DNA of 64,000 bases, from assembly GCA_002689445.1 (NCBI GenBank), contig NZGC01000084.1:8723-72722 (forward strand), in the 5' to 3' direction. The first letter of the stretch is position 1. Each line of letters opens with the position of its first letter. Origin of the DNA: Gammaproteobacteria bacterium (GTDB lineage Bacteria > Pseudomonadota > Gammaproteobacteria > Pseudomonadales > Azotimanducaceae). The notes under the pieces were generated by a model. The model saw nothing but the letters and a program-made list of their open reading frames with translations. It made no database searches and had not been told where the DNA came from. Shown here in pieces: positions 1 to 64,000 of the stretch. The position numbers and the translations under genes were made by a program.

Positions 1-249
1 ATCGCCTAAGAGATCAACCAATGCTTGTCGGTCAGGCGTGGGAAACGGCGGAACGACATAACTGGTCGCCGATGCAGAACGGGCCATCGCTTCAGCTACT
101 CGCCGTCGACCATGACCGATATTGGTCACCACAGCACCCCCTGCAGCATCCAAAATTGCAGCCCCGGAGGCATCATAAAGGTAAACTCCCTCTGCCCGTT
201 CAATGGTCGGAAAAGCGCCGGCAACAAACGGCCAACTCAATCTACCCAT
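1..249 (-). CDS. Class-III (PLP-dependent) aminotransferase, N-terminal fragment; the gene continues off the left edge
   Basis: Absent from the ORF track because there is no stop in the window. My translation of the reverse strand from ATG at 249..247 gives MGRLSWPFVAGAFPTIERAEGVYLYDASGAAILDAAGGAVVTNIGHGRRRVAEAMARSASATSYVVPPF..., which fits the N-terminal pattern of omega/class-III aminotransferases. Confidence 0.6.
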   Translation of the reverse strand, partial: MGRLSWPFVAGAFPTIERAEGVYLYDASGAAILDAAGGAVVTNIGHGRRRVAEAMARSASATSYVVPPFPTPDRQALVDLLGD

Positions 250-556
250 AGCATCACCCTCTCTTTCCCCCGAGTATCCCATGAAAGGCAACCGGCCCAG
301 AAGAATTTTCTGGGATTGGCCACAGCAACTCAGGTGCCGAACTTACCCCTAGGACAACTGATCTGAAGGACCCTTCTTCGAGCAGTCTCAGCAGTCTGCT
401 GACGCGAGAGCCGTTTTTTGAAGAGCCATAAACCTTAGCGCTTAGAACAAGACGATTCTTTCCTTTAACGAAAACGAGATGAATGTTTGCTTCGACGCCT
501 CGATTGCCAAGATCGAATGTGCTATTTTCCCCTCCTCTGAGCCTAGGATCACCCGC

Positions 557-2233
557 ATGAGCAACCCCACCAAAAGACCTTATTCCTCCCAAGTTGTTGA
601 TGGCCTTGAGAAAGCGGCTGCTCGCGCGATGTTGCATGCCGTCGGATTTTCTGAGGATGATTTCAACAAACCACAGGTAGGAATCGCCTCAACGTGGAGT
701 AACCTAACGCCCTGCAATGTTCACATCAATGAACTTGCCGAAGCAGCAGCCATCGGCGCCGAGGACGCTGCAGCCAAAGCGATCACCTTTAACACCATCA
801 CGATCAGCGATGGCATTTCAATGGGATCACCAGGGATGCGCTATTCACTCGTATCCAGAGAGGTGATTGCTGATTCGATAGAGACCGTCGTGGCAGGACA
901 AGGCTTTGATGGATTTGTTGCAATTGGCGGTTGCGACAAAAATATGCCGGGCTGTGCGATGGCCATGGCCCGCTTGAACCGCCCCAGTGTTTTTGTCTAC
1001 GGAGGGACCATTCAGCCTGGTAAGGATCGACGCGATGTTGTCTCCGTCTTTGAGGCGGTTGGACAGTATGCCAGCGGCAATCTCTCTGAATTGGCCCTTA
1101 AAGATATTGAGGCCACGGCGATACCCGGCCCTGGTTCTTGCGGGGGTATGTACACGGCTAACACCATGGCCTCTGCAATTGAGGCCCTGGGTTTATCCTT
1201 ACCCAATTCGTCGGCTCAGGAAGCTGTGTCGCCTCAAAAACGCCAAGACTGTGTTGCCGCCGGGGAAGCCGTGGTTAAGTTGATCGAAGCGGATATTAAG
1301 CCCAGCGATATCCTGAGCCGGGAGGCTTTTGAAAACGCCATCACGGTAACCATCGCCCTTGAGGGATCGACCAACGCTGTCCTTCACCTACTTGCTATCG
1401 CACATGCCGCCAACATCCCACTTAGCATTGACGATTTCACAGAGATTGGTCAACGAGTGCCTGTGCTTGCGGATATGAGACCCGCGGGTCAGTACTCGAT
1501 GAGCGAGCTCATCGCCATCGGCGGCATTCAACCTTTAATGAAAACTCTGCTGGAAGCGGGGTTACTGCACGGAGACTGCATGACAGTAACAGGTAAGACG
1601 TTGGCCGAAAATTTGGCATCGGTCGAACCGTATCCCGCTGACCAGAAAATTATCCGCCCCCTTTCGGACCCGATCAAAAAAGACAGTCATTTGATCGTGT
1701 TGAAAGGTAACCTCGCGCCCGAGGGAGCTGTGGCTAAGATCACTGGTCATGAGGGTCTCGCGTTTTCTGGAACTGCGCGTTGCTTTCAGGGCGAGGAATC
1801 AGCCCTGACCGCCATCTTAGATGGCACTGTTCAATCGGGAGATGTTGTCGTTGTTCGGTACGAAGGACCAAAAGGCGGGCCAGGGATGCGCGAAATGCTA
1901 TCGCCCACCAGCGCTATCAATGGCCGTGGTCTAGCCTCAGAGGTCGCCCTGGTAACCGATGGAAGATTCAGTGGAGGTTCTCACGGCTTCGTTATTGGAC
2001 ACGTCACACCAGAAGCCTTCGAGGGTGGGCCAATCGCTCTGATCGAGGATGGCGATCACATCGAAATTGATGCCAGCAACCACGAAATCAACGTCAAAGT
2101 GAGCGACGAAACGCTGCAACAACGCAAAGCCGCATGGAGCGCACCTAAGCCCTACACCCAGCGAGGTGTCCTAGCGAAATATGCAAAATTGGTCAGCTCT
2201 GCATCGAAAGGCGCCGTAACCGACTCTCCGTAA
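557..2233 (+). CDS. ilvD: Dihydroxy-acid dehydratase
   Basis: ORF 479..2233 shows IlvD/Edd hallmarks (GGCDKNMPG, GPGSCGGMYTANTM, TDGRFSGGSHG). I moved the start to ATG 557 (MSNPTKRPYSSQV...) because the homolog-like N-terminus begins there. Confidence 0.93.
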   Translation: MSNPTKRPYSSQVVDGLEKAAARAMLHAVGFSEDDFNKPQVGIASTWSNLTPCNVHINELAEAAAIGAEDAAAKAITFNTITISDGISMGSPGMRYSLVSREVIADSIETVVAGQGFDGFVAIGGCDKNMPGCAMAMARLNRPSVFVYGGTIQPGKDRRDVVSVFEAVGQYASGNLSELALKDIEATAIPGPGSCGGMYTANTMASAIEALGLSLPNSSAQEAVSPQKRQDCVAAGEAVVKLIEADIKPSDILSREAFENAITVTIALEGSTNAVLHLLAIAHAANIPLSIDDFTEIGQRVPVLADMRPAGQYSMSELIAIGGIQPLMKTLLEAGLLHGDCMTVTGKTLAENLASVEPYPADQKIIRPLSDPIKKDSHLIVLKGNLAPEGAVAKITGHEGLAFSGTARCFQGEESALTAILDGTVQSGDVVVVRYEGPKGGPGMREMLSPTSAINGRGLASEVALVTDGRFSGGSHGFVIGHVTPEAFEGGPIALIEDGDHIEIDASNHEINVKVSDETLQQRKAAWSAPKPYTQRGVLAKYAKLVSSASKGAVTDSP

Positions 2234-2245
2234 TCTAGATGAACA

Positions 2246-2272
2246 GGCAAGAATGGGGGACCGTTTCTTGCC
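2246..2272. terminator. Hairpin between convergent ilvD and a thioesterase gene (possible bidirectional terminator)
   Basis: ggcaagaa (2246-2253) pairs with ttcttgcc (2265-2272), giving an 8-bp stem and an 11-nt loop. Neither strand has a clear T-run. Confidence 0.3.
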
Positions 2273-2302
2273 GAGGCACTGTTTAGCCTTGTTGAAGGCT
2301 GA

Positions 2303-2752
2303 TTAGCCGTGGTTAGCGTCTGTCCTGCCAGTGCGATCCAATAGGAACTGCACCCGAGCGATGGCGATCGGCCGATCACGAGCTTCTTGCCACAATTGGG
2401 CCTTGACGCTAGCAACTCTTCGACCTTGGCGCACCAGGGATGCCGAGGCGTAGGTTTTGACCGGCCTTCCAGTTCTTAAATAATCAACATCAATATTCAC
2501 CAAACGAGGAGTAACCCCCTGCGGATTTTTGTCGAGCAACATCATGCTCGCCGCGCACTCCAGCAAGCTGCCCAGTACGCCTCCATGGAGCGCAGGTAAG
2601 TTGATATTGCCGATCAAGTGATCGGCCCCCATCGCCGATAAGATAGGCGCATCCTCAAAGGCTTCGATCTGCACCCCTAGCAATTCAAAGTAAGGGGTTT
2701 TTGTTATTTCATCGAGCAGTCGCTGTCGACGAATGTTATCTATCTCGTTCAA
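2303..2752 (-). CDS. PaaI-family hotdog-fold thioesterase
   Basis: 149 aa. It carries the 'LPALHGGVLGSLLECAASM' core typical of PaaI/4-hydroxybenzoyl-CoA thioesterase-like proteins. Confidence 0.75.
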   Translation of the reverse strand: MNEIDNIRRQRLLDEITKTPYFELLGVQIEAFEDAPILSAMGADHLIGNINLPALHGGVLGSLLECAASMMLLDKNPQGVTPRLVNIDVDYLRTGRPVKTYASASLVRQGRRVASVKAQLWQEARDRPIAIARVQFLLDRTGRTDANHG

Positions 2753-2761
2753 GGGCTTATC

Positions 2762-3253
2762 CTAGGCTGGCTTCTGAGCCACGGAGGCGTGAGGCCCAGG
2801 AGATGTTCCCATCATAAAAGTTGCTTGTCCCAGGGCCACTAACTGGCCAGTCGAAACGATCTCAGCCGAAGCTCTGACAAATGCCAGGTCGCGGTCAATC
2901 CCTTCGCAGCAGGCACGAATGCGCAGCGTTTCCGAGAGGGCGGCATACGACAAAAAATCCACTCTCAAATCTAACGTTGCCATGGCGATTCCTTCTCGAT
3001 AATCAGCATGATCTCTAATACACCAACCCGCAGCGTTGTCTATCGTTGCCAGAATCACTCCGTTGTGGAAAGACCCTCCAAAATCCTGGCTGCCAATGTT
3101 GGGATCACCATCAAGGAGCACCACAATACCCGGCCCTGAGTCGGTTTCGTCAAGCCTCATGCCCACGGCCACACCAAAAGGAGGCAACTCTTTTAAAGAT
3201 TTCAAAAACATCGACATGAGACAGTACACTCGTTTACTCTGGGCGGGGCTCAC
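2762..3253 (-). CDS. PaaI-like hotdog-fold thioesterase (second tandem copy)
   Basis: 163 aa with 'GGSFHNGVILATIDNAAGW'. The longest ORF starts at GTG 3253. In-frame ATGs at 3217 and 3211 (MSMFLKSLKE...) are alternative starts. Confidence 0.65.
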   Translation of the reverse strand: MSPAQSKRVYCLMSMFLKSLKELPPFGVAVGMRLDETDSGPGIVVLLDGDPNIGSQDFGGSFHNGVILATIDNAAGWCIRDHADYREGIAMATLDLRVDFLSYAALSETLRIRACCEGIDRDLAFVRASAEIVSTGQLVALGQATFMMGTSPGPHASVAQKPA

Positions 3254-3356
3254 CCCAGCGCGCGATAGTAAAACGTATTTACCTGAAAAAAACTACCGTG
3301 CATGATGTTGGGTGAGCGTATTACGTCGCTACGGTCCTAACAGTCGAGACAAACCT

Positions 3357-4457
3357 ATGCAAAAACCCGCCATGAACGAACTGGGTTTTTATACCCTTGC
3401 AGGCGCACCCTCATCACCCCGCGATCTGATTGAAGAGGTCCGTATGGCCGAGGCGATGGGCATTGGTGCTTGTTTCATCTCGGAGCGTTTTAACATTAAA
3501 GAAATCGCCGCACTCTCAGGCGCGGTTGGCGCGATCTCCGATCGCATCGGAATTGCCACTGCAGCGACCAATCAAAACACTCGACACCCTGTGGTGACCG
3601 CCGCCTTTGCCAGCACCATGCATTTTTTGACCCAGGGCCGCTTTTCTCTAGGGCTTGGTCGAGGCATTGAGCCATTGTTTAAGGCTTTTGGTCTGCCTTC
3701 GATCACAACCCGAGGGATGGAAGACTTTGCCCAACTGATGCGTCGATTACACCGGGGTGAGACCATTGTTAATCACACGGGCCCGGCTGGAAGCTGGCCT
3801 GCCCTTCGTCTTGACCCTGATTTTGACGAGCATATTCCGCTAACGCTCACCGCCTTCGGTCCCAATTCATTGGCGCTCGGCGGACGAGAGTTTGATGCCG
3901 TGGTTTTACACACATTTTTTACCGACGAAACCACACAGCGCGCGGTTGAGTCGGTAAAGTCAGCGGCTATCGCCGCTGGCCGAGACCCGAGTTCAGTCCG
4001 AGTCTGGTCATGCCTGGCCACCATTGGCGATCATTTGCCTGAAGCGCTACAACTGAAAAAACGGGTCGGCCGTATGGCGACCTACTTGCAAGCCTACGGT
4101 GACCTGATGGTCCGCACCAATGAGTGGGACCCAAAAGTATTGGCGAGGTTTCGGTCCCATGATCTGGTCCAAAATTTTTCCGGCGCCCTCGATCAAAAAG
4201 CGTCGACCGAAGAGCTAGAAATCGTGCAAACCCTCATTCCAGACGAGTGGCTGGCGCCTGCCGCCTATGGCAGCCCCGAACAATGCGTTGCAGCGATCAA
4301 CCACCAGTTGGATCTGGGCTGTGATGGCGTCATTTTGCATGGCGCCTCACCCAAAGAGCTTGAACCGATCGTAGCCGCTTATGCAGACCAACGGGATCAC
4401 GATCGTTTCAAAAATTTGCCCGCTAATCCTGCGCTTGCTCCGGCAACTGTCAGTTAA
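3357..4457 (+). CDS. Luciferase-like (LLM-class) flavin/F420-dependent oxidoreductase
   Basis: LLM core motif 'QGRFSLGLGRG' and N-terminal 'MGIGACFISERF'. The ORF track starts at GTG 3312. The first ATGs are 3357 and 3372 (MNELGFYTLAG), so the start is uncertain. Confidence 0.8.
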   Translation: MQKPAMNELGFYTLAGAPSSPRDLIEEVRMAEAMGIGACFISERFNIKEIAALSGAVGAISDRIGIATAATNQNTRHPVVTAAFASTMHFLTQGRFSLGLGRGIEPLFKAFGLPSITTRGMEDFAQLMRRLHRGETIVNHTGPAGSWPALRLDPDFDEHIPLTLTAFGPNSLALGGREFDAVVLHTFFTDETTQRAVESVKSAAIAAGRDPSSVRVWSCLATIGDHLPEALQLKKRVGRMATYLQAYGDLMVRTNEWDPKVLARFRSHDLVQNFSGALDQKASTEELEIVQTLIPDEWLAPAAYGSPEQCVAAINHQLDLGCDGVILHGASPKELEPIVAAYADQRDHDRFKNLPANPALAPATVS

Positions 4458-5493
4458 GTACCTCAAGAGACTGTGCCATCGCGATACTCCGTTTGGCCAT
4501 CGCCATAAACATATCGTTGCCGCGCTCAGTTTCGCCAACGATCATTGACGCAATGAGCGCCATGATCATTCCTGCCGGCGCATAGTTACGGTAATAGAGA
4601 AACGCTTGATCAAAGCTCAAGGTAATTCCGTAACTGCTCAGCACCTCCAGATACAATCGAAGCAAGGCCCGCTCCTCAGAATCTCGCACCTCTGGCGTTA
4701 GCGAAGTGCCCATAAAGTAACTCGCGTCGTTTAAGGGGCACCCCATAGTTAACGACTGCCAGTCGACAACCGTCAAAGGATAGGGACCACCAAACATCAT
4801 ATTGTCTAAACGGTAGTCCACATGAATTAATACCGGCGGCTGATTCTGATAGACCTTTTGATAATCTGGAAGAATTTCTAGCAGTTGTTCGGTCGCGCGC
4901 ACTTCTGCTTCTGACAATCGCGCTGCATATCTCGATAAATACCCAGGCATTAAGTTTTGGTAAAGCCCGGTAAGCATCTGCGTATCTTCCCGAGCGCTGC
5001 CGCCCCCGAGTAATTCTATCTGAGCAAGTTCACTATCGCCCCATTTTGGTCCCTGCAGATGAGCCAATTGCTCCAGCGCCAGTGCTGCCTGATCAGCAGA
5101 GCAGCCAGCCAATTGATCCCCCTGCACACCCGGACTGAGGTCCTCCATAAGCAGAACAAATTCATGGGATTCAAGATCGATATCAGCATGAAAAATCTCT
5201 GGAGTCTGAATACTCACCTGCGATTGGAGGGTCTGGTAAAAAAACACCTCACGAACATAGTTGCGTTGCATAATACCGGTTTGCTTACTTACCGGATCAA
5301 GCGAGGGAAATTTTCCGACGATCGAATTTGGCCCTCCCTCACCTGAGAGCGCGAAGCGCACGTTTTCTCCGACCTGGCCCGTGCCGATGGATTCCGCCTC
5401 TAGGCTGTTAACTTGGCTTCCGGGATAGTTTTTTTGCAGCACTTGAGTCAGCCAGCTCGCATCAATTTGGCTAGGATTGGAACGAAGATCCAT
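4450..5493 (-). CDS. Phosphotransferase (APH / choline-ecdysteroid kinase-like family)
   Basis: 347 aa with the catalytic loop 'LIHVDYRLDNMMF' (HxDxxxxN). AGGAG lies upstream of ATG 5493. The 3' end overlaps the convergent LLM gene by 8 nt. Confidence 0.8.
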   Translation of the reverse strand: MDLRSNPSQIDASWLTQVLQKNYPGSQVNSLEAESIGTGQVGENVRFALSGEGGPNSIVGKFPSLDPVSKQTGIMQRNYVREVFFYQTLQSQVSIQTPEIFHADIDLESHEFVLLMEDLSPGVQGDQLAGCSADQAALALEQLAHLQGPKWGDSELAQIELLGGGSAREDTQMLTGLYQNLMPGYLSRYAARLSEAEVRATEQLLEILPDYQKVYQNQPPVLIHVDYRLDNMMFGGPYPLTVVDWQSLTMGCPLNDASYFMGTSLTPEVRDSEERALLRLYLEVLSSYGITLSFDQAFLYYRNYAPAGMIMALIASMIVGETERGNDMFMAMAKRSIAMAQSLEVLN

Positions 5494-5553
5494 CTATCTC
5501 TCCTCTCTCGGATGACTCAAGCCTTGTTCGCTAAGTCGTGTCTGGTTCGCAGG

Positions 5554-6333
5554 CTAGGACGACAATCGAGCTGCGAGACCGCCTAATGATCTGATCAGCC
5601 TGCGCGGTTGTAGGCGCCCCAATGTCATGGCAGCCTGATTAAGCTGCCCGGGGATACAAACAACCTCGCCTCGCGCCATGGCTGATAGGGCATGGCGCGC
5701 CACCGCTTCGGGCGTATCGATGAAAAAGTCAGGTAAGGCCTCTACAATTTCCGGTACGACACTCTCGGTTTGCGTGACACCTGGGCACAAGGCCGTTACT
5801 GATATCCCTGTCCCTTTCAATTCCTCACTCAGCGCTTCGGTGAGAGATATCAAATACGCTTTGGTCGCCGCGTATTGCGCCATTCTTGGCACTGGCTGAA
5901 AACCTGCTATCGAACACACATTCAATATCCTACCTGACCCTTTAGCTTTCATCGCCGGCAGACAGTGATGCATAAGCCTCACCGGAGCGGTCATGTTCAA
6001 ATACATCAGCGCTTGTTGCCTCGCCACGTCCTCTACAAACCAACCCGTCGCGGCCACGCCAGCGCAATTAACCAAAATATCGATTGATGACGCTTGTGCC
6101 TCCAGCCTTTCAATCAAATGCGAGACCCCTGTTTCTGTCGACAGGTCTGCTGGAATTACCGAGACGGTCACTTTTGCAGACAATCGCTCGGCCAAAGCTT
6201 GCAACCGATCCGCTCGGCGGGCCGTTAACACCAAATCTGACCCCTGGTCAGCCAAGGCGATTGCCAAGGCTTCGCCAATTCCACTGGATGCACCCGTTAC
6301 CAGTGCTCGATTTTGTTTAAACGACAAACTCAC
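5554..6333 (-). CDS. Short-chain dehydrogenase/reductase (SDR)
   Basis: 'TGASSGIGEALA' Rossmann motif and 'YAATKAY' YxxxK catalytic motif. GTG start at 6333 is preceded by GAGGAG. Confidence 0.9.
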   Translation of the reverse strand: MSLSFKQNRALVTGASSGIGEALAIALADQGSDLVLTARRADRLQALAERLSAKVTVSVIPADLSTETGVSHLIERLEAQASSIDILVNCAGVAATGWFVEDVARQQALMYLNMTAPVRLMHHCLPAMKAKGSGRILNVCSIAGFQPVPRMAQYAATKAYLISLTEALSEELKGTGISVTALCPGVTQTESVVPEIVEALPDFFIDTPEAVARHALSAMARGEVVCIPGQLNQAAMTLGRLQPRRLIRSLGGLAARLSS

Positions 6334-6392
6334 ACCCGCTCCTCAGCCCGGATTTAATCGTACCCCGGTTGTTCTTACCATTTAACGCTGGC

Positions 6393-6462
6393 CATCCCAT
6401 CCCATCCCATCTCATCTCATCTTATCTAATCTAATCTAATCTAATCTAATCTAATCTAATCT
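6393..6462. repeat. Graded pentanucleotide microsatellite: (CATCC)3 (CATCT)3 (TATCT)1 (AATCT)7
   Basis: Read directly from the sequence: 14 head-to-tail 5-nt units (70 nt). It lies between the crotonase stop (6482) and the SDR start (6333), about 60 nt upstream of the SDR start codon. Confidence 0.95.
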
Positions 6463-6481
6463 TGTTCAGCACAAACAATTT

Positions 6482-7243
6482 TTACAACAAAGAGAAGTCA
6501 GGCGGTCTCTTCGCTTTGAAGGCCAGCAGTGCCTCTTTATTGGCAGGCCCTCCCGCCAGTTGGTCAAGCGCCGCGTTTTCCAGATCAACGGCGACCTTAA
6601 GCTCATCATTACGGCTACGAGTCATCAACGCTTTGGTCTTCATCAATGACGCTATCGGCAGCTCAGCCAAGACTTCAGCGCGCCGAGTGACTTCTCCCAA
6701 AAGCTCGTCATCAGGATACACTGTATGTATCAAACCATACTCTGAGGCCTTTTCTGCGCTTAACCATTCTGATGACAGCAAAAACCAGCTCGCACGCTGA
6801 TACCCCATTAGTCGCGCGAAGGTGACGGTCGAGGCCGCTTCAGCGGTCAGCCCAAGAGCTGAAAATGGGCAGCGAAACCGCGACGAGGCCGCCGCGAGCG
6901 CGGTGTCCGCGAGACCCAGCAACGTGCAACCAATGCCGACACCCAAGCCGTTCGCCGCGATCAAAAAGGGTTTAGGGAAATCAATCACGGCGTGAAGCAA
7001 GCCCTTGAGGCCATGCCGCGGCGTGGCCTGGTTGCCACCCATCGACTTCAAATCCGCACCGGCACTAAACGCTCTACCGGCACCCGTTAACACCAACACT
7101 TTCGTGGCCTGATCCACCGCCGCTTCGATAAAAGCATCTGCCAGCTCGTCCATCAACTCGGCGCTAAAGGCATTCAGCGAGTCCGGTCGATCCATGATCA
7201 CCCAACGTACCGCCCCTCTCATTTCCTGACGCACAACCTTCAT
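6482..7243 (-). CDS. Enoyl-CoA hydratase/isomerase (crotonase family)
   Basis: 'LTGAGRAFSAGADL' oxyanion-hole motif. The ORF track starts at TTG 7285. ATG 7243 (MKVVRQEMRG...) has GAGGAG 6 nt upstream and is preferred. Confidence 0.9.
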   Translation of the reverse strand: MKVVRQEMRGAVRWVIMDRPDSLNAFSAELMDELADAFIEAAVDQATKVLVLTGAGRAFSAGADLKSMGGNQATPRHGLKGLLHAVIDFPKPFLIAANGLGVGIGCTLLGLADTALAAASSRFRCPFSALGLTAEAASTVTFARLMGYQRASWFLLSSEWLSAEKASEYGLIHTVYPDDELLGEVTRRAEVLAELPIASLMKTKALMTRSRNDELKVAVDLENAALDQLAGGPANKEALLAFKAKRPPDFSLL

Positions 7244-7286
7244 TAAATTCTCCTCTGGCTTTTTTCGATAGGCGGGCTCCGCCAAC

Positions 7287-8435
7287 CTAGGATGATCTCG
7301 CTTTAAAAGGTGAAAATTGCTCTAAATAATCGATTTCTTCGGCGATGTGCCCGCGCTCTTGATCTAAATAGCGCCCCACGGCCTCTCTGAACCCCTCATG
7401 GACAATCCAATGAGCACTATAAGTCTGACTGGGTAAGTATCCTCGAGCAAGCTTATGTTCGCCTTGAGCACCCGCCTCTACTCGATTCAATCCGTGAGTA
7501 ATCGCAAACTCAATTGCTTGGTAATAACAGACTTCAAAGTGTAGAAATGGGTGGTCTTCAATACATCCCCAATTGCGACCAAACAAGCAGTCGCCACCAA
7601 TGAAGTTGATCGCACCTGCGACATAGCGCCCCTCTCGACGACACATCACCAATAAAATGCTATCGGCCATCGTCTCACCGATGAGACTAAAAAATGCACG
7701 ATTGAGGTACGCAGACCCCCACTTTCGGGAGCTGGTATCGGTGTAAAACCGATAGAAGGCATCCCAATGCGACTCTAAAATGTCGCGCCCCGTAAGACAC
7801 TCGATGGTTACGCCACCTGCGACCGACAATTTCCGTTCGCGTTTGATGTTTTTGCGCTTCTTGCTGGACAAATACGATAAGAACTCTTCAAACGAACCAA
7901 AGCCCTCATTTTGCCAGTGGTACTGCTTATGGGTTCGTAATAACCATCCCTCATCACCCCGGCGGCGCCAAGCTGTTTCATCGAGAAAATTGAGGTGCAC
8001 CGAGGAGATATTCAACTCCTCTGCCATTTGCGCGGCGCCTGCCACCAACGCACCTTCGTAACGGGCGTCCGAGGTCAGCACTCTTCGGCCTGTCACCGGG
8101 GTGAAGGGCACAGCCGATAACAGTTTGGGGTAATACCGCCCCCCAGCCCGCTCCAGCGCATCAGCCCAACTGTAGTCGAAGATGTACTCGCCTTGCGAGT
8201 GCCCTTTCACATAGAGTGGCATCAACCCCAGGGGGTTGGCTTGATCATCCTCAAGGACTAAGTGATACGGCATCCAACCCGTTTCGCTTGAAACCGAGCC
8301 ACTCGCCTCTAACGCATTTAAAAACGCGTAGGATAAAAAAGGGTCCCGTGGGACCCCTTCTTGTTCAGCGAATGGGTCCCAAACCTCGGGCCCAATTTCT
8401 GCGATTCCCTGAACCGCTTTGACTTGCCACGTCAT
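7287..8435 (-). CDS. FemAB-like / DUF482 (GNAT-fold) protein of unknown substrate
   Basis: 'DPFLSYAFLNALEASGSV...GW.P.HL', 'GEYIFDYSWADA' and 'YYPKLLSAVPFTPVTG' resemble the COG3146/DUF482 family as I recall it. I moved the start to ATG 8435 (MTWQVKAV...) to remove the overlap with the upstream LLM. Confidence 0.7.
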   Translation of the reverse strand: MTWQVKAVQGIAEIGPEVWDPFAEQEGVPRDPFLSYAFLNALEASGSVSSETGWMPYHLVLEDDQANPLGLMPLYVKGHSQGEYIFDYSWADALERAGGRYYPKLLSAVPFTPVTGRRVLTSDARYEGALVAGAAQMAEELNISSVHLNFLDETAWRRRGDEGWLLRTHKQYHWQNEGFGSFEEFLSYLSSKKRKNIKRERKLSVAGGVTIECLTGRDILESHWDAFYRFYTDTSSRKWGSAYLNRAFFSLIGETMADSILLVMCRREGRYVAGAINFIGGDCLFGRNWGCIEDHPFLHFEVCYYQAIEFAITHGLNRVEAGAQGEHKLARGYLPSQTYSAHWIVHEGFREAVGRYLDQERGHIAEEIDYLEQFSPFKARSS

Positions 8436-8451
8436 ACTCGCAATGCCTGGG

Positions 8452-9486
8452 TTAGAGGATTTCCGACGCGATGAGTTCGAGCGCTTCAGGTTGGCCCGCA
8501 CCAATCAACATAGAACCCACATGGCCGTTGGCTCCTGCGGTTTTCCAGCGCTTTAATTGCTCTTTGATGTGTTCGGCAGGCCCTACCAGGTGACACGCAT
8601 CAACCAACTCATCAGGCACTGCAGCCATGGCCTCATCTTTGCGGCCTGCGAGGTAGTGGTCTTGGATGGCTGCCGCAGCATCCTCAAAACCCAGCGCTTT
8701 CGTGTAATCATTATAAAAATTCTTATCACGAGCGCCCATGCCACCAATATAGAGCGCCATATTACCTTTGATTGGCATACGACAAGCCTCCAGGTCATCT
8801 CCCATGATACAGGTGACAAAGGGAGCAACATCGTAGTCAAGCATTGATCTTCCGGATTTGTTTAAACCTTTCTCAATGTTCGGGCTCAACACCTGGGGTT
8901 TGTCCGGGTCCATCCAAATGGGGAACACACCATCAGCCACTTCAGCGCTGCCAGCCAGACCAGCCGGCGTAATCGAAGCGGTGTATATCGGAATTGAGGT
9001 GTCTGCTTGCAAGATACTTTTCAACGATTTACCCAATCCAGTGCCATCGGCGCCGGCATACGGGAGAGAATAATGAAAACCCTCATGCTCTACAGGGGCT
9101 TCCCGCGCAAAAATCTTCTTCATAATACTGACGTACTCTTTCACCCGCGTGACCGGACGCCCGTAAGCGACGCCATGCCAGCCCTCGACCACTTGCGGCC
9201 CTGAAGCGCCTAAACCCACGATGAATCGGCCATTCGATAGCTGATTTAAGGTCATGGCTGTCATTGCAGTACAGGCCGGTGACCGCGCAGGCATCTGCAT
9301 AATCGCTGTGCCAACTTTGATCTTTGAGGTTTGGGCAAGTATCCAAGCGGCGGGCGTTACCGCATCGGAACCATAAGCCTCAGCAGTCCAGAGAGAGTCA
9401 TACCCTAAACTCTCAGCCATCTTGATTCGATCAATATCGATATTCATCATTTTACCGCTGTACCCGGCCAGTATTCCTAACTTCAT
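8452..9486 (-). CDS. LLM-class (probable F420-dependent) oxidoreductase
   Basis: 344 aa with 'LGYDSLWTAEAYG' and 'NGRFIVGLGASG'. ATG is preceded by AAGGAA. Confidence 0.85.
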   Translation of the reverse strand: MKLGILAGYSGKMMNIDIDRIKMAESLGYDSLWTAEAYGSDAVTPAAWILAQTSKIKVGTAIMQMPARSPACTAMTAMTLNQLSNGRFIVGLGASGPQVVEGWHGVAYGRPVTRVKEYVSIMKKIFAREAPVEHEGFHYSLPYAGADGTGLGKSLKSILQADTSIPIYTASITPAGLAGSAEVADGVFPIWMDPDKPQVLSPNIEKGLNKSGRSMLDYDVAPFVTCIMGDDLEACRMPIKGNMALYIGGMGARDKNFYNDYTKALGFEDAAAAIQDHYLAGRKDEAMAAVPDELVDACHLVGPAEHIKEQLKRWKTAGANGHVGSMLIGAGQPEALELIASEIL

Positions 9487-9640
9487 AATCGTTTCCTTGT
9501 GTGTCTGTTGCGTTTATAGCGGTCTGGTCAATTTAGCGAGGTCACCCTAGCTTACCGTCATGCTCCTCTTATTCGGCAATCCAGCGCTCCATCATCCATT
9601 CACAGCTGATGACTGACTCGCTGATCACTGCCTTCAGATC

Positions 9641-10648
9641 TCAAGATGCGTTCAGTTTTTGCAATAGTGTCCGACTGTGATCCTCATCTCGACCTGCAAA
9701 ATTACCCATCGTCCGGTCAACCAAACTACCGTACCGCGATTTAAACAGGTCGACCGCAGCCTCCGGCTCGCCCACCACCGCGAATTCTGAAAGGATATCG
9801 TCGGTAATCAAGTCGGCCATATCGTCCCAACGACCTTGCTTACTCAGACCATTGAGTTCAGGCTGCAAATCGCCCCAGCCATGAATACCCAGCACAGGTG
9901 CGTAGGCGGGAGTCGAGCCATAAAAAGCGATCTGCTTTTTGACCGCCTGTTTATTCGTTTCGAACGCTTCCTCGGTGTTACCTGTTACCACAAACCCAGG
10001 ATAGCTCACTTCAAAGTCAGACCGATCACGGCCGGCTTTCGCTAACCCCTTCTCCACAGCGGGTAGCGTTACTTCTCTCAGATACTTCTCTGTTGTGAAA
10101 GCATGAATGATCACACCATCAGCGACTTCCCCAGCAACCTCAGTCATGAGGGGACCCACCGCCGCCAAAAATACTTTGGGTGCGCCGTACTGGGTATCCA
10201 AGGGTGTAAACATCGGTGTCATGAGGGAGTGGGTATAAAATTCACCGTCAAACTGCAGAGGCTGACCTTCATGCCAACAAGCCCAGATTGCTCGCATCGC
10301 CGAAATAAACTCTCGCATTCGCGCAGCCGGCTTGGACCAAGGCATGCTAAACCGCTTGGTGATATGAGGCCGAATTTGGGAGCCTAAACCCAAGATAAAC
10401 CGACCTTTAGAAAAACTGTTGAGGTCATGGCCAATGTTCGCCAAATTCATGGGCGTTCGCGAGAAAGCTACTGCAATCGATGTCGTTAATTCAATCGCCT
10501 GAGTTTCCTGCGCGGCCAGCAGCAACGGAAAAAAAGGATCATGAGAGGTCTCAGCAGTTACCGCGCCGTTATAACCGAGGCTTTCTAACTTTGCCCCCTG
10601 CCGACCGGCCTCGCCCAAATCTCCCATCAAACCGCCATCTATCTTCAT
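9641..10648 (-). CDS. LLM-class (probable F420-dependent) oxidoreductase
   Basis: 335 aa with 'KGRFILGLGSQ'. ATG is preceded by TAGGAG. It starts 9 nt after the stop of the upstream LLM. Confidence 0.85.
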   Translation of the reverse strand: MKIDGGLMGDLGEAGRQGAKLESLGYNGAVTAETSHDPFFPLLLAAQETQAIELTTSIAVAFSRTPMNLANIGHDLNSFSKGRFILGLGSQIRPHITKRFSMPWSKPAARMREFISAMRAIWACWHEGQPLQFDGEFYTHSLMTPMFTPLDTQYGAPKVFLAAVGPLMTEVAGEVADGVIIHAFTTEKYLREVTLPAVEKGLAKAGRDRSDFEVSYPGFVVTGNTEEAFETNKQAVKKQIAFYGSTPAYAPVLGIHGWGDLQPELNGLSKQGRWDDMADLITDDILSEFAVVGEPEAAVDLFKSRYGSLVDRTMGNFAGRDEDHSRTLLQKLNAS

Positions 10649-10657
10649 AGTCGTCTC

Positions 10658-11653
10658 CTAGAACGTAAACTGATTACCCGTAAAAGCCTTGTAAGTCGCT
10701 TGAGCATGTTTGCCCGATACACAAGAGATGATGTGCGTCGTAATACCGTCTTCAGCGTAGGCGCGAATCCGATCTTGGCATTCTTCTTGACTGCCGATGA
10801 TGGCAATGTCATCTACCAACTGATCATCCAGCGCTGATGTTGTCTTCTGACGATCTTTAGCAGCCCAGCCCTCACGAATCGCCTCAGCCACCTCTTCGTA
10901 GCCTGACCAGGCTAGAAAAGCATTATATACAGGGGTTGCGTAATAAGGCGCGAAGGCCGCTCTAATCATATCTCTGGCGCTTTCCTTATCATCCGTTACG
11001 ATGACTTGATGACGACAGACGACCTCGACATCAGCCAATGCTTTGCCAGCTCGTTCCGCACCTGCCTTGATGTGGGTCATCATTCTTGGCAAGGCATCCT
11101 TCGGGAACAAATTTAAGATGACGCCATCGCTATACTCAGCTGCTGTTTCAAGCATCTTGCTACGCAACGCTGCCATGTAGACTGGTTGAGCACCATCGGG
11201 TAACGGCAATTGACGGTAACCTCGACTGGTCACCGTATCGCCTTGAAAATCGGACTTATCGCCTCGAAGCATACTTTGGATCAGTTCTACCGTCTCTTTC
11301 ACCCGAGTCAGAGGCTTTTCAAAAGTCAAACCGTGCCAGTTTTCCATCATCGTTTGGCTTGACGAACCCAACCCTAAAATAAATCGGCCTTCAGATAACT
11401 GATGTAAAACATGGGCGGTCGACGCTAAGACTGCGGGAGTCCTTGAAAATACCGGGATAATCGCGGTTCCGATACGGCATCGCTGCGTATTGAGTGCGAC
11501 CGCTGCAGCCGTTGTCAGCGCATCCACGCCAGAACTGTCAGCAAACCACAAATCATCATAGCCCTCAGCTTCCGCCCACTTAGCCATTTCTATGGTGCCC
11601 TCAACCCCTCGTGGGTCGGGCAGCGTCAATGCAGTTCTTTGAGGTATCGCCAT
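10658..11653 (-). CDS. LLM-class (probable F420-dependent) oxidoreductase
   Basis: 331 aa with 'EGYDDLWFADS' and 'EGRFILGLGSS'. ATG is preceded by CAGGAG. Confidence 0.85.
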   Translation of the reverse strand: MAIPQRTALTLPDPRGVEGTIEMAKWAEAEGYDDLWFADSSGVDALTTAAAVALNTQRCRIGTAIIPVFSRTPAVLASTAHVLHQLSEGRFILGLGSSSQTMMENWHGLTFEKPLTRVKETVELIQSMLRGDKSDFQGDTVTSRGYRQLPLPDGAQPVYMAALRSKMLETAAEYSDGVILNLFPKDALPRMMTHIKAGAERAGKALADVEVVCRHQVIVTDDKESARDMIRAAFAPYYATPVYNAFLAWSGYEEVAEAIREGWAAKDRQKTTSALDDQLVDDIAIIGSQEECQDRIRAYAEDGITTHIISCVSGKHAQATYKAFTGNQFTF

Positions 11654-11781
11654 TATTTTTCTCCTGTGCCTTTGGGTCTGGGCGCTTCGCCCAAAGCCCT
11701 AGATTCCATCAGTGATTTTCCCGTTACTGAACACGGCTTATCGTGGACGATTGGCCTGCTCAGCCCCCTAAATGGATCATT

Positions 11782-11855
11782 TGTTTACATCCGTCCCTTT
11801 GAGACCCGTCCGTTTCGTATCGTCTGTTTTGTATCCGTCTGTTTTGTATCCGTCC
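11782..11855. repeat. Array of about five 13-15-nt tandem repeats; the last two are identical (TGTTTTGTATCCGTC x2)
   Basis: Perfect units at 11825-11839 and 11840-11854. Degenerate units lie upstream (gtttcgtatcgtc, ctttgagacccgtcc, tgtttacatccgtcc). On the minus strand the unit reads GACGGATACAAAACA. Confidence 0.85.
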
Positions 11856-11874
11856 GCGCGATATCACTTATTTA

Positions 11875-11902
11875 CTGCAGTCCGCTGGGCGGGCAGTTTT
11901 TT
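11875..11902 (+). terminator. Rho-independent terminator-like hairpin on the plus strand
   Basis: ctgc-agt-ccgc-tgg-gcgg-gcag followed by TTTTTT gives a 4+4 bp GC stem with a 3-nt bulge. No annotated plus-strand gene lies upstream, so this implies an unannotated plus-strand transcript or is fortuitous. Confidence 0.3.
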
Positions 11903-12347
11903 GGACAACAGCCTTTTGTCGATTTTCTTTTTCACTCCGTTCTCGGCCAATCCCTCATCCGATCCATTCCTTCGCAAAATCTCGTTGTCCCGCTTCGATC
12001 CCTCTCAACCACTGCTCCTGATCAAGCGCGTCTCATTCGAATCCGAGCACTCACCTCGGGGACGGCCTAGCCTAACACGGTTAATCTAACCCTGCCTGAT
12101 CCTTTCAGACTTCGCTTCAAAGCAGCACTGACAGCCTCTGTACTGCTCCGCTCTCAGTGTGCTCGCTGCCAGATCGCCTTTGTCGGCTGCGAGTCCGCCG
12201 ATACCCCGGTTTTTTCGAGTGCTTTTGGACTTTCTCAAACCTTTCGCCGTTTGCCCCGCTTACGGTTCTGGCAAGTGGCAATGTCATTCGAGACGATTGC
12301 CCCAATTACCCTCCCTCAAAATATCGCCAAGGCCTGCAAAGATTGGT

Positions 12348-14843
12348 CTAAATAATCTCGGCACTCGATATTTGATCTTCAGGTACCAAGCCCGGTCTCA
12401 CCAAGGCTTCTTTCTTCTGCCTGGTTCGCTCATAACGCTTTGCAGAGGTGTAGATTGGTTCTTTGAGTATCGCGGCACCCATCGATTTTTGATGCTGAAC
12501 TTCGGTAACTTCGCTGTAATCGGTTGCTCGCTGCCTTGGTGTTCTACCCGCCGCCCGAATGAGGGCCTCCATGGCTTCGGGAGAAGTTTCTTGGCCATGC
12601 GCGGCACCCGCAGCCCGGGTGATCGTCTCATTCATCAAGGTTCCACCCAGGTCATTGACGCCGGCGTTGAGGCAAGCCTTGACCCCCTCGTGCCCAAGTT
12701 TCGTCCACGAGGCCTGAATGTTCTTGAATACTGGGTTCAACGCTAGCCGCGAAATCGCATGGATTAAAACGGCCTCACGAAACGTTGGTCCCTTGCGCGC
12801 TTGCCCCTTGAGATACATCGGCGCTTCCATATGAATAAAAGGCAAAATCACGAATTCGGTAAAGCCGCCGGTTTTCTCTTGTAACGCGCGTATTCTTAGC
12901 AAGTGTCGGGCAACGTGTTCATAACGTTCGATATGCCCATACATGATGGTTGCGGTGGTGTTAAAACCAACCCCGTGGGCTGCCTCCATCACCTCAAGCC
13001 ATTGACTGGTGTTGATTTTATCCGGGCACAGTGATGCCCTAACCTCATCGTCAAGAATCTCAGCCGCCGTGCCCGGTAACGTTCCTAATCCCGCTTCCTT
13101 CAACGCAGAGAGGTATTCCGGTAAGGACTGCCCTAGCGTCTTTGCACCCTGCCAAACCTCAAGCGGCGAAAACGCATGTATATGCATTTCGGGCACGACT
13201 TGCTTGATGGTGTGACAAATATCAAGGTAGGTTTGGCCGGTATACTCAGGGTGGATGCCACCCTGCAGACACACCTCGGACGCACCCCGATCAAAGGCCT
13301 CTCGTGTGCGACGCATAATTTCTTCATGCGATAAGTCGTAGGGGCGGCCGCGCAAGTTCTCGCTCATTTTTCCTTTGGAAAACGCACAAAATTGACACTT
13401 AAAATAACAAACATTCGTGTAGTTGATATTTCGATTAACGCAATAAGTCACTTCATCACCACACACATCACGACGAATCGCATCGGCGGCTTGACAGACG
13501 TGAGTCACTTCATCACCTCTGGCCTGAAACAAGCGCACAATCTCAGCTTCAGTTAATGCCAGGCCCTCGCTGGCTTTACCTAAAATGCGCGATAGTTCGT
13601 TACTGGCAGGCCTCTTAGGTATTTGAGTAACCCTCGCTAAATCTGCCTCTGGAGGTTCCGGTGTTTCACCCGCAGCCCAGGATTCACCTCGAACAAATCC
13701 CTCGCCATCAACGGTACCCAAGACCAAAGGCTGCAACTCGGGATCAACCCAACGGTCTAACTGCTGAACGTGGGATGGATAGAGCGCCAAACGCTCGACC
13801 AGCACCTTACCTTCTCGAGCCGTCTCTTCGGCTAGATTCTGCAAGTGCGGCCAAGGTGCTTCGGGATTGACGAAGTCCGGGGTGACAGGCGAGACACCGC
13901 CCCAATCGTTAATGCCTGCATCGATCATCCGATGGAAGACCCCAGGACTCAAATTTGGCGGGACTTGAAGATTCATCTCGCTTCCAAACATCAAACGAGC
14001 TTGGGCAATGGTCCATAACAGTTCATTTAAATCCGGCTCCGGCGCATCTTTCATCAAAGTGCCGGGTTTCGCTCTGAAATTCTGGATGATCAACTCTTGA
14101 ATATGACCATAAGGCTCATTGGCCGCCCGCAGCGCCAATAGCGACTCGATGCGCTCGCGTCGGGTCTCACCGATCCCAATCAAAATACCCGAGGTAAATG
14201 GCACGCCGGCTTCACCCGCGAGCCTTAAGGTCTCAAGCCGCCGAGAAGGCACCTTATCGGGTGACCCATAATGCGGCATACCCTTTTCGGTCAATCGGTC
14301 CGAGGCGGACTCAAGCATAATGCCCATCGAGAGTGAAACTTTACGGAGCGACTCAAACTCAGACGCCGTCATAAGGCCTGGATTCAAATGGGGAAAGAGG
14401 CCGGTTTCGTTCAGCACTAGCTCTGCCATATCATGGAGATAACTTAACGTCGAATCTTGACCTAATTCCTTCAACCCATCTCTTGCCGCTTTGTATCGCT
14501 CTTCGGGTTTATCGCCCAAGGTAAACAGAGCTTCTTTACAGCCCGCTTTAGCACCTTCAGCGGCAATTTTGAGCACTTCGTCCGGGGTCAAATAAGGTGC
14601 TTTTACTTTTCTGGGTACCTGCGCAAAAGTGCAGTAGTGGCACACATCTCTGCATAGGTGCGTTAAGGGTATAAAGACTTTTCTGGAATACGAGATGGTA
14701 TTGGGATGGCTGAGATCCCGAATTCCACCGGCGACCGACAGCAACGTATTGGTGTCGGAAAATTCTGACAATGCCAACGCATCATGATCAGCAAGCCCTG
14801 CTCCGGCTGCAGCTTTCTCTAAAATCTCTGTTACTGATGCCAT
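12348..14843 (-). CDS. fbiC: Bifunctional FO synthase (7,8-didemethyl-8-hydroxy-5-deazariboflavin synthase, CofG+CofH fusion)
   Basis: 831 aa with two radical-SAM CxxxCxxC clusters (CRDVCHYC near the N-terminus, CYFKCQFC mid-protein). Size and two-domain layout match FbiC. ATG 14843 directly follows the cofC TAA. Confidence 0.93.
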   Translation of the reverse strand: MASVTEILEKAAAGAGLADHDALALSEFSDTNTLLSVAGGIRDLSHPNTISYSRKVFIPLTHLCRDVCHYCTFAQVPRKVKAPYLTPDEVLKIAAEGAKAGCKEALFTLGDKPEERYKAARDGLKELGQDSTLSYLHDMAELVLNETGLFPHLNPGLMTASEFESLRKVSLSMGIMLESASDRLTEKGMPHYGSPDKVPSRRLETLRLAGEAGVPFTSGILIGIGETRRERIESLLALRAANEPYGHIQELIIQNFRAKPGTLMKDAPEPDLNELLWTIAQARLMFGSEMNLQVPPNLSPGVFHRMIDAGINDWGGVSPVTPDFVNPEAPWPHLQNLAEETAREGKVLVERLALYPSHVQQLDRWVDPELQPLVLGTVDGEGFVRGESWAAGETPEPPEADLARVTQIPKRPASNELSRILGKASEGLALTEAEIVRLFQARGDEVTHVCQAADAIRRDVCGDEVTYCVNRNINYTNVCYFKCQFCAFSKGKMSENLRGRPYDLSHEEIMRRTREAFDRGASEVCLQGGIHPEYTGQTYLDICHTIKQVVPEMHIHAFSPLEVWQGAKTLGQSLPEYLSALKEAGLGTLPGTAAEILDDEVRASLCPDKINTSQWLEVMEAAHGVGFNTTATIMYGHIERYEHVARHLLRIRALQEKTGGFTEFVILPFIHMEAPMYLKGQARKGPTFREAVLIHAISRLALNPVFKNIQASWTKLGHEGVKACLNAGVNDLGGTLMNETITRAAGAAHGQETSPEAMEALIRAAGRTPRQRATDYSEVTEVQHQKSMGAAILKEPIYTSAKRYERTRQKKEALVRPGLVPEDQISSAEII

Positions 14844-15530
14844 TTAAATCTCTCCTGTGATCCTCTGCAGACGATCAATCACATCTATGGATATTGCATA
14901 ACGATAAGTATGGGACCCAGCCCCTTGAAATGCCAGTCGCCCCATCAAAGCCTTCAGATCGCTTGGGGTATCAATATCAAGGCCAAGCCCTGGCAACTTG
15001 AGTACGGTCGGATTGACACCCACGTTGTGTGCCGCTGCGAGGTGCTTCCTAAAGCTGTCAACCCCAAATTGGAAGGGAATCAAGTTGGGAGGAGCTGCGA
15101 GCAAGCAATTGGTCCCCCCCAGGTCGGCAGCCGGCACCATCGATAAGCCAGCACCTCCCGAGAAAGTGCCGTCCAAAACCACCTCGAGTTCCTCAGCGGT
15201 CACCAAGGGAACATCCCCTGGCAAGAACAACAACCGCTCGGTACCCGCCTCCGCCAGGGTCGATGCGGCATGCGTAACCGCAGCGACTAACCCTGGCTGT
15301 TCAGGTTCAGCCAAGGTACCCAGCTGATAGTGAGCAGCCATCTCGATCGCCGCTGCGTCCTTCGTCACGAGTAAACACTGATCAACGAGTGGACAGGCCT
15401 CAATGGCGATTAACACGTCTTCTAACATCGCATAGCTGAGCGCCTTACGCTCGGCGTCGGTTAACAGCGCTGACAATCGCTGTTTAGCATTGTCAAAAGA
15501 CTTAACGGGAATCACCGCGCAAGTTTTCAC
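14844..15530 (-). CDS. cofC: 2-phospho-L-lactate (or PEP/3-PG) guanylyltransferase
   Basis: 228 aa with 'AVIPVKSFDNAKQRLS...ML.DVL' and 'FLPGDVPLV', the CofC/FbiD pattern. The GTG start overlaps the cofD stop (GTGA). Confidence 0.85.
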   Translation of the reverse strand: MKTCAVIPVKSFDNAKQRLSALLTDAERKALSYAMLEDVLIAIEACPLVDQCLLVTKDAAAIEMAAHYQLGTLAEPEQPGLVAAVTHAASTLAEAGTERLLFLPGDVPLVTAEELEVVLDGTFSGGAGLSMVPAADLGGTNCLLAAPPNLIPFQFGVDSFRKHLAAAHNVGVNPTVLKLPGLGLDIDTPSDLKALMGRLAFQGAGSHTYRYAISIDVIDRLQRITGEI

Positions 15531-16501
15531 TGTGCGAGCGACTCACTGAATGCGAGCACGTCTTTGGCCAAGGCTTGCTTGTCTTCGGCCGATTTCATCA
15601 CCGTCCCTGTAATCAAGGGTTCCATACCCAGCGCCGCAACCTCGGCCGCTGCATTTGCATCAATTTCGTCAAGAACGAAACCATCAACCAAGCCAGGGTA
15701 TCGCTGGTGGTAAAACTCAGCCACCGCCAGCGCGGTGCTTGGCAGCGCCAATTCTTGCATCATTTTAGCCGCGGGGCCCTTCAACGCCTCACCACCGACT
15801 ATCGGAGAAACCAGTACCACCGGGCAATTCATCGCTTTCAATTTAAGCCAGCTATCGGCCAGCTCTAAAATCGGGGCGACGCTGACAAAGGGGTTGGACG
15901 GACAAACCACAATTGAGGACAATGCATCGGCGTCCAGCAATGCTTCGAATTCCGGAGCCAACTTAGCTTCTGCAATGCCCTTAAAACGCACCCCGGATAT
16001 TTTTGGCTCACATCGATCACGAACAAAGTAGTGTTGGAACGCTAATATATCGCCGCTTTGACACTCTATTTCAGTCGCGACGCTATCATCAGTCATCGGG
16101 AAGACCGCCACCTCAACGCCAAGCTGACGCATCAATTTCGCGGTGACTGCGCTTAGACTTTCGCCTTCCGCGAGCATCCGGGTCCTCATCACATGGGTCG
16201 CTAGGTCACGATCACCCAGTCCAAACCAGGTTTCCCCACCTAACCGTTTCATGGCATTCAAAAACTGCCAAGTTTCGCCCTCTTGTCCCCAACCTACGGT
16301 TGCGTTCGCAAGACCTGAGAGGGTATACATCAGCGTATCCATATCTGGACAAATTCTTAGACCTAAATGGTCAAAATCATCGCCTGTATTAACGACCACC
16401 GTCAGCGCTTCGGAGGGCAAAACATCCCGCAATCCTACCGCCAGCTTTGCGCCCCCGACACCGCCGGATAGGGCTAAAACATTTGGCGACGTTAACGACA
16501 T
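15527..16501 (-). CDS. cofD: LPPG:FO 2-phospho-L-lactate transferase
   Basis: 324 aa with N-terminal 'LSGGVGGAKL' and overall CofD/FbiA-like sequence. ATG start. Confidence 0.9.
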   Translation of the reverse strand: MSLTSPNVLALSGGVGGAKLAVGLRDVLPSEALTVVVNTGDDFDHLGLRICPDMDTLMYTLSGLANATVGWGQEGETWQFLNAMKRLGGETWFGLGDRDLATHVMRTRMLAEGESLSAVTAKLMRQLGVEVAVFPMTDDSVATEIECQSGDILAFQHYFVRDRCEPKISGVRFKGIAEAKLAPEFEALLDADALSSIVVCPSNPFVSVAPILELADSWLKLKAMNCPVVLVSPIVGGEALKGPAAKMMQELALPSTALAVAEFYHQRYPGLVDGFVLDEIDANAAAEVAALGMEPLITGTVMKSAEDKQALAKDVLAFSESLAQ

Positions 16502-16607
16502 AGGGCTGATTCCTTTGAAACGAAGTGGATAAAAAGTTTAGGTGGCCCAAATCCTTTGCCACGAATTACAGTGTGCCCTCATCGTATCATCCTGACGCAT
16601 CAACAGC

Positions 16608-17387
16608 TTACCTGAACATGTCCATCGCTTTGGGTCGAAGCAGCGGCTTGACGCCTTGCAAATCTGCTGACTCTGGGGCTTTCGGAGCATAACCACGCAC
16701 CCTCACTACCGGCGCTTTTTCTGTGGTCTGTCCCATGACCAATGATGCACCTGCTGCGAGTTCATCAGCCGCGGCCACTTGGGTCACGATCAATTCGCGA
16801 CCGTAAATATCGTGTCCGCCGACATAGTCCTCGAGACTGGTCATGCCTGCGACACCGATGGCGAGCCCCACGGTACCCATTCTCCAGGCTCTACCGATCG
16901 AATCGTTGATGATAACAGCAACATCGATACCACACCGATCCGCAATGGTTTGTCGCAATCGTTGTGCCGATGCATCGGGATCAACCGGCAACAGTAAACA
17001 TAGGTCGTCTCCCTCCACACCCGCTTGATAAATATTGGATTGATCAATCCCTGCATTTGCAGCGACAAAACCCAATCGATGCTCAACAATGAGGACGCCA
17101 GGCCGCTTGCGAACCACCTCATTGGATTCATCAAGGATGACCTGGACTTTCCTCGGATCCTTGTCGACCTCCTCTCCTAAGCGCATGGCAGCCTCACTGG
17201 GCTCTACATCCGCGAGATTGACGTAACGGTTTTCCGCTTTCGAAACAATCTTTTGCGCGAGCACCAGCACGTCTCCATCCCTTAAATCTTCTTCCATCGA
17301 TTCAAGACCGGCCAATATCAAGTCGATCAGGTCATCGCCCGGCTCGACCATCGGGATTTTGTCGACCGCAACCAGAGATAACTGCAT
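16608..17387 (-). CDS. cofE: F420-0:gamma-glutamyl ligase (single-domain CofE)
   Basis: 'LVLAQKIVSKAE', 'GFVAANAGID.SN' and 'IINDS.GRAWR.G' are CofE hallmarks. I moved the start to ATG 17387 (MQLSLVAVDK...), which overlaps the npdG TGA (TGATG). The protein is about 259 aa and has no FbiB-type C-terminal nitroreductase domain. Confidence 0.9.
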   Translation of the reverse strand: MQLSLVAVDKIPMVEPGDDLIDLILAGLESMEEDLRDGDVLVLAQKIVSKAENRYVNLADVEPSEAAMRLGEEVDKDPRKVQVILDESNEVVRKRPGVLIVEHRLGFVAANAGIDQSNIYQAGVEGDDLCLLLPVDPDASAQRLRQTIADRCGIDVAVIINDSIGRAWRMGTVGLAIGVAGMTSLEDYVGGHDIYGRELIVTQVAAADELAAGASLVMGQTTEKAPVVRVRGYAPKAPESADLQGVKPLLRPKAMDMFR

Positions 17388-18058
17388 CAATCTGCTGCCG
17401 ATTCGCCCGTAATCACCAACCCAGCACCATTGATTTTGTGGTGTCGATTGATCGTGATCAAAATTGAGGTTAAGGCTTCTGCAGCGGCAGCATTGGCGAT
17501 TGGGCCGGCATGCCAACCTTTCAAACCCAGCGCTTCGATCAGCTCAATGACAGTGTCTCGGGCTGCTCGCTTATTGCCAGTGACCAACACATCACAAGCA
17601 ATGGCATGATCCTCTTGTAAATGCATCGCACCAACATTCTGAAAAGCTGACACCACAAAGACTTCTTCCCCTAAATGGTTCTGTGCTTGTTGACCCGCGG
17701 ACCCCGCTTCAGGCAACTGGACCGTCCCTACTTTCGGCGGCATAAGAGGAACGGTCACGTCGATTAACACTTTTCCGGCCAACGCATGTTTTACCGAATC
17801 GAGCGTGCTTAATTGATGGGCGAAAGGGACCGTCAGCACCACCAGGTCGGCTTGCTCTGCTGCGCTTGCGTTATCAAGACCCGTGACGTTCAAGTCTGCA
17901 AACTCGGCAAGTAGCGCGGCAGCTGCCTCCTGGCCCTTCTCAAGGGTTCGGCTGCCAATTAAAATGGCATAGCCCGCTCGCGACCACTGTCTCGCTAAGC
18001 CGCCGCCCAAGTCACCGGTACCGCCCAAGATTGCGATGGTTTTAATACTTTCACTCAT
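17387..18058 (-). CDS. npdG: NADPH-dependent F420 reductase
   Basis: 223 aa with 'IAILGGTGDLGGGLA' Rossmann motif. Size and context match NpdG/Fno. GGAGAGG lies upstream of the ATG. Confidence 0.85.
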   Translation of the reverse strand: MSESIKTIAILGGTGDLGGGLARQWSRAGYAILIGSRTLEKGQEAAAALLAEFADLNVTGLDNASAAEQADLVVLTVPFAHQLSTLDSVKHALAGKVLIDVTVPLMPPKVGTVQLPEAGSAGQQAQNHLGEEVFVVSAFQNVGAMHLQEDHAIACDVLVTGNKRAARDTVIELIEALGLKGWHAGPIANAAAAEALTSILITINRHHKINGAGLVITGESAAD

Positions 18059-18378
18059 AGATTCCTCTCCAATAATCTTTCACCCGCTTGCGCTTGGCCA
18101 CAGCCAAACAGCTGGCCTTGTTGCGGCGCATGACTCTGACACCCGCTTCTTCTTACGAAACCGCATCGCGTTTATGTCACCTGTAGCCGGCCAAGCATTA
18201 TGAAGTAGTTTTTCTACCAATTCACCTGATTCAGCATCCTCAGGTTTTGATGGCACGCTTTGGCCTTGCTTACAGTCTGCTTTTTGATCCAGCCCAGCGC
18301 TTTCAACCTGCCTTCGCCTTCAGAGCGTGCGACCTTTTCTCGGCCGAATCTTGCCCTGCACCGGCGCATTGCCCGGCG

Positions 18379-18969
18379 CTAACGCAGACCGTGAATTAAG
18401 GTGATGCATTGCGAGGCGTAGAGCATCGTTTTACCCAACGAGATGGGTGAGAGACCTTTTCTGATCAACCCTTTAACCGTATTTTTAGGCATCACTAATT
18501 GGTCTGTTAGGGCAAATACGCCTGCCTCAATCGGCGCAAGGTGCGAGGCAGGTTGGCCTTTGGGATCGAGCAAATAACCGGGTCTATCCTTTGTCAGCTC
18601 ATCCAGTAATCGCTCAAAACTCTTACCTGAAACCCCAATACCATTCCCAGCTTCCCGGGATTCATCTTTTGCAAGCGCTCTGCCCTTTGAAAGCGCGTCA
18701 CTACAACTCTTCAGCAGCGCCGCCTCAGTTAGCCCACCCAGGTTTCCCAAAAGGCCTCCATCAAAGGTCAAAACCCGACTGAAGTCTGCTGATTTCTCGA
18801 GGACCAAATGTAGCCGGGTATCATCCCGATGACCGTTGGCAACAAACAGCGCATTGACGATCATGGCGGGTATAAACTCTACGTGAGCACCGAGCCCAAG
18901 TGCCGCCAAGAACTGCTGCGGCTCAACCGGCGTTTTGCGACACCGAACCACAAATTCAATTGCCGCCAT
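18379..18969 (-). CDS. Hypothetical protein resembling the TrmY/DUF358 SPOUT methyltransferase family
   Basis: 196 aa. The pattern 'A.F..NGHR.D..L.LVL....R.L.F.G..L..L...E.A...' followed by C-terminal 'F.L.D......K.L.....ISLG...L.ASQCI.LIH' recalls archaeal tRNA pseudouridine-54 N1-methyltransferase. This assignment is from memory only. Confidence 0.4.
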   Translation of the reverse strand: MAAIEFVVRCRKTPVEPQQFLAALGLGAHVEFIPAMIVNALFVANGHRDDTRLHLVLEKSADFSRVLTFDGGLLGNLGGLTEAALLKSCSDALSKGRALAKDESREAGNGIGVSGKSFERLLDELTKDRPGYLLDPKGQPASHLAPIEAGVFALTDQLVMPKNTVKGLIRKGLSPISLGKTMLYASQCITLIHGLR

Positions 18970-19197
18970 TCATCTGCTCCCTGTCTACCCCGTTTGGGTT
19001 GCAATGGTCTTCGTTTCGAAAACCCATTTTCACGACAAAGTATAACTGATTCCCCTTGACCGACCCGCTCTCAACTTGATGTCGCAGTCGTCAACCTAGC
19101 AGGCTTGCATTTTCTCGCTTTGATCGTCTGACATTTTGCTTGACCCCGACCACCCAAGGATGTCTATGATCAAGCAACTCTTGATTGTCTGATTACT

Positions 19198-20424
19198 ATG
19201 GCTCAATCCGCACGATTCCAGCTTAGTTGGTATAACTTCAGCAACAGTCTGTGGATGATCAGTTTCAGTATTCAACAACTCCTGGTCACTTGGATTTTGG
19301 TCGGGGTTCTTGACCAATCACCTGAGGCTGTCGGTCTCGCCCAACTCATTATTGGCGTACCCGCGCTGCTTTTCATGCTCTGGGGCGGTGTGATCGGTGA
19401 TCGTGTCGATGGACGAACCCTGCTATTTCAGTCGCATCTCTTGAGCGCCATTCCGCCGCTTATTCTGGCGCTTGCTGTTTATGTCGACCACCTAGGATTC
19501 TGGGTACTCATCGCCACCGCATTGATTGCCAATCTTCTTAACAGCGCTTCTAATCCAGCTCGCAATACCATTTTAAATAGCGTTGCGGGCAACCGGCTGC
19601 AGTATGCGATTAGTCTCTCAACAGGGATCGGTTCACTCGCCACTATGCTTGGCACAAGGATCGCCGGAGAAATCGACAACTTCGGACTGATTCAGGTTTT
19701 ACTTCTCCAGAGCGCATGCTTTGGCTTAGGTGGGCTTTTTGTTCTAGGTCTTAAGAAAAACCCCGCGGTATCGACGCCTTCTGACCCGCCTGAGATCAAA
19801 CCCAGCATGATTGAGGTGATCCAAGAGGGTCTCAATTACACCTGGCGATTCAAATTAGCCAGAGACCTTGTCGGCTTAAATTTCTTTTCGAGTTTTTTTA
19901 ATGCCGGGGCATGGATGATTGCTATCCCTTTTATCATTAACCGCATCTATGCAGGCGATGCCCTACTTTTGGCCAACATGACGGTCGTCTTCTATTTTGG
20001 GTCGCTGGTTGCAAACTTCGGTCTACTGCGATTTATGCCTCTACTGCGCCCGGGCCGTTTATACCTGATTATGCAAGTCAGTAGGATTTTAGTGCTCTTG
20101 CTTATCTGGGTGCAGCCCACCCTGACCTGGCTCTGGGTCGCTGCCGCCTATTGGGGATTCAACATGGGAGTGACCACCACCATGTCTCGAGTCATGATTC
20201 AAGAAATTGCAGAGCCCGAGTTCCGTGCCCGGCTCATGTCTGTTTTTACGTTGGGGTTGATGAGCGCAACCCCCATGGGCAGCCTGGTCTTAGGATTGGT
20301 CATTGGTCAATTCGGGGAATTGAATGCGTTGATTCCTGGCATGCTCGCCTCAGCAGTCATCTTTTGGTACGGCTTGAAGCACAGTAGCATCTGGCAATAC
20401 CAAAGCCCCCAACCCACCGCTTAA
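19198..20424 (+). CDS. MFS transporter
   Basis: 408 aa and about 12 hydrophobic segments. The loop 2-3 motif 'GGVIGDRVDGR' is MFS-like. Confidence 0.8.
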   Translation: MAQSARFQLSWYNFSNSLWMISFSIQQLLVTWILVGVLDQSPEAVGLAQLIIGVPALLFMLWGGVIGDRVDGRTLLFQSHLLSAIPPLILALAVYVDHLGFWVLIATALIANLLNSASNPARNTILNSVAGNRLQYAISLSTGIGSLATMLGTRIAGEIDNFGLIQVLLLQSACFGLGGLFVLGLKKNPAVSTPSDPPEIKPSMIEVIQEGLNYTWRFKLARDLVGLNFFSSFFNAGAWMIAIPFIINRIYAGDALLLANMTVVFYFGSLVANFGLLRFMPLLRPGRLYLIMQVSRILVLLLIWVQPTLTWLWVAAAYWGFNMGVTTTMSRVMIQEIAEPEFRARLMSVFTLGLMSATPMGSLVLGLVIGQFGELNALIPGMLASAVIFWYGLKHSSIWQYQSPQPTA

Positions 20425-20487
20425 AGCATCTGCCTTGCATCGGTTCACCGATGAAACGGGGTCTCCTGAGCGCTGTGTATGCACTTG

Positions 20488-20507
20488 TCCACAAAAACTG
20501 TGGATAA
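20488..20507. promoter_or_regulatory. Palindrome TCCACA-N5-TGTGGA containing a perfect DnaA-box 9-mer (TGTGGATAA, 20499-20507)
   Basis: Read directly from the sequence. A one-mismatch copy (TGTGCATAA) lies at 20676-20684 within the AT-rich gap. Confidence 0.3.
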
Positions 20508-20956
20508 CTCTGGTGATAACTACCCTGTTTCACCCCAAACGCCCCGAATCGTGTACCCCTGCAGCTTGATCAAAAATTGAACAATCCAGTATAAAATTAT
20601 ATTTTTCAGTAATTTATAGTTCATTCATCGAAACTATATTGTGTTATGGATGTAAATTCACAAACAAGGGTCAGATGTGCATAAGTCACCAAAATACGGC
20701 GCTAATGCAATCGAAAAACCCTCATTTCGATGGGTTTATTGACCGCAAACTCAAGCCTTGACCCACCGTGATTTGCGATAAAACGCATAAAATCAGCATA
20801 TTAAACGGATACACCACCGATTTTAGGTCATGGTCCGTGTTCCATCCCCCGGTCTGAAAAAAATCAATTTTCATGACCTGACCTAGAATTTAAGCCTCTA
20901 TCCTCCTCACCATGGTTGGTTTACGATAAAGCTGATTACGAGAAGAGAGGAAGCTA

Positions 20957-21637
20957 ATGATTGACCTGTACACATCGGCAACGCCGAACGGCCACAAAGC
21001 GTCGGTAACTCTTGAGGAACTCGGTCTCGACTATACGGTGCAGGCGATCAATCTATCTCGGCAGGATCAGCGGACTCCTGAGTTCCTAGCGATGAACCCC
21101 AATGGCAGAATTCCTGTCATCCGAGATCAAGAGGGTGGCAATGTGGTCTTCGAGTCAGGTGCAATCATGATTTATCTTGCCGAGAAGACAGGGAGATTGT
21201 TACCTGCCACCGGCCCAGGCCGATACAAAGTGATGCAATGGCTCATGTTCCAGATGGGGGGAATTGGCCCGATGATGGGACAAGCCAATGTGTTTTTTCG
21301 CTACTTCCCAGAAAAAATTCAACCCGCAATCGATCGCTATCAGAATGAGACCCGCCGACTTTTTGAGGTCTTAGACTCGACACTTGCAGACCAGGAGTGG
21401 CTGGCCGACGACTTCTCGATCGCAGACATCGCCAACTGGTGTTGGGTGAGAACCTACCGATGGTCAGGCGTTTCCCGTGACGGCTTGCCCAACCTCGATC
21501 GATGGCTCGACCAAATGAAAAACCGCCCAGCCTGTCGACGAGGCATCAATATTCCAGAGCCAGCGCCAGACAAGCTGCTCGAAGGCAAAGATCAAGCCCG
21601 ATTTGCCCGGAACGCCCAGAGCATACTTCAAACTTGA
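20957..21637 (+). CDS. Glutathione S-transferase
   Basis: 226 aa with 'NPNGRIPVI' and '[12 protein letters not shown]' in the GST N-domain. GAGAGGAAG lies upstream of the ATG. Confidence 0.88.
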
Positions 21638-21655
21638 TCCTAAGCCCCGCACCAC

Positions 21656-22561
21656 TCACTCGTAGATTTTTAGAAATTCCTCGAACGCAACCATCTGCCC
21701 ACCATTTGCAGACGAAGGCACAATAATGGGCGTTTTAATGCCCGCATCAAACCAAGCTTCAACCCCTTCACGAACGGCGCGAGCAGACCCAAAAAGTGTC
21801 GTATCCGCAAGCCAACGATCCGTCAGATAATGGGGTACTCGGTCACGATCACCCGCAGCAAGAGCAGACTCAACGCCTTCCATCTCCTCGACATATCCGG
21901 CCGCTTTCCAATAGTTACGGTAGTTGGGCAGCATGGCATAAGAGGTCAGCGTTCGACGATTAACGGCTTTGGCGGCCTCTAGATCGTCAGAGATACAGGT
22001 TGGAATCATATTACCGATAAAAAATTCCGGACTTGAACGCTTAGCCTCGCTCACCTCAGCAAGGGATGTCGACATATAAGACCTTGCGCCGTTGGCAAAG
22101 ACCATACCATCCCCAATTTCCTCAGCGAGCCGAATCATTTTTTGTCTGAGGGTAGCCAGTATAATTGGGGGCATCTCACCCACCCGAGGCACAGATTTCA
22201 ATTGCTCGACAAAAGATCGAATATCCGTGAGGGGCTTACCCGCCTCGATACCTCTCGACTTGAGAGCCGGCGCATGACTTACGCCAATACCAAAGCGAAA
22301 GCGCCCATTTGAAATTTCATGCAAAAACCCAACGGTACTCGCAAAGTCGACAATCTGTCTGAAGTAAATCGGCATAATGCTTGTGCCGATTTCAATTTCA
22401 TGGGTTACGTGGGCCAAGGACTGGCACAGCGCCAGAGAGTCTCCAAGGCTCGGGCCATAAATCCCTGGGTACCCTCGTCGCTCAATTTCTTGCGCCAATT
22501 CTAAGGTTGCCTGACGGCGTCCTGGGACTGCGGCCAAACTCAATGCCGGTAATTGGGCCAT
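21656..22561 (-). CDS. LLM-class flavin/F420-dependent oxidoreductase
   Basis: 301 aa with 'NGRFRFGIGVS'. ATG start. Confidence 0.8.
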   Translation of the reverse strand: MAQLPALSLAAVPGRRQATLELAQEIERRGYPGIYGPSLGDSLALCQSLAHVTHEIEIGTSIMPIYFRQIVDFASTVGFLHEISNGRFRFGIGVSHAPALKSRGIEAGKPLTDIRSFVEQLKSVPRVGEMPPIILATLRQKMIRLAEEIGDGMVFANGARSYMSTSLAEVSEAKRSSPEFFIGNMIPTCISDDLEAAKAVNRRTLTSYAMLPNYRNYWKAAGYVEEMEGVESALAAGDRDRVPHYLTDRWLADTTLFGSARAVREGVEAWFDAGIKTPIIVPSSANGGQMVAFEEFLKIYE

Positions 22562-22591
22562 GGTAAATTCCTCGTCACGATTCTTGAGCCT

Positions 22592-23035
22592 TCAAGGGTA
22601 GGTCTTAGCAGACCAGACAGCAAGTGCCTCCAAGATCCCGTGTAACATTTTCGATAGTCGGTTGTGCACTGCCGACTCGACTTCACTTGACCAAATTCGA
22701 CCTGCACCAACTTTTAGCGTTTCGAAGAGGGCTTGATTGAGCGCTCGGTACATCTCCGGCTCAACAAAATAAGCCTGGGCGTGATTTTTGGTTTCAAACA
22801 ACAAATACTGCTGATCAGTGACCGCAACATCAGGACTCAAAAACAGCCTGATCACCTCGGCAAGCATTTTCCCCTGTACTTCTTCATCGATATGGATCAT
22901 CAATGCTTCAGCTGACGGCGCCAGTTGATAAAAACGGTCATAGAGGCGCTGCTGAAAATCAGGCTGGTCTTCGGCAGCGCAGTCCAAAACCCGTTCAATG
23001 CACGTTTGTTCGTTCAAAGCACCGCACTCCCTCAC
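22592..23035 (-). CDS. Globin-fold-like small protein (tentative)
   Basis: 147 aa and all-helical in appearance. 'RFYQLAPSAEALM......QGKMLAEVIRL' and 'NH.QAY.VEPEMYRALNQALFETLK' resemble globin B/E and F/G helix patterns. There is no ATG start. The candidates are GTG 23035 or TTG 23017, which has AGGGAG 9 nt upstream. Confidence 0.45.
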   Translation of the reverse strand: MRECGALNEQTCIERVLDCAAEDQPDFQQRLYDRFYQLAPSAEALMIHIDEEVQGKMLAEVIRLFLSPDVAVTDQQYLLFETKNHAQAYFVEPEMYRALNQALFETLKVGAGRIWSSEVESAVHNRLSKMLHGILEALAVWSAKTYP

Positions 23036-23116
23036 GTCTTGTGCTAACGAAAGATAACGTTAGGCTCTGTCAATCAACCTTGACTATAATCCTGTCGATC
23101 GGGAGGACACAAGATT

Positions 23117-23812
23117 ATGGTCAGAAGAAAAAACTTTATCCAAAGACAAAAAATCATACTTGCCAGCATCGCAGTGTTGGTGGTTGCTATCGTGGCTTAC
23201 CTCACGCTTGAAACTGTGACCGACGAGGGAGCACAAGGTGAGTTCGTTTCGGGCATTCATTATGTTGAGCTAGAAAATCCTAGAAGAATTCGAGGAGAAG
23301 CGATCGAGGTCATGGAGTTTTTCTCCTACGGCTGCGTGTTTTGCTACCAATTTGACGACGACTTAACTGATTGGGCGAACACTCACGAAGGCAAAATTCG
23401 CTTGGTGAGAACACCCCTAATTGGCTCTGACCAATGGCGTTTATTGGGACGTCACTTTTACGCGCTAGAAACCCTTGATGCGCCTGATGTGCTACATCAG
23501 GCAACATTTCGTGGCCTACATGATTTGGGGAAAAACTTGTCCACACAAGATAAGCTCGCTGATTTTGTTGCCAGCAATTCTCCGCTATCGGCAGAATCCT
23601 ATCGGGTGGCCTTCTCTTCACCCAGCGTCGAGACTCGTGTGAAACTGGCTGACCGCCTAGCCAGACAAGCGAAGGTCACCTCTGTTCCGCAATTGGTTGT
23701 CCAAGGGCGCTATCGAATCAGCAGCACAAGAGATGTGGGACCAAGCCGGATGCTTGAAGTTGCTGATTTCTTAATCAAAAAAATCGCCAGCGAGGAAACG
23801 ATCCAAAAGTAA
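23117..23812 (+). CDS. dsbA: Thiol:disulfide interchange protein, DsbA family
   Basis: 231 aa with an N-terminal hydrophobic segment and the CxxC active site 'FFSYGCVFCYQF'. Confidence 0.85.
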   Translation: MVRRKNFIQRQKIILASIAVLVVAIVAYLTLETVTDEGAQGEFVSGIHYVELENPRRIRGEAIEVMEFFSYGCVFCYQFDDDLTDWANTHEGKIRLVRTPLIGSDQWRLLGRHFYALETLDAPDVLHQATFRGLHDLGKNLSTQDKLADFVASNSPLSAESYRVAFSSPSVETRVKLADRLARQAKVTSVPQLVVQGRYRISSTRDVGPSRMLEVADFLIKKIASEETIQK

Positions 23813-23846
23813 CCAAGATCCACTTTGTTTTACGAAAAGGCCCGGA

Positions 23847-26261
23847 CTACGAGCCAAAACGATACCGCAGTTTAACCACCAAGGCGTCGGTCACCGGCGC
23901 CTGATAACTGTCCTGAAACACCTCATTAAAGCTGCGATCCAATAACAACCCCGCTTGATTAGACTGCCGGGTATAAACAACGAATAAATCTGAAAGGGGG
24001 GCCAACTCCCATCGATAGCGTGCTTGTACGCTCACCTGGGAAACAGAAAAATCTCGCACAGAGGCGTCTAAGTCTGGTCGTCGCATCAGATCACCAGGCT
24101 GATCTGGGATTTCGTAAGCGCTACCACTGCGAGCCTTGACCCCAACCCATTGGACGACAAGTTTCAACTGCTGCTTGGCGTTGATGAAATATTCGAGTCC
24201 AAACCCCGGGGCCAATTGCTCGGCGGCATAGGTACCCATCGTTGACCCTTGACTATGCAGCAACCAATCTTTGCGGTTGAGATAATTTAGCATCGCATCG
24301 ACACTGAGTCGGTCATTGGGTCGCCAAGTGGCGAATAAGCTCATGACACTACTGTCTCCACCCAACTCTTCTCCCATGTAGCCGAGCTTCCCGCCAAAAC
24401 TCAAAGGCTTTGCTCGATTCGATGCCCATCCGACACTGGCCATAGCCCTGGGATCCACCCGATATGTGCCATTACCGAAACTGTTGAGATCATCATAAGC
24501 ACCGGCCAGTAAGTCGAGTCGGAACACCAATTCGTGCAGATTGTTTAACAAACTCCGATTAGAAAAAAACAATCCTCCTTGAGTAAACAGACCCTCGGCG
24601 TTTTTTTGAACAAAACCGCGGAAATCGAATTGATTACTGCGAGCCCAATCAAGGTCAGATCGCGTTCGGATGTGCGATTGTCGTATTCTGAAATTGTCGT
24701 TTCTTTGAATAAATCCGAAGTCACTGACATCAACGACCTCGTCGAAATACTCAATGCCAACCCGCTGGGTAACCCCCTGCTTTAAGGCATACTCAAAATC
24801 GATAAACCCGCCATACCCGCGCTCAATACCCTCCTTATCTGAGGTAAACGCTTGAGCGTCGATCTTTAGCTTGCCATTCGCCCCTAAAAAGTGACCATCG
24901 ATGCTTTGCACCAAAGCATCGCCCGCCTCATGCAACACCATCGTTGACAACAAACCCACCGATTTATAAGCACCTCCAGGCTCGTCCTCCAGCAACAGCC
25001 GCGCTGCGCCGTATTGACTGCCCTCACCCACCATCCGATAGGTACCTGCGTCATCGGTCACCAAAAATTCAGGGTCATCCTCAAATGCCGCCAAAAACCC
25101 ATAGCGAATTTGACCATTTTGTCCAGTCACCTTCACGGCACCCAGTAAGTCGGTCGGTTGTATCTGGTCCTTGACTCGAATTTCGCCTTCACCAGGCAGC
25201 ACAGGCAACCGCGGCTTACCTCCAATTCTTCGGGTATTGACTAGGGTGTAAGGCGCTCCTCGATTACCCACTCCGCCGCCTCTGGTATCGGCTCGCGGCG
25301 AGGCGGTGAACACTTCCTGTCCTTCCAAGAAAAACAACCGCTTTTCTGGAAAAAACGTCTCAGTCGCCGACAGGTTAATGATCACGTCATCCGATTCAGC
25401 AATACCAAAATCAGGATTGACCGTCGCAGTTACTTGAACATTGGTTGAGGGTCGCCAGAAAAGATCAGCACCCAATCGATATTCTGTCTCCCCGTCGATT
25501 CGGTCCCGCGTGATTGCAGTTGACGGAAACAGACTGAACTGTTGTTTGGGCGTTACGTCCTGCACAGCAATTGGCTGTAACGCCGAAATAAATCGAGGCA
25601 CCGTATCAGGCAGTGCCGGCCAACTCCAACGCTCATCTAGATAAGCAACGAAACGTTCCATATACAAACCAATACGTCGCTCGCCGCTCTGTTTTGGCAT
25701 CGACATAATGCCCCAAGGAATGAACAACTCGGCTGACCAACCTGATGAGGTTGTGCTCGACGCACCTTCCCAGGCACCATCCCAGTCACTGGAAAATTGC
25801 TTTTCTGGCAGCAGTGTCCCATCCATCAAGGTATCGCCTAAATTCACCGCGAACCAATACCCGTATCGACCCTCTCCCGAGGTGTCTAGCACCAGACCAA
25901 TGTTGTCTCGCTTGATTTGCCGATTATCGCGACTGGACAGTCTCGCTACCAGAGTCGTTGTCGGCTGCTCAGCTTCAACCCCTACAAACAGGCCGCGATC
26001 ATTATAGAACAGCCTTACCCGAGTCCTGTGACTCGGTTTAATCAACGTGTCCGGCTCGATCACCACGAACTCGTCGTAGTGATCCAGCTCAGTCCAAATC
26101 GACTCGTTTAACTGACCATCTAGGGCAATAGCAGCATCAGAGGGGTTTATTTGAAGCACCTGACCGGGTGCAACTTCGACCTGAATGGCGTTGACGCTCC
26201 CCACCCCAGCGAATAGCAGCGCTATCCAGACCCGTAGCATCAACCTCAAGACTGCCATCAT
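23847..26261 (-). CDS. Secreted or outer-membrane protein with an N-terminal CBM9/DOMON-like domain and a DUF5916-type beta-barrel
   Basis: 804 aa with signal peptide MMAVLRLMLRVWIALLFAGVGSVNA. It has an alternating beta-strand-like C-terminal half ending '...LRYRFGS'. The family name is from memory. Confidence 0.65.
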   Translation of the reverse strand: MMAVLRLMLRVWIALLFAGVGSVNAIQVEVAPGQVLQINPSDAAIALDGQLNESIWTELDHYDEFVVIEPDTLIKPSHRTRVRLFYNDRGLFVGVEAEQPTTTLVARLSSRDNRQIKRDNIGLVLDTSGEGRYGYWFAVNLGDTLMDGTLLPEKQFSSDWDGAWEGASSTTSSGWSAELFIPWGIMSMPKQSGERRIGLYMERFVAYLDERWSWPALPDTVPRFISALQPIAVQDVTPKQQFSLFPSTAITRDRIDGETEYRLGADLFWRPSTNVQVTATVNPDFGIAESDDVIINLSATETFFPEKRLFFLEGQEVFTASPRADTRGGGVGNRGAPYTLVNTRRIGGKPRLPVLPGEGEIRVKDQIQPTDLLGAVKVTGQNGQIRYGFLAAFEDDPEFLVTDDAGTYRMVGEGSQYGAARLLLEDEPGGAYKSVGLLSTMVLHEAGDALVQSIDGHFLGANGKLKIDAQAFTSDKEGIERGYGGFIDFEYALKQGVTQRVGIEYFDEVVDVSDFGFIQRNDNFRIRQSHIRTRSDLDWARSNQFDFRGFVQKNAEGLFTQGGLFFSNRSLLNNLHELVFRLDLLAGAYDDLNSFGNGTYRVDPRAMASVGWASNRAKPLSFGGKLGYMGEELGGDSSVMSLFATWRPNDRLSVDAMLNYLNRKDWLLHSQGSTMGTYAAEQLAPGFGLEYFINAKQQLKLVVQWVGVKARSGSAYEIPDQPGDLMRRPDLDASVRDFSVSQVSVQARYRWELAPLSDLFVVYTRQSNQAGLLLDRSFNEVFQDSYQAPVTDALVVKLRYRFGS

Positions 26262-26451
26262 CCTCTGACTCCTCGTATCATTTCCTTTTCGAACAGGACC
26301 ATTGCGATCGCTTTCAAGGGTGGAGTGTCGACTGGGTTATCAATACGCTCTGCAAAGGATGTCAAATCAACAGGCAGAGACGCCAGCTCTCAGATCGCGC
26401 TTCATAATGGTTCACTCGGAACTTCTGGCCACTCGGTTTCTTTTTTCGTTT

Positions 26452-27990
26452 CTATTCTTGTGCGGGCCCAGGAAAGCTCTCACGTAAAACTCGCTTGAGC
26501 ACTTTACCATTGGCGTTGCGAGGTATTACCTCGACGAACACAGCATCTTTGGGTAATTTAAAGCGCGCTAACTTACCCTGACAGTGGGACAGCACATCGT
26601 CTTTCGACAGAGACTCGGATTTGGCCACCACGACCGCAAAGGGACTCTCCCCCCATTTAGCACTCGATTGCCCAATCACCGCAACTTCGACAACCTCGGG
26701 ATGCGTTAAAATGACGTTTTCTATTTCCGCCGGGTAAACGTTTTCGCCCCCGGAAATAATCATATCCTTGATTCGGTCTTGGATAAAAACAAAACCGTCC
26801 TCATCGATTGAGGCCACATCACCGGTGCGCAACCAACCTTCTTGGGTAATTGTTTCGGCCGTGGCTTCGGGGCGATGCCAATACTCCTGCATAATGTGAT
26901 CCCCCTTGACCCAAACCTCACCTTGCTCACCAGGTTTGCAATCATCACCCACCTCGTCAACCACTCGAACTTCAGTATGGAAAAAAGCTTTACCTGTAGA
27001 ACCAATTTTCCGACGTGCATCATCCCCGCTAATAACACAGGCAGGGCCACAGGTTTCAGTCAAACCATAAATTTGATGGATATCAATTCCGAGCTCGGCG
27101 TACTGCTCAATAATGCTGACCGGTAGAGGCGACGCGCCACTCTGAATCCAACGCAAATGATCAAACCCAGTCGCGGCTTCGGGTACTTGAAGCATAAAGT
27201 TCAACATCGCCGGCACCAACAACGACGCACCGATCCGCTCATCTCGGATGACATCCCAGGCTTTGGTCGGATCAAACTCCCGCATTACAACGCTGGTCAC
27301 ACCGCTATAGATGTTGAGCGCTACAGGCGTCAATGCACCCACATGAAACAAAGGAAGCGCCACCAGATATCGATCTCCATCCCGTAAATCGCAACTGGCC
27401 TGAAAAGTCAGCAATGCCCAAAAAGAAGTGGTGTGTGAATGGACAACGCCTTTGGGTAGCCCCGTCGTCCCGGAGGTATACATGATGTATAAAAGATCAT
27501 CGCCCGCTGCTGAAATTGTGGGTTCGTCGATACTGCCCAAAGCGCAAAACGCCGCATAATCCTCCGCAAACGGCTGGCATTCCCCGCCAACCTGCAGCCA
27601 ATGCTCGACATCCGTTTTATCACCTCGGCCCTCGAGATCCGTGATCACCGCTTCAAATTCTGTCCCGAAGATCAGAGTCTTGGCACCACTGTCTTTGATA
27701 ATGAACTCTAACTCATCGGCAACCAATCGCCAGTTCAAGGGCACCACGACACCACCAATTTTCGCCACGGCCAGAAAACTCTCGATGAATTCAGCGCTGT
27801 TCATCAAACAAAGTGCAACTCGATCTCCTGGATTTACGCCGCTGGCCTGCAGTTGATTGCCCAAACGATTGGTTCGCTGATTCAATTCAGCGAAGGTCAA
27901 ACGCTGACCCGAGCTTGCATCCACGTAGGCCTCTCGGTCAGGATTTATATCTGCTCGACGAGCTAGAAAAGATCCAATATTTACATTCAC
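26452..27990 (-). CDS. Acyl-CoA synthetase (AMP-forming, long/medium-chain fatty-acid-CoA ligase-like)
   Basis: 512 aa with the AMP-binding motif '[12 protein letters not shown]' and 'GWLRTGD'. GTG start. Confidence 0.9.
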
Positions 27991-28098
27991 ATTACACTCC
28001 TTGCGCGCTACGTTTGTTGTTAGGGCTAAGGGACGAAACCCTGAGTACGAATTGTGCCCCTAGCCATCGCCATTGATTGCAAAGCTCATCGGGTAGAC

Positions 28099-29256
28099 TT
28101 AACCGTTTGAGATCACGCTTCTCGAAATTAACTCTTTCATAATTTCACTGGTACCACCGTAGATTCTTTGGATCCTAGCATCTAAGTAGGCTCTCGAAAT
28201 GGGATATTCACTCATGTAACCATACCCGCCAAACATCTGAACACACTGATCAACAATCCGCCCTTGCATTTCGCTCGATGCCAACTTCAACATCGAGGCC
28301 TCTGCGGAAGATAGATCGCCGGCGATGAATCGATCCGTGTATTTTTCAGCCATGGCGCGACTGAGTTCAATATCGGTCTTCATTTCAGCCAGCTTATAGC
28401 GCGTGTTTTGAAAATCCACGACCGATTGCCCAAATGCCATACGTTCTTTTACGTAGTCAACGGTCAAATCCAGAGCACCTTGGGCCGCACCAACACATCC
28501 GACCCCTAAGATTAATCGCTCGCGAGGTAGTTCATTCATCATGTTGGCAAAGCCAAGCCCTTCGCCGCCCAGTATCGAATCTGCTGAGACTCTCAGGTCA
28601 TCGAAAAACAGTTCCGACGTGTCGCCGCTGTGTAGCCCCATCTTGTCTAAATTGCGGCCTCGATTAAATCCTTCGAGTTCACAATCGACGGTAAACAGCG
28701 TCATCCCTTTTGCGCCCTGATTTGGATCTGTCTTCGTTGCCAAGACAATGACATCGCAATGCTGCCCGTTGGTTATAAAAGTTTTCTGGCCGTTGATCAC
28801 AAACTCATCGCCGTCTCGCGCGGCATGCGTTTTGATCCGCTGGAGATCACTCCCTGCGCTGGGCTCGGTCATGCCAATCGCACCCACGATTTCACCGGTT
28901 ACCATTTTGGGTAAGTATCGCTCGCGCTGAGCTTCTGTACCCAAGTTCAAAATGTAGGGAGCAACAATATCTGAATGGACAGAAAGACCACTGGCCAGTG
29001 CGCCAAACCCCGCCCTTGAGACTTCATCGACCACTACGCAACTCAATTCAAATGACACCCCATAACCACCGAATTTTTCCGGCACGTCAACGCAGAGGTA
29101 ACCCTCTTCACCAAAACGGCGCCAAAGAGATCTTGGCCAAATGCCCGCCTGCTCCCACTCATTATAGTGAGGCGCAACCTCATCGGCTAAAAATCGTCTC
29201 AAGTTATCTGCGAATAACTGCTTTTCTTGATCATCCAGTTTTGCGGGTTCGCTCAT
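28099..29256 (-). CDS. Acyl-CoA dehydrogenase
   Basis: 'GMTEPSAGSD' and C-terminal 'IYGGTSEI'. The ORF track starts at TTG 29262. ATG 29256 (MSEPAKL...) is preferred. Confidence 0.9.
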   Translation of the reverse strand: MSEPAKLDDQEKQLFADNLRRFLADEVAPHYNEWEQAGIWPRSLWRRFGEEGYLCVDVPEKFGGYGVSFELSCVVVDEVSRAGFGALASGLSVHSDIVAPYILNLGTEAQRERYLPKMVTGEIVGAIGMTEPSAGSDLQRIKTHAARDGDEFVINGQKTFITNGQHCDVIVLATKTDPNQGAKGMTLFTVDCELEGFNRGRNLDKMGLHSGDTSELFFDDLRVSADSILGGEGLGFANMMNELPRERLILGVGCVGAAQGALDLTVDYVKERMAFGQSVVDFQNTRYKLAEMKTDIELSRAMAEKYTDRFIAGDLSSAEASMLKLASSEMQGRIVDQCVQMFGGYGYMSEYPISRAYLDARIQRIYGGTSEIMKELISRSVISNG

Positions 29257-29395
29257 CACCAATACTCTCTCTCGAAAACTCCTAGTATATGCTAGCCATA
29301 GCAGCAGCGTCGATTAGGAGAGCCATTAAGCACTGTTCGTCTCAGTTCTCATTTAAGACGAGGGTCTCTTGTCTAAAATCCATGGGCAGCGCAGA

Positions 29396-31582
29396 ATGTC
29401 CCATAAGGAGAAATCGTTTCGATGGATCATATTGCTTACAAGTCTGAGAGCACTGATGCAAGAGATTAACGTAACCGCCCCTGCCTCAGGTTGCCGATTG
29501 CTGAATGCTGGGTCATTAGCGCTGGTTTTTGGTCAACCTCCAGAGGTCCTAAAAGGTCTGCTTCGCAACCAAGTCGAAAGCTTTGATGGTTTGGTGCTCA
29601 TCGACAGTCGCGAGCGAGACGGATCTTTACTCAATCATGTTGAGTTTTTGCTGTATCACTTTTTGTTTCAGTTAGGTGGCCACCAAGCCTCACGAAAACT
29701 CCATTTGATCGGCGACAACCTACAGCTCGATCAGGTCAAGCGAGTGCTGCAATTATGCTTGCTCGGCCCTGACTCGGAGCAGTTTAGCGTTTGGCAGACT
29801 GATCCCGCGCTAGCCCAGGAATGGCTGCGGGTTGCAGAAGCCAGTGCCTTAAAAGATGCTTCGCAACATCTTCTGACCATCGATGACCTGGTCGAAACCC
29901 ATGTTTTTGAAAACGATCAAGTTACCCTAGGTGACGTAACGCTATCTCACACCGGTTGGGATCAATACCGAGTCGAAGCCGGGGGCCATTCCATTAACTT
30001 GGATCTAGGCGAGGATCAGCGCATTTTACCGAGCTATCCTTTTCATCGAGAAAATCATCCCACGCCTCTGGCAAAGCTCAGCCTCGAAGTCTTGGGCGGC
30101 GCTTCGGGCTTCTCTCCTGACGAACCCTGTACCGGTCTTGCACTATGTTATAACGGCGAATATATGCTGATCGATGTGCTGCCTTTTCTTGATGAACACC
30201 TGCTGGCACGAGGCATTTCAAAGAATCAAATTTCAAGCTGCTTTCTCACCCATGTGCACGATGATCATTGCGCCATGCTGCCTCTGATGCAATCCAGTCG
30301 CAAAATTGAAATCATATCGACACCTGAAATCTATCAAATGGCCTTGGAAAAATTGGCCCTCAGCCTTGATTGGCGTACCGAGGTCATTGCAGAGCATTTC
30401 GAATTCACCGCCATCAGACCTGGGGAAGTACTCAATCACTACGGCCTGATGATTGAGGCCCACCTCACAGTTCATAGTATTCCTACCATTGGCGCGACCT
30501 TTAGCGTGACTGATGCTGGGGTACCTCGCCGTGTTTGCGTCATCGGCGACAACCACTCTCTAAAAAACATTGAACCTTTGGTCGCCAGTGGAGCAGTCCG
30601 TGAAGAGACGCTGGACAGACTGCAACGCATTTATGCGACACCTTATGATTTACTCATTGCCGATGGTGGGGCGGGTATCTTACACGGCGATCCAGAGGAG
30701 CTGACGGACTCCCCCGCCGACCGGGTAGTATTTGTTCATGTGGATGAGCTGGCCACTGCCTTTTCTGCAACTTTTTCATTAGCCAATGCTGGCAAACGCT
30801 ACACCCTTATCGAGGGTACTCAAAGTCTCTATGGCGCTTTGATCCACCATTATCTCAAGCACTGGATTGATCCCAACGTATCGGATCGTTGGTTGCGCAA
30901 CTTAGTCACTGACAGCCGCATCAAGCACTACAATCTCGATGATGTCATTTTAGTGCAGGGCCAACCCTCTCGCGGCAATATCTATTTGATCCTCACGGGC
31001 TATTGTAAAATAGTCCGTCATGAAAATGACCAGCTCAATGCCGTGGCAACGCTGCAAGCCGGCGACTTGATCGGCGAAATGGCTGCCCTGACTGATCTGG
31101 GCGCTCGAAATGCCTCTGTGGTAGCCCAAACACCCGTGATCGTGTGTCAATTTTCAGAAGACGTATTCACCGCATTGGCCGCAAGTCCAGCCTTTCACGC
31201 CGAGCTCAACAAACGCTGGCAACTCAGGCCGCTGGTTAAACGCATTCCGCCATTCCAAGCTGTCAGCGCGACGGTTATTGAGCGGATTACCACTGCGTCC
31301 AACCTCATCGATTATCAACCGAGTGAAGAAATCGTATTTGCAGCGGACCATCGATACTTTCGCATTCAAGGGTCGATGACAAGCGACAACCCCGAAATTG
31401 AAAAGAGCGATAGACTTGGGGTGAGAACACCCTTTACGCCTTTGACGGGGACCGCCATTGCATCAACCCATTGCCAGTTCCTATCGATTCCGGACCAGGT
31501 TTTTGAGCAACTGTGCCTCGACACACCTCAGCTGAACTATCAGTATCGAAAGTTCATGCAGCAACTACCTTCAGTGGGTTAA
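29396..31582 (+). CDS. Multidomain protein: unknown N-terminal region, MBL-fold hydrolase domain and cyclic-nucleotide-binding domain(s)
   Basis: MBL motif 'THVHDDHC'. Canonical cNMP phosphate-binding cassette 'GDLIGEMAAL...RNASVVA', followed by a second, degenerate cNMP-like region. The start is uncertain: TTG 29369, ATG 29396 or ATG 29456. Confidence 0.7.
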   Translation: MSHKEKSFRWIILLTSLRALMQEINVTAPASGCRLLNAGSLALVFGQPPEVLKGLLRNQVESFDGLVLIDSRERDGSLLNHVEFLLYHFLFQLGGHQASRKLHLIGDNLQLDQVKRVLQLCLLGPDSEQFSVWQTDPALAQEWLRVAEASALKDASQHLLTIDDLVETHVFENDQVTLGDVTLSHTGWDQYRVEAGGHSINLDLGEDQRILPSYPFHRENHPTPLAKLSLEVLGGASGFSPDEPCTGLALCYNGEYMLIDVLPFLDEHLLARGISKNQISSCFLTHVHDDHCAMLPLMQSSRKIEIISTPEIYQMALEKLALSLDWRTEVIAEHFEFTAIRPGEVLNHYGLMIEAHLTVHSIPTIGATFSVTDAGVPRRVCVIGDNHSLKNIEPLVASGAVREETLDRLQRIYATPYDLLIADGGAGILHGDPEELTDSPADRVVFVHVDELATAFSATFSLANAGKRYTLIEGTQSLYGALIHHYLKHWIDPNVSDRWLRNLVTDSRIKHYNLDDVILVQGQPSRGNIYLILTGYCKIVRHENDQLNAVATLQAGDLIGEMAALTDLGARNASVVAQTPVIVCQFSEDVFTALAASPAFHAELNKRWQLRPLVKRIPPFQAVSATVIERITTASNLIDYQPSEEIVFAADHRYFRIQGSMTSDNPEIEKSDRLGVRTPFTPLTGTAIASTHCQFLSIPDQVFEQLCLDTPQLNYQYRKFMQQLPSVG

Positions 31583-31618
31583 CCCGCCCATAGAGGTCCC
31601 TGATGCGACGCCAGACAG

Positions 31619-33295
31619 TCAGTCCGCGGCTGAATTCGATTCGAACACCAGGTCAGTTTTCAATCGAGCCGCGGTTTGCTCGACCTCCCTCAGCCGTCGG
31701 TGTTCATCCCAACCTAAATGGTGACTCATCAGAAGGCTAATGGCCGTTAAGCTGGCGCTCGCCCGCTCAGGTTGATAGAGCGGTAATCCTAAACGACGAT
31801 AAACAACATCTTCCAGCGTTTTTGCAGACTCTTGACGCAACGCCCAAACCACCTCACCCGTCAACACCGGTAAATCCTGTGCGATCGGATTTTGACCCAA
31901 CGCAATGACCTTTACAGCCTCGTCGCCATAACGCAAAGCCAGCCTCTCGAGCACTTTAGGGTCAATATTGACGGTCTGTTGTAACCGCCTTACCACTTGC
32001 TTGGGTGAGAGCCCCAATTGAGCACCCGGCAATCGATCCAGACTAGGCAATGTCGAGCGGCCAAGCCGAGGACACTGCCTCACCAACGCCGCCACAACCC
32101 GCTCAGACATTTTGAGGTAGCCAGTCAGCTTACCGCCAGCAATCGTGAAAAGACCTCGAGGACTGAGCCAAACTTCGTCCTTCCGCGACACTTCACTGGT
32201 CCTAACTGAAACCTCAGGATCGGCGCTGCCGGATTGATCAGCAGAGTTTGGTCGAGAGCCTGCCTGTCGTTCTTTGCGCTCCGCGATCAGGGGTCGAATG
32301 CCAGCCCAGCTACCCACAACCTGATTGTCTGTCAGGTTTACCTTAAAGTAGGCATTGACTTGGTCGAGCAAGTAGTCGACCTCTTGTTGTTCCACACCTG
32401 GCCAGTAGGGATCGCCTTGTTCAAATCGCGTATCGGTGGTTCCAATATAAACCACCGTGTCACTGGGAATCACGAAAATCGGCCGGGCGTCATGCGCTAC
32501 CAACATGCAAGGCTGAGCAATCGGTAAGTCGGCTGCTGTGACAACAATATGCACGCCTTTACTCAAGACAAGGGCATTATCTGTTGCTCCATCCATCGCC
32601 AAAATATCAGCCACCCAGGGTCCAGCAGCGTTGACCACCAGGTCCGCTCGGAGGACTTGCTCTGCGCCGTTCTGAGTGACTACCACCCCGCCGACGGAAC
32701 CGCTAGTCTCATCGACCTCCTCGTGCAAGGCCGTAACCGGTGCGTAATTTATGGCGACCCCACCATCCGCGCAGCCAGCTCGAATATTGGCCAACACCAG
32801 GCGTGCGTCGTCGGTTAAATACTCTCGATATACGATCCCAAACGGAAATTTCTGATGGTTCAGCGCTGGCTCAAATGCACTGAGTCTACGGCCCCAAAGC
32901 AAACGATGACGATCAGCACGACGGACCCTACCCAGCCATTCATACAATGAAACCCCTAGCCAATACTTGATGGCTAAAAACAGGTTGGGAGCGGTGAGCA
33001 GCAAATCAACCGGTCGGGCCAAGTGGGGGGCCAATTGCAAAATTCGCTGGCGTTCACGTGCTCCCTCGGCAACGAGTCGCCATTCGCCATTTTGGAGATA
33101 TCGGATGCCACCATGAATGAGCTTAGTAGATCGACTCGACGTGCCGCTGGCAAAATCTTTTGCCTCCAGTAACAAGACCTTCCATCCCATTGCCGCTGTC
33201 TGCCGAAACAAACCAGCGCCTGTGATTCCTCCGCCGATAATGATCAGATCAAACTTATCTTTGCTCAACGAATCGAAATCTGCCTTCTCTACCAT
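31619..33295 (-). CDS. glpD: FAD-dependent glycerol-3-phosphate dehydrogenase
   Basis: 558 aa with 'DLIIIGGGITGAG' dinucleotide fold and 'STKLIHGG.RYL'. Length and C-terminal helical domain are as in GlpD/GlpO. Confidence 0.8.
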   Translation of the reverse strand: MVEKADFDSLSKDKFDLIIIGGGITGAGLFRQTAAMGWKVLLLEAKDFASGTSSRSTKLIHGGIRYLQNGEWRLVAEGARERQRILQLAPHLARPVDLLLTAPNLFLAIKYWLGVSLYEWLGRVRRADRHRLLWGRRLSAFEPALNHQKFPFGIVYREYLTDDARLVLANIRAGCADGGVAINYAPVTALHEEVDETSGSVGGVVVTQNGAEQVLRADLVVNAAGPWVADILAMDGATDNALVLSKGVHIVVTAADLPIAQPCMLVAHDARPIFVIPSDTVVYIGTTDTRFEQGDPYWPGVEQQEVDYLLDQVNAYFKVNLTDNQVVGSWAGIRPLIAERKERQAGSRPNSADQSGSADPEVSVRTSEVSRKDEVWLSPRGLFTIAGGKLTGYLKMSERVVAALVRQCPRLGRSTLPSLDRLPGAQLGLSPKQVVRRLQQTVNIDPKVLERLALRYGDEAVKVIALGQNPIAQDLPVLTGEVVWALRQESAKTLEDVVYRRLGLPLYQPERASASLTAISLLMSHHLGWDEHRRLREVEQTAARLKTDLVFESNSAAD

Positions 33296-33330
33296 GGTCG
33301 AAAACCTCTACCTTGCGCTATGCTTTCCCT

Positions 33331-33864
33331 ATGACTCTCAACATAACTTCGGCTGCTATCTCTGACCTGTCTGTGATTCAGACGCTGGCTCACAGAATTT
33401 GGAACCAACACTATCTCGGTATCATTACCCAACCGCAGATTGACTATATGCTGGAGCGAGATTATAACCTCGATCACCTTCAAAAAGCCTTTGCTGCCAC
33501 CTCGAACTTCCTTATGGTTAGCTATCTGAGCCAACACATAGGATTCGCAGCGCTATTTCGCAACGGCTCGACCCAAGTTCACCTTGAAAAAATTTATATT
33601 GAGCAGCAGTTTCAAGGCCTCGGACTGGGGCAGAAAATTTTGCAGCACATCGAGACGCTGGCACTGCAACAAGGTGCCCAAAGCATCACGCTCAATGTCA
33701 ACAAACACAATCATCTGGCCATCCGTGCCTACCGGCGAGCGGGATATACCCATCGCCGATCTATTCTCGAACCCATTGGCCAGGGTTTCTACGTCGACGA
33801 TTACGTCTATGAAAAATCTTTGGAGCCCCAAAAACAGACCTCACTCGCTCATCGGCAATCGTGA
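33331..33864 (+). CDS. GNAT-family N-acetyltransferase
   Basis: Acetyl-CoA loop 'QFQGLGLGQKIL' and 'N..AIRAY...G'. ATG 33331 is preferred over TTG 33313. Confidence 0.8.
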   Translation: MTLNITSAAISDLSVIQTLAHRIWNQHYLGIITQPQIDYMLERDYNLDHLQKAFAATSNFLMVSYLSQHIGFAALFRNGSTQVHLEKIYIEQQFQGLGLGQKILQHIETLALQQGAQSITLNVNKHNHLAIRAYRRAGYTHRRSILEPIGQGFYVDDYVYEKSLEPQKQTSLAHRQS

Positions 33865-33897
33865 GACTGCTCTTAATCCACGCAAAGGAGACTCGAT

Positions 33898-34797
33898 ATG
33901 GAATCATTTCAAGATAAAGTTGTTGTCATAACCGGAGCCGGGGGAGGCTTAGGGCGGGCCCATGCCCTTGAATTTGCCCGACGCGGCGCTCGGGTGGTGG
34001 TGAATGACTTGGGAGGTTCTACTGATGGCTCAGGACAAAGTGATATGGCGGATCAAGTTGTTGCTGAGATTCGCGGCTCGGGGGGTGTAGCAATCGCCAA
34101 CAAAGCCTCTGTAGCGGATCGTGCCGGGGCAAAAAGTATCATCGATGATGCCGTATCGGAATTCGGCACGATCGATGTTTTGATCAACAACGCAGGCATT
34201 TTGCGAGACAAATCGTTTAAAAATTTGGATCTTGACGATTGGGACCTTGTCATCAACGTCCACCTTAATGGCACAGCTTATGTAACCCATGCTGCCTGGC
34301 CCATTATGTACGCCAAAAACTATGGCAGGATCGTACTCACCAGTTCGACCTCGGGAATTTTTGGTAATTTCGGACAAAGTAATTACGGTGCGGCAAAAAT
34401 GGGTATGGTTGGGCTAATGAATGTTCTGGCGCTAGAAGGTGCGTCGCACAACATCAAGGTTAATACTCTCGCGCCAGCCGCAGCAACCCGACTGACCAAT
34501 ACCATTCCCGGAAGAGATGAAAATTTAGACCAACCTGACCCCGAACGTGCCCCGCATCTGGTCACCCCCGCGGTTTTATATATGGCGAGCGACCACGCGC
34601 CAACGGGTCGAATATTTCAAGCGGGTAACGGTCGATTCAGCCTCGCGGCAATCTATAGCAACGAAGGCGTGATTCAAGGTAAAGATGCCGATTATGAGCG
34701 CTTTCTCGCCGCGGAAGATGAGATTCTTGACCTATCACAGGCACGCGAGGGTTGGTGGCGAAGGCGAGTCCAGGCGAACCCGTCAGATAACAGCTGA
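33898..34797 (+). CDS. SDR oxidoreductase (3-hydroxyacyl-CoA dehydrogenase / MFE-2-like)
   Basis: 'ITGAGGGLGRAHA' and 'YGAAKMG'. AAAGGAG lies upstream of the ATG. Confidence 0.88.
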   Translation: MESFQDKVVVITGAGGGLGRAHALEFARRGARVVVNDLGGSTDGSGQSDMADQVVAEIRGSGGVAIANKASVADRAGAKSIIDDAVSEFGTIDVLINNAGILRDKSFKNLDLDDWDLVINVHLNGTAYVTHAAWPIMYAKNYGRIVLTSSTSGIFGNFGQSNYGAAKMGMVGLMNVLALEGASHNIKVNTLAPAAATRLTNTIPGRDENLDQPDPERAPHLVTPAVLYMASDHAPTGRIFQAGNGRFSLAAIYSNEGVIQGKDADYERFLAAEDEILDLSQAREGWWRRRVQANPSDNS

Positions 34798-34837
34798 TCG
34801 ATGCGGTTACCCTGCTTAAGGGTAGGCAACCCTAAAG

Positions 34838-34863
34838 CAAAGAAAATCCGGTTTCTTTGTTTG
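34838..34863 (+). terminator. Rho-independent terminator candidate after the SDR gene
   Basis: caaagaaa-atccgg-tttctttg (8-bp stem) followed by TTTG. Confidence 0.4.
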
Positions 34864-34874
34864 TCGGCAACCTC

Positions 34875-36296
34875 TCATTCGGAGAGTGATAGGGTATGGG
34901 GGATTTCTGCTAGCCGATCTTGCACATCATGGCTGACGTACAACACTGTTGTGTGCCGATTTTTGATCAATTGTCTGACCAGCGACAAGACCAAACTGCG
35001 ATTCGGAGCATCCAACCCTAGACAAGGTTCATCTAAAATCAGCAAGCTGGGCTGCTTGACCATCGCCCGAGCAATGAGCACCAGCCTTTGGTTCCCATAG
35101 CTCAACTGATTGAACGGTTGCCGTCTGGCCGCATCAAGGCCAATTCGCCGCAGCCAGTCTCTGGCGATCTGGATTTGTCCATCGCTCGCCTTCTGGTAAA
35201 CCCCGATACTGTCAAAAAAACCAGATATTACGACGTTTTCAAGACTGCTACTGACGCGGTAAGCAAGATGCAAACCAGAGGATACGAGCCCAATGTATTG
35301 CTTGATCTGCCAGATGCTTTCTCCCGAACCTCGCTGAAATCCAAACACCGTCAGGTCATTGGTATAACAGTGAGGGCTATCGCCCGTTATCAGATTGAGC
35401 AAGGTCGTTTTTCCAGAGCCATTGGCACCGGTAATCTGCCAGTGCTCCCCTGGCTGTATCCGCCAATCAAGCCCTGAAAAAATCACGCGATCTCCAAAGG
35501 CTACTTGCACCTGACGCATATCGACCAATGGGGCGTCGGGCGCCAGCTCCGGCAAGGCATTGGGATAACGCTCTGGCAACGGTAGCGTTTCGTCTGCCAG
35601 CGTCATCATTTGATTCAGCCAGGGTCTAACTTCCAAATCCCGACTCGGTCCGCAGTAGGTCAACCGTCCCGCCTCAACGAGCACCAAATGATTGATCCAT
35701 TCAGGAGCATTGTCGATATCGTTGGTCACATACAACACCGTGCGATCCCTGGTGGCTGTCTCGAGCACTGCTTGCAGCCGCGAGCTACTCGAAGCATCCA
35801 GCCCCTTGGCTGGATCATCGAGGATGAGCAACGGTCTAGAAGAGGCCAACGCTCTGACTAACAATACTTTTCGAGTCTCTCCCGTGGATAGGGTTCTAAA
35901 CGGCTGCCGCAAGCAAGCGGCCAAGTCAAATGCGTCAATAAAGTCTGCTAAGCGCTCTTGGTCCGGTGACAGTCCATTTAGAATATCAATCACGGGAGTG
36001 CCCACTAAGCGCTCATCTTCACCGTCGCTTTGCAAACGCTCTTGTTCAATTAATGTTTCTTGTAAGTCTGCGGATACAACAGCGGCCAGCGTGGGGTCAA
36101 ATGCAATGGCCCCGGCCATCAGTTTGCCCTCCCCTTGCAATGCCGACACTAGGGCTGATTTCCCAGCACCATTACGACCGGCAATGAGCCATTTCTGTCG
36201 GGGCGCAATCGACCACTCAAGCGGGCCAAGATAAAACCCCTCGTGCATGCGAACCTTGGCGTCTTGGAAACCTAAAACACTAGCAGCTTGGGACAC
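34875..36296 (-). CDS. Tandem-ATPase ABC protein without a membrane domain (ModF-like)
   Basis: 473 aa with two Walker A motifs (GRNGAGKS, GANGSGKT) and two ABC signatures (LSTGETRK, LSYGNQRL). GTG start. Confidence 0.8.
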   Translation of the reverse strand: MSQAASVLGFQDAKVRMHEGFYLGPLEWSIAPRQKWLIAGRNGAGKSALVSALQGEGKLMAGAIAFDPTLAAVVSADLQETLIEQERLQSDGEDERLVGTPVIDILNGLSPDQERLADFIDAFDLAACLRQPFRTLSTGETRKVLLVRALASSRPLLILDDPAKGLDASSSSRLQAVLETATRDRTVLYVTNDIDNAPEWINHLVLVEAGRLTYCGPSRDLEVRPWLNQMMTLADETLPLPERYPNALPELAPDAPLVDMRQVQVAFGDRVIFSGLDWRIQPGEHWQITGANGSGKTTLLNLITGDSPHCYTNDLTVFGFQRGSGESIWQIKQYIGLVSSGLHLAYRVSSSLENVVISGFFDSIGVYQKASDGQIQIARDWLRRIGLDAARRQPFNQLSYGNQRLVLIARAMVKQPSLLILDEPCLGLDAPNRSLVLSLVRQLIKNRHTTVLYVSHDVQDRLAEIPHTLSLSE

Positions 36297-36324
36297 AACC
36301 AGCAGTAACGACTAAGCCAGCGCG

Positions 36325-37797
36325 CTAAACAATCGCTTTCATTGCCGTCATATAGCCTCGAAGCGTCTGCCCAATTGCTTCAACTGGATGACTCCGGATA
36401 GCTTCGTTGACGGCAATCAGGGTTTGATTATCGACGCCTTGATCGTTCAAGCCCTGGCCTCTACCGATCACATCGGTGTCGAGATCTACCATGAAAGGCT
36501 GCAGCAAGGGTAAACAAGCATGATTGTATAAATAGCAACCGTATTCGGCGGTATCTGAGATCGTATTGTTCATCTCGAATAGTTTTTTCCGGGCAATCGT
36601 ATTGGCGATGAGAGGCACTTCATGAAGACTTTCATAGTACGCCGACTCGGCCTTAATTCCCGCAGCCGTCATCGTTTCAAATGCCAACTCGACGCCTGCT
36701 TTCACCATCGCGACCATTAAGATCCCTTGATCGAAAAAAGTCTGCTCAGTAATCTCGTCAGCCGACCCTTGTGCCTGCTCAAAAGCGGTTTGACCCGTGT
36801 CTGCACGCCACCCCAACAGTTTTGCATCATCATCAGCCCAATCTGCCATCATTCCACCGCTAAACGCGCCGGTCATGATGTCATCCATGTGTTTCTCGTA
36901 CAGCGGACGCATCAATTGCTTCATTTCCTCGGACAAATCATAAGCTCGAAGTTTGGCGGGGTTACTGAGCCTATCCATCATATTGGTAATACCACCATGC
37001 TTGAGCGCCTCAGTGATAGTCTCCCAGCCATATTGCACCAACTTAGACGCATAGCCTGGATCGATGCCTTTCTGCACCATTTTATCGAAACACAATAGAG
37101 AACCGGTCTGGAGCATGCCACATAAAATCGTTTGCTCACCCATCAGATCTGATTTTACCTCGGCGACAAAAGACGACATCAGCACCCCAGCTCGATGGCC
37201 GCCTGTTCCTGCTGCATAGGCCTTTGCTATTGCTAAGCCCTCGCCTCTGGGGTCGTTATCCGCATGGACAGCAATCAAGGTAGGTACACCAAACCCTCGC
37301 TTATACTCCTCTCGAACCTCTGTCCCGGGACATTTTGGTGCAACCATAATCACCGTAATATCTTCACGGATTTTTTGGCCTTCTTCCACGATGTTAAAAC
37401 CGTGGGAGTAGGCCAACGCGGCATTTTGTTTCATTAAGGGTTCGATATCCGCCACCACGGCGCTGTGCTGTTTATCCGGCGTTAAGTTAAGCACCAAGTC
37501 CGCGGTAGGTATCATCTCGCTATAAGACCCGACCCGAAATCCGTTACTCTCGGCATTCAAGAAAGACTGGCGTTTCTCCGATATCGCCGATTCTCGAAGC
37601 GTGTAGGCAACATCAAGGCCGCTATCGCGCAAATTTAGACCCTGATTCAGTCCCTGAGATCCGCAACCGACAATGACAAGCTGCTTGCCTTTCAAAAACT
37701 CGACGCCATCCTCAAACTCTGCCCCACTCATAAACTCACAAGTGCCGAGCTGCGCCAGCTGTTCTCGGAGAGATAGCGAATTGAAATAGTTAGCCAT
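36325..37797 (-). CDS. ilvC: Ketol-acid reductoisomerase (class II, long form)
   Basis: 490 aa with '[14 protein letters not shown]' and '[17 protein letters not shown]', close to enterobacterial-type IlvC. Confidence 0.95.
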
Positions 37798-37891
37798 AGC
37801 TTACCCCAGGAAAAAAAGAGGCCTAACTCTAGTGGAAATCGCTCGGAAAATAAATTAATTCTGCGGGTAAATGACCATGAAGCCGACAGAA

Positions 37892-37917
37892 AGCGGCGGG
37901 ATACGCCGCTCTTTTAC
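37892..37917. terminator. GC hairpin with flanking T-rich runs between tauD-like and ilvC
   Basis: agcggcg-ggata-cgccgct (7-bp stem), followed by cttttac on the plus strand and tttctg on the minus strand. Confidence 0.45.
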
Positions 37918-37927
37918 TGCCCAGGGC

Positions 37928-38767
37928 TCAGTAAGCGGTGAGCTTACTGCCATTAATTGTCACCCGATGCATCATTCGCCGTTCACCCTGATAATCGTTT
38001 AAGGCGTAATGCCAAGTGGCCCGGTTATCCCAAAAAGCGACGGTACCGGGCTTCCAACTCAATCTTTGAATCTTCTCTGACTGGACTGCATGCTCGTAGA
38101 GATAGTCAAGTAAGGGTTTCGACTCGGCCTCGGTCCATCCTTCAAACCGCAGCGTAAATCCTGGATTCACATAGAGCGCTGGCTTTTTGCTGAGTGGGTG
38201 CCGAATGACCACTGGGTGGATCGGATCCTCGAGGGCATCCGCCAGCTCGGGCTTACGCAATCGGGCAGCCTCTACCTTCGCCTGCATATAGGATGAGCTT
38301 TTGCCAAAAACATGTTTCGCGGAATGTACTGCTCTTAAGTCCAGTAGTAGAGATTGTAAGCCCTTGGACAAACCCTCAAAGGCTCGGTACATACTCACAA
38401 ACCAGGTATCACCCCCCTGCTGAGGCAACTCCCGGGCCACCAGAATAGAGCCAAGCGCCGGCTCCTCATCGTAGGAATGGTCGGTATGCCAGCCACCACC
38501 AATGTTGGTAACTTGGTCGGGCTCTTTTCCCACCAAGGCAATGTCTGGATACTCGGGGTGAGCCTGAAAAAACCGATTGGTGTTGACTTCACCCCAATGC
38601 TTAGCCAGCGCTAAATGGTCCAATTCAGACAACGCTTGGTCGCGAAAAATGAGTAGGCCATGCTCAGCAAACTGCTGTTGCAACCTCTGGGTTTGATGGG
38701 TCGAGAGGCAACGCAAATCTAGGTCGGTGACTTCAACGCCAACCCCTGCTAGTGGGTTTAGCTGCAC
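37928..38767 (-). CDS. TauD/TfdA-family Fe(II)/2-oxoglutarate dioxygenase
   Basis: 279 aa with the HxD iron ligands 'GGGWHTDHSY' and C-terminal 'WDNRATWH'. GTG start. Confidence 0.85.
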   Translation of the reverse strand: MQLNPLAGVGVEVTDLDLRCLSTHQTQRLQQQFAEHGLLIFRDQALSELDHLALAKHWGEVNTNRFFQAHPEYPDIALVGKEPDQVTNIGGGWHTDHSYDEEPALGSILVARELPQQGGDTWFVSMYRAFEGLSKGLQSLLLDLRAVHSAKHVFGKSSSYMQAKVEAARLRKPELADALEDPIHPVVIRHPLSKKPALYVNPGFTLRFEGWTEAESKPLLDYLYEHAVQSEKIQRLSWKPGTVAFWDNRATWHYALNDYQGERRMMHRVTINGSKLTAY

Positions 38768-38923
38768 ATCATTACCTTTTGAGTCGTATTCTGATGACTT
38801 TAATCCTGAATTGATTCCATAGGCTTTTCAACCCTTGGCCGGTTGCTGCAATCGAGCAATTACTCGGTGACCATGTCATGGTGAGGCTGATTTGTGCAAT
38901 GACCTTAACGTTTTGACTGGGAC

Positions 38924-39700
38924 TCAACTGCCTTTGGGATCGGGTTCTAGACCATTGACCCGGATCATTGCTTGCAACTCATCGACATAAGCCTGTCCGC
39001 GCTCCGAATAGCGGATTAATCCCGCAGCCAACTCAGTACCGGAAACCCGGCCAGATTGCGCCAACGCCTTGGCGCGAATCGAACGAAGAGACTCATAAGC
39101 TGGGTGACTGTTCAAGGTCAGCAAGTAATAGGCTACCCCCGCTGAAGGGGTCTCAAAACTTGCGACTTGGTGGGTCGTGCCCTCCGCCGCCGCCCTTGGC
39201 CTGACCCCGCATCCCTCGGTATAACACCACAATCCGAAGTAGTTATTTTGATTCAATGCAAATCGAGAGGTACCCCAACCTGATTCATTGGCCGCCTGGG
39301 CCAAAGCGAGGCTCTCTGGGATAGCGGCAATACGAACCTGTAACGCAGCGATCCAATCCTCCGGCTTCAGGTTGTCTCTATCAGGGACCCGATACTTAAT
39401 CGCTTTTGACCAAAGCCAAGCTTCCGTCTTGGCACTCAATGCCAGCGTTCGTCCGGGATCACCGATCAAGCTCAATAGTTGGTTACGCTCGGCATCAATC
39501 TCAGCATTTGCCTGCGCAATCGCCGGCCGAAGATAATCGAAAAACGCGGCTTTTTTACTGGCAACATCCTTAAATTCCGCAAAATTCGGTCTCACCTCGA
39601 GACGATTTTTCGCTGTGTCAGAAATATACTGACTGGACCAGAAAGCCAAAACCAGAACTGTAAGGGCAAGGGCGCCCAGCAAACTTAACGGTTTAATCAT
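38924..39700 (-). CDS. Glucosaminidase-domain protein (Bax/FlgJ-like muramidase)
   Basis: 258 aa with an N-terminal membrane anchor and 'AQAANESGWGTSRFA...NNYFG'. Confidence 0.75.
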   Translation of the reverse strand: MIKPLSLLGALALTVLVLAFWSSQYISDTAKNRLEVRPNFAEFKDVASKKAAFFDYLRPAIAQANAEIDAERNQLLSLIGDPGRTLALSAKTEAWLWSKAIKYRVPDRDNLKPEDWIAALQVRIAAIPESLALAQAANESGWGTSRFALNQNNYFGLWCYTEGCGVRPRAAAEGTTHQVASFETPSAGVAYYLLTLNSHPAYESLRSIRAKALAQSGRVSGTELAAGLIRYSERGQAYVDELQAMIRVNGLEPDPKGS

Positions 39701-39818
39701 GGTCTAAGCACTCGATAAGAAATGCCTTGGCATCTGCTTGCCTCGATGATCAGCCTGCCCAGGCAGCGAGGTATGCAATCAATGCTCACTACCCCCTTCA
39801 AGCCCCCTGCGCTTTCTT

Positions 39819-41336
39819 TCATCGTTTTATTCCTTCATCGCTCATCCCGGCTTCGATTGATGGCTGCCTAACTTGATTACTCTTGGCCGCATCACTTGAC
39901 CCTGATCGTCTCTCAGCGAGCAGCCCTTTGATCTGCGCGTGTCGGTCACGGTTGATACTATATCTCGCGTACAGCAGCACGCCCAATATGGTAAATACCG
40001 AGGTGGCGGGGCCGGCAATGAAGCCGAGCAGCCATACGATTTCGCTGTCGACTGTCCCCATCAATGCCCCTCTCGGGAAAGCAATCACATCAAGCAAGGC
40101 ACCGCCAAAAATAAGCCCTAACGAACCGGTCGCTTTTACCGCAAAGGAGCGGGCCGCAAAAATCACGCCTTCGCGCCGATACCCTGTGTCGAGTTCATGT
40201 TCGTCGGCGATATCGGCGAACATAGAATTTAAAGTTGCAAAGATAATGGGAGCCAATGCCGCAGTGACTAAGCCGCTGACAATGAGCAACGCTAGCAGCG
40301 CCTCACTACCTTTGTCGGGAAACCAAGCAACTCCGGTTAGCGACAATACGATCGGAATATTGATATTGACGATAACCACCAATGCCGAGACGATTAACGT
40401 CATTTTTTTGTCGAGCCAACGGGTAATGGGCGGCAACAGCAGGACCGATAAGCAAAGCCCCACCAATTGCGCCAAAGGAATCCATCGCAATTGTTCCGTG
40501 GTTAATCCCCAAAAGTGGAATCCCATAAAAGGATTAAATACACCCTCGACTGCGAGCACCATCGTACTCAACATCATGCCAAAAAAAATCGCCCGAAAGG
40601 ATCGATTCGCGAACGCTGCCTTAAACTCAGCAAACAGTTCACTCAAGTGCATCCGATTCTCAGGTAAGGCATCACTTCGAGCAACCAACCGAGGCACTTC
40701 TCGCCAGGTCCCCAGAACACAGACCAAGATCGAAACAATCATCACAGCGCCAGCTGAAAGAGCCCAGGGTTGGTAAGCTTCCTGATTCAACAAAGCAGGG
40801 TTAAAGGCTTCTGTGGTGGGAAAGAACAACGTATAAGACACCGGTACCACTAGGGCTCCGCCCAAAAACCCAAAAAACGTGCTCATCGAGTACAACAAGG
40901 ACCTTTGATCGTAGTCTTCGGTAAGCTCGGCTCCCAGTGCCAAATGCGGTACGTGATAAAGCGTCAGGGATCCGCGCACCAAAATCGCAAAAATCAAAAG
41001 CCAAGCGAAGTAGGCCGCTTCCGAGAATCCGCTGGGCGGATTAAATAAACAATAAAAGCTGATGGCTAACGGCAAAGCGGCAATCAGTATTAGCGGATGT
41101 CGACGTCCGTAGGGTGTGCGTAACTTGTCAGAGAACGAGCCGACGATCGGATCAGATACCGCATCGAACAACAGTGCAATCGCCAGCGCGATTGAAGAAA
41201 GGGTGGCCGAAATACCCAACACTTGATTGTAGTAAAACAACAAGAAAACGTTGAATCCAGAATTTTTAACCGCCTCGGACAATTGACCGAAACCGAAACT
41301 CAGGATCACAGAACGTTTAAGCTTGTGAGATGCCAT
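39819..41336 (-). CDS. MFS transporter, glycoside-pentoside-hexuronide (GPH) type
   Basis: 505 aa with 'DAVSDPIVGSFSDKLRTPYGRRHP', the GPH/MelB-like loop motif. Confidence 0.8.
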   Translation of the reverse strand: MASHKLKRSVILSFGFGQLSEAVKNSGFNVFLLFYYNQVLGISATLSSIALAIALLFDAVSDPIVGSFSDKLRTPYGRRHPLILIAALPLAISFYCLFNPPSGFSEAAYFAWLLIFAILVRGSLTLYHVPHLALGAELTEDYDQRSLLYSMSTFFGFLGGALVVPVSYTLFFPTTEAFNPALLNQEAYQPWALSAGAVMIVSILVCVLGTWREVPRLVARSDALPENRMHLSELFAEFKAAFANRSFRAIFFGMMLSTMVLAVEGVFNPFMGFHFWGLTTEQLRWIPLAQLVGLCLSVLLLPPITRWLDKKMTLIVSALVVIVNINIPIVLSLTGVAWFPDKGSEALLALLIVSGLVTAALAPIIFATLNSMFADIADEHELDTGYRREGVIFAARSFAVKATGSLGLIFGGALLDVIAFPRGALMGTVDSEIVWLLGFIAGPATSVFTILGVLLYARYSINRDRHAQIKGLLAERRSGSSDAAKSNQVRQPSIEAGMSDEGIKR

Positions 41337-41485
41337 CCATTACAACTCTAAAAATCTCGCGCCAGTCTCAAGGAAATTCCTCGGGAACACAATCCCTCAA
41401 CAGCAACATCAGTGCTTGCCCCTGCAAACCAGCGTCTTCTGCACCGCCGGTCAAGCTCGTCAGTTGCGACTGGCAGGCACCTTGA

Positions 41486-42784
41486 TTAGCTCAAACCAGT
41501 GATCAAAATCAGCATCACCGCGATTGGCACAAGGTACCGCAGCAAACCATGCAGGCAACGAAATTGCCAGGGTTTTGAAAAGCCAAACTCTTCAGCCAGA
41601 ACCAGAGGAGACAACACCCAGCCAGAAAATATTGCAATCAATAGCCCACCCATGGGCAACATGATTTGATTGGATAGAAAATCTACCAGGCCGTTAGCAT
41701 CGAGCCCAAACAAACGTTGGTCAGCGAAGTGGCTGTAGGTCAAGATACTCGCAATCGAAACACCCATTAGCGACATCACCACTTGGAATACACTGATTTT
41801 TCTCGAGCGGCCGGTGATTCTTGACCAGGTGGCGACCAATGGCTCTACAAACCCCACCATGGAGGTAATGGCAGCCACAGCCAGGAGTAAGAAGAATCCG
41901 GTGCCAATCACAATGCCGGCTGGCAATTGACCGAAAGCAATGGGGAGCACCTCAAATATCAATCCCACACCGCCAGCAGGATCGAGACCATAGCGAAACA
42001 CCAAGGGAAAAATCATAAGACCCGCAAGCAGTGCAATCGCTGTGTCAGCGATGATGATCAACACGCTAAAACGGGCAATCGATTGCCCTTTTGGCAAGTA
42101 GGCCCCAAAAATCATCATGCCAGCCAGTGCCACGCCAATCGAAAAAAAGGCTTGGCCTATCGCCGCCAAAAACACAGATCCATTGATTTTTGTAAAATCG
42201 GCTTCAAACAGGTAAGCCCATCCCTCCCCAAAGCTCGGATCCGTCGCATTGTATATGACCAAGCCTACCATCAACAAAAACAACATCGGCATTAACACTC
42301 GCACCGCTCTCTCGATGCCGTTCACCACCCCCAAAGCGATAATCATTCCAGTCAATGTCAAGGCCATTGCCATCCAGAAAAACATCACGCCAGGACTGGC
42401 GAGCAGGCCATCAAAGTATTGCTCGGCACCCATTTGATCCATCGTAACGAAGGCGCCATTTGCTGCGGACCAAAGGTAATACAGCACCCACCCTCCGACG
42501 GTTGCATATGTCGCCATCACGAGGAAAGCGGTTCCCAAATTCAAGTGGCCAACCCATGACCAACGACGGGATGCTGAGGACTGTAGGGCCAACGCCGCGA
42601 AGGCTAATGGCGGATCGCCTCCCCCTCGTCGACCCAAGGCAATTTCTGCCATGACAATGGGCAACCCAATCAATAGCACACAACCCAAATAGACCAGCAC
42701 GAATGCCGCACCGCCATTTTCCCCGGTGACATAAGGAAATCGCCAGATGTTACCCAAGCCAATCGCAAAGCCCACCGCCGCCAT
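41486..42784 (-). CDS. Sodium-dependent transporter, NSS/SNF family
   Basis: 'GLGNIWRFPY' lies at residues 9-18 of the ATG-initiated ORF. Homolog-like sequence (…TFKTPFGFL) continues upstream in frame with no ATG, GTG or TTG, so the true start is unresolved. Confidence 0.85.
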   Translation of the reverse strand: MAAVGFAIGLGNIWRFPYVTGENGGAAFVLVYLGCVLLIGLPIVMAEIALGRRGGGDPPLAFAALALQSSASRRWSWVGHLNLGTAFLVMATYATVGGWVLYYLWSAANGAFVTMDQMGAEQYFDGLLASPGVMFFWMAMALTLTGMIIALGVVNGIERAVRVLMPMLFLLMVGLVIYNATDPSFGEGWAYLFEADFTKINGSVFLAAIGQAFFSIGVALAGMMIFGAYLPKGQSIARFSVLIIIADTAIALLAGLMIFPLVFRYGLDPAGGVGLIFEVLPIAFGQLPAGIVIGTGFFLLLAVAAITSMVGFVEPLVATWSRITGRSRKISVFQVVMSLMGVSIASILTYSHFADQRLFGLDANGLVDFLSNQIMLPMGGLLIAIFSGWVLSPLVLAEEFGFSKPWQFRCLHGLLRYLVPIAVMLILITGLS

Positions 42785-42997
42785 CAGAAAACCGAAGGGC
42801 GTTTTAAAGGTTTCTTGTTTGATCGTGTTTCCCCTTTTTTGCTGCGAAATCTACTGTCCAACTACCGTTACAGCTACTGTGACCGCGCTCAACCGACATG
42901 AGCCGAGCCCAAGTCATTCGCGTACTGTACGAAATGCAGACCTTCAAGTACACGGCTTCATCATTTAGGGGCTTATAATGGGGAACCGGCCACTACT

Positions 42998-43026
42998 GCT
43001 TGAATTCCCTCTGGTAGCCCCCATAA
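42998..43026 (+). promoter_or_regulatory. Sigma-32 (heat-shock)-type promoter upstream of htpX
   Basis: CTTGAA (42998-43003), a 15-nt spacer, then CCCCATAA (43019-43026), compared with the consensus CTTGAA-N13-17-CCCCATNT. It lies about 27 nt upstream of the htpX ATG, and GAAGGAG sits in between. Confidence 0.45.
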
Positions 43027-43052
43027 CTTAACCCAGCGAAGGAGTTGCTCAC

Positions 43053-43937
43053 ATGTTTCGAATACTGATTTTTACCGCGGCCAATTTCGGCATCCTGTTG
43101 GTTATGGGTATCGTTTTCCAAATCATTGGCCTCGACATTTTCTTGATCCAAACTGGCGCAGGCTTCAACACCACTGGGGTTATGGCCTTTGCGGCTTGCT
43201 TTGGCTTTGGGGGCGCATTTGTTTCCCTTGCGCTTTCTAAATTCATGGCCAAACGCGGGATGCGGGTGCAAATCATTGAATCACCCAGTAATCAAACTGA
43301 GCGCTGGCTCGTTGAGACCGTACATAACCAAGCCAAGAAAGTCGGTATTGCCCCCCCAGAAGTTGGTATTTTCCCGCAACCCCAACCCAATGCCTTTGCC
43401 ACCGGCATGACACGCAACTCCTCCCTAGTCGCTGTGTCCACGGGACTGATGTCAGCCATGGATCGAGATGAAATCGAAGCCGTACTCGGGCACGAGGTTG
43501 CTCATATCGCCAACGGCGATATGATCACCATGGCTTTACTACAAGGGCTACTCAATACGTTTGTTATCTTTTTATCGCGCTTGGCCGGTTTCCTCGTCGA
43601 CAAACTTCTGCTGAAAAACCAGCGATTGGGCATCGGATACTTCGTGACATCAATTGTTGTCCAAATCCTGTTGTCCTGCGTCGCGACGGTCATCGCGCTG
43701 TGGTTTTCCCGCCGGCGAGAGTTTCGGGCTGACGAAGGCGGCGCTCGACTGGCGGGCAAACGAAAAATGATCAGCGCCTTGAAAAAATTGCAGCAAGTTA
43801 GTGAACCTGATGATTTGCCCGGTGAATTTGCGGCCTTTGGTATTTCAGGAAAACGTCAGGGTTTCAGTCAATTGTTTTTAAGCCATCCACCCCTTGAAGA
43901 TCGAATCAGCCATTTGAACCAAGCTAAAATTTTATAA
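43053..43937 (+). CDS. htpX: Membrane zinc metalloprotease HtpX
   Basis: 294 aa with 'HEVAHI' zinc motif, TM segments and 'EFRADEGGA'. Confidence 0.93.
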   Translation: MFRILIFTAANFGILLVMGIVFQIIGLDIFLIQTGAGFNTTGVMAFAACFGFGGAFVSLALSKFMAKRGMRVQIIESPSNQTERWLVETVHNQAKKVGIAPPEVGIFPQPQPNAFATGMTRNSSLVAVSTGLMSAMDRDEIEAVLGHEVAHIANGDMITMALLQGLLNTFVIFLSRLAGFLVDKLLLKNQRLGIGYFVTSIVVQILLSCVATVIALWFSRRREFRADEGGARLAGKRKMISALKKLQQVSEPDDLPGEFAAFGISGKRQGFSQLFLSHPPLEDRISHLNQAKIL

Positions 43938-44004
43938 AGCATTGAGCCCAACTTGAGAGTTCGATAGGGTTACGCATCGAACCCAAGCTAAAGGCTATCC
44001 TCTC

Positions 44005-45162
44005 ATGGCAGAAACTACCGCCTTGACTGACATTCGTTTGGCAGTGCGCCAGCTCTGCGCCAAATTTGGAGAATCTTATTGGCTGGCGCTCGATAAGGAC
44101 CGTGGTTATCCCACCGAATTCGTCCAGGCCTTGACCGAAAGCGGATTTCTGACGGTACTTATTCCTGAGGCCTATGGCGGCTCTGGGCTCGGGGTCTTTG
44201 AGGCCTCGGTGATTATGGAAGAAGTCTGTCGGTCTGGCGCCCATGCTGGTGCTTGTCACGCCCAGATGTATGTCATGGGTTCCGTGCTACGGCACGGCAA
44301 TGAAACCCAAAAAAAGCACTATCTCCCCAAAATCGCCTCGGGAGAACTCCGGTTGCAGAGTTTTGGTGTCACCGAACCCACTACAGGCACCGACACCACC
44401 AGCCTCAAAACCACCGCTAAGCGTGACGGTGATGATTATGTGATTAATGGCCAGAAGGTCTGGATCAGCCGAATTGAACACTCGGACCTTATGGTTTTGC
44501 TCGCCCGAACCACGCCGAAGGAAGAGACTCAAAAGAAAACCGAAGGTCTCTCTGCATTTATTGTGGAAGTTGGCAAAGCCGTGGGTCAAGGTCTGGAGAT
44601 ACGGCCCATCGATTCAATGATCAACCACCACTCATGCGAGTTATTTTTTGATGATCTTCGAATTCCAAAAGATAACCTCCTCGGCAAAGAAGGCCAAGGC
44701 TTTAAAGTCATCCTTGATGGCATGAATGCGGAGCGAATTCTCATTGCCGCTGAATGTGTCGGTGATGGCCGCTACTTCATCGATAAAGCCAGTGCCTATG
44801 CCAGCGAGCGAGTCGTTTTTGATCGCCCCATTGGTCAAAATCAAGGCGTGCAATTTCCCATTGCCCGAAGTTATGCCGAAGTCGAAGCTGCCTGGTTAAT
44901 GGTAGAGAAAGCAGCTCACTTGTTTGATGCGGGAGAACCCTGTGCTGCCGAGGCCAATATGTCAAAAATGTTAGCTTCTGAGGCCTCTTGGCGAGCAGGC
45001 GATGTGTGTATGCAAACCCATGGAGGTTTTGCGTTTGCTAAGGAGTATCACATCGAGCGAAAATTCAGAGAGACGCGGCTTTACCAGATTGCGCCCATCT
45101 CAACGAATTTGATCTTAAGTTACATTGGTGAGCATGTGCTCAAAATGCCTCGCTCGTTTTAA
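44005..45162 (+). CDS. Acyl-CoA dehydrogenase
   Basis: 385 aa with 'GVTEPTTGTD' and 'HGGFAFAKEYHIERKFRE'. Confidence 0.9.
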   Translation: MAETTALTDIRLAVRQLCAKFGESYWLALDKDRGYPTEFVQALTESGFLTVLIPEAYGGSGLGVFEASVIMEEVCRSGAHAGACHAQMYVMGSVLRHGNETQKKHYLPKIASGELRLQSFGVTEPTTGTDTTSLKTTAKRDGDDYVINGQKVWISRIEHSDLMVLLARTTPKEETQKKTEGLSAFIVEVGKAVGQGLEIRPIDSMINHHSCELFFDDLRIPKDNLLGKEGQGFKVILDGMNAERILIAAECVGDGRYFIDKASAYASERVVFDRPIGQNQGVQFPIARSYAEVEAAWLMVEKAAHLFDAGEPCAAEANMSKMLASEASWRAGDVCMQTHGGFAFAKEYHIERKFRETRLYQIAPISTNLILSYIGEHVLKMPRSF

Positions 45163-45222
45163 AGCCAGGTCGTCCGATAGGATCTAGGCTAGCTCGCGTC
45201 GGCGAAGCGGCTCAAGCTCCGT

Positions 45223-46035
45223 TCAATTGATCACAGAAACAACCGCGCCAGCGTGGAGAGACCCTGGTTGTTCCACGGTGCAGTAACTACCGAAAATAAC
45301 GCCGCCGGCATAACCATCGGGTAAACGTCGGTAGGAACTTAATGTCCGCAAGGGTTCTTTGCTGGGCTCAAGCCCATCGAGATGTTGGTCAAAAGTGGTT
45401 ACGGCACATCGCTCGCAAGCCGTGATGACCTTGAGTTTGAGTCGCTCGCAAACTAGGCCCTGCAACTCATCTTCTTGATAAGGCGATAAACCAGAGATAA
45501 CAAGATTGGCTCTGAATCGATCCATCGGTACGGGCACATCAAGCTTCGTATTGAGGTCATCAAGCGAGGCCTGATTGACCACTAAAATAGGCGCCACATC
45601 AACCATTTTAGACTGTCCGGCAGACTTGAGTGCGGAAAAAGCAGGAATCGGCAATATCACAGGTTCTGGTCCTTGCGCTCGTGCCAATCGCAGGGGCGTA
45701 CCAAATGCAGATGACAACCAGTGAGCAACCGATGGCCCCATATCGACTCTACCCACCGTTCGACCAATCATATCGAGTGGCGCTTCGTCGGCCATTTCCT
45801 CGTTTGGTACCTCAAATGTTGATCCTTCGCGAAAACTTAACGTGAGTCTCGATCCCGACCATCTGGCTGATAAATGCTTAAGATCTGGCAGCGATTTTTG
45901 TCCCATCGGCACGCCCTTTGAGGTCACTACAAACTCTCGATCACCTTTAAAGCCCTCTGTGGTAACATCCACCGCGTCCACCTGTTGACCCTTACAACCT
46001 TTAATCGGGTATATCCAAAGACTATCGACCAACAT
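45223..46035 (-). CDS. MOSC domain protein (MOSC_N beta-barrel + MOSC)
   Basis: 'LWIYPIKGCKG' N-terminus and the conserved Cys region 'ITACERCAVTT'. I moved the start to ATG 46035 (MLVDSLWIYP...). Confidence 0.8.
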   Translation of the reverse strand: MLVDSLWIYPIKGCKGQQVDAVDVTTEGFKGDREFVVTSKGVPMGQKSLPDLKHLSARWSGSRLTLSFREGSTFEVPNEEMADEAPLDMIGRTVGRVDMGPSVAHWLSSAFGTPLRLARAQGPEPVILPIPAFSALKSAGQSKMVDVAPILVVNQASLDDLNTKLDVPVPMDRFRANLVISGLSPYQEDELQGLVCERLKLKVITACERCAVTTFDQHLDGLEPSKEPLRTLSSYRRLPDGYAGGVIFGSYCTVEQPGSLHAGAVVSVIN

Positions 46036-46074
46036 AAATCTTTCCTTTATCCAATTTACCCATGCTAAACGACC

Positions 46075-46845
46075 ATGCCAGAAACTTCTAATCACCCTAG
46101 CGTTATCATCAATGATCGCTTTCGCGGCCCACCGACTTCGGGTCACGGCGGTTATGTGAGCGGTGCACTTGCCGACTTTGCAAAGCCAATATCGGGCGAG
46201 AGTGCCGAGATCACCCTCAGAGCGCCGGTGCCTTTCGATACGCCGCTTTTGGTTGAAACTGATTCATACACGCCTTTGCTACAACGAGCGATAGCTGGGA
46301 ACACCCTCATCGCAGAAGTCACAACAAAACCCTTCACCTGCGAGGTTCCGCCACCCCCCAGTTGGGCGGCCACGCGGTCTGCTGCCCAAGCAACCGCAGC
46401 TCTAAAACCTAACCTTAACCCTCTACTGCCAGGTCAACGGGGTTTTCACCCAATTTGCTTTTGCTGTGGACCTGAACACAGCGATGGCCTGCAAGTTTAT
46501 GTCGCCCCCGTCGAGAAGCAGGTCGCAGGACTCTGGCAAACGAAAGCGGCATGGGCCGATCATGAAGGCCTCATACCAGACATCCTGTTGTGGACCGCGT
46601 TGGACTGCCCCGGACAATATGCCTTTTTTGCCGAAGGCATCAAAACGGGGCTGTTAGGACGCATGACGGCCCAGATTGACAAGCGACCTGCCGCCGGCGA
46701 GACGTTACAAGTAACCGCCTGGACCATTTCCATCACAGGCAAAAAACATCTCGCAGGCAGCGCGATCTTTGATCAAAAACAACAATTGGTGGCCTATGCA
46801 CACACCCTTTGGATTGGCAGGCAACCCTCAAATTCGATCGGCTAG
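46075..46845 (+). CDS. Hotdog-fold (thioesterase-like) protein, uncharacterised family
   Basis: 256 aa with 'GPPTSGHGGYVSGALA' and 'CFCCGPEH..GL', which resemble PaaI-like hotdog proteins. This is a weak assignment. Confidence 0.45.
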   Translation: MPETSNHPSVIINDRFRGPPTSGHGGYVSGALADFAKPISGESAEITLRAPVPFDTPLLVETDSYTPLLQRAIAGNTLIAEVTTKPFTCEVPPPPSWAATRSAAQATAALKPNLNPLLPGQRGFHPICFCCGPEHSDGLQVYVAPVEKQVAGLWQTKAAWADHEGLIPDILLWTALDCPGQYAFFAEGIKTGLLGRMTAQIDKRPAAGETLQVTAWTISITGKKHLAGSAIFDQKQQLVAYAHTLWIGRQPSNSIG

Positions 46846-47468
46846 GCTGGCAACCCCTGCATCTGAATCCAAGCATTTCGACCCACCGTAAAGGCCGAAC
46901 GTGAGAAGAGGATCAGTAACAAAATACCCACGATCAGATCGGGGTACCCGGACCCTGTAAGATAGACCAATCCAGCGGTTGCCAATACGCCCAAACCTTC
47001 CGCCACATCGTTACGGGAACACTCCCAAACTGAGGCCATGTTCACGTCATCTCTACGATGGGGCGTTAGCAACGCAAGGCAAACACTATTAGCGAGGAGG
47101 TTCGCAAGCGCCGCCGCGGTCATGATGCCAACCAGCGGTGGCGGTGGGGTCATGCCCCGAGAGAGCAATTGCGCGAATACAGCAAAGGCAGCGACACCGA
47201 TCAAAGCACTTTTGAACAGGGCAGCCCAAGCCTTCGCGCGTGGTGAAGCCCTCACCACCGCCAAACTGACAAGATAAGCTAACGCGTCGCCCAAATTATC
47301 TAAAGTGCCAGACAGCAACGCTGAGGATCCACTCCCAACTGAGCCGGCAACCATCATGGCGAAAGTCGCGAAATTGATCATCATCACCCACAACAAGACG
47401 CGTCTTTGGGCATCTGCCAACTGTTCGATGGCCACATTTCCACCACATCCACACTGCCCCGTCCCCAC
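46842..47468 (-). CDS. Cation diffusion facilitator-like transporter (membrane domain only)
   Basis: 208 aa with about 5-6 TM segments, 'D.LGDALAY' and 'D..ASV.EC..D' CDF-like metal-site motifs, and a Cys-rich N-terminus (GQCGCGG). GTG start. Its stop overlaps the convergent gene's stop in CTAG. Confidence 0.65.
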   Translation of the reverse strand: MGTGQCGCGGNVAIEQLADAQRRVLLWVMMINFATFAMMVAGSVGSGSSALLSGTLDNLGDALAYLVSLAVVRASPRAKAWAALFKSALIGVAAFAVFAQLLSRGMTPPPPLVGIMTAAALANLLANSVCLALLTPHRRDDVNMASVWECSRNDVAEGLGVLATAGLVYLTGSGYPDLIVGILLLILFSRSAFTVGRNAWIQMQGLPA

Positions 47469-47595
47469 ACTTAGCTCCGTACTCAGTTTTAGAAACCTTG
47501 ATCATAACGGTTTTCCCGCCCACCCTCTATACGTTGTCTCCATCTCCGAATTCAGATACAAAGGGACTCAGAAAACATTACAGGAAGGCCGACCG

Positions 47596-47832
47596 GTGAA
47601 ACCTCTACGTCAATCAATTTTTGCTTCCCCCCTCGACACCTGGGAAAGCATCGCGGCAAGGGTTCTAGGTGACTTGAATCAGGATGCCGCGGTCGCTCAG
47701 CTCCAAAGCTGGAATTTACATATCTTCGCGCGCAGAGTGCTTTCAGAGGACGGCCAACTCCAACAGCCGATTCTACCGAGCGATATCGTTTTTGTTGAAC
47801 CCCCTGCCGCCGCAATCGTCGCAGCCGACTGA
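47596..47832 (+). CDS. Small hypothetical protein (78 aa), possibly LysM-like
   Basis: This is the 3' part of track ORF 47305..47832. GTG 47596 is preceded by AGGAAGG with a 7-nt spacer. The region upstream of it is antisense to the CDF gene. 'SPLDTWESIAARVLG...ILPSDIVFVEPP' loosely resembles LysM or tail-protein-X type folds. Confidence 0.4.
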   Translation: MKPLRQSIFASPLDTWESIAARVLGDLNQDAAVAQLQSWNLHIFARRVLSEDGQLQQPILPSDIVFVEPPAAAIVAAD

Positions 47833-47833
47833 A

Positions 47834-48103
47834 ATGGATGCCCAAATTTCAGAGGTCCGTCTCGCAGCAGCGCATGAGGGCATGGCCGAATTGATCGTCA
47901 CCCTAAGATACGAAAATGGCGGCGAGTCACACATCCCGCTGGCTCCTGACGCAAGTCACATATTAATGCGACGCTGCGCAGCAACTTCTGCAGAAGACCT
48001 GATAGGTCACAACTGGACATCGGTTAGAGATGCTTTGACCGAAGCCTACAATCCCATGACTACTACTGTTCACGACGCCGAATCAGGCAAGAGGAGACCC
48101 TAA
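47834..48103 (+). CDS. Small hypothetical protein (89 aa)
   Basis: ATG 47834 lies one nt after the preceding TGA (TGAAATG). The ORF ends 3 nt before the amidohydrolase ATG. I recognise no family. Confidence 0.4.
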   Translation: MDAQISEVRLAAAHEGMAELIVTLRYENGGESHIPLAPDASHILMRRCAATSAEDLIGHNWTSVRDALTEAYNPMTTTVHDAESGKRRP

Positions 48104-48106
48104 CCC

Positions 48107-49762
48107 ATGGATACAATCATTAGAAACGGAATCATTGCCGATGGAACCGGAGCGCCTTTATACACCGCCGATATCGCAATCAAAGGCGATAAAATTATCG
48201 AAATTGGAGCAATTGTTGGCCAGGCCGATCAGGAAATCGATGCAACCGGAAAAATCGTCAGTCCTGGTTTCATTGATCCGCATACCCACTTCGATGCGCA
48301 ACTGCTTTGGGATGGTGCCGCAAAACCCGCCATTGCACATGGCGTTACCACCATTGTTCCTGGCAATTGCTCATTATCTTTAGCACCGCTGAAAGCAGAA
48401 CATCGGATGAAACTTGTCGGCATGTTCAACCAAATTGAAGAGATGCCTCACAAAGCCTTTTCAGAGGGCGTCACCTGGGATTGGGAGACCTTCGACGAAT
48501 ACATCACCCGCATTCGTCGAGATCTCTCGATCAACGTCGCTCCCCTGGTTGGGCACAGTTTACTGCGGCTATGGGTCATGAATGACGCAGCCATGGAACG
48601 AGCCGCAACGCCTGAAGAGATGGCGGACATGGCGTCTTTGTTAGCCGATTGCATTAACGCCGGCGCTGTTGGCCTTTCCACCAGTTTTGTCGACATGGAT
48701 GAGCGATTACAACCTGTACCCTCTCGATACGCTTGCACGACTGAACTCGATACCCTGTGTCAGGTGCTCGCAGACAACAATAAGCTACTACAAGTCGTTC
48801 ATGAGTTTTTCGACACCGATCTGACCTTAGCAAGAGTTGATCAGCTAGCAGAACTGAGCCTCAAGTTCGGTATTACCACCACCTTATCACCGCTGTTTTT
48901 AAATCCAGACAACCGTAGCGGTGTTGCTGCTGTCATGCAGCGCGTTGACGAACAAATGCAGCGAGGGGCCAAGGTGTGGCCACAGGTTCAAACACGCCCA
49001 ATCGACATTAGCTTTTCGTTTGCAGTACCCAGCTTGCTGTTTATTCGGCTTCCAACCTGGTATGCCCTAATGCGCTTTAGTGACCCTCAGGATATCAAGG
49101 CGGCCTTTATGAATCCCGAGCAACGAGCCGCTCTTGTCCAAGAGGCCAGCAGTATGATGCCACTGTGGTCGGCCTTGGTTTTGCGCCGAGTCAACAGTCA
49201 AGAAAACGCTCCTCTGATTGGAAAGACACTGGCTGAAGTGGCCCAACTGCGTGGCACCAACGCTCTTGAAGTCATGATCGATTTATCTCTAGAAGAAGAT
49301 TTAGACGCGCACTTCCTCGCTGCCGATATGGGACACAACGACGATCAGGGTGTAGGGGACCTACTGAATCAATCCAATGTCATGATCGGGGCAAGCGACG
49401 GTGGCGCTCACATCCTATCCTTCTCGACTTACGGCGACACGGGCTACTTGTTTTCTAAGTTTGTCCGAGATTGTGCAGCCTTAACCATTGAGAAGGCCGT
49501 TCAAAAGCTGACTTCGGAACCCGCAGCGATTTGGGGTATTGCAGACCGAGGACAAATAAAACCTGGATTCGTGGCAGACATCACCATATTTGATGCAGAA
49601 AAGATCGCACGTGGTGAAGAATACTACACTCAGGATGTCCCCGGTGAAGGCTATAGGTACGTCAGAGATGCAAAAGGGGTAAGCCAAGTTCTCATCAGCG
49701 GCGCCGTTGCTTATGATGAGTATGGTGGCTATTCCGAAGCCCGAACCGGTAAAATCGTTTAA
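48107..49762 (+). CDS. Amidohydrolase, N-acyl-D-amino-acid deacylase (D-aminoacylase)-like
   Basis: 551 aa with 'SPGFIDPHTHFD' metal-binding motif and an N-terminal beta-sandwich 'IIRNG.I.DGTG'. GAGGAG lies upstream. Confidence 0.8.
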   Translation: MDTIIRNGIIADGTGAPLYTADIAIKGDKIIEIGAIVGQADQEIDATGKIVSPGFIDPHTHFDAQLLWDGAAKPAIAHGVTTIVPGNCSLSLAPLKAEHRMKLVGMFNQIEEMPHKAFSEGVTWDWETFDEYITRIRRDLSINVAPLVGHSLLRLWVMNDAAMERAATPEEMADMASLLADCINAGAVGLSTSFVDMDERLQPVPSRYACTTELDTLCQVLADNNKLLQVVHEFFDTDLTLARVDQLAELSLKFGITTTLSPLFLNPDNRSGVAAVMQRVDEQMQRGAKVWPQVQTRPIDISFSFAVPSLLFIRLPTWYALMRFSDPQDIKAAFMNPEQRAALVQEASSMMPLWSALVLRRVNSQENAPLIGKTLAEVAQLRGTNALEVMIDLSLEEDLDAHFLAADMGHNDDQGVGDLLNQSNVMIGASDGGAHILSFSTYGDTGYLFSKFVRDCAALTIEKAVQKLTSEPAAIWGIADRGQIKPGFVADITIFDAEKIARGEEYYTQDVPGEGYRYVRDAKGVSQVLISGAVAYDEYGGYSEARTGKIV

Positions 49763-49958
49763 GGCACAGGCGCTGATTACTCTACCATCAGCGCCACTAG
49801 CGATGGAGTTGATGTTGAGCAACGCTTGGCCCTTTATTGTTGCCCCGATAGGATCGGTAATCCTAACAATCTGGGAATTTCAGGTACAATATCCAGGCAT
49901 CCGCTAACCGCTGCGAGACATTTGGTCGAGTAACGAGGCCCGTTAGGACAAAGACCCT

Positions 49959-51485
49959 ATGAATACACAAGAAGCGTTAAAGAACATCGCAATTGTTGGC
50001 GCCGGCATTTGTGGATTGTGCACAGCGCTTGGCCTGTCTAAACAGGGACACGAGATTACGGTCTACGAGCGAGATGATCCGATGCCTGCGGGTGATCCAG
50101 ACGAAATATTTTTCGATTGGCTAAGACGAGGGGCCTCCCAATTCAAGCACCCGCACGCCTTTCTTGCCGTGATGAGCAATCTGCTCACCCAGCAGTTTCC
50201 AGACTTAATCGAAGAATTTTGGTCAGCTGGGGCTAGGAAAGTCAGTTTCGAAGACATGTTGCCACCGACGCTCGCCCGCCAATATGAAGCCGCACCTGAA
50301 GATTCCACACTGTGGTTACTGATGTGTCGCAGGGCGACTATGGAGATGGTCTTACGGCGCTACGCGGAACGCCAGACTAATATTACCTTTGAATCCGGCA
50401 CCCGAATCAACGCGATGGTCATTGAGCGTCAGGGACCGGTGCCGACCATTACCGGACTCGTCAAGCAGGAGAGATCAGGCACCACGCCACCGAAAACCGT
50501 TGCAGCGGATATCGTGATCGACGCTGCTGGCCGAGGCAGTCCTTTCAAGAAATGGTTTCAGCAGGAAGGTTTGCCGATCGACACCGAAAGTCATGATGCG
50601 GAAATCGTCTATTACACTCGGCATTATCAGTTTAAACCGGGCATTGAAGAACCCAAAAGAGATCACAAAACTCGATCGGCGGGCGATCTGGGTTATCTGA
50701 AATACGGAGTATTTCCTGGTTCTGGTGGGCATTTCTCAGTGATCTTATGCGTTCCTTGTGATGACCAACCCCTCTATGAGGCGGTCAAAGATGACGAGTC
50801 GTTTGACCGCATCTGTCTACAAATCCCGGGGCTTGTACCTTGGTTGGGCGATGACAAAGCCGTGGCAACGACTCCTACCTTAGGCATGGGCAACATCAAG
50901 GCGGTCTGGAGCGACTTCCGGGAAAATGGCGCCCCTCTACTACTCAATTACTTTGCCGTCGGCGATGCCGCGGTGCGAACCAACCCTTTGTACGGCCGGG
51001 GCTGCAGCACCGGCGCCATCCACAGCAAAATTCTGATTGATGTGATCGAAAACTGGCAGGACCCGGTTACTGCGGCCAACGACTTCCATGAGGCAACCCA
51101 AGCCCAATTGCGGCCTATTTGGCAGGCCAGCCTCGATGAAGATCGTGCCGCCATCAAGCGAGCGAAAGCCATTTTACAAAAACACGCTCTATCGGAATCC
51201 AATGGCTTCAGCAAACGCTTGAGCAAGCGCCTGATCAGCGCCTATGGCAATGCCATTACTAAGGCCTCCCAACAACACTTGCGCGTATTTAGAGGCGCTT
51301 TTCGTACCTTTAACTTAATGGAGCCCCCCGGAGCGTTCCTAAAAGACTTTCAAACCCAATGCTTAATTCTATGGACCCTCATCAAAGATGGTGGAGCCAA
51401 CAAGAACATTCGCATTGTTCCTGGGCCGGATCGAGCAGAGATGATCGATGCCATCGCCATCACTCGCGAAAAAGCCGCCGCCTAA
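49959..51485 (+). CDS. FAD-dependent oxidoreductase/monooxygenase
   Basis: 508 aa with 'IAIVGAGICGLCTALGL' and 'VGDAA...NPLYGRG'. Confidence 0.7.
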   Translation: MNTQEALKNIAIVGAGICGLCTALGLSKQGHEITVYERDDPMPAGDPDEIFFDWLRRGASQFKHPHAFLAVMSNLLTQQFPDLIEEFWSAGARKVSFEDMLPPTLARQYEAAPEDSTLWLLMCRRATMEMVLRRYAERQTNITFESGTRINAMVIERQGPVPTITGLVKQERSGTTPPKTVAADIVIDAAGRGSPFKKWFQQEGLPIDTESHDAEIVYYTRHYQFKPGIEEPKRDHKTRSAGDLGYLKYGVFPGSGGHFSVILCVPCDDQPLYEAVKDDESFDRICLQIPGLVPWLGDDKAVATTPTLGMGNIKAVWSDFRENGAPLLLNYFAVGDAAVRTNPLYGRGCSTGAIHSKILIDVIENWQDPVTAANDFHEATQAQLRPIWQASLDEDRAAIKRAKAILQKHALSESNGFSKRLSKRLISAYGNAITKASQQHLRVFRGAFRTFNLMEPPGAFLKDFQTQCLILWTLIKDGGANKNIRIVPGPDRAEMIDAIAITREKAAA

Positions 51486-51538
51486 ATAGGTCCCGTGAGA
51501 GGTCAAGTCTTGTTGTGGGTTAACCGCTTGAGCAAACT

Positions 51539-52375
51539 ATGAAAATCACTCCGATTACCCCAACTATTGGCGCAGAAATTACCGGTATTGACCTTGAGCA
51601 GCCGCTATCAGATCACAGTTGGCAGGCTATTGCACGGGCCTTTGCCGACCACCATGTTCTGGTTTTTCGCGATCAAGTATTGTCTCGAGAGAGCCATAAA
51701 GCCTTTGCTCGCCGATTTGGAGAAATCCATATTCACCCTTCGAAAAAACATGCCAAAACCACGCAAGACCCTGAGTTTTTTTTAATCGATATTAAGCCCG
51801 ACGACAAAGGCAGCAATGGCGAAGTTTGGCATGCGGATATCACCTGCGAGCAGCAACCGCCTTATGCCTCGTTACTGTACATTACTGAAGTACCTAAGAA
51901 CGGGGGCGGTGATACCCTGTTTGCCAATATGCATGACGCCTTCGATGAGTTATCGCCCTCGATGCAGGCCTATCTTGGAGGTCAGCAAGCGTTCCACGAT
52001 GGAGAACAAGACCTCAGACGATACGGTATACGATTGAAGCCAGGCCAATACTATCCTGCCCATGCTCATCCTGTGGTCGTTGTCCACCCCTTCACAGGAA
52101 GGCCTGTGTTGTATGTCAACGAGGCGTTTACGTCGCATCTACTCGAGATGCCTTTGTTTGAAAGCAATCTCATCCTCAACGGCCTGTACGACCGCATACG
52201 CAGTAACCCGAGACTCCATTGCCGTGTCCAATGGACGCCAAATATGCTCACCTTATGGGACAACTACAGTGTGCAGCACCAAGCGGTGTTTGATTATCAA
52301 GGTTACCGCCGTTACGGAGAACGCATTACGGTTTCAAGTCCTGCTACGCCCAAAGCCTACAGCGCAGCATCCTAA
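51539..52375 (+). CDS. TauD/TfdA-family Fe(II)/2-oxoglutarate dioxygenase (second copy)
   Basis: 278 aa with 'GEVWHADITC' (HxD) and 'LWDNYSVQH'. Confidence 0.85.
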   Translation: MKITPITPTIGAEITGIDLEQPLSDHSWQAIARAFADHHVLVFRDQVLSRESHKAFARRFGEIHIHPSKKHAKTTQDPEFFLIDIKPDDKGSNGEVWHADITCEQQPPYASLLYITEVPKNGGGDTLFANMHDAFDELSPSMQAYLGGQQAFHDGEQDLRRYGIRLKPGQYYPAHAHPVVVVHPFTGRPVLYVNEAFTSHLLEMPLFESNLILNGLYDRIRSNPRLHCRVQWTPNMLTLWDNYSVQHQAVFDYQGYRRYGERITVSSPATPKAYSAAS

Positions 52376-52483
52376 CTACCAGACCCATAAGCTGAGCGCC
52401 AACCTCGTTATTGCCTGATTGATAAGGTTCCTTAAGACGATAGCCACCCCTTAGGGTGGGCGTGATGCAGCCACCGACCCCTT

Positions 52484-53959
52484 TCACGCAATTCTGTGTT
52501 CGTACTGGCTGTTCAACAGGCTGATGCGGTCTTTTAACTCGATGTCGGTAATGCCGGAAGCTCGGCCCAATCGATGCCAATCTGAGCCAGCTCCGACAGG
52601 CGACCACTGTTCGCTTTCAATCAAAGCCCTCGGTTGCTGGGTCTCGGCAAACGATATCCAAGCCTGACGCAATCGCCGTCCCCAGTCGGCCAGAGCGGTG
52701 CCAGGCAACGAAACCTCCGCTTCAAAGAGCAAAAAGGCATCGAAACCATGCGGTGTGCCCAGCTTTGGCTCGTCACCCACGGCGACATCAAGGTAATAAC
52801 GATAGGCCGTTCCACCCCTGCGGCCTATTGCCTCGGTCAACTTCCAGCTAGAGAACAGATAACGCTGATCACCAAATAAGCGTTTGACCACAACCTCTTC
52901 GTCGATCTCACTCGCATACGCCGAGCGCCAGGCGGCTTGGTAATTATCCCAATATCGTCGATAGCGCTCAGGATCGAGCTGATAACTCGGCATCACTGAG
53001 CCATCGAAACTATTGGCTCCCGCCAAGTAAGGGACAGCCTGCATTTGACCTTGCTCAAAACCCATCCCAGGTTCTTCAGCAATGACTGAGCCATCTACGA
53101 TGGGCCGCTGAAACCCTCGCTGACCAGAGACAATTTGACCCGCGTTGACCCCCAAGAGCTCAGCCAGTGTTGAAGCGGCGGCTCCCGCTCTCCGTAAAGT
53201 CTGTGTTGCAGCAACTTCGGCAACTTCTGCGCTCTGACCCATCAGATCAAGAGGACTCCCCTCACCGGGATTAGCCCTTAACAGAGGCCAAGTGCCGTAC
53301 CCACTTTGCGCAATCGCTTGGTGAAACAAACCCGCAGCGCTTTGCATTACCATCAGCAAATTGACTGCCTGCCCTCCTGCGGATACCCCGAATATAGAGA
53401 CGTTATTCGGATCACCACCAAAAGCTTCAATATTGTCACGAACCCAACGCAGTGCTTCAACGAGGTCCAAAAGTCCAAAGTTTGCCGAATGATCGTCAAG
53501 CGCTTGATGGCTCATAAAGCCAAGCAGCCCCAACCGATAGTTGGGAGCGACCAAGACAACGCCCGCTTTCGCGAACACGGAACCCCGACAGCGATTGGAA
53601 CCTTGGCAGAAGCCGCCTCCATGGATCCAGACCATCACCGGTGCCGCCTTCGCATCTTTGGGGCACCATACATTCAGATTTAGGCAGCCTTCATCCATCT
53701 CGGCCGCGGACGCGCTATCCCCGCTGATTTGAGGCGCCATGGGACCGAATGCCGTGGCGTCCCCGACGAATCGACTGGGTGAGGTGATGGGTTCAGGCGC
53801 CCTCCAACGACGACTGGCGACAGGTTGCTTGGCGTAAGGGATGCCGGCGAAAGTCTGGTAACCTGCATTCCCTCGCCCGCGAAACCGGCCTTGGGCTAAC
53901 TGAACCGTCGGCTCCTTCCCGGCGATCAAGCGGTTCGACCTGCGCAGACTTTGGCGCAT
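52484..53959 (-). CDS. Type-B carboxylesterase/lipase
   Basis: 491 aa with 'VWIHGGGF' oxyanion region and the nucleophile elbow 'FGVSAGG'. Confidence 0.85.
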   Translation of the reverse strand: MRQSLRRSNRLIAGKEPTVQLAQGRFRGRGNAGYQTFAGIPYAKQPVASRRWRAPEPITSPSRFVGDATAFGPMAPQISGDSASAAEMDEGCLNLNVWCPKDAKAAPVMVWIHGGGFCQGSNRCRGSVFAKAGVVLVAPNYRLGLLGFMSHQALDDHSANFGLLDLVEALRWVRDNIEAFGGDPNNVSIFGVSAGGQAVNLLMVMQSAAGLFHQAIAQSGYGTWPLLRANPGEGSPLDLMGQSAEVAEVAATQTLRRAGAAASTLAELLGVNAGQIVSGQRGFQRPIVDGSVIAEEPGMGFEQGQMQAVPYLAGANSFDGSVMPSYQLDPERYRRYWDNYQAAWRSAYASEIDEEVVVKRLFGDQRYLFSSWKLTEAIGRRGGTAYRYYLDVAVGDEPKLGTPHGFDAFLLFEAEVSLPGTALADWGRRLRQAWISFAETQQPRALIESEQWSPVGAGSDWHRLGRASGITDIELKDRISLLNSQYEHRIA

Positions 53960-54012
53960 CGATGCATTGGCAGCAAACCGTTTTGCTCGATGCGCCGCGT
54001 CATCTCAACCGG

Positions 54013-54333
54013 CTAACTCTTCGGCACCCAGCCAGCACACCAGCCTGGTCCCGCGACCAAACGATTCTGAAACAACTGACACGGCGCCCATGCAGCATTA
54101 GCGTCATCAGTTACATAGAAGCGGCAATTACTACAGAGCTGGTCAGCTGCTGCGACTCCCATTTTATCGGCCCGCTTTGCCAGATTCGCATCTTCTACGT
54201 AGCGAAGCGCCTTAGCGGCTGGGTCATCGAGGGGCACCTTTGTCGCGGCGAGGCTCTCGAAACTCGTGATCGGGACTAATGGAATCAAGGCAAGGGCGCT
54301 GCTTTGCTTTAGAAATGAACGGCGGGGGGTCAT
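54013..54333 (-). CDS. High-potential iron-sulfur protein (HiPIP), Tat-exported
   Basis: Twin-arginine signal 'MTPRRSFLKQSSALA'. Cys pattern 'CSNCRFY...C.....GWCAGW'. I chose the start at ATG 54333 because AAGGAG lies 7 nt upstream. The longest ORF reaches 54372. Confidence 0.8.
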   Translation of the reverse strand: MTPRRSFLKQSSALALIPLVPITSFESLAATKVPLDDPAAKALRYVEDANLAKRADKMGVAAADQLCSNCRFYVTDDANAAWAPCQLFQNRLVAGPGWCAGWVPKS

Positions 54334-54427
54334 TGTTACTCTCCTTGTTGTCATGGGAACTCGCCCACTCATTATTCGTTACTAGCGTATTTTAGATCGC
54401 TTAACTGGACTAAATCCAAACAATCGG

Positions 54428-55576
54428 CTAAACCCGTACGGGCGAAGCACTCATCACAATCGTGCCACTGGCGGCAAACATGCCCCCCACTCCATGGCAG
54501 ACTGAAATTTCAACATCATCAATTTGCGCGGCGGCCGTACCTCTAACTTGTCGCACGCTTTCTTGCAAAGCATACATGCCGTACATGCCAGAATGCATAT
54601 AACTCAGACCGCCGCCATTGGTATTCAAAGGCAGTGAACCGCCCGGCGCAGTCGCTCCCGATTCAATCAGGGCACCCGCTTCTCCCCGCTGACAAAACCC
54701 TAAATCCTCAAGTCCATACAGCGGCAAATGGGCAAAGGCATCATAGATCATCAGATGATCAACATCCTTGTGCTCAATACCCGCGGTTAAAAATGCTCGT
54801 GCTCCAGCCATTTTAAACGCCCTGGAAGAGGTCAAATCGATCATTTGACTGATCATTGGGGTTTCAGTGCTCTCACCTGAGCCCAAGAGATATACCGGCT
54901 TTTGAGGAAAATCTTTCGCTCTTTCTGCTGCCACTAGAATCAGGGCGCCGCCACCATCCGTCACTAAACAGCACATTGACTTGGTAAACGGGTAAGCAAT
55001 CATTCGATCAGCCAACACTTCGTCAACGGTCGTTGGTGTTTGCAATGTTGCCCTTGGATTCAAGGTAGCCCATTGCCGCTGACTCACCGCGACCGAGGCC
55101 AACTGTTCCTGGGTCGTACCCGTATCCTTTAAAAATCTAAGCACCGGCAGGGTAAAGGTGGTGGTCGGTCCCATGCCCCCGTAAGGAGCCTCAAACTGCC
55201 CTGCCAGAGAAGCTGGTGCACTACCCCAACCGGCGCGGCCAACCTGGGACCGTCCGCTTTCTCCATGGGTGATCAAGACCGTCTGACAAAGGCCCGATTC
55301 GATGGCGGCCATTGCATGTCGAACATGCAACATAAAACTGCAGCCTCCGACCGCCGTACCATCAACCCAATTGGGGGCAATCCCTAAATAATGCGCAATC
55401 GCGGTCGGGGATTCGCCTGCCGTTGCCACACCGTCAATATCTGTCAGTTTGAGGCCTGCATCCTCGATCGCGTTAAGAGCTGCATCTGCGTGCAACTGAA
55501 TTTGGCTCATACCTGGAATCTTGCCGAGTTCAGTGGTCTCCGCTGCACCTACGATTGCTACCTTCGCCCTTGCCAT
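54428..55576 (-). CDS. Thiolase-fold protein (SCP-x / lipid-transfer-type)
   Basis: 383 aa with 'VGGCSF' in the active-site Cys region and 'NTNGGGLS'. ATG 55576 overlaps the TGA of the upstream DUF35 gene (TGATG). Confidence 0.85.
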   Translation of the reverse strand: MARAKVAIVGAAETTELGKIPGMSQIQLHADAALNAIEDAGLKLTDIDGVATAGESPTAIAHYLGIAPNWVDGTAVGGCSFMLHVRHAMAAIESGLCQTVLITHGESGRSQVGRAGWGSAPASLAGQFEAPYGGMGPTTTFTLPVLRFLKDTGTTQEQLASVAVSQRQWATLNPRATLQTPTTVDEVLADRMIAYPFTKSMCCLVTDGGGALILVAAERAKDFPQKPVYLLGSGESTETPMISQMIDLTSSRAFKMAGARAFLTAGIEHKDVDHLMIYDAFAHLPLYGLEDLGFCQRGEAGALIESGATAPGGSLPLNTNGGGLSYMHSGMYGMYALQESVRQVRGTAAAQIDDVEISVCHGVGGMFAASGTIVMSASPVRV

Positions 55577-55992
55577 CACTCAGCTCCCGAGGGTTGAAAA
55601 TAGGGCAGAACAATGCCATCGCGACAGGCTCGAAAAACCACTTGTAGGGGCATATCTAAGATCAAAGCCTCTGGGGTTTGATCGACCTGCAAGATATTCG
55701 ACATCATTGTCACCCCTTCTTCCAGGCCCACAATCGCAATCGCATAGGGACCCTCGAAAGCCGGGTGTGGACGGTGATTAATCACATAACTCAACAACCG
55801 GCCTCGCCCGCTGGCCACAATGACAGAAACTGAGCGAGAACCACAGTTCGGACAAAAAGGACGAGGTGGGAAATAAACTGTCTGACACTGGTTACACTGC
55901 TGCAACCGTAACTCACCCGCAGCGGTGCCCTCATAAAAATGTGCGGTCTCGGGCGTGGGTTTCGGCACTGTGACGAGACTGAAGTCAATCAT
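55576..55992 (-). CDS. Zn-ribbon/OB-fold protein (DUF35), partner of the thiolase
   Basis: 138 aa with rubredoxin-like 'CNQCQTVYFPPRPFCPNCGS'. Confidence 0.85.
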   Translation of the reverse strand: MIDFSLVTVPKPTPETAHFYEGTAAGELRLQQCNQCQTVYFPPRPFCPNCGSRSVSVIVASGRGRLLSYVINHRPHPAFEGPYAIAIVGLEEGVTMMSNILQVDQTPEALILDMPLQVVFRACRDGIVLPYFQPSGAE

Positions 55993-56472
55993 GGCAAACG
56001 CTCAACATCGTATCCCTAATAATGGGGTCAATGAACATCATATTACGAACTTCCGTATTCAATCTAAGGCTGGCTTCAGACCCATTATTATACCACTTCA
56101 ATCTTCCAAAGAGTGTCGCGATCAAGCGCGGCTATGGGCACAAAGGCCGTTTGGCAGCTCGTTCGAAGCGGATTTAACGCGCTACGTCTATATAGCACTC
56201 CACCGCCTGAGGGGCTTGAGCGAGCCGCTACTCGATATCAAGATCAATCAAGCCCTAACTACGTCAGGCGTTCACACTAGCGCATCTGTTAGGAAGTCGC
56301 ACCTCACCTCGGGCGGGCTTAACCGCCTGCTTTGTCGGCTCACCCTTACCTTTCATCACCTTTTCGAAATTTTAACGAATCGACGAGTTGCCGCCTGTGA
56401 GATCTATCGGTCATTTTTCGTCAAGGTGCTCTAAAGCTCGGGCAGCGGGCTCAACCTGCCTCACCCTCTAAT

Positions 56473-56488
56473 GGGATGCTATCATCCC
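56473..56488. promoter_or_regulatory. Perfect palindrome GGGATG-CTAT-CATCCC upstream of the SDR-LLM pair
   Basis: Read directly from the sequence. It ends 2 nt before the 15-bp tandem duplication. Confidence 0.3.
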
Positions 56489-56490
56489 TA

Positions 56491-56520
56491 AAAACCATCA
56501 GATCAAAAACCATCAGATCA
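56491..56520. repeat. Perfect tandem duplication of a 15-mer (AAAACCATCAGATCA x2)
   Basis: Units at 56491-56505 and 56506-56520. The repeat ends 10 nt before the ATG at 56531. Confidence 0.9.
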
Positions 56521-56530
56521 AAGGCGGACT

Positions 56531-57271
56531 ATGTTAACGAACCTTAAGGGTCGAATTATTTGGGTTACCGGCGCTTCATCCGGCATCGGCGCCGCAGCGG
56601 CGAAGCGCCTCAGTCAAGCGGGCGCTATTGTTGTTCTCTCGGGCCGCCGATCTGAACGCCTTCAGGCATTATCTGAAACGCTTCCTGGTGAAAATCGGGT
56701 TGAACCCCTCGACATCAGTGATCAATCCGCCGTTAGGTCAGTGCTTGAACGTATCCTCGACGCTTTCGGTCGACTCGATATTCTTGTTCATAGTGCTGGA
56801 CTCAACGTTCGCGCGAGGGAATTAAAACTGCTCAGCACCAGCGATTGGAATACCGTAATCGACGTAAACTTAAATGGCGCTTTTTATTGCTGCCATGCGG
56901 TATTGCCCATCATGCAGGCACAACAAGAGGGACTCATCATCAATATCTCATCCTGGGCCGGGCGTTTTGTCAGTCGCGTGTCCGGTGCCGCCTATTCAAC
57001 CGCAAAACACGGCTTAAACGCCATGACGGAGAGCATCAATCAACAATATTGCGCCGACGGTATTCGCGCCTCAGCCATTTGCCCTGGTGAGGTTGCAACA
57101 GAGATTCTCGACGCTAGGCCGCAGCCAGTTAGTGCTGAAGATCGTGCAAAAATGGTGCAGCCAGAGGATCTAGGCGATCTCATTTTATATGTATGCCAGA
57201 CCCCTCGACACGTCTGCCTCAACGAAATTACCATAAGCCCAACTTGGAACAGAGGATATATTGGCCGATGA
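56531..57271 (+). CDS. SDR oxidoreductase
   Basis: 246 aa with 'VTGASSGIGAAAA' and 'YSTAKHG'. Confidence 0.9.
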   Translation: MLTNLKGRIIWVTGASSGIGAAAAKRLSQAGAIVVLSGRRSERLQALSETLPGENRVEPLDISDQSAVRSVLERILDAFGRLDILVHSAGLNVRARELKLLSTSDWNTVIDVNLNGAFYCCHAVLPIMQAQQEGLIINISSWAGRFVSRVSGAAYSTAKHGLNAMTESINQQYCADGIRASAICPGEVATEILDARPQPVSAEDRAKMVQPEDLGDLILYVCQTPRHVCLNEITISPTWNRGYIGR

Positions 57272-58119
57272 AACCCTTCGCGATCGGGGTCATGATTTTC
57301 CCCACTCACACCACCATCGGCCCCAGAGCCTTGGCCGAAGCATTGGAAGCAAGAGGGTTCGAGTCCTTGTTTGTACCCGAGCACACTCAAATCCCCACTG
57401 CCCGCACCTCCCCTTGGCCAGGAGGCGACGTTCTGCCTTCTGAGTACTACAACACATTTGATCCTTTTGTCTGGTTGGCCATCGCAGCTGCAGCCAGTGA
57501 AACACTGAAACTTGGCACCGGAATTTGTCTGCTGCCGCAGCGTGATACGTTGGTGACGGCCAAGGCCGTCGCTAGCCTTGATCGGTTATCGAATGGGCGA
57601 CTTCTCTTTGGCGTCGGTGCGGGTTGGAATGCTGAGGAAATGGCACAGCACGGCACGCAATTTTCAACCCGTTTTAAAAAGCTAGAAGAGCAATTGCATG
57701 CTCTCAAAGGACTTTGGACGACCGAAGCATTTGCTTATGAGGGTCAGCACGTGGCTTTCGAGGAAACAATATCTTCACCCAAGCCCGTCCAAATCGGTGG
57801 TCCGCCAATCCTAATCGGCGGCGAGACCGACCATACCCTGCGTCGAATCGCCAAATTGGGTCAGGGCTGGCTACCTCGAGCCCGCCATGGGTTTGATGCT
57901 GCGGCGAACTTAGCTCGGTTACGACGTATTTGCGATGCGGAGGAGCGTCCTATGAGCGATATCAGCACCTCTGTCTTTGGTGCGCCTGCTGATCTGGCAA
58001 CCCTTGAAGCCTATATGGAAGCGGGTGTCGACCGAGCGCTTCTGCCCTTAGCTTCGACATCAGAGTCTGAAGTGCTTTATCGGCTGGATCACTACGCTAA
58101 AGTGCTAGACACTTTTTGA
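57268..58119 (+). CDS. LLM-class (probable F420-dependent) oxidoreductase
   Basis: 'GFESLFVPEHT' and 'NGRLLFGVGAGW'. ATG 57268 overlaps the SDR stop (ATGA). The track ORF's upstream extension overlaps the SDR gene. Confidence 0.85.
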   Translation: MKPFAIGVMIFPTHTTIGPRALAEALEARGFESLFVPEHTQIPTARTSPWPGGDVLPSEYYNTFDPFVWLAIAAAASETLKLGTGICLLPQRDTLVTAKAVASLDRLSNGRLLFGVGAGWNAEEMAQHGTQFSTRFKKLEEQLHALKGLWTTEAFAYEGQHVAFEETISSPKPVQIGGPPILIGGETDHTLRRIAKLGQGWLPRARHGFDAAANLARLRRICDAEERPMSDISTSVFGAPADLATLEAYMEAGVDRALLPLASTSESEVLYRLDHYAKVLDTF

Positions 58120-58120
58120 T

Positions 58121-59668
58121 CTAATCGAAAACAGCTTCTATCAAGCACGGGCCTTGAAGGCTCATGGCTGCTTGCATCTGCTGATTGAAAGCTTCGGCAT
58201 TATCTGCTCTGGTCGCCCTAACCCCCATACCTTCGGCGATCTTAACAAAGTCTAGATCCGGGTTACTTAGATCCAACATGTCCAGGGTCTGCTTGTTCAT
58301 CGACTGAGCCCCAACCCGCGCCAGTTCAACTTGTAAAATCTGGTACTTGCGATTTGCAAAAATGACAACGCAAACATCAAGCGACTCTCGTGCCATGGTC
58401 CAAAGTGATTGAATGGTATACATCGCTCCACCATCACCGTGGAGACAAATCACTTTACGGTCAGGGCAAGCGACTGCGGCACCAATCGCGACCGGCAGGC
58501 CGTATCCAATCGAACCACCCGTCAAGGATAACCAATCATGGGGTTCAGCGGTTCGCGTCATCGCAGGAAGAAAAGCACCGGAGGTTGCACTTTCATCAAC
58601 AACTATGGCATCGACCGGTAAGTAATGACCCACCGCACGCGCCATACTTTCAAGGGTCAAATCACCGTCCAAGAGATCCGGTTTTTCAAGTTTAATCCGC
58701 CTAGGCTTAATCTCTTGAGCCCCTAGCGCCGCGGCTAGACGCGACAGCGCGTCAATCGGATCCTGCTCCACCTCTGCAAGCGTATGCAGCCCACAGCCTT
58801 CAGGATAGAACTCGCTCGGTTTATCCGGATAAGCAAAAAATCCTACCGGCGGTTTCGTGCAGACCATGATCAGTTGTTCAACACCCTCTAGCTGCGCTGT
58901 TGCCTGCTCAGCAAAATAGCCGAGGCGCTCAATCTCGCACCGTCCTTCGCCTCGCGCCAGTTTGGGCGTGAACGTGTCACACATTAATGAGGCGCCGCTT
59001 GCTTGGGCGATTTGATCTGCTAACGCCAGAGCCTCCTCGGTTAATGCTCGATGCGACATGAGCAACATGGTTTTGCGACCGTTTTGCAACATGCGTACGG
59101 CCGATTCAATCGCTTCCTCAGGTGCCTGGCCATCAGCGACGAGGGGCAAAGCGGGGACTGCCTCACCCGATGCATTCCAAGCACAGTCAGCAGGTATGAT
59201 CAGGGTCGCTATTTGTCCGGGTTTGACCATGGCCGCCTGAACGGCTTCAGCGGCATCCTGAGGCAATTCATCGGCGCTGGCGACGGTTCTTACCCAGTGA
59301 GAGACTGGGTGCGATAGGCCAATCACGTCTGAGTTTAACGGCGCATCGTATTGCTTATGGTAGGTCGCATGATCGCCAATTAAATTGATCACTGGGGATC
59401 GTGCCTTGCGGGCATTATGCAGGTTGGCAGATGCGTTCGATAATCCTGGTCCTAGGTGCAACAGCGTAAGCGCCGGTTTATTCGCCATTCGAGCATAGCC
59501 ATCGGCAGCTCCAGAGCAAACACCTTCAAATAAGCTCAAAATAGAGCGCATCTTTGTGCTCTTTCCTATCGCCGCGACCATATGCATCTCGGAGGTTCCA
59601 GGATTCGAAAAACAGACTTCAACCCCGCCATTTATCAACGTTTCCAGCATGCTCTCAGCGCCATTCAT
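58121..59668 (-). CDS. Thiamine-pyrophosphate-dependent enzyme (acetolactate synthase large-subunit-like)
   Basis: 515 aa with an N-terminal Pyr domain 'GVEVCFSNPGTSE' and the TPP motif 'HGDGGAMYTIQSLWT...N'. Confidence 0.85.
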   Translation of the reverse strand: MNGAESMLETLINGGVEVCFSNPGTSEMHMVAAIGKSTKMRSILSLFEGVCSGAADGYARMANKPALTLLHLGPGLSNASANLHNARKARSPVINLIGDHATYHKQYDAPLNSDVIGLSHPVSHWVRTVASADELPQDAAEAVQAAMVKPGQIATLIIPADCAWNASGEAVPALPLVADGQAPEEAIESAVRMLQNGRKTMLLMSHRALTEEALALADQIAQASGASLMCDTFTPKLARGEGRCEIERLGYFAEQATAQLEGVEQLIMVCTKPPVGFFAYPDKPSEFYPEGCGLHTLAEVEQDPIDALSRLAAALGAQEIKPRRIKLEKPDLLDGDLTLESMARAVGHYLPVDAIVVDESATSGAFLPAMTRTAEPHDWLSLTGGSIGYGLPVAIGAAVACPDRKVICLHGDGGAMYTIQSLWTMARESLDVCVVIFANRKYQILQVELARVGAQSMNKQTLDMLDLSNPDLDFVKIAEGMGVRATRADNAEAFNQQMQAAMSLQGPCLIEAVFD

Positions 59669-59857
59669 ACCGCTTTACTCCTAACTGTTATCGACATTCT
59701 TATATGCTCTCTGGATGTCAAAGTCGACCCGGATTAACCCTTCCAATCTTTGATACCACTCGAGCAGCTCTCTGCCTTGGCCCATCCCCTCAATGCAGTG
59801 GATCGAGCCGCTGAGTCAGGATGTTGACCCGCTCACCACCCTGTCTTTATCCGCCCA

Positions 59858-61693
59858 CTAATTTTGCTCGTCCTGTGCATCATCGTAAACCAGCCGACCG
59901 CCGACCCAGGTCTGTTTAATCGCGATGTCTTGCAAGGCATTGGGTTCGCAAAGCATCGGATCCTCTGCCAAAACCACAAAATCAGCAAATTTACCCGGCA
60001 CCAACGAGCCAATCTCGTGATCTGAATGACACTGCCAGGCGGCATCGATGGTCATGGCCCGAAGGGCGCTCATCACAGAAACCGATTCCCAAGGAGCAAG
60101 TTGCTGCCCAGGCTCTTTCCAAAGTCCTCGGGTTACCGCATTTTCGATGCAACGTAGCGGGTTCATATTCGTGACAGGCTCATCGGAATGCAGTGTCCAA
60201 CGAATCCCTGCCTCTTCACAGGCTCTTGTACGATCCAGCAGCACAGCCTTGGCTTCACCAAACACCTTGTCTCGCATGGCATGCCCCCAATAATAGACGT
60301 GCCCAATCAGAAAACTGGGCGACAGACCTAGCGCTCGAATTCTCTCTATTTGTTCGTCGTGAAGAATACTGCAGTGTTCTATCCGACACGGCTCAACCAA
60401 CGATAAACCGCTCTCAACGGTTGCCTCAAAGGCATCTAAGACTCGATCAATGGCGAGATCACCATTGGCATGAATTACCAAGGGCCAACCTTGTGCCGTT
60501 CTTTCTTTCACCATTTCCGTCAATTGATCAGGCTCGACATACGCCAGTCCGGCATTATCCTGATATAAATAGGGTGAGCGCTGTAGACCTGAAAAGCCTT
60601 GGTTTGAACCATCTGAAACGATTTTCCAACCCGCGGCTCGCACCCATGCGTTGCCGCGCCCAAATGCCACCTCTGTCTCGTCCCAACGTTTGGCCAGCGC
60701 ATAACTTAAAGAATACCGTAATCGGACACTCATACGTTCCGAGGCAGCTAAGGCTTCGTAGATTTCGACTTCCTCAATCCCGCGAGTCATACCCGTGGCC
60801 TGGTCGCACATTGTGGTAATACCTTGCCGATTTGCCCGGGCACAGACCGCTAAAGCTCCCGCTGCAAGATCATGATTTCCTCGTCCCGGATTATGACGAG
60901 CCACAGTCCCAATCGCCCGATTACCCTTCAACACCCCATTGGGCGCTCCAGATGCATCACGGCCATAGGGTGAAGCTGGGTCATCCGGCGTATCAGCTGT
61001 GATACCGGCCGTATCAAGGGCTTTGGTATTGCAGTATGCAAAGTGGAGCGAGGCATTGTAGATCAGCACCGGGTGGGTTTGACTCACTGCATCCAACTGC
61101 TCCACGGTCAGTTCACTGGGCCCTTCTTGTAAAGAAGGATCAAACTGTCGAGCCAGCAGCCATTCATCAGGCTCAAGTTGAGCCGCCAAACACTTTAAGT
61201 GTGCCAAGGCATCTTCGGTCTTTGAAAAACGAAAGGGACCCACGTCTTCAAGTTGACCGATTGTCGCAATCGGTAAAAAGTGCATGTGCGGCTCGATAAA
61301 GCCCGGCAAAATGACGCCTCCGGCAGCGTCTATGATGGGTAAATCATTGCCATACTCGACGAGCAACTCATCACTCGCGCCCACCGCCAAGATTTTTCCG
61401 TCTCGTATTGCCAACGCTTCAGCAAAAGGACGGTCTTCATCCATCGTATAGACCTTGGCATTCAACCAAAGCGCTGTCTCTGAATCGGGCAACTTGGGAC
61501 CCCGAGTCGACCAATACCGAGTATCCGTCAACTGATCGCCGAATTCACTGATCGCTGCCATTGAAGCGGGGATGGTAGAACAGCAGGGGCAGCCATGATG
61601 ATCGGCTGACATCGAGGAGCCTGAGACATCAAGCTGCGCCTCAAAACTTGTCTCACTATCAAACAGCATGAAAATTCTCGACCTCATATCCAC
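59858..61693 (-). CDS. Amidohydrolase-3 family metal-dependent hydrolase (YtcJ-like)
   Basis: 'LPGFIEPHMHF' and 'IHANGD'. The homolog-like core begins near 'ALWLNAKVYTMDEDRP'. The roughly 70-aa upstream extension (GTG 61693) contains 'HHGCPCC', and the true start is uncertain. Confidence 0.8.
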   Translation of the reverse strand: MDMRSRIFMLFDSETSFEAQLDVSGSSMSADHHGCPCCSTIPASMAAISEFGDQLTDTRYWSTRGPKLPDSETALWLNAKVYTMDEDRPFAEALAIRDGKILAVGASDELLVEYGNDLPIIDAAGGVILPGFIEPHMHFLPIATIGQLEDVGPFRFSKTEDALAHLKCLAAQLEPDEWLLARQFDPSLQEGPSELTVEQLDAVSQTHPVLIYNASLHFAYCNTKALDTAGITADTPDDPASPYGRDASGAPNGVLKGNRAIGTVARHNPGRGNHDLAAGALAVCARANRQGITTMCDQATGMTRGIEEVEIYEALAASERMSVRLRYSLSYALAKRWDETEVAFGRGNAWVRAAGWKIVSDGSNQGFSGLQRSPYLYQDNAGLAYVEPDQLTEMVKERTAQGWPLVIHANGDLAIDRVLDAFEATVESGLSLVEPCRIEHCSILHDEQIERIRALGLSPSFLIGHVYYWGHAMRDKVFGEAKAVLLDRTRACEEAGIRWTLHSDEPVTNMNPLRCIENAVTRGLWKEPGQQLAPWESVSVMSALRAMTIDAAWQCHSDHEIGSLVPGKFADFVVLAEDPMLCEPNALQDIAIKQTWVGGRLVYDDAQDEQN

Positions 61694-61726
61694 TGGGAAA
61701 GCCCCTCATTGTGCTAAAGTTTGCGC

Positions 61727-63175
61727 ATGAGTGCACCCATAAGTTTTGACAATTCTTACAGCCGACTACCCGACGCTTTTTTTTCGCGTCAGTCACTTCA
61801 ACCGGTTTCAGACCCAGCGCTTATCCAAGTTAACCCGGATCTGGCTGCTACCCTTGAAATCGACGCAGACTGGCTGACATCGAATACTGCGATCGAGGCC
61901 TTTTCAGGAAACATAGCCTTGCCCGGGTCAGATCCCATCGCAACGGTCTATGCGGGATTTCAGTTCGGGAACTTTAACCCGCAGTTGGGAGATGGACGGG
62001 CCTTGCTGCTCGGTGAGGTGGTTACCAAGACTCAGCGCTACGATATCCAATTGAAAGGCTCTGGAGCGACCGCCTTCTCCAGAGGTGGTGACGGTCGCTC
62101 ACCGCTTGGCCCGGTACTACGCGAGTACCTCGTTTCAGAGGCAATGGCGGCTCTCGGTGTTCCCACGACCCGGAGCCTTGTTGCTATTGCCACCGGTGAC
62201 TCAGTTCAGCGAGAAGGCATTGAACCTGGAGGAATTCTCACTCGGGTCGCACAAAGTCATATTCGCTTCGGAACCTTTCAGTACTTTAGTGCAAGACAGG
62301 ATAATCAGAGTCTGCGACAGCTCGCAGACTATGTGATCACCCGACACTTTCCGCAGCTAAGCGCTCAGGCTAATCCTTATGAAGGGTTGCTTGAGACTGT
62401 GATCGACAACGTCGCTCGTTTGATCAGTCATTGGCAGTGTCTGGGCTTTATCCACGGCGTCATGAACACCGACAATATGCTGATCACCGGGGAAACCGTT
62501 GACTATGGCCCTTGCGCGTTTATGGATCGCTTCAAATATGACACGGTTTACAGCGCTATTGATCAAGGCGCCCGCTACGCTTTTCAGAATCAGCCCAGTA
62601 TTGCGCACTGGAACCTAATGACTTTCGCACAAGCACTGTTGCCACTCATCGACGATCAGCCTGATCAAGCCATTGCCATTGCAAAAGCTCGATTGGACGA
62701 ATTTCCCGACCGTTTCGATACTTATTGGCGTGCTCGCAGCGCTGCTAAGCTTGGATTGATGCCAAGCAAGATCAGCGCCCAGCTTTATTCCGAATTTCTA
62801 CAGCTGCTCGAGAACCATGGCCTGGACTTTACCCTCAGTTTTGCGGCCTTGAGAGAGGCTTTCTCAACGCCACCCACTTTTGGAAAGGACCCGGCTTGGC
62901 AAGACTGGTGGACACGATGGCGAGAAGAAATCGGAGCCACTTCCAGCCTAGAGCAAGCGCAGGCACGCATGACGAAAGCGAACCCCATCCTCATTCCTCG
63001 AAATCATCAAATCGAATTCGCGATTGCCGAAGCCTACGAAAATGGAACCTATGATCGATTCTCTGGTTTACTTGCTGCCGTTACTGACCCCTTTAATCCA
63101 GATCTTGCGAAGACGGCCTTCGCGTTGGCTCCAAAGCCCGATGAGATCGTCCGCAGAACCTTTTGTGGCACTTGA
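61727..63175 (+). CDS. selO: Protein adenylyltransferase SelO (YdiU)
   Basis: 'LGDGRA', 'DIQLKGSG.T.FSR.GDGR' and 'HGVMNTDNM'. ATG 61727 is preferred over TTG 61721. Confidence 0.9.
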   Translation: MSAPISFDNSYSRLPDAFFSRQSLQPVSDPALIQVNPDLAATLEIDADWLTSNTAIEAFSGNIALPGSDPIATVYAGFQFGNFNPQLGDGRALLLGEVVTKTQRYDIQLKGSGATAFSRGGDGRSPLGPVLREYLVSEAMAALGVPTTRSLVAIATGDSVQREGIEPGGILTRVAQSHIRFGTFQYFSARQDNQSLRQLADYVITRHFPQLSAQANPYEGLLETVIDNVARLISHWQCLGFIHGVMNTDNMLITGETVDYGPCAFMDRFKYDTVYSAIDQGARYAFQNQPSIAHWNLMTFAQALLPLIDDQPDQAIAIAKARLDEFPDRFDTYWRARSAAKLGLMPSKISAQLYSEFLQLLENHGLDFTLSFAALREAFSTPPTFGKDPAWQDWWTRWREEIGATSSLEQAQARMTKANPILIPRNHQIEFAIAEAYENGTYDRFSGLLAAVTDPFNPDLAKTAFALAPKPDEIVRRTFCGT

Positions 63176-63195
63176 ACGCAGCAGTAAGTCTCTGC

Positions 63196-64000
63196 CATGA
63201 AATCCAGCCCTCCTGACCGAATCGGCATTGACCTAGGCGGCACTAAAATAGAAGCCGTCAGACTTTCACCCACCGGCGAAATTCGCTACCGGCATCGCTG
63301 CGCGACTCCCCATGGGGATTATGACCGCATCATCGACGTGTTAACTGAAGTGGTTGAAATGGCTCAACTGAGTTTCCCCGATCTTGAGCCCGCAACGGTA
63401 GGCATCGGTGCGCCTGGAGCCCGGTCGCACAAAACAGGAATGATCAAAAATAGTAATACGACTGTGATTAACGGTAAGAATTTACCCGAAGATCTGGAGC
63501 AGGCCTGTGGGTATCCGATTCGTATTGCCAATGATGCAGACTGCTTTACCTTATCCGAAGCCATTGATGGCGCTGGCGCCGGCCAGGCTGTCGTATTCGG
63601 CGTTATTTTAGGCACAGGCGTTGGCGGAGGTATCTGTATCGATCAAAAGCTGACACCAGGTGTTAATTCGATAGCGGGAGAATGGGGGCACAACCCAATG
63701 CCACTCGATCGCCTTAACTCAGCGATCACACTTCCTCTGACTCGCGGTCGAGATTGCTACTGTGGCCAAAGAGATTGCATTGAAACCTGGCTATCCGGGC
63801 CTGGGGTGGCCGCCAGCTACGCCGAAATGACGGGAAAGAGCCTCACCGCAAAACAGATTTTCGATCCAGTAGGCCCCAAGGCAACTACCCAAATGGTATT
63901 CGACATCTATTGCGAGCTTGCCGCTCTCGCCTTATCCACAGTGATCAACGTCATCGACCCAGCTTGCATTGTCTTAGGCGGAGGCGTGTCTAACACCGAC
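63196..64000 (+). CDS. ROK-family sugar kinase (N-acetylglucosamine kinase / fructokinase-like), 3'-truncated by the window edge
   Basis: Absent from the ORF track because there is no stop in the window. My translation from ATG 63196 gives MKSSPPDRIGIDLGGTKIEAV...ANDADCF...GEWGHNP...CYCGQRDCIETWLSG, showing the ROK ATP-binding and zinc motifs. Confidence 0.8.

Follow-up and report, generated by a model that had tools for sequence, protein, structure and literature searches.

The window, a 64-kb stretch of DNA from an uncultured marine gammaproteobacterium, carries genes for the synthesis and recharging of F420 and, directly after them, three predicted F420 users of the luciferase-like oxidoreductase type (LLM1–LLM3). 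The features are as follows, with model scores in bits and the corresponding cut-offs.

18379–18969, minus: TrmY-like SPOUT protein (NF002560 117.8, under its cut-off of 183)
17387–18058, minus: npdG/Fno, NADPH-dependent F420 reductase, which recharges F420 (TIGR01915 189.8; cut-off 149.8)
16608–17516, minus: cofE, single-domain F420-0:L-glutamate ligase (TIGR01916 268.1 over residues 47–302; cut-off 180.65)
15527–16501, minus: cofD, 2-phospho-L-lactate transferase (TIGR01819 283.4; cut-off 257.45)
14844–15530, minus: cofC, guanylyltransferase (TIGR03552 154.3; cut-off 105)
12348–14843, minus: fbiC, fused CofG/CofH FO synthase (NF006687 1135; cut-off 1018)
11654–12347, minus: 694-bp non-coding spacer from fbiC to LLM1, specific to this genome, with no credible ORF
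10658–11653, minus: LLM1, F420-type oxidoreductase, Rv3093c subfamily (TIGR03841 240.6; cut-off 213.65)
9641–10648, minus: LLM2, F420-type oxidoreductase, MSMEG_2256 subfamily (TIGR03617 468.9; cut-off 278)
8452–9486, minus: LLM3, F420-type oxidoreductase, Rv3520c subfamily (TIGR03559 370.1; cut-off 335)
7287–8435, minus: FemAB_like/DUF482 tandem-GNAT protein, last conserved gene of unit A (PF04339 511)
6482–7243, minus: crotonase-fold protein, ECH (PF00378 154; no NCBIfam equivalog reached)
5554–6333, minus: classical SDR with TGxxxGIG and YxxxK motifs (PF00106 165)
4450–5493, minus: APH/EcKL-type small-molecule kinase (PF02958 and PF01636 matches)
3312–4457, plus: LLM4, F420-type oxidoreductase, convergent with the kinase gene (TIGR03857 390; cut-off 218.4)
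2762–3253 and 2303–2752, minus: two tandem hot-dog (4HBT/PaaI-type) thioesterases (both PF03061)
21656–22561, minus: LLM5, divergent, under every subfamily cut-off (best TIGR03620 89.7; cut-off 219.8)
57193–58119, plus: LLM6, F420-type, Rv2161c subfamily (TIGR03619 256.2; cut-off 166.9; PF00296 also matched)

Gene content and family assignment

The original prediction counted six LLM genes in 64 kb and a gap of exactly 9 nt between LLM1 and LLM2, and both counts were borne out; every gene of the run that it named is present, on the minus strand except for LLM4. That gene had been taken as co-directional with the run, but it lies on the plus strand and converges on the kinase gene with an 8-nt overlap. 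The shared core described as NGRF..GLG is found as GRF(I/S)(L/V)GLG in LLM1–LLM4, with the leading N in LLM3 only. LLM1, which had been placed directly downstream of fbiC, lies 694 bp away from it. At 21–31% mutual identity, the LLMs are ancient paralogues and not recent duplicates. The gene run comprises two units and not a single pathway: unit A consists of npdG-cofE-cofD-cofC-fbiC-LLM1-LLM2-LLM3-FemAB_like, and unit B of ECH-SDR-APH plus LLM4, which is encoded convergently on the opposite strand.

Each of the five F420 genes exceeds its NCBIfam cut-off. The cofE ORF as listed overlaps npdG by 130 nt, so that its true start probably lies further downstream. Five of the six LLMs (LLM1–LLM4 and LLM6) pass curated cut-offs of NCBI F420-specific subfamilies, and LLM5 matches F420-type families only. 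Scores of the LLMs on FMN families are 18–52 bits against cut-offs of 245–518, about one-tenth of what is required, the best value for LLM1 being 52 bits against 518. The placement of the LLMs in F420-specific rather than FMN clades thus holds at family level, and none of them approaches an FMN family. Mer and FGD are the sole solved relatives of LLM1–LLM3 at E≤1e-10, with Mer the best match and the nearest solved structure for LLM1. Family models and co-occurrence with F420 genes together predict that the LLMs use F420. LLM6 directly follows an SDR gene.

An F420 operon with attached oxidoreductases

Eighty related loci were fetched using LLM2 as query, so that the association of LLM2 with the operon is conditional on this choice. 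About 35 of the 80, from species-level relatives among the marine Pseudomonadales (HTCC2089/OM182), share the gene order TrmY-like-npdG-cofE-cofD-cofC-fbiC-LLM1-LLM2-LLM3-FemAB_like. Gaps within unit A are often 9–50 nt (10–50 nt in L008, L010, L013, L015, L032 and L033), npdG is 78–96% identical in related loci, and at least 25 of them carry the TrmY-like gene upstream of npdG. The fbiC–LLM1 gap measures 12–345 nt in the 80 loci, among which the 694-bp spacer of the window has no blastn match. LLM1 is absent in L021 and L030 and LLM3 in L035, and the trio is therefore not obligatory; LLM2 homologues at 67–73% identity do not adjoin F420 genes. In a second clade, LLM3, an LLM1-like gene and two LLM2 copies again lie together. 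About 35 related genomes carry LLM1–LLM3, together with FemAB_like, as a physical continuation of the F420 operon, whereas ECH-SDR-APH-LLM4 is conserved in a subclade only. Neither placement in FMN clades nor an unconserved gene order with equal occurrence in genomes lacking F420 biosynthesis, the two results that would count against the original prediction, was observed.

LLM1–LLM3 are co-transcribed. Single metatranscriptome contigs reach from LLM1 to LLM3, RNA contigs span 8400–11289 (one contig), 9341–11535 and 8141–9352, and RNA contigs also extend over the fbiC–LLM1 spacer. In eight metatranscriptomes the depth over LLM1–LLM3 resembles that over cofE and npdG, falls sharply at ~8236, and is low or absent over 4450–8236; unit B is barely expressed by this contig depth, a poor measure of expression in RNA libraries that may contain DNA.

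The operon ends with FemAB_like, which follows LLM3 in about 35 loci. Its AlphaFold2 model (pLDDT 81) has FemX, Sbb17, FemA and MprF as top Foldseek matches, and its homologues elsewhere have unrelated neighbours, with no F420 genes beside them. The PaaI pair directly follows FemAB_like in L015, L016, L022, L030, L031 and L035, all of which are without unit B, and is an ancestral neighbour of FemAB_like outside the unit B cassette. Nothing ties FemAB_like or the PaaI pair to F420 chemistry.

Plasmid-borne homologues of LLM1–LLM3 occur in Actinomycetota and haloarchaea only. LLM2 shares 56% identity with Rhodococcus plasmid genes that carry the annotation LLM class F420-dependent oxidoreductase, and its next matches, at ~55%, are Rhodococcus and Mycobacterium genes annotated TIGR03617. 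The inspected LLM2 and LLM3 homologues have as neighbours thiolase, hydroxyacyl-CoA dehydrogenase, MaoC, CoA-transferase, ECH, SDR and thioesterase genes. These settings, seen in other phyla, suggest substrates of the acyl-CoA type, and by the same analogy the CoA-linked or phosphorylated substrate originally proposed is plausible.

An accessory cassette with a recurring kinase–LLM4 neighbourhood

Unit B is present in 12 loci, all close relatives, where it separates FemAB_like from the PaaI pair as an insertion, and about 20 operon-bearing genomes are without it; it is an accessory cassette of one subclade. Its internal gaps are 58–239 nt. The crotonase-fold protein lacks both hydratase glutamates, with T and F at the positions of ECHS1 E144 and E164 in all 14 orthologues. 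The kinase motifs HVDYRLDN and VVDW are invariant in 12 orthologues, and the protein is 32–35% identical to actinobacterial and Sphingobium phosphotransferases.

The association of kinase and LLM4 recurs elsewhere. An APH-family gene lies 0–3 kb from a TIGR03857 gene in 10 of 10 plasmid loci inspected, which come from Actinomycetota and Sphingomonadales and show four orientations. LLM4 is 54–56% identical to kinase-adjacent genes of Pseudonocardia and R. pyridinivorans, and M. avium plasmid pP7a has the same set of LLM, kinase (34%), SDR (42%, beside the kinase) and ECH. In Croceicoccus and Novosphingobium the kinase–LLM pair lies 16–35 kb from the fbiC-npdG-cof genes on the same replicon. Five marine loci hold SDR, LLM4 and aminotransferase-HAD genes with no APH gene within 6–8 kb, L110 has ECH-LLM4-SDR with the kinase absent, and about half of the plasmid APH homologues have no nearby LLM.

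Two units, known systems and alternative explanations

We consider it probable, though far from assured, that the locus combines a self-contained F420 operon (unit A) with a separately inserted kinase/LLM4 cassette (unit B). Unit A would make, recharge and use F420: FbiC, CofC, CofD and CofE would synthesize the cofactor, Fno would load it with hydride from NADPH, and LLM1–LLM3, Mer-like F420-type hydride transferases of three old subfamilies, would be the resident consumers, probably F420H2-dependent reductases of acyl-thioester or lipid-like compounds. Unit B may convert a hydroxylated acyl-CoA-like substrate stepwise, the SDR setting the hydroxyl, the kinase phosphorylating it, and the crotonase-fold enzyme and LLM4 then processing the phospho-intermediate with F420 as hydride carrier. 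For both units we infer the redox direction, substrates and order of steps.

F420 biosynthesis clusters that include Fno and hydride transferases of the luciferase-like type are on record in Proteobacteria (Ney et al. 2017, as presented in PMC8498797, Fig. 10). In those of Croceicoccus marinus pCME4A9I and Novosphingobium resinovorum pSA2, as in the window, fused fbiC, cofC, cofD, single-domain cofE and npdG share a strand, and one or more F420-type LLM genes adjoin them directly. The sphingomonad plasmids, however, carry one TIGR03619 LLM after cofC, whereas the window carries TIGR03841, TIGR03617 and TIGR03559 LLMs after fbiC, and its operon, unlike theirs, is bracketed by FemAB_like and TrmY-like genes. 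Gammaproteobacteria, to which the marine host of the window belongs, are not discussed in the 2021 review (PMC8498797). The window proteins pass the curated cut-offs of the actinobacterial subfamilies of Rv3093c, MSMEG_2256, Rv3520c, MSMEG_2249 and Rv2161c, for which no substrate was found in the literature, and are 37–56% identical to actinobacterial plasmid homologues, those of LLM2–LLM4 being annotated as F420-dependent LLMs. The founding LLM genes are scattered on the genome map of Mycobacterium tuberculosis; in the window three are fused to the biosynthesis operon.

For unit B, the Lva operon of Pseudomonas putida and mammalian ACAD10/ACAD11, which carry out kinase-assisted 4-hydroxyacyl-CoA breakdown (PMC12440821), share the combination of an APH-family small-molecule kinase, an SDR and CoA-ester enzymes. 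A close Sphingobium homologue of the window kinase is followed by an acyl-CoA dehydrogenase, and among solved structures the kinase best matches 3dxp (E 8e-7), an APH-like protein with the deposited name 'putative acyl-CoA dehydrogenase'. Unlike those systems, unit B has no acyl-CoA dehydrogenase or acyl-CoA ligase, holds an F420-type LLM at the place of LvaC and a crotonase without hydratase residues, and its kinase shows no similarity to the ACAD11 kinase domain at E≤0.01. The characterised F420 LLMs Mer, FGD and LxmJ (the last from class V lanthipeptide synthesis) have the same TIM-barrel fold as the window LLMs, which score far under the cut-offs of the Mer and FGD models. LxmJ acts downstream of the APH-like kinase LxmK (PMC8498797, table), the sole NCBIfam match of the window kinase (E 7e-5), but lanthipeptide precursor, lyase and cyclase genes are absent, and the neighbours are CoA-ester enzymes.

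FGD, a characterised LLM acting on a phosphorylated substrate (PMC8498797), is the precedent for another reading of the cassette, in which the kinase would phosphorylate an alcohol or sugar-like compound, LLM4 would recognise the phosphate and oxidise the substrate, reducing F420, and a phosphatase would later remove the phosphate. Tyrosine-phosphatase-like genes near the kinase/LLM in R. pyridinivorans, Novosphingobium, Croceicoccus and R. opacus B4, His_Phos_1 in L071 and HAD genes beside LLM4 in L106–L111 are consistent with this. The FGD model, however, gives LLM4 no more than 22.9 bits (cut-off 420), the neighbours are mostly CoA-ester and not sugar enzymes, and the cassette of the window contains no phosphatase, which leaves this reading unlikely.

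Many mycobacterial F420 enzymes are promiscuous detoxifying reductases, and the clustering could be coincidental, the LLMs being enzymes of this kind with no defined pathway or partners among unrelated neighbours. Promiscuity of F420H2 reductases is documented (PMC5449967). No function is known for the named subfamilies: a full-text literature search with the four TIGR accession numbers gave no match, and the literature that names the founding mycobacterial genes assigns them none. LLM2 and LLM4 orthologues occur in several differing contexts. Against coincidence, which we regard as quite unlikely, stand three distinct subfamilies in constant order and close spacing across about 35 species, their renewed grouping in the second clade, and a kinase adjacency in all ten plasmid loci that, given the varied orientations, is hard to attribute to chance.

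The original prediction is supported in part. It joined the three LLMs in one pathway with the kinase, the FemAB-like protein and the CoA enzymes, yet only LLM1–LLM3 and FemAB_like are conserved together. One F420-dependent pathway that runs through all ten genes, LLM1 to the thioesterases, and modifies or degrades one activated lipid-like or xenobiotic substrate is improbable: seven genes are adjacent and co-directional, every enzyme class is compatible with acyl-CoA chemistry, and RNA contigs read through the LLM3–FemAB_like junction, but the genomes that keep the operon without unit B (six with FemAB_like and then the PaaI pair), L026 and L029 with SDR-APH and neither ECH nor LLM4, the sharp drop in RNA depth and the unrelated neighbours of FemAB_like homologues all argue against it. 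The LLMs are most improbably FMN-dependent SsuD/NtaA-type monooxygenases merely beside F420 genes, for although all belong to PF00296, which includes FMN enzymes, their family scores favour F420, the solved relatives at E≤1e-10 include no FMN enzyme, and the run holds no flavin reductase partner gene.

An F420 operon with attached user enzymes is a known layout, of which the operon of unit A is a new example, and the stretch supplies candidates for the role of F420 in Proteobacteria.

The F420 operon and its luciferase-like genes

The locus comprises a minus-strand run from npdG to a FemAB-like gene (unit A) and a crotonase–SDR–kinase set with a convergent luciferase-like (LLM) gene, LLM4 (unit B). 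All genes of the originally predicted run are present as observed, with corrections such as the plus-strand orientation of LLM4. The G+C content of the window is ~52%.

Genes of the F420 locus and further LLM genes of the window (LLM scores are given against the cut-off of the named family)
17387-18058, minus: npdG, encoding the NADPH-dependent F420 reductase Fno; above NCBIfam cut-off
16608-17516, minus: cofE; above NCBIfam cut-off
15527-16501, minus: cofD; above NCBIfam cut-off
14844-15530, minus: cofC; above NCBIfam cut-off
12348-14843, minus: fbiC; above NCBIfam cut-off
11654-12347: spacer of 694 bp between fbiC and LLM1
10658-11653, minus: LLM1; TIGR03841, 240.6 versus 213.65
9641-10648, minus: LLM2; TIGR03617, 468.9 versus 278.15
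8452-9486, minus: LLM3; TIGR03559, 370.1 versus 335
7287-8435, minus: FemAB_like; PF04339, 511 bits
6482-7243, minus: crotonase (ECH)
5554-6333, minus: SDR
4450-5493, minus: APH/EcKL kinase
3312-4457, plus: LLM4, converging on the kinase gene; TIGR03857, 390 versus 218.4
2762-3253 and 2303-2752, minus: two hot-dog thioesterases (PaaI pair)
21656-22561: LLM5
57193-58119: LLM6; TIGR03619, 256.2 versus 166.9

FO synthase, CofC, CofD, CofE and Fno are all present, each above its cut-off. The longest cofE ORF begins with TTG and overlaps npdG by 130 nt, as it does in most relatives; the family match starts at residue 47, so the true start is probably internal. Rfam (gathering threshold) and tRNA scans of the window gave no matches, and promoter and terminator consensus scans found sites no more numerous than in shuffled sequence.

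The PF00296 (Bac_luciferase) TIM-barrel domain spans the full length of LLM1-4 (120-265 bits) and of LLM6 (165 bits). Subfamilies were called by the curated NCBIfam/TIGRFAM cut-offs of F420-specific families, which these five proteins exceed; LLM5 matches F420-type models only, all below cut-off (best score 89.7 versus 219.8). In contrast, models of FMN families, among them alkanesulfonate and nitrilotriacetate monooxygenase, gave at best 18-52 bits against cut-offs of 245-518, which speaks against FMN-dependent monooxygenases of the SsuD, NtaA/DmoA, SfnG or LuxAB kind. At E<=1e-10, Mer and FGD, both F420 enzymes, are the only solved structures related to LLM1-3, and plasmid homologues of the three occur only in Actinomycetota and haloarchaea. 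F420 biosynthesis genes adjoin the LLMs here and in about 35 relatives, and the LLM4 family shares a replicon with fbiC in two sphingomonads. The assignment to F420 rather than FMN subfamilies made in the original prediction thus holds for LLM1-4 and LLM6, which are classified from their sequences as F420-type LLMs. With pairwise identities of 21-31%, the six LLMs are old paralogues.

Gene order was compared by tblastn of 18 proteins of the window against 80 loci, which were picked through LLM2 from contigs representing one genome per species. These come from marine Pseudomonadales MAGs labelled HTCC2089/'Candidatus Azotimanducaceae', OM182 and K189A. The order TrmY-like-npdG-cofE-cofD-cofC-fbiC-LLM1-LLM2-LLM3-FemAB_like is found in about 35 of the 80 loci, wherever LLM2 identity is at least about 75%, a figure conditional on the choice of loci through LLM2. 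All unit A gaps measure 10-50 nt in six of them (L008, L010, L013, L015, L032 and L033), while LLM1 is missing from L021 and L030 and LLM3 from L035. Of the whole run, the order is thus conserved as far as FemAB_like, but ECH-SDR-APH-LLM4 recurs in only 12 loci (L001-L007, L014, L020, L023-L025), with SDR-APH alone of unit B in L026 and L029. In L015, L016, L022, L030, L031 and L035 FemAB_like is directly followed by the thioesterase pair, and because this junction is intact in loci free of unit B, the four-gene set was apparently inserted where FemAB_like and the PaaI pair had earlier been adjacent. The TrmY-like SPOUT methyltransferase gene just upstream of npdG (18379-18969) is of archaeal type and below the NCBIfam cut-off; at least 25 related loci carry it (39-70% identity), some of them with a gap of only 44-59 nt.

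At 67-73% identity LLM2 is located elsewhere: in one clade it is accompanied by a second LLM2 copy, LLM3, an LLM1-like and an ECH-like gene, a sodium:solute symporter and a histidine phosphatase, and in another it lies near wax-ester synthase, phasin and CoA-transferase genes. A second gammaproteobacterial clade (L054-L079; for instance L071, 1208-14083) maintains a cluster of five F420-type LLMs, of which two are MSMEG_2256-type and one each Rv3520c-type, Rv3093c-like and Rv2161c-type; with it stand a sodium:solute symporter, a histidine phosphatase, an ECH-like gene and an APH gene in divergent orientation. There, no F420 biosynthesis genes lie within 10 kb of the LLM cluster.

Near-identical sequence was found in eight marine metatranscriptomes. 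Single assembled RNA contigs cover 8400-11289, 9341-11535 and 8141-9352, which puts LLM1-3 and the first part of FemAB_like on a single transcript. Contig depth, a crude measure to which DNA carry-over may contribute, is ~9-10 over LLM1-3 in metatranscriptomes X1 and X3, similar to cofE and npdG, and 0-3 over 4450-8236, with zero over the kinase gene in X12 and X13; DNA would not be expected to produce so large a step over a few hundred bases.

Two non-coding tracts were also noted. The 694-bp spacer is specific to this genome: blastn found no counterpart in the 80 related loci, where the gap measures 12-345 nt. It carries 15-nt tandem repeats and no credible ORF, and RNA contigs extend over it in X1 (11821-12389), X3 (11265-11810) and X5 (11530-12208). 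Between the crotonase and SDR genes lies a pentanucleotide microsatellite (6393-6462), of which 40 nt (6418 to 6459), or eight repeat units, are missing from a metatranscriptome contig of a strain with 99% identity, so that the length of the tract differs between strains.

The AlphaFold2 model of FemAB_like (pLDDT 81, pTM 0.82) has FemX as top structural match (E 1e-13, TM 0.57-0.63), followed by Sbb17/Sba18, FemA and MprF, with overall TM values of 0.5-0.64 and identities of 9-16% in the alignments; by sequence, it matches no solved structure, FemX-type structures included. The model suggests a tandem-GNAT fold like that of FemX and FemA, of the aminoacyl-tRNA-dependent transferase type. A protein search returned only relatives of at least 64% identity, and more distant contexts were reached by tblastn against plasmids, which gave homologues of 34-58% identity on Methylobacterium, Sinorhizobium, Sphingomonas, Ralstonia, Pseudomonas aeruginosa, Halomonas and Azospirillum replicons. 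No F420 or LLM genes lie beside the homologues in the three neighbourhoods inspected (Sphingomonas, P. aeruginosa and Azospirillum; 36-49% identity), which leaves action on F420, such as tail modification, unsupported. The attachment of FemAB_like to the F420 operon is real within this marine clade, with no sign of action on F420.

Elsewhere in the window (56531-58119), an SDR gene is directly followed by LLM6, the two ORFs overlapping, near an SCP-x/Ltp-type thiolase (54428-55579) and a carboxylesterase (52484-53959); this neighbourhood may be a further small lipid-related unit.

Kinase genes beside TIGR03857 genes

The kinase of unit B matches PF01636 and PF02958 (E about 1e-14), and its HVDYRLDN and VVDW motifs (HxDxxxxN, D(W)) are invariant in orthologues. 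Its sequence does not match the ACAD11 kinase significantly, and its AlphaFold2 model reached a pLDDT of only 49. The SDR shows the classical TGxxxGIG and YxxxK motifs. Crotonase sites were aligned to the hydratase reference motif with its two catalytic glutamates (ECHS1 E144 and E164). At these positions T and F are found in the window protein and its 13 orthologues (14/14), and no NCBIfam hydratase equivalog cut-off is reached; with both glutamates replaced, the crotonase is unlikely to be a simple hydratase.

A tblastn search with LLM4 against 72,556 plasmids returned 13 records, or ten distinct loci after removal of near-identical ones. Nine were inspected directly; in the tenth, a second Pseudonocardia plasmid, kinase and LLM hits are adjacent with the same spacing. 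An APH-family phosphotransferase gene lies 0-3 kb from the TIGR03857 gene in all ten, their hosts being Pseudonocardia, Rhodococcus pyridinivorans, M. avium, Novosphingobium, Streptomyces, Croceicoccus, R. rhodochrous, Rhodococcus DK180 and R. qingshengii. The kinase genes belong to at least two APH subfamilies and stand upstream, downstream, divergent or, as in the window, convergent. Genes commonly found around the pair encode MaoC-type hydratase pairs or ECH, SDR, TetR, family III CoA-transferase, aldehyde and alcohol dehydrogenases, P450 and thiolase with its OB-fold partner. M. avium pP7a carries the full set of the window, namely LLM (30%), kinase (34%), SDR (42%) and ECH. The Pseudonocardia and R. 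pyridinivorans proteins show 54-56% identity to LLM4, a high value between phyla.

The Croceicoccus and Novosphingobium plasmids also carry fbiC-npdG-cof genes, at a distance of 16-35 kb from the kinase-LLM pair, which is itself embedded in a large catabolic island. This ~45-kb island (L104, Croceicoccus marinus pCME4A9I, 98-137 kb; L105, Novosphingobium resinovorum pSA2) holds the F420 genes together with several LLMs, Rieske oxygenases, a large FAD oxidoreductase, NTF2-fold proteins, sulfotransferases, many SDRs, a DUF1679-like kinase and a tyrosine-phosphatase-like gene. Its content points to the breakdown of a compound resembling a steroid or terpenoid.

Orthologues of LLM4 in other marine gammaproteobacteria (74-78% identity) stand in four contexts.

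Contexts of LLM4 orthologues in further loci
L106-L109 and L111: divergent SDR, LLM4, convergent class III aminotransferase-HAD hydrolase; no kinase within 6-8 kb
L110: ECH-LLM4-SDR among acyl-CoA dehydrogenases; no kinase
L112: APH-LLM4 beside an Ltp2/ChsH2-like thiolase; kinase present
L113: LLM4 convergent with an APH/EcKL gene; kinase present

The first of these contexts is conserved and differs from that of the window. LLM4 orthologues with no kinase nearby rule out a strict kinase-LLM4 pair, and about half of the plasmid homologues of the kinase are without an LLM nearby. The pairing of kinase and TIGR03857 genes is frequent, not obligatory.

Candidate reactions of the two units

LLM1-3 would spend F420H2 as reductases, since no enzyme other than Fno was seen in the operon to reduce F420 and the solved relative nearest to them is Mer. 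Inspected actinobacterial homologues of LLM2 and LLM3 stand among thiolase, hydroxyacyl-CoA dehydrogenase, MaoC, CoA-transferase, ECH, SDR and thioesterase genes, and these CoA-ester neighbours point to acyl-thioester or lipid-like substrates.

Unit B may convert a hydroxylated compound of acyl-CoA-like type with the help of its kinase. A kinase readies the substrate for a redox enzyme in LvaA/LvaC and ACAD10/11, which act on 4-hydroxyacyl-CoA (PMC12440821), and in class V lanthipeptide synthesis, where LxmK acts with the F420-dependent LLM LxmJ (PMC8498797). By analogy, the kinase and the TIGR03857 LLM, with the non-hydratase crotonase and the SDR, might form an F420-dependent counterpart of LvaA/LvaC and ACAD10/11, a specific scheme that we consider improbable. 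The kinase would phosphorylate a hydroxyl of the acyl-CoA-like substrate to make a leaving group, elimination of the phosphate would yield an activated double bond, and F420H2 would reduce that bond; the net result would be reductive removal of the hydroxyl, an F420 LLM taking the place of the flavin acyl-CoA dehydrogenase. Unlike the Lva and ACAD10-ACAD11 systems, the window's kinase has no LvaC/ACAD-type partner adjacent or fused; no ACAD gene lies in the cassette, and the nearest in the window are at 28099-29262 and 44005-45162. In the main alternative, LLM4 would oxidise the phosphorylated product in the manner of FGD. That an LLM supplies the missing dehydro-F420-0 reductase, of which no FbiE or FbiB C-terminal domain was found among the annotated ORFs of the window, has a low probability, as LLM1 or LLM3 is absent from the operon in L021, L030 and L035 and the same subfamilies occur in mycobacteria, which have FbiB. 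Taken as a whole, the originally predicted F420-dependent pathway for an activated, lipid-like or xenobiotic substrate is partly supported.

F420 in marine Proteobacteria

F420 operons with Fno and attached LLMs have already been drawn for Proteobacteria (2021 review, PMC8498797), and such operons with attached LLMs also occur on sphingomonad plasmids. Set against the known proteobacterial operons, the one in the window has LLMs of three subfamilies fused to it and belongs to a marine gammaproteobacterial family. Full-text searches found no literature linking F420 to HTCC2089 or OM182 and none on the four TIGR family accession numbers; publications naming the founding mycobacterial genes assign no function to them.

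Why Proteobacteria make F420 was an open question in the 2021 review (PMC8498797), and the locus is mainly of interest as a practical entry to that role. Across a family of abundant marine bacteria, the operon ties three F420-type enzymes to the genes of biosynthesis and recharging, and its LLMs are expressed in the sea, as the metatranscriptomes indicate, which provides concrete proteins to express and screen. The kinase gene recurring beside TIGR03857 in Actinomycetota, Sphingomonadales and some marine Gammaproteobacteria is a lead to a kinase-coupled F420 reaction, for which Rhodococcus sp. DK17, Croceicoccus marinus and Novosphingobium resinovorum are culturable carriers suited to genetics. 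If the F420-dependent Lva-like route were true, it would be the first defined physiological job of F420 in Proteobacteria and the first known function of TIGR03857 in all phyla carrying it.

Follow-up and report, generated by a model that had tools for sequence, protein, structure and literature searches.

The region analysed is a 64-kb window, the whole stretch examined here, from an uncultured marine Pseudomonadales bacterium near Ca. Azotimanducaceae (HTCC2089), OM182 and KI89A. Five adjacent minus-strand genes, fno (npdG), cofE, cofD, cofC and fbiC, make up what is, from family scores, an intact operon for F420 synthesis and recharging, followed by predicted F420-using enzymes (Table 1). 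All five core proteins score above the NCBIfam equivalog cut-offs, with E-values from 1e-45 down to 0, far beyond chance. The assignment made in a sequence-only reading of the same DNA, i.e. five F420 genes including an FbiC with two radical-SAM motifs, is thus borne out by the scores and by the motif positions: the two CxxxCxxC motifs of FbiC are CRDVCHYC (residues 64-71, nt 14654-14631) and CYFKCQFC (residues 479-486, nt 13409-13386), and the two halves of the protein match TIGR03550 (residues 51-374) and TIGR03551 (residues 431-779).

Table 1. Features of the F420 locus and its neighbours (window positions; scores in bits, followed by the curated cut-off where given).
Feature	Position	Strand	Predicted product	Details
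TrmY-like	18379..18969	-	TrmY-like SPOUT protein	PF04013, 98; 320 nt upstream of fno
fno/npdG	17387..18058	-	NADPH-dependent F420 reductase	223 aa; heads the tight operon; TIGR01915, 190 (150); PF03807
cofE	16608..17387	-	Single-domain F420-0:gamma-glutamyl ligase	259 aa; TIGR01916, 269 (181); PF01996 at residues 10-232
cofD	15527..16501	-	Phospholactyl/enolpyruvyl transferase, side chain to FO	324 aa; TIGR01819, 283 (257)
cofC	14844..15530	-	Guanylyltransferase, 2-PL/PEP-type pocket	228 aa; GTG start; TIGR03552, 154 (105)
fbiC	12348..14843	-	Fused CofG+CofH FO synthase	831 aa; NF006687, 1135 (1018)
Spacer fbiC-LLM_A	11654..12347	-		694 nt; species-specific
LLM_A	10658..11653	-	F420-dependent luciferase-like oxidoreductase, Rv3093c type	TIGR03841, 241 (214)
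LLM_B	9641..10648	-	F420-dependent luciferase-like oxidoreductase, MSMEG_2256 type	TIGR03617, 469 (278)
LLM_C	8452..9486	-	F420-dependent luciferase-like oxidoreductase, Rv3520c type	TIGR03559, 370 (335)
FemAB_like	7287..8435	-	FemAB-like protein; last gene of the conserved block	PF04339, 511; 16 nt after LLM_C

The three start/stop junctions described in the earlier reading were found again in the sequence itself. At the npdG/cofE junction (...GATTGATGCAG) one A is common to TGA and ATG, at the cofD/cofC junction (...CAGTGAAAA) there is a 4-nt GTGA overlap, and at the cofC/fbiC junction (...TAAATGGCA) the start follows directly after the stop. Because 106 nt lie between them, cofE and cofD are uncoupled; coupling at this point had never been claimed. 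An alternative cofE of 302 aa starting from TTG was rejected as an artefact of ORF listing, the median length of the homologues and the gene calls in metagenomes both being 259 aa. Among conspecific metagenome contigs, the distinct SNP alleles of fno, cofE, cofC and fbiC comprise 23 synonymous and 2 non-synonymous changes; selection on these genes is purifying.

The unit is larger than earlier described, and runs on into three luciferase-like (LLM) oxidoreductases and a FemAB-like gene. In the spacer that separates fbiC from the first of these LLM genes lies a 15-nt variable-number tandem repeat (about 11795-11855), whose copy number varies among conspecific metagenome contigs; the spacer has no Rfam match and shows no similarity to its counterpart in relatives, which usually spans 10-150 nt. 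Of the genes that follow fbiC, LLM_A is the most conserved (about 60 of 80 related loci, median identity 80%); LLM_B was found in 28 loci and LLM_C in 54 (median identity 80%), and the closest PDB relatives of both LLM_A and LLM_C are Mer enzymes. The FemAB-like gene is present in 63 of the 80 loci, with a median gap to LLM_C of 59 nt, and its product has no relative in the PDB. On the other side of the operon, the TrmY-like gene is a conserved neighbour, lying upstream of fno in 56 of the 80 loci; its product scores 118 bits against NF002560, below the cut-off of 183, and in the PDB it matches V. cholerae VC_A1059 best. Acyl-CoA genes and several LLM oxidoreductases adjoin the operon. In the window as a whole, five LLM genes exceed the cut-offs of NCBIfam F420-dependent LLM subfamilies, the two not listed in Table 1 matching TIGR03857 (390 bits, cut-off 218) and TIGR03619 (256 bits, cut-off 167), while the gene at 21656-22561 falls under every such cut-off.

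The genomes nearest to the source are all marine Pseudomonadales MAGs, and genes for class-II IlvC, HtpX, a DsbA-like protein and SelO are present in the window, in agreement with the gammaproteobacterial host deduced earlier. Relatives of this CofC occur in 398 species-level genomes, 80 of which were inspected. The operon, with its overlapping junctions, is kept in all 80, as a conserved block with partly conserved flanks; the median identity of fno, determined over 49 related genomes, is 81%. In addition, the exact proteins of the locus were found again in many ocean metagenomes.

These data bear on the earlier suggestion that the locus is probably horizontally derived, which stands only in the deep sense proposed for all Gram-negative producers. 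A recent island, received from an actinobacterial or archaeal donor by an otherwise F420-free gammaproteobacterium, appears very improbable. While transfer from Actinobacteria to Gram-negative F420 producers in general has been proposed in the literature, and the LLM subfamilies bear names of mycobacterial genes, the GC content of the island (0.533, against 0.519 +/- 0.018 for the other genes of the window) and its GC3 (0.549, against 0.536 +/- 0.030) are equal to the values for the remaining window, the locus is not flanked by mobile-element genes, and the same block recurs in every genome inspected. The F420 operon appears instead, from this genomic comparison, to be an old, vertically inherited trait of the order Pseudomonadales.

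The lack of the mycobacterial nitroreductase domain in CofE, noticed in the sequence-only reading, is real: PF01996 is the only domain of the protein, its PDB matches are solely archaeal CofE, and the best of them is A. fulgidus CofE (E=3.7e-47). It was also correct that no dehydro-F420-0 reductase of the nitroreductase type is visible in the window, and the surroundings of the operon in relatives show none either. The Pfam tables, which cover essentially all window ORFs of at least 150 aa, contain no PF00881 nitroreductase, and phmmer with the FbiB C-terminal domain (PDB 4XOM) as query gave no match (E<=10) to the window translated in six frames. Run over these 64 kb of the source genome together with 90 loci (1.58 Mb in total; about 20 kb surrounding the operon for each relative), the search again returned no FbiB-C/FbiE homologue at E<=10, and in none of the 80 related genomes is there a homologue of the reductase domain less than about 10 kb from the operon. 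The novelty implied for such an arrangement did not hold up, since single-domain CofE without an adjoining reductase is already documented in archaea and Mycetohabitans (PMC6450877, PMC7253369), and the fusion of CofE with the reductase is regarded as an event of the Actinobacteria (PMC8498797). The name CofX has been given to the missing step (Bashiri 2019, PMC6450877), and the name CofB designates the enzyme supplying 2-phospho-L-lactate (2-PL), identified in no organism (PMC6450877, PMC7253369).

It had been further stated that the side-chain chemistry cannot be predicted, and an alignment of the CofC pocket had been suggested. When CofC was aligned to 7P97, 6BWG and 2I5E, the pocket turned out to be of the 2-PL/PEP type rather than the 3-PG type, so that the side chain is partly predictable after all. 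Four CofC positions have been tied to the use of 3-PG, S162 being diagnostic (Hasan et al. 2022, PMC8764529). At all four, the protein studied here has the 2-PL/PEP-type residue (M91, C95, H145 and S162 of the Mycetohabitans enzyme corresponding to L81, V85, G138 and G156); the diagnostic Ser/Thr is therefore absent, as are the three supporting residues, and all four substitutions are invariant in 24 relatives. The catalytic and ligand-binding residues are kept (K10, K16, D106, D185, D187, S159, T140), and the metal-binding Asp triad and substrate-carboxylate Ser (D106, D185, D187 and S159, aligning to D116, D188, D190 and S166 of Mtb FbiD) are invariant.

On the strength of these four positions, 3PG-F420 is unlikely to be the product. 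More broadly, it is quite unlikely that the cofactor of the clade is a non-classical one, be it 3PG-F420, the Mycetohabitans form, or dehydro-F420 that stays unreduced and serves as the working form. It is true that, by sequence, no solved CofC is closer than the 3-PG enzyme 7P97 (E=8e-25, 35% identity), that no reductase is visible in the window and related loci, and that 3PG-F420 has been detected in the environment with unknown producers (PMC8764529). Against this, besides the invariant pocket residues, a change of S162 abolished the preference for 3-PG in Mycetohabitans CofC, and dehydro-F420 is less stable than F420 (PMC8498797).

As to the two remaining substrates, CofC assays do not tell which of them, 2-PL or PEP, is used in cells (PMC8764529). 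A route from PEP, in which CofC and CofD make dehydro-F420-0 and an FbiE-type nitroreductase or a non-homologous CofX encoded outside the operon reduces it, must be considered a real, if lesser, possibility. PEP is abundant whereas 2-PL is not (PMC7253369), the CofC pocket suits PEP as well as 2-PL, and the CofC/CofD of Ca. Entotheonella shifted toward PEP when the cognate pair was assayed together. Moreover, a stand-alone FbiE exists in Thermomicrobium, with homologues in further predicted producers (PMC8498797), and the search for a reductase reached only a fraction of the genome. However, that search was negative in the window and within about 10 kb of the operon in all 80 relatives, and with the remaining F420 genes of the clade so tightly clustered, an unlinked step would be an exception.

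It is also conceivable, but doubtful, that synthesis starts from PEP and that dehydro-F420-0 is either reduced by a non-nitroreductase encoded in the island itself or used unreduced. LLM_A, which comes after fbiC in about 60 of the 80 genomes and has about 80% identity throughout the order, would be the most obvious candidate reductase. If this were true, an island-encoded reductase would give a name to the postulated CofX, and unreduced dehydro-F420 would be a fourth natural form of the cofactor.

The reading that we prefer, with slightly better than even confidence, is that of a functional, long-resident island that makes classical lactyl-linked F420, most probably by the direct 2-PL route. 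From sequence and family scores, FbiC would produce the deazaflavin FO, CofC would activate a C3 phospho-acid with GTP, CofD would transfer the activated C3 unit to FO, and the single-domain CofE would add the gamma-glutamyl tail; Fno would pass hydride from NADPH to the cofactor, and the downstream LLM enzymes, which fall in predicted F420-dependent subfamilies, may use it. The product would be classical, lactyl-linked F420 rather than 3PG-F420, and the archaeal-type direct route, from 2-phospho-L-lactate through LPPG to F420-0, appears the most probable one; such a route would not require a dehydro-F420-0 reductase.

In favour of this reading as a whole we count the equivalog scores of all five proteins, the purifying selection, the conservation of the operon and its junctions in 80 genomes, the conserved functional residues and 2-PL/PEP-type pocket of CofC, the five LLM genes above the F420-subfamily cut-offs, and the single-domain, archaeal-matching CofE with no FbiB-C/FbiE in 1.58 Mb. 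CofD, too, scores higher against the LPPG-using CofD of M. mazei (194 bits) than against the EPPG-specific FbiA of M. smegmatis (168 bits), a small gap that is no measure of specificity; the literature consulted names no residues that would set the specificity of CofD/FbiA. Furthermore, the Alphaproteobacteria Paracoccus and Oligotropha make F420 (PMC8498797), and their CofCs prefer 2-PL in vitro (PMC8764529). On the opposite side, the pathway is not simply archaeal, because FbiC is of the fused bacterial type. Also against this reading, 2-PL is not known as a bacterial metabolite, and no enzyme that forms it is known from any organism.

Compared with known systems, the locus is an ordinary representative of a known pathway, which in itself is nothing new. 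In F420 operons of Alphaproteobacteria, as here, FbiC is fused and CofE has a single domain. According to published descriptions (Paracoccus denitrificans, Oligotropha carboxidovorans; Ney et al. 2017, summarised in PMC8498797 and PMC8764529), these systems also resemble the present one in their Gram-negative hosts, in the reduction of F420 by Fno and in CofCs of the 2-PL/PEP type. In contrast, the hosts considered here are marine Gammaproteobacteria (OM182, KI89A and HTCC2089 groups), another class in another habitat, and the operon is continued by LLM genes that are conserved as a set, together with a FemAB-like gene. The 3PG-F420 pathway of Mycetohabitans (Paraburkholderia) rhizoxinica and sp. 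B3 shares the proteobacterial host, the single-domain CofE and the lack of a reductase, and its CofC is the closest solved relative, but differs in all four 3-PG-linked residues; in addition, Mycetohabitans has no known F420-dependent enzymes (PMC8498797), whereas at least five LLMs in the window are above the F420-LLM cut-offs. With the mycobacterial FbiABCD system (PEP to dehydro-F420-0 to F420) the locus has in common the fused FbiC, LLM subfamilies and two CofC pocket residues (L92 and G163 of Mtb FbiD), although its CofC shares only 30% identity with Mtb FbiD, and the C-terminal nitroreductase domain of FbiB is absent, with no homologue nearby. The archaeal CofC/CofD/CofE (2-PL) route is similar in its single-domain CofE and in the best match of CofD, but archaeal FO synthase is split into CofG and CofH, the host here is a bacterium, and CofC is only 27% identical to that of M. 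mazei.

Discussions of F420 usually centre on methanogens, actinobacteria and soil bacteria. Gammaproteobacteria are not mentioned in a 2021 review on F420, and our literature search found no paper tying F420 to the OM182, KI89A or HTCC2089 groups, nor biochemical data for the clade. The question of how organisms lacking the reductase domain of mycobacteria form the lactyl side chain has already been raised in the literature, and the clade is a reasonable test bed for 2-PL versus PEP, because it offers many natural cases of a single-domain CofE without a nearby reductase. Considering that the operon is present in all 80 genomes inspected, with LLM and acyl-CoA genes as neighbours, and that it recurs in metagenomes, F420-dependent redox chemistry may regularly take part in the carbon turnover of common marine heterotrophs, similar to what has been proposed for the FMN/F420-type LLM expansions of SAR202 (PMC5395668).

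The five neighbouring minus-strand genes that fill positions 12348-18058 of the window constitute the F420 biosynthesis set recognized in the sequence-only reading, and all five encoded proteins passed the respective NCBIfam equivalog cut-offs. Direct inspection of the sequence bore out the three start/stop junctions described there: npdG and cofE have one base in common between TGA and ATG (TGATG), the cofD stop is overlapped by the cofC GTG (GTGA), and the cofC TAA is followed by the fbiC ATG with zero gap. The cofE-cofD gap is 106 nt. FbiC does carry two CxxxCxxC clusters (CRDVCHYC, residues 64-71, and CYFKCQFC, residues 479-486), and CofE, whose length had been put at about 259 aa, contains only PF01996 and is therefore a single-domain ligase.

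Positions of the F420 genes, luciferase-like (LLM) genes and associated features in the window
Feature	Positions	Strand	Remarks
TrmY-like	18379-18969	minus	SPOUT protein, PF04013
fno/npdG	17387-18058	minus	
cofE	16608-17387	minus	259 aa
cofD	15527-16501	minus	
cofC	14844-15530	minus	GTG start
fbiC	12348-14843	minus	831 aa
Spacer	11654-12347		694 nt
15-nt tandem repeat	11795-11855	minus	within the spacer
LLM_A	10658-11653	minus	above NCBIfam F420-dependent LLM subfamily cut-off
LLM_B	9641-10648	minus	above NCBIfam F420-dependent LLM subfamily cut-off
LLM_C	8452-9486	minus	above NCBIfam F420-dependent LLM subfamily cut-off
FemAB_like	7287-8435	minus	PF04339
APH/EcKL-family kinase	4450-5493	minus	
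Fourth LLM	3312-4457	plus	above F420-dependent subfamily cut-off
Fifth LLM	57193-58119	plus	above F420-dependent subfamily cut-off
Sixth LLM	21656-22561	minus	below F420-dependent subfamily cut-offs

When one genome was scanned for each species, 398 genomes had a relative of the window CofC, and the best 80 of these are almost all labelled as marine Pseudomonadales or Gammaproteobacteria MAGs, including Ca. Azotimanducaceae (HTCC2089), OM182 and KI89A. The exact species was absent among the representative genomes (one per species); the nearest genome, Pseudomonadales bacterium BS301-5m-G65, shows 91% identity for FbiC, 96% for Fno and 71% for CofC. The public assembly collection has a CofD protein identical to that of the window in 97 of its blocks; among the matches listed, the six CofD-identical contigs all stem from metagenome assemblies of ENA and JGI, and a TARA ocean scaffold carries another window protein. 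The same gammaproteobacterial-type operon was also seen on two contigs labelled Candidatus Fonsibacter ubiquis (L055, 3.3 kb) and Flavobacterium sp. (L065, 27 kb), which are probably binning errors in the MAGs concerned.

Genes were called and clustered across the 80 related loci from these best-matching genomes. The conserved same-strand order is TrmY-like, fno, cofE, cofD, cofC, fbiC, LLM_A, optionally LLM_B, LLM_C and FemAB_like, and the neighbours beyond this block differ among the 80 loci. Besides the biosynthetic genes, LLM_A belongs to the block in about 60 loci and LLM_C in 54; the interval 12348-18058 thus covers the biosynthetic core and leaves out the predicted users of the cofactor. 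At the fno/cofE, cofD/cofC and cofC/fbiC junctions of the related loci, the commonest arrangement is an overlap of -4 or -1 nt, values that are approximate because the starts were inferred from alignment.

Of the 80 genomes, 56 have the TrmY-like gene upstream of fno. Its product scores below the TrmY equivalog cut-off. The best match among solved structures is the uncharacterised VC_A1059 of Vibrio cholerae, a species not known to have an F420 pathway, so that a role as an F420-specific partner was dropped and the gene was left as a conserved neighbour of the F420 operon. The window lacks a gene for a serine hydrolase of the beta-lactamase family (391 aa, PF00144; e.g. positions 5694-6869 of the related locus L062) that 27 related genomes carry on the same strand, immediately upstream of the TrmY-like gene. 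At the other end, the FemAB_like gene begins 16 nt downstream of LLM_C and is the last gene of the block in 63 of the 80 genomes; none of its relatives has a solved structure, and no link with F420 is known.

The class-II IlvC, HtpX, DsbA-like and SelO genes, which had been taken as gammaproteobacterial flanks of a probably horizontally derived locus, are indeed present in the window. As regards the transfer itself, GC and GC3 of the five core genes lie less than 1 standard deviation from the 34 other window genes, and this match, together with the wide syntenic distribution of the block among relatives, rules out a recent event. A deep transfer of F420 genes into Gram-negative bacteria has been proposed in the literature. 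In conspecific metagenome contigs, 23 synonymous vs. 2 non-synonymous distinct SNP alleles were counted over fno, cofE, cofC and fbiC, a count that leaves out cofD because the contigs had been chosen for their identical CofD.

The sequence-only reading had seen no reductase of the FbiB C-terminal type, and this held over a wider search. The C-terminal domain of M. tuberculosis FbiB, identical to the PDB chain 4XOM/4XOO/4XOQ, was searched with phmmer against the window and 90 loci (1.58 Mb, translated in six frames) and gave no match at E<=10; no PF00881 was present in the Pfam tables of the window. The absence of the reductase therefore reaches, throughout the clade, about 10 kb outwards from each end of the operon. 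A PNPOx-like gene of 157 aa, located 2-90 nt after fbiC and before LLM_A in 12 related loci (L021, L027, L036, L041, L049, L051, L056, L058, L069, L075, L078 and L089), was considered as the missing enzyme. This role is unsupported: the window lacks the gene (no tblastn match below E=0.5), it scores only 30 bits against an F420-PPOX family cut-off of 79, and homologs 62-68% identical from other organisms lay in neighbourhoods without F420 genes in all three look-ups.

The side chain, held by the sequence-only reading to be unpredictable, proved more tractable than that. A Ser or Thr at S162 of the 3-phosphoglycerate (3-PG) enzyme Mrhiz-CofC of Mycetohabitans is diagnostic for 3-PG use (Hasan et al. 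2022, PMC8764529), to which H145, M91 and C95 also contribute (PMC8764529). When the window CofC was aligned with the chains of structures 7P97, 6BWG and 2I5E, the positions of S162, H145, M91 and C95 were occupied by G156, G138, L81 and V85, respectively, all four invariant across 24 relatives; L81 and G156 correspond to L92 and G163 of M. tuberculosis FbiD. The window CofC also retains the Asp residues that bind metal and the Ser that binds the carboxylate. Judged from these residues, the pocket is of the 2-phospho-L-lactate (2-PL)/phosphoenolpyruvate (PEP) type, even though the closest solved relative overall is the 3-PG enzyme (35% identity, E=8e-25); 3PG-F420 is therefore an unlikely product. 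Since CofC assays do not discriminate between 2-PL and PEP, CofD being the filter (PMC8764529), the choice between these two is not decidable from sequence. CofC and CofD, the pair of enzymes choosing the side-chain precursor, diverge much faster than their neighbours: in 49 genomes among the related loci L011-L090, their median identities to the window are 49% and 55%, as compared with 76-81% for Fno, FbiC, LLM_A and LLM_C.

In the most likely pathway, FO would be made by FbiC, a lactyl-phosphate-type linker would be attached by CofC and CofD, glutamates would be added by CofE, and the cofactor would be reduced by Fno with NADPH, its predicted users being the LLM enzymes. For the linker, we lean towards the direct use of 2-PL, because the clade as a whole lacks a local reductase although its other F420 genes are tightly clustered, and because CofE and CofD are archaeal-like. 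A PEP route, which the same type of pocket would admit, would call for a reductase unlinked to the operon, and appears less likely. Archaea and Mycetohabitans likewise have a single-domain CofE without a nearby reductase (PMC6450877, PMC7253369), the CofE-reductase fusion being described as an actinobacterial event (PMC8498797), and Paracoccus and Oligotropha, which make F420 (PMC8498797), have CofCs that prefer 2-PL in vitro (PMC8764529). An unknown reductase, "CofX", has already been postulated for archaea and some bacteria (Bashiri et al. 2019, PMC6450877), and the 2-PL kinase CofB is unidentified (PMC7253369, PMC6450877). The puzzle raised by the sequence-only reading is real, but it is the standing puzzle of the field and not peculiar to this locus. 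An APH/EcKL-family small-molecule kinase gene is convergent with the fourth LLM gene, with an 8-nt overlap; it is kept at this block end in only 9 close relatives, and its exact protein was not found in the assembly collection. To regard it as the 2-phospholactate maker would be pure speculation.

Six luciferase-like genes occur in the 64-kb window, five of them above F420-dependent subfamily cut-offs, and the nearest solved relatives of LLM_A and LLM_C are F420-dependent Mer enzymes. The six genes are surrounded by genes for acyl-CoA ligase, acyl-CoA dehydrogenase, enoyl-CoA hydratase, SDR, thiolase and TauD, a setting that suggests a region devoted to oxidising or reducing acyl compounds with the help of F420. 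The ligase, dehydrogenase, hydratase and SDR neighbours suggest that the LLM substrates are lipid-like or other acyl-CoA compounds.

The unusually long spacer between fbiC and LLM_A contains a 15-nt tandem repeat (GACGGATACRAAACA, minus strand), present in different copy numbers on different metagenome contigs of the species; apart from the repeat, the spacer hardly varies within the species. It showed no similarity to the equivalent spacer of related genomes, no Rfam match and no remnant of the PNPOx-like gene, leaving the variable repeat alone and no hidden element. Promoter and terminator scans of positions 6000-19400 gave counts within shuffle expectation.

A 2021 review makes no mention of Gammaproteobacteria, and our search turned up no paper that connects OM182, KI89A or HTCC2089 with F420. 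The lineage may be under-reported for F420. The NCBIfam family name F420_CPS_4043 presumably points to Colwellia psychrerythraea, in which case F420 genes had already been noticed in one marine gammaproteobacterium. The original description of the locus was correct, and what it describes is an intact F420 island of the ordinary kind, from a lineage that has received little attention so far.
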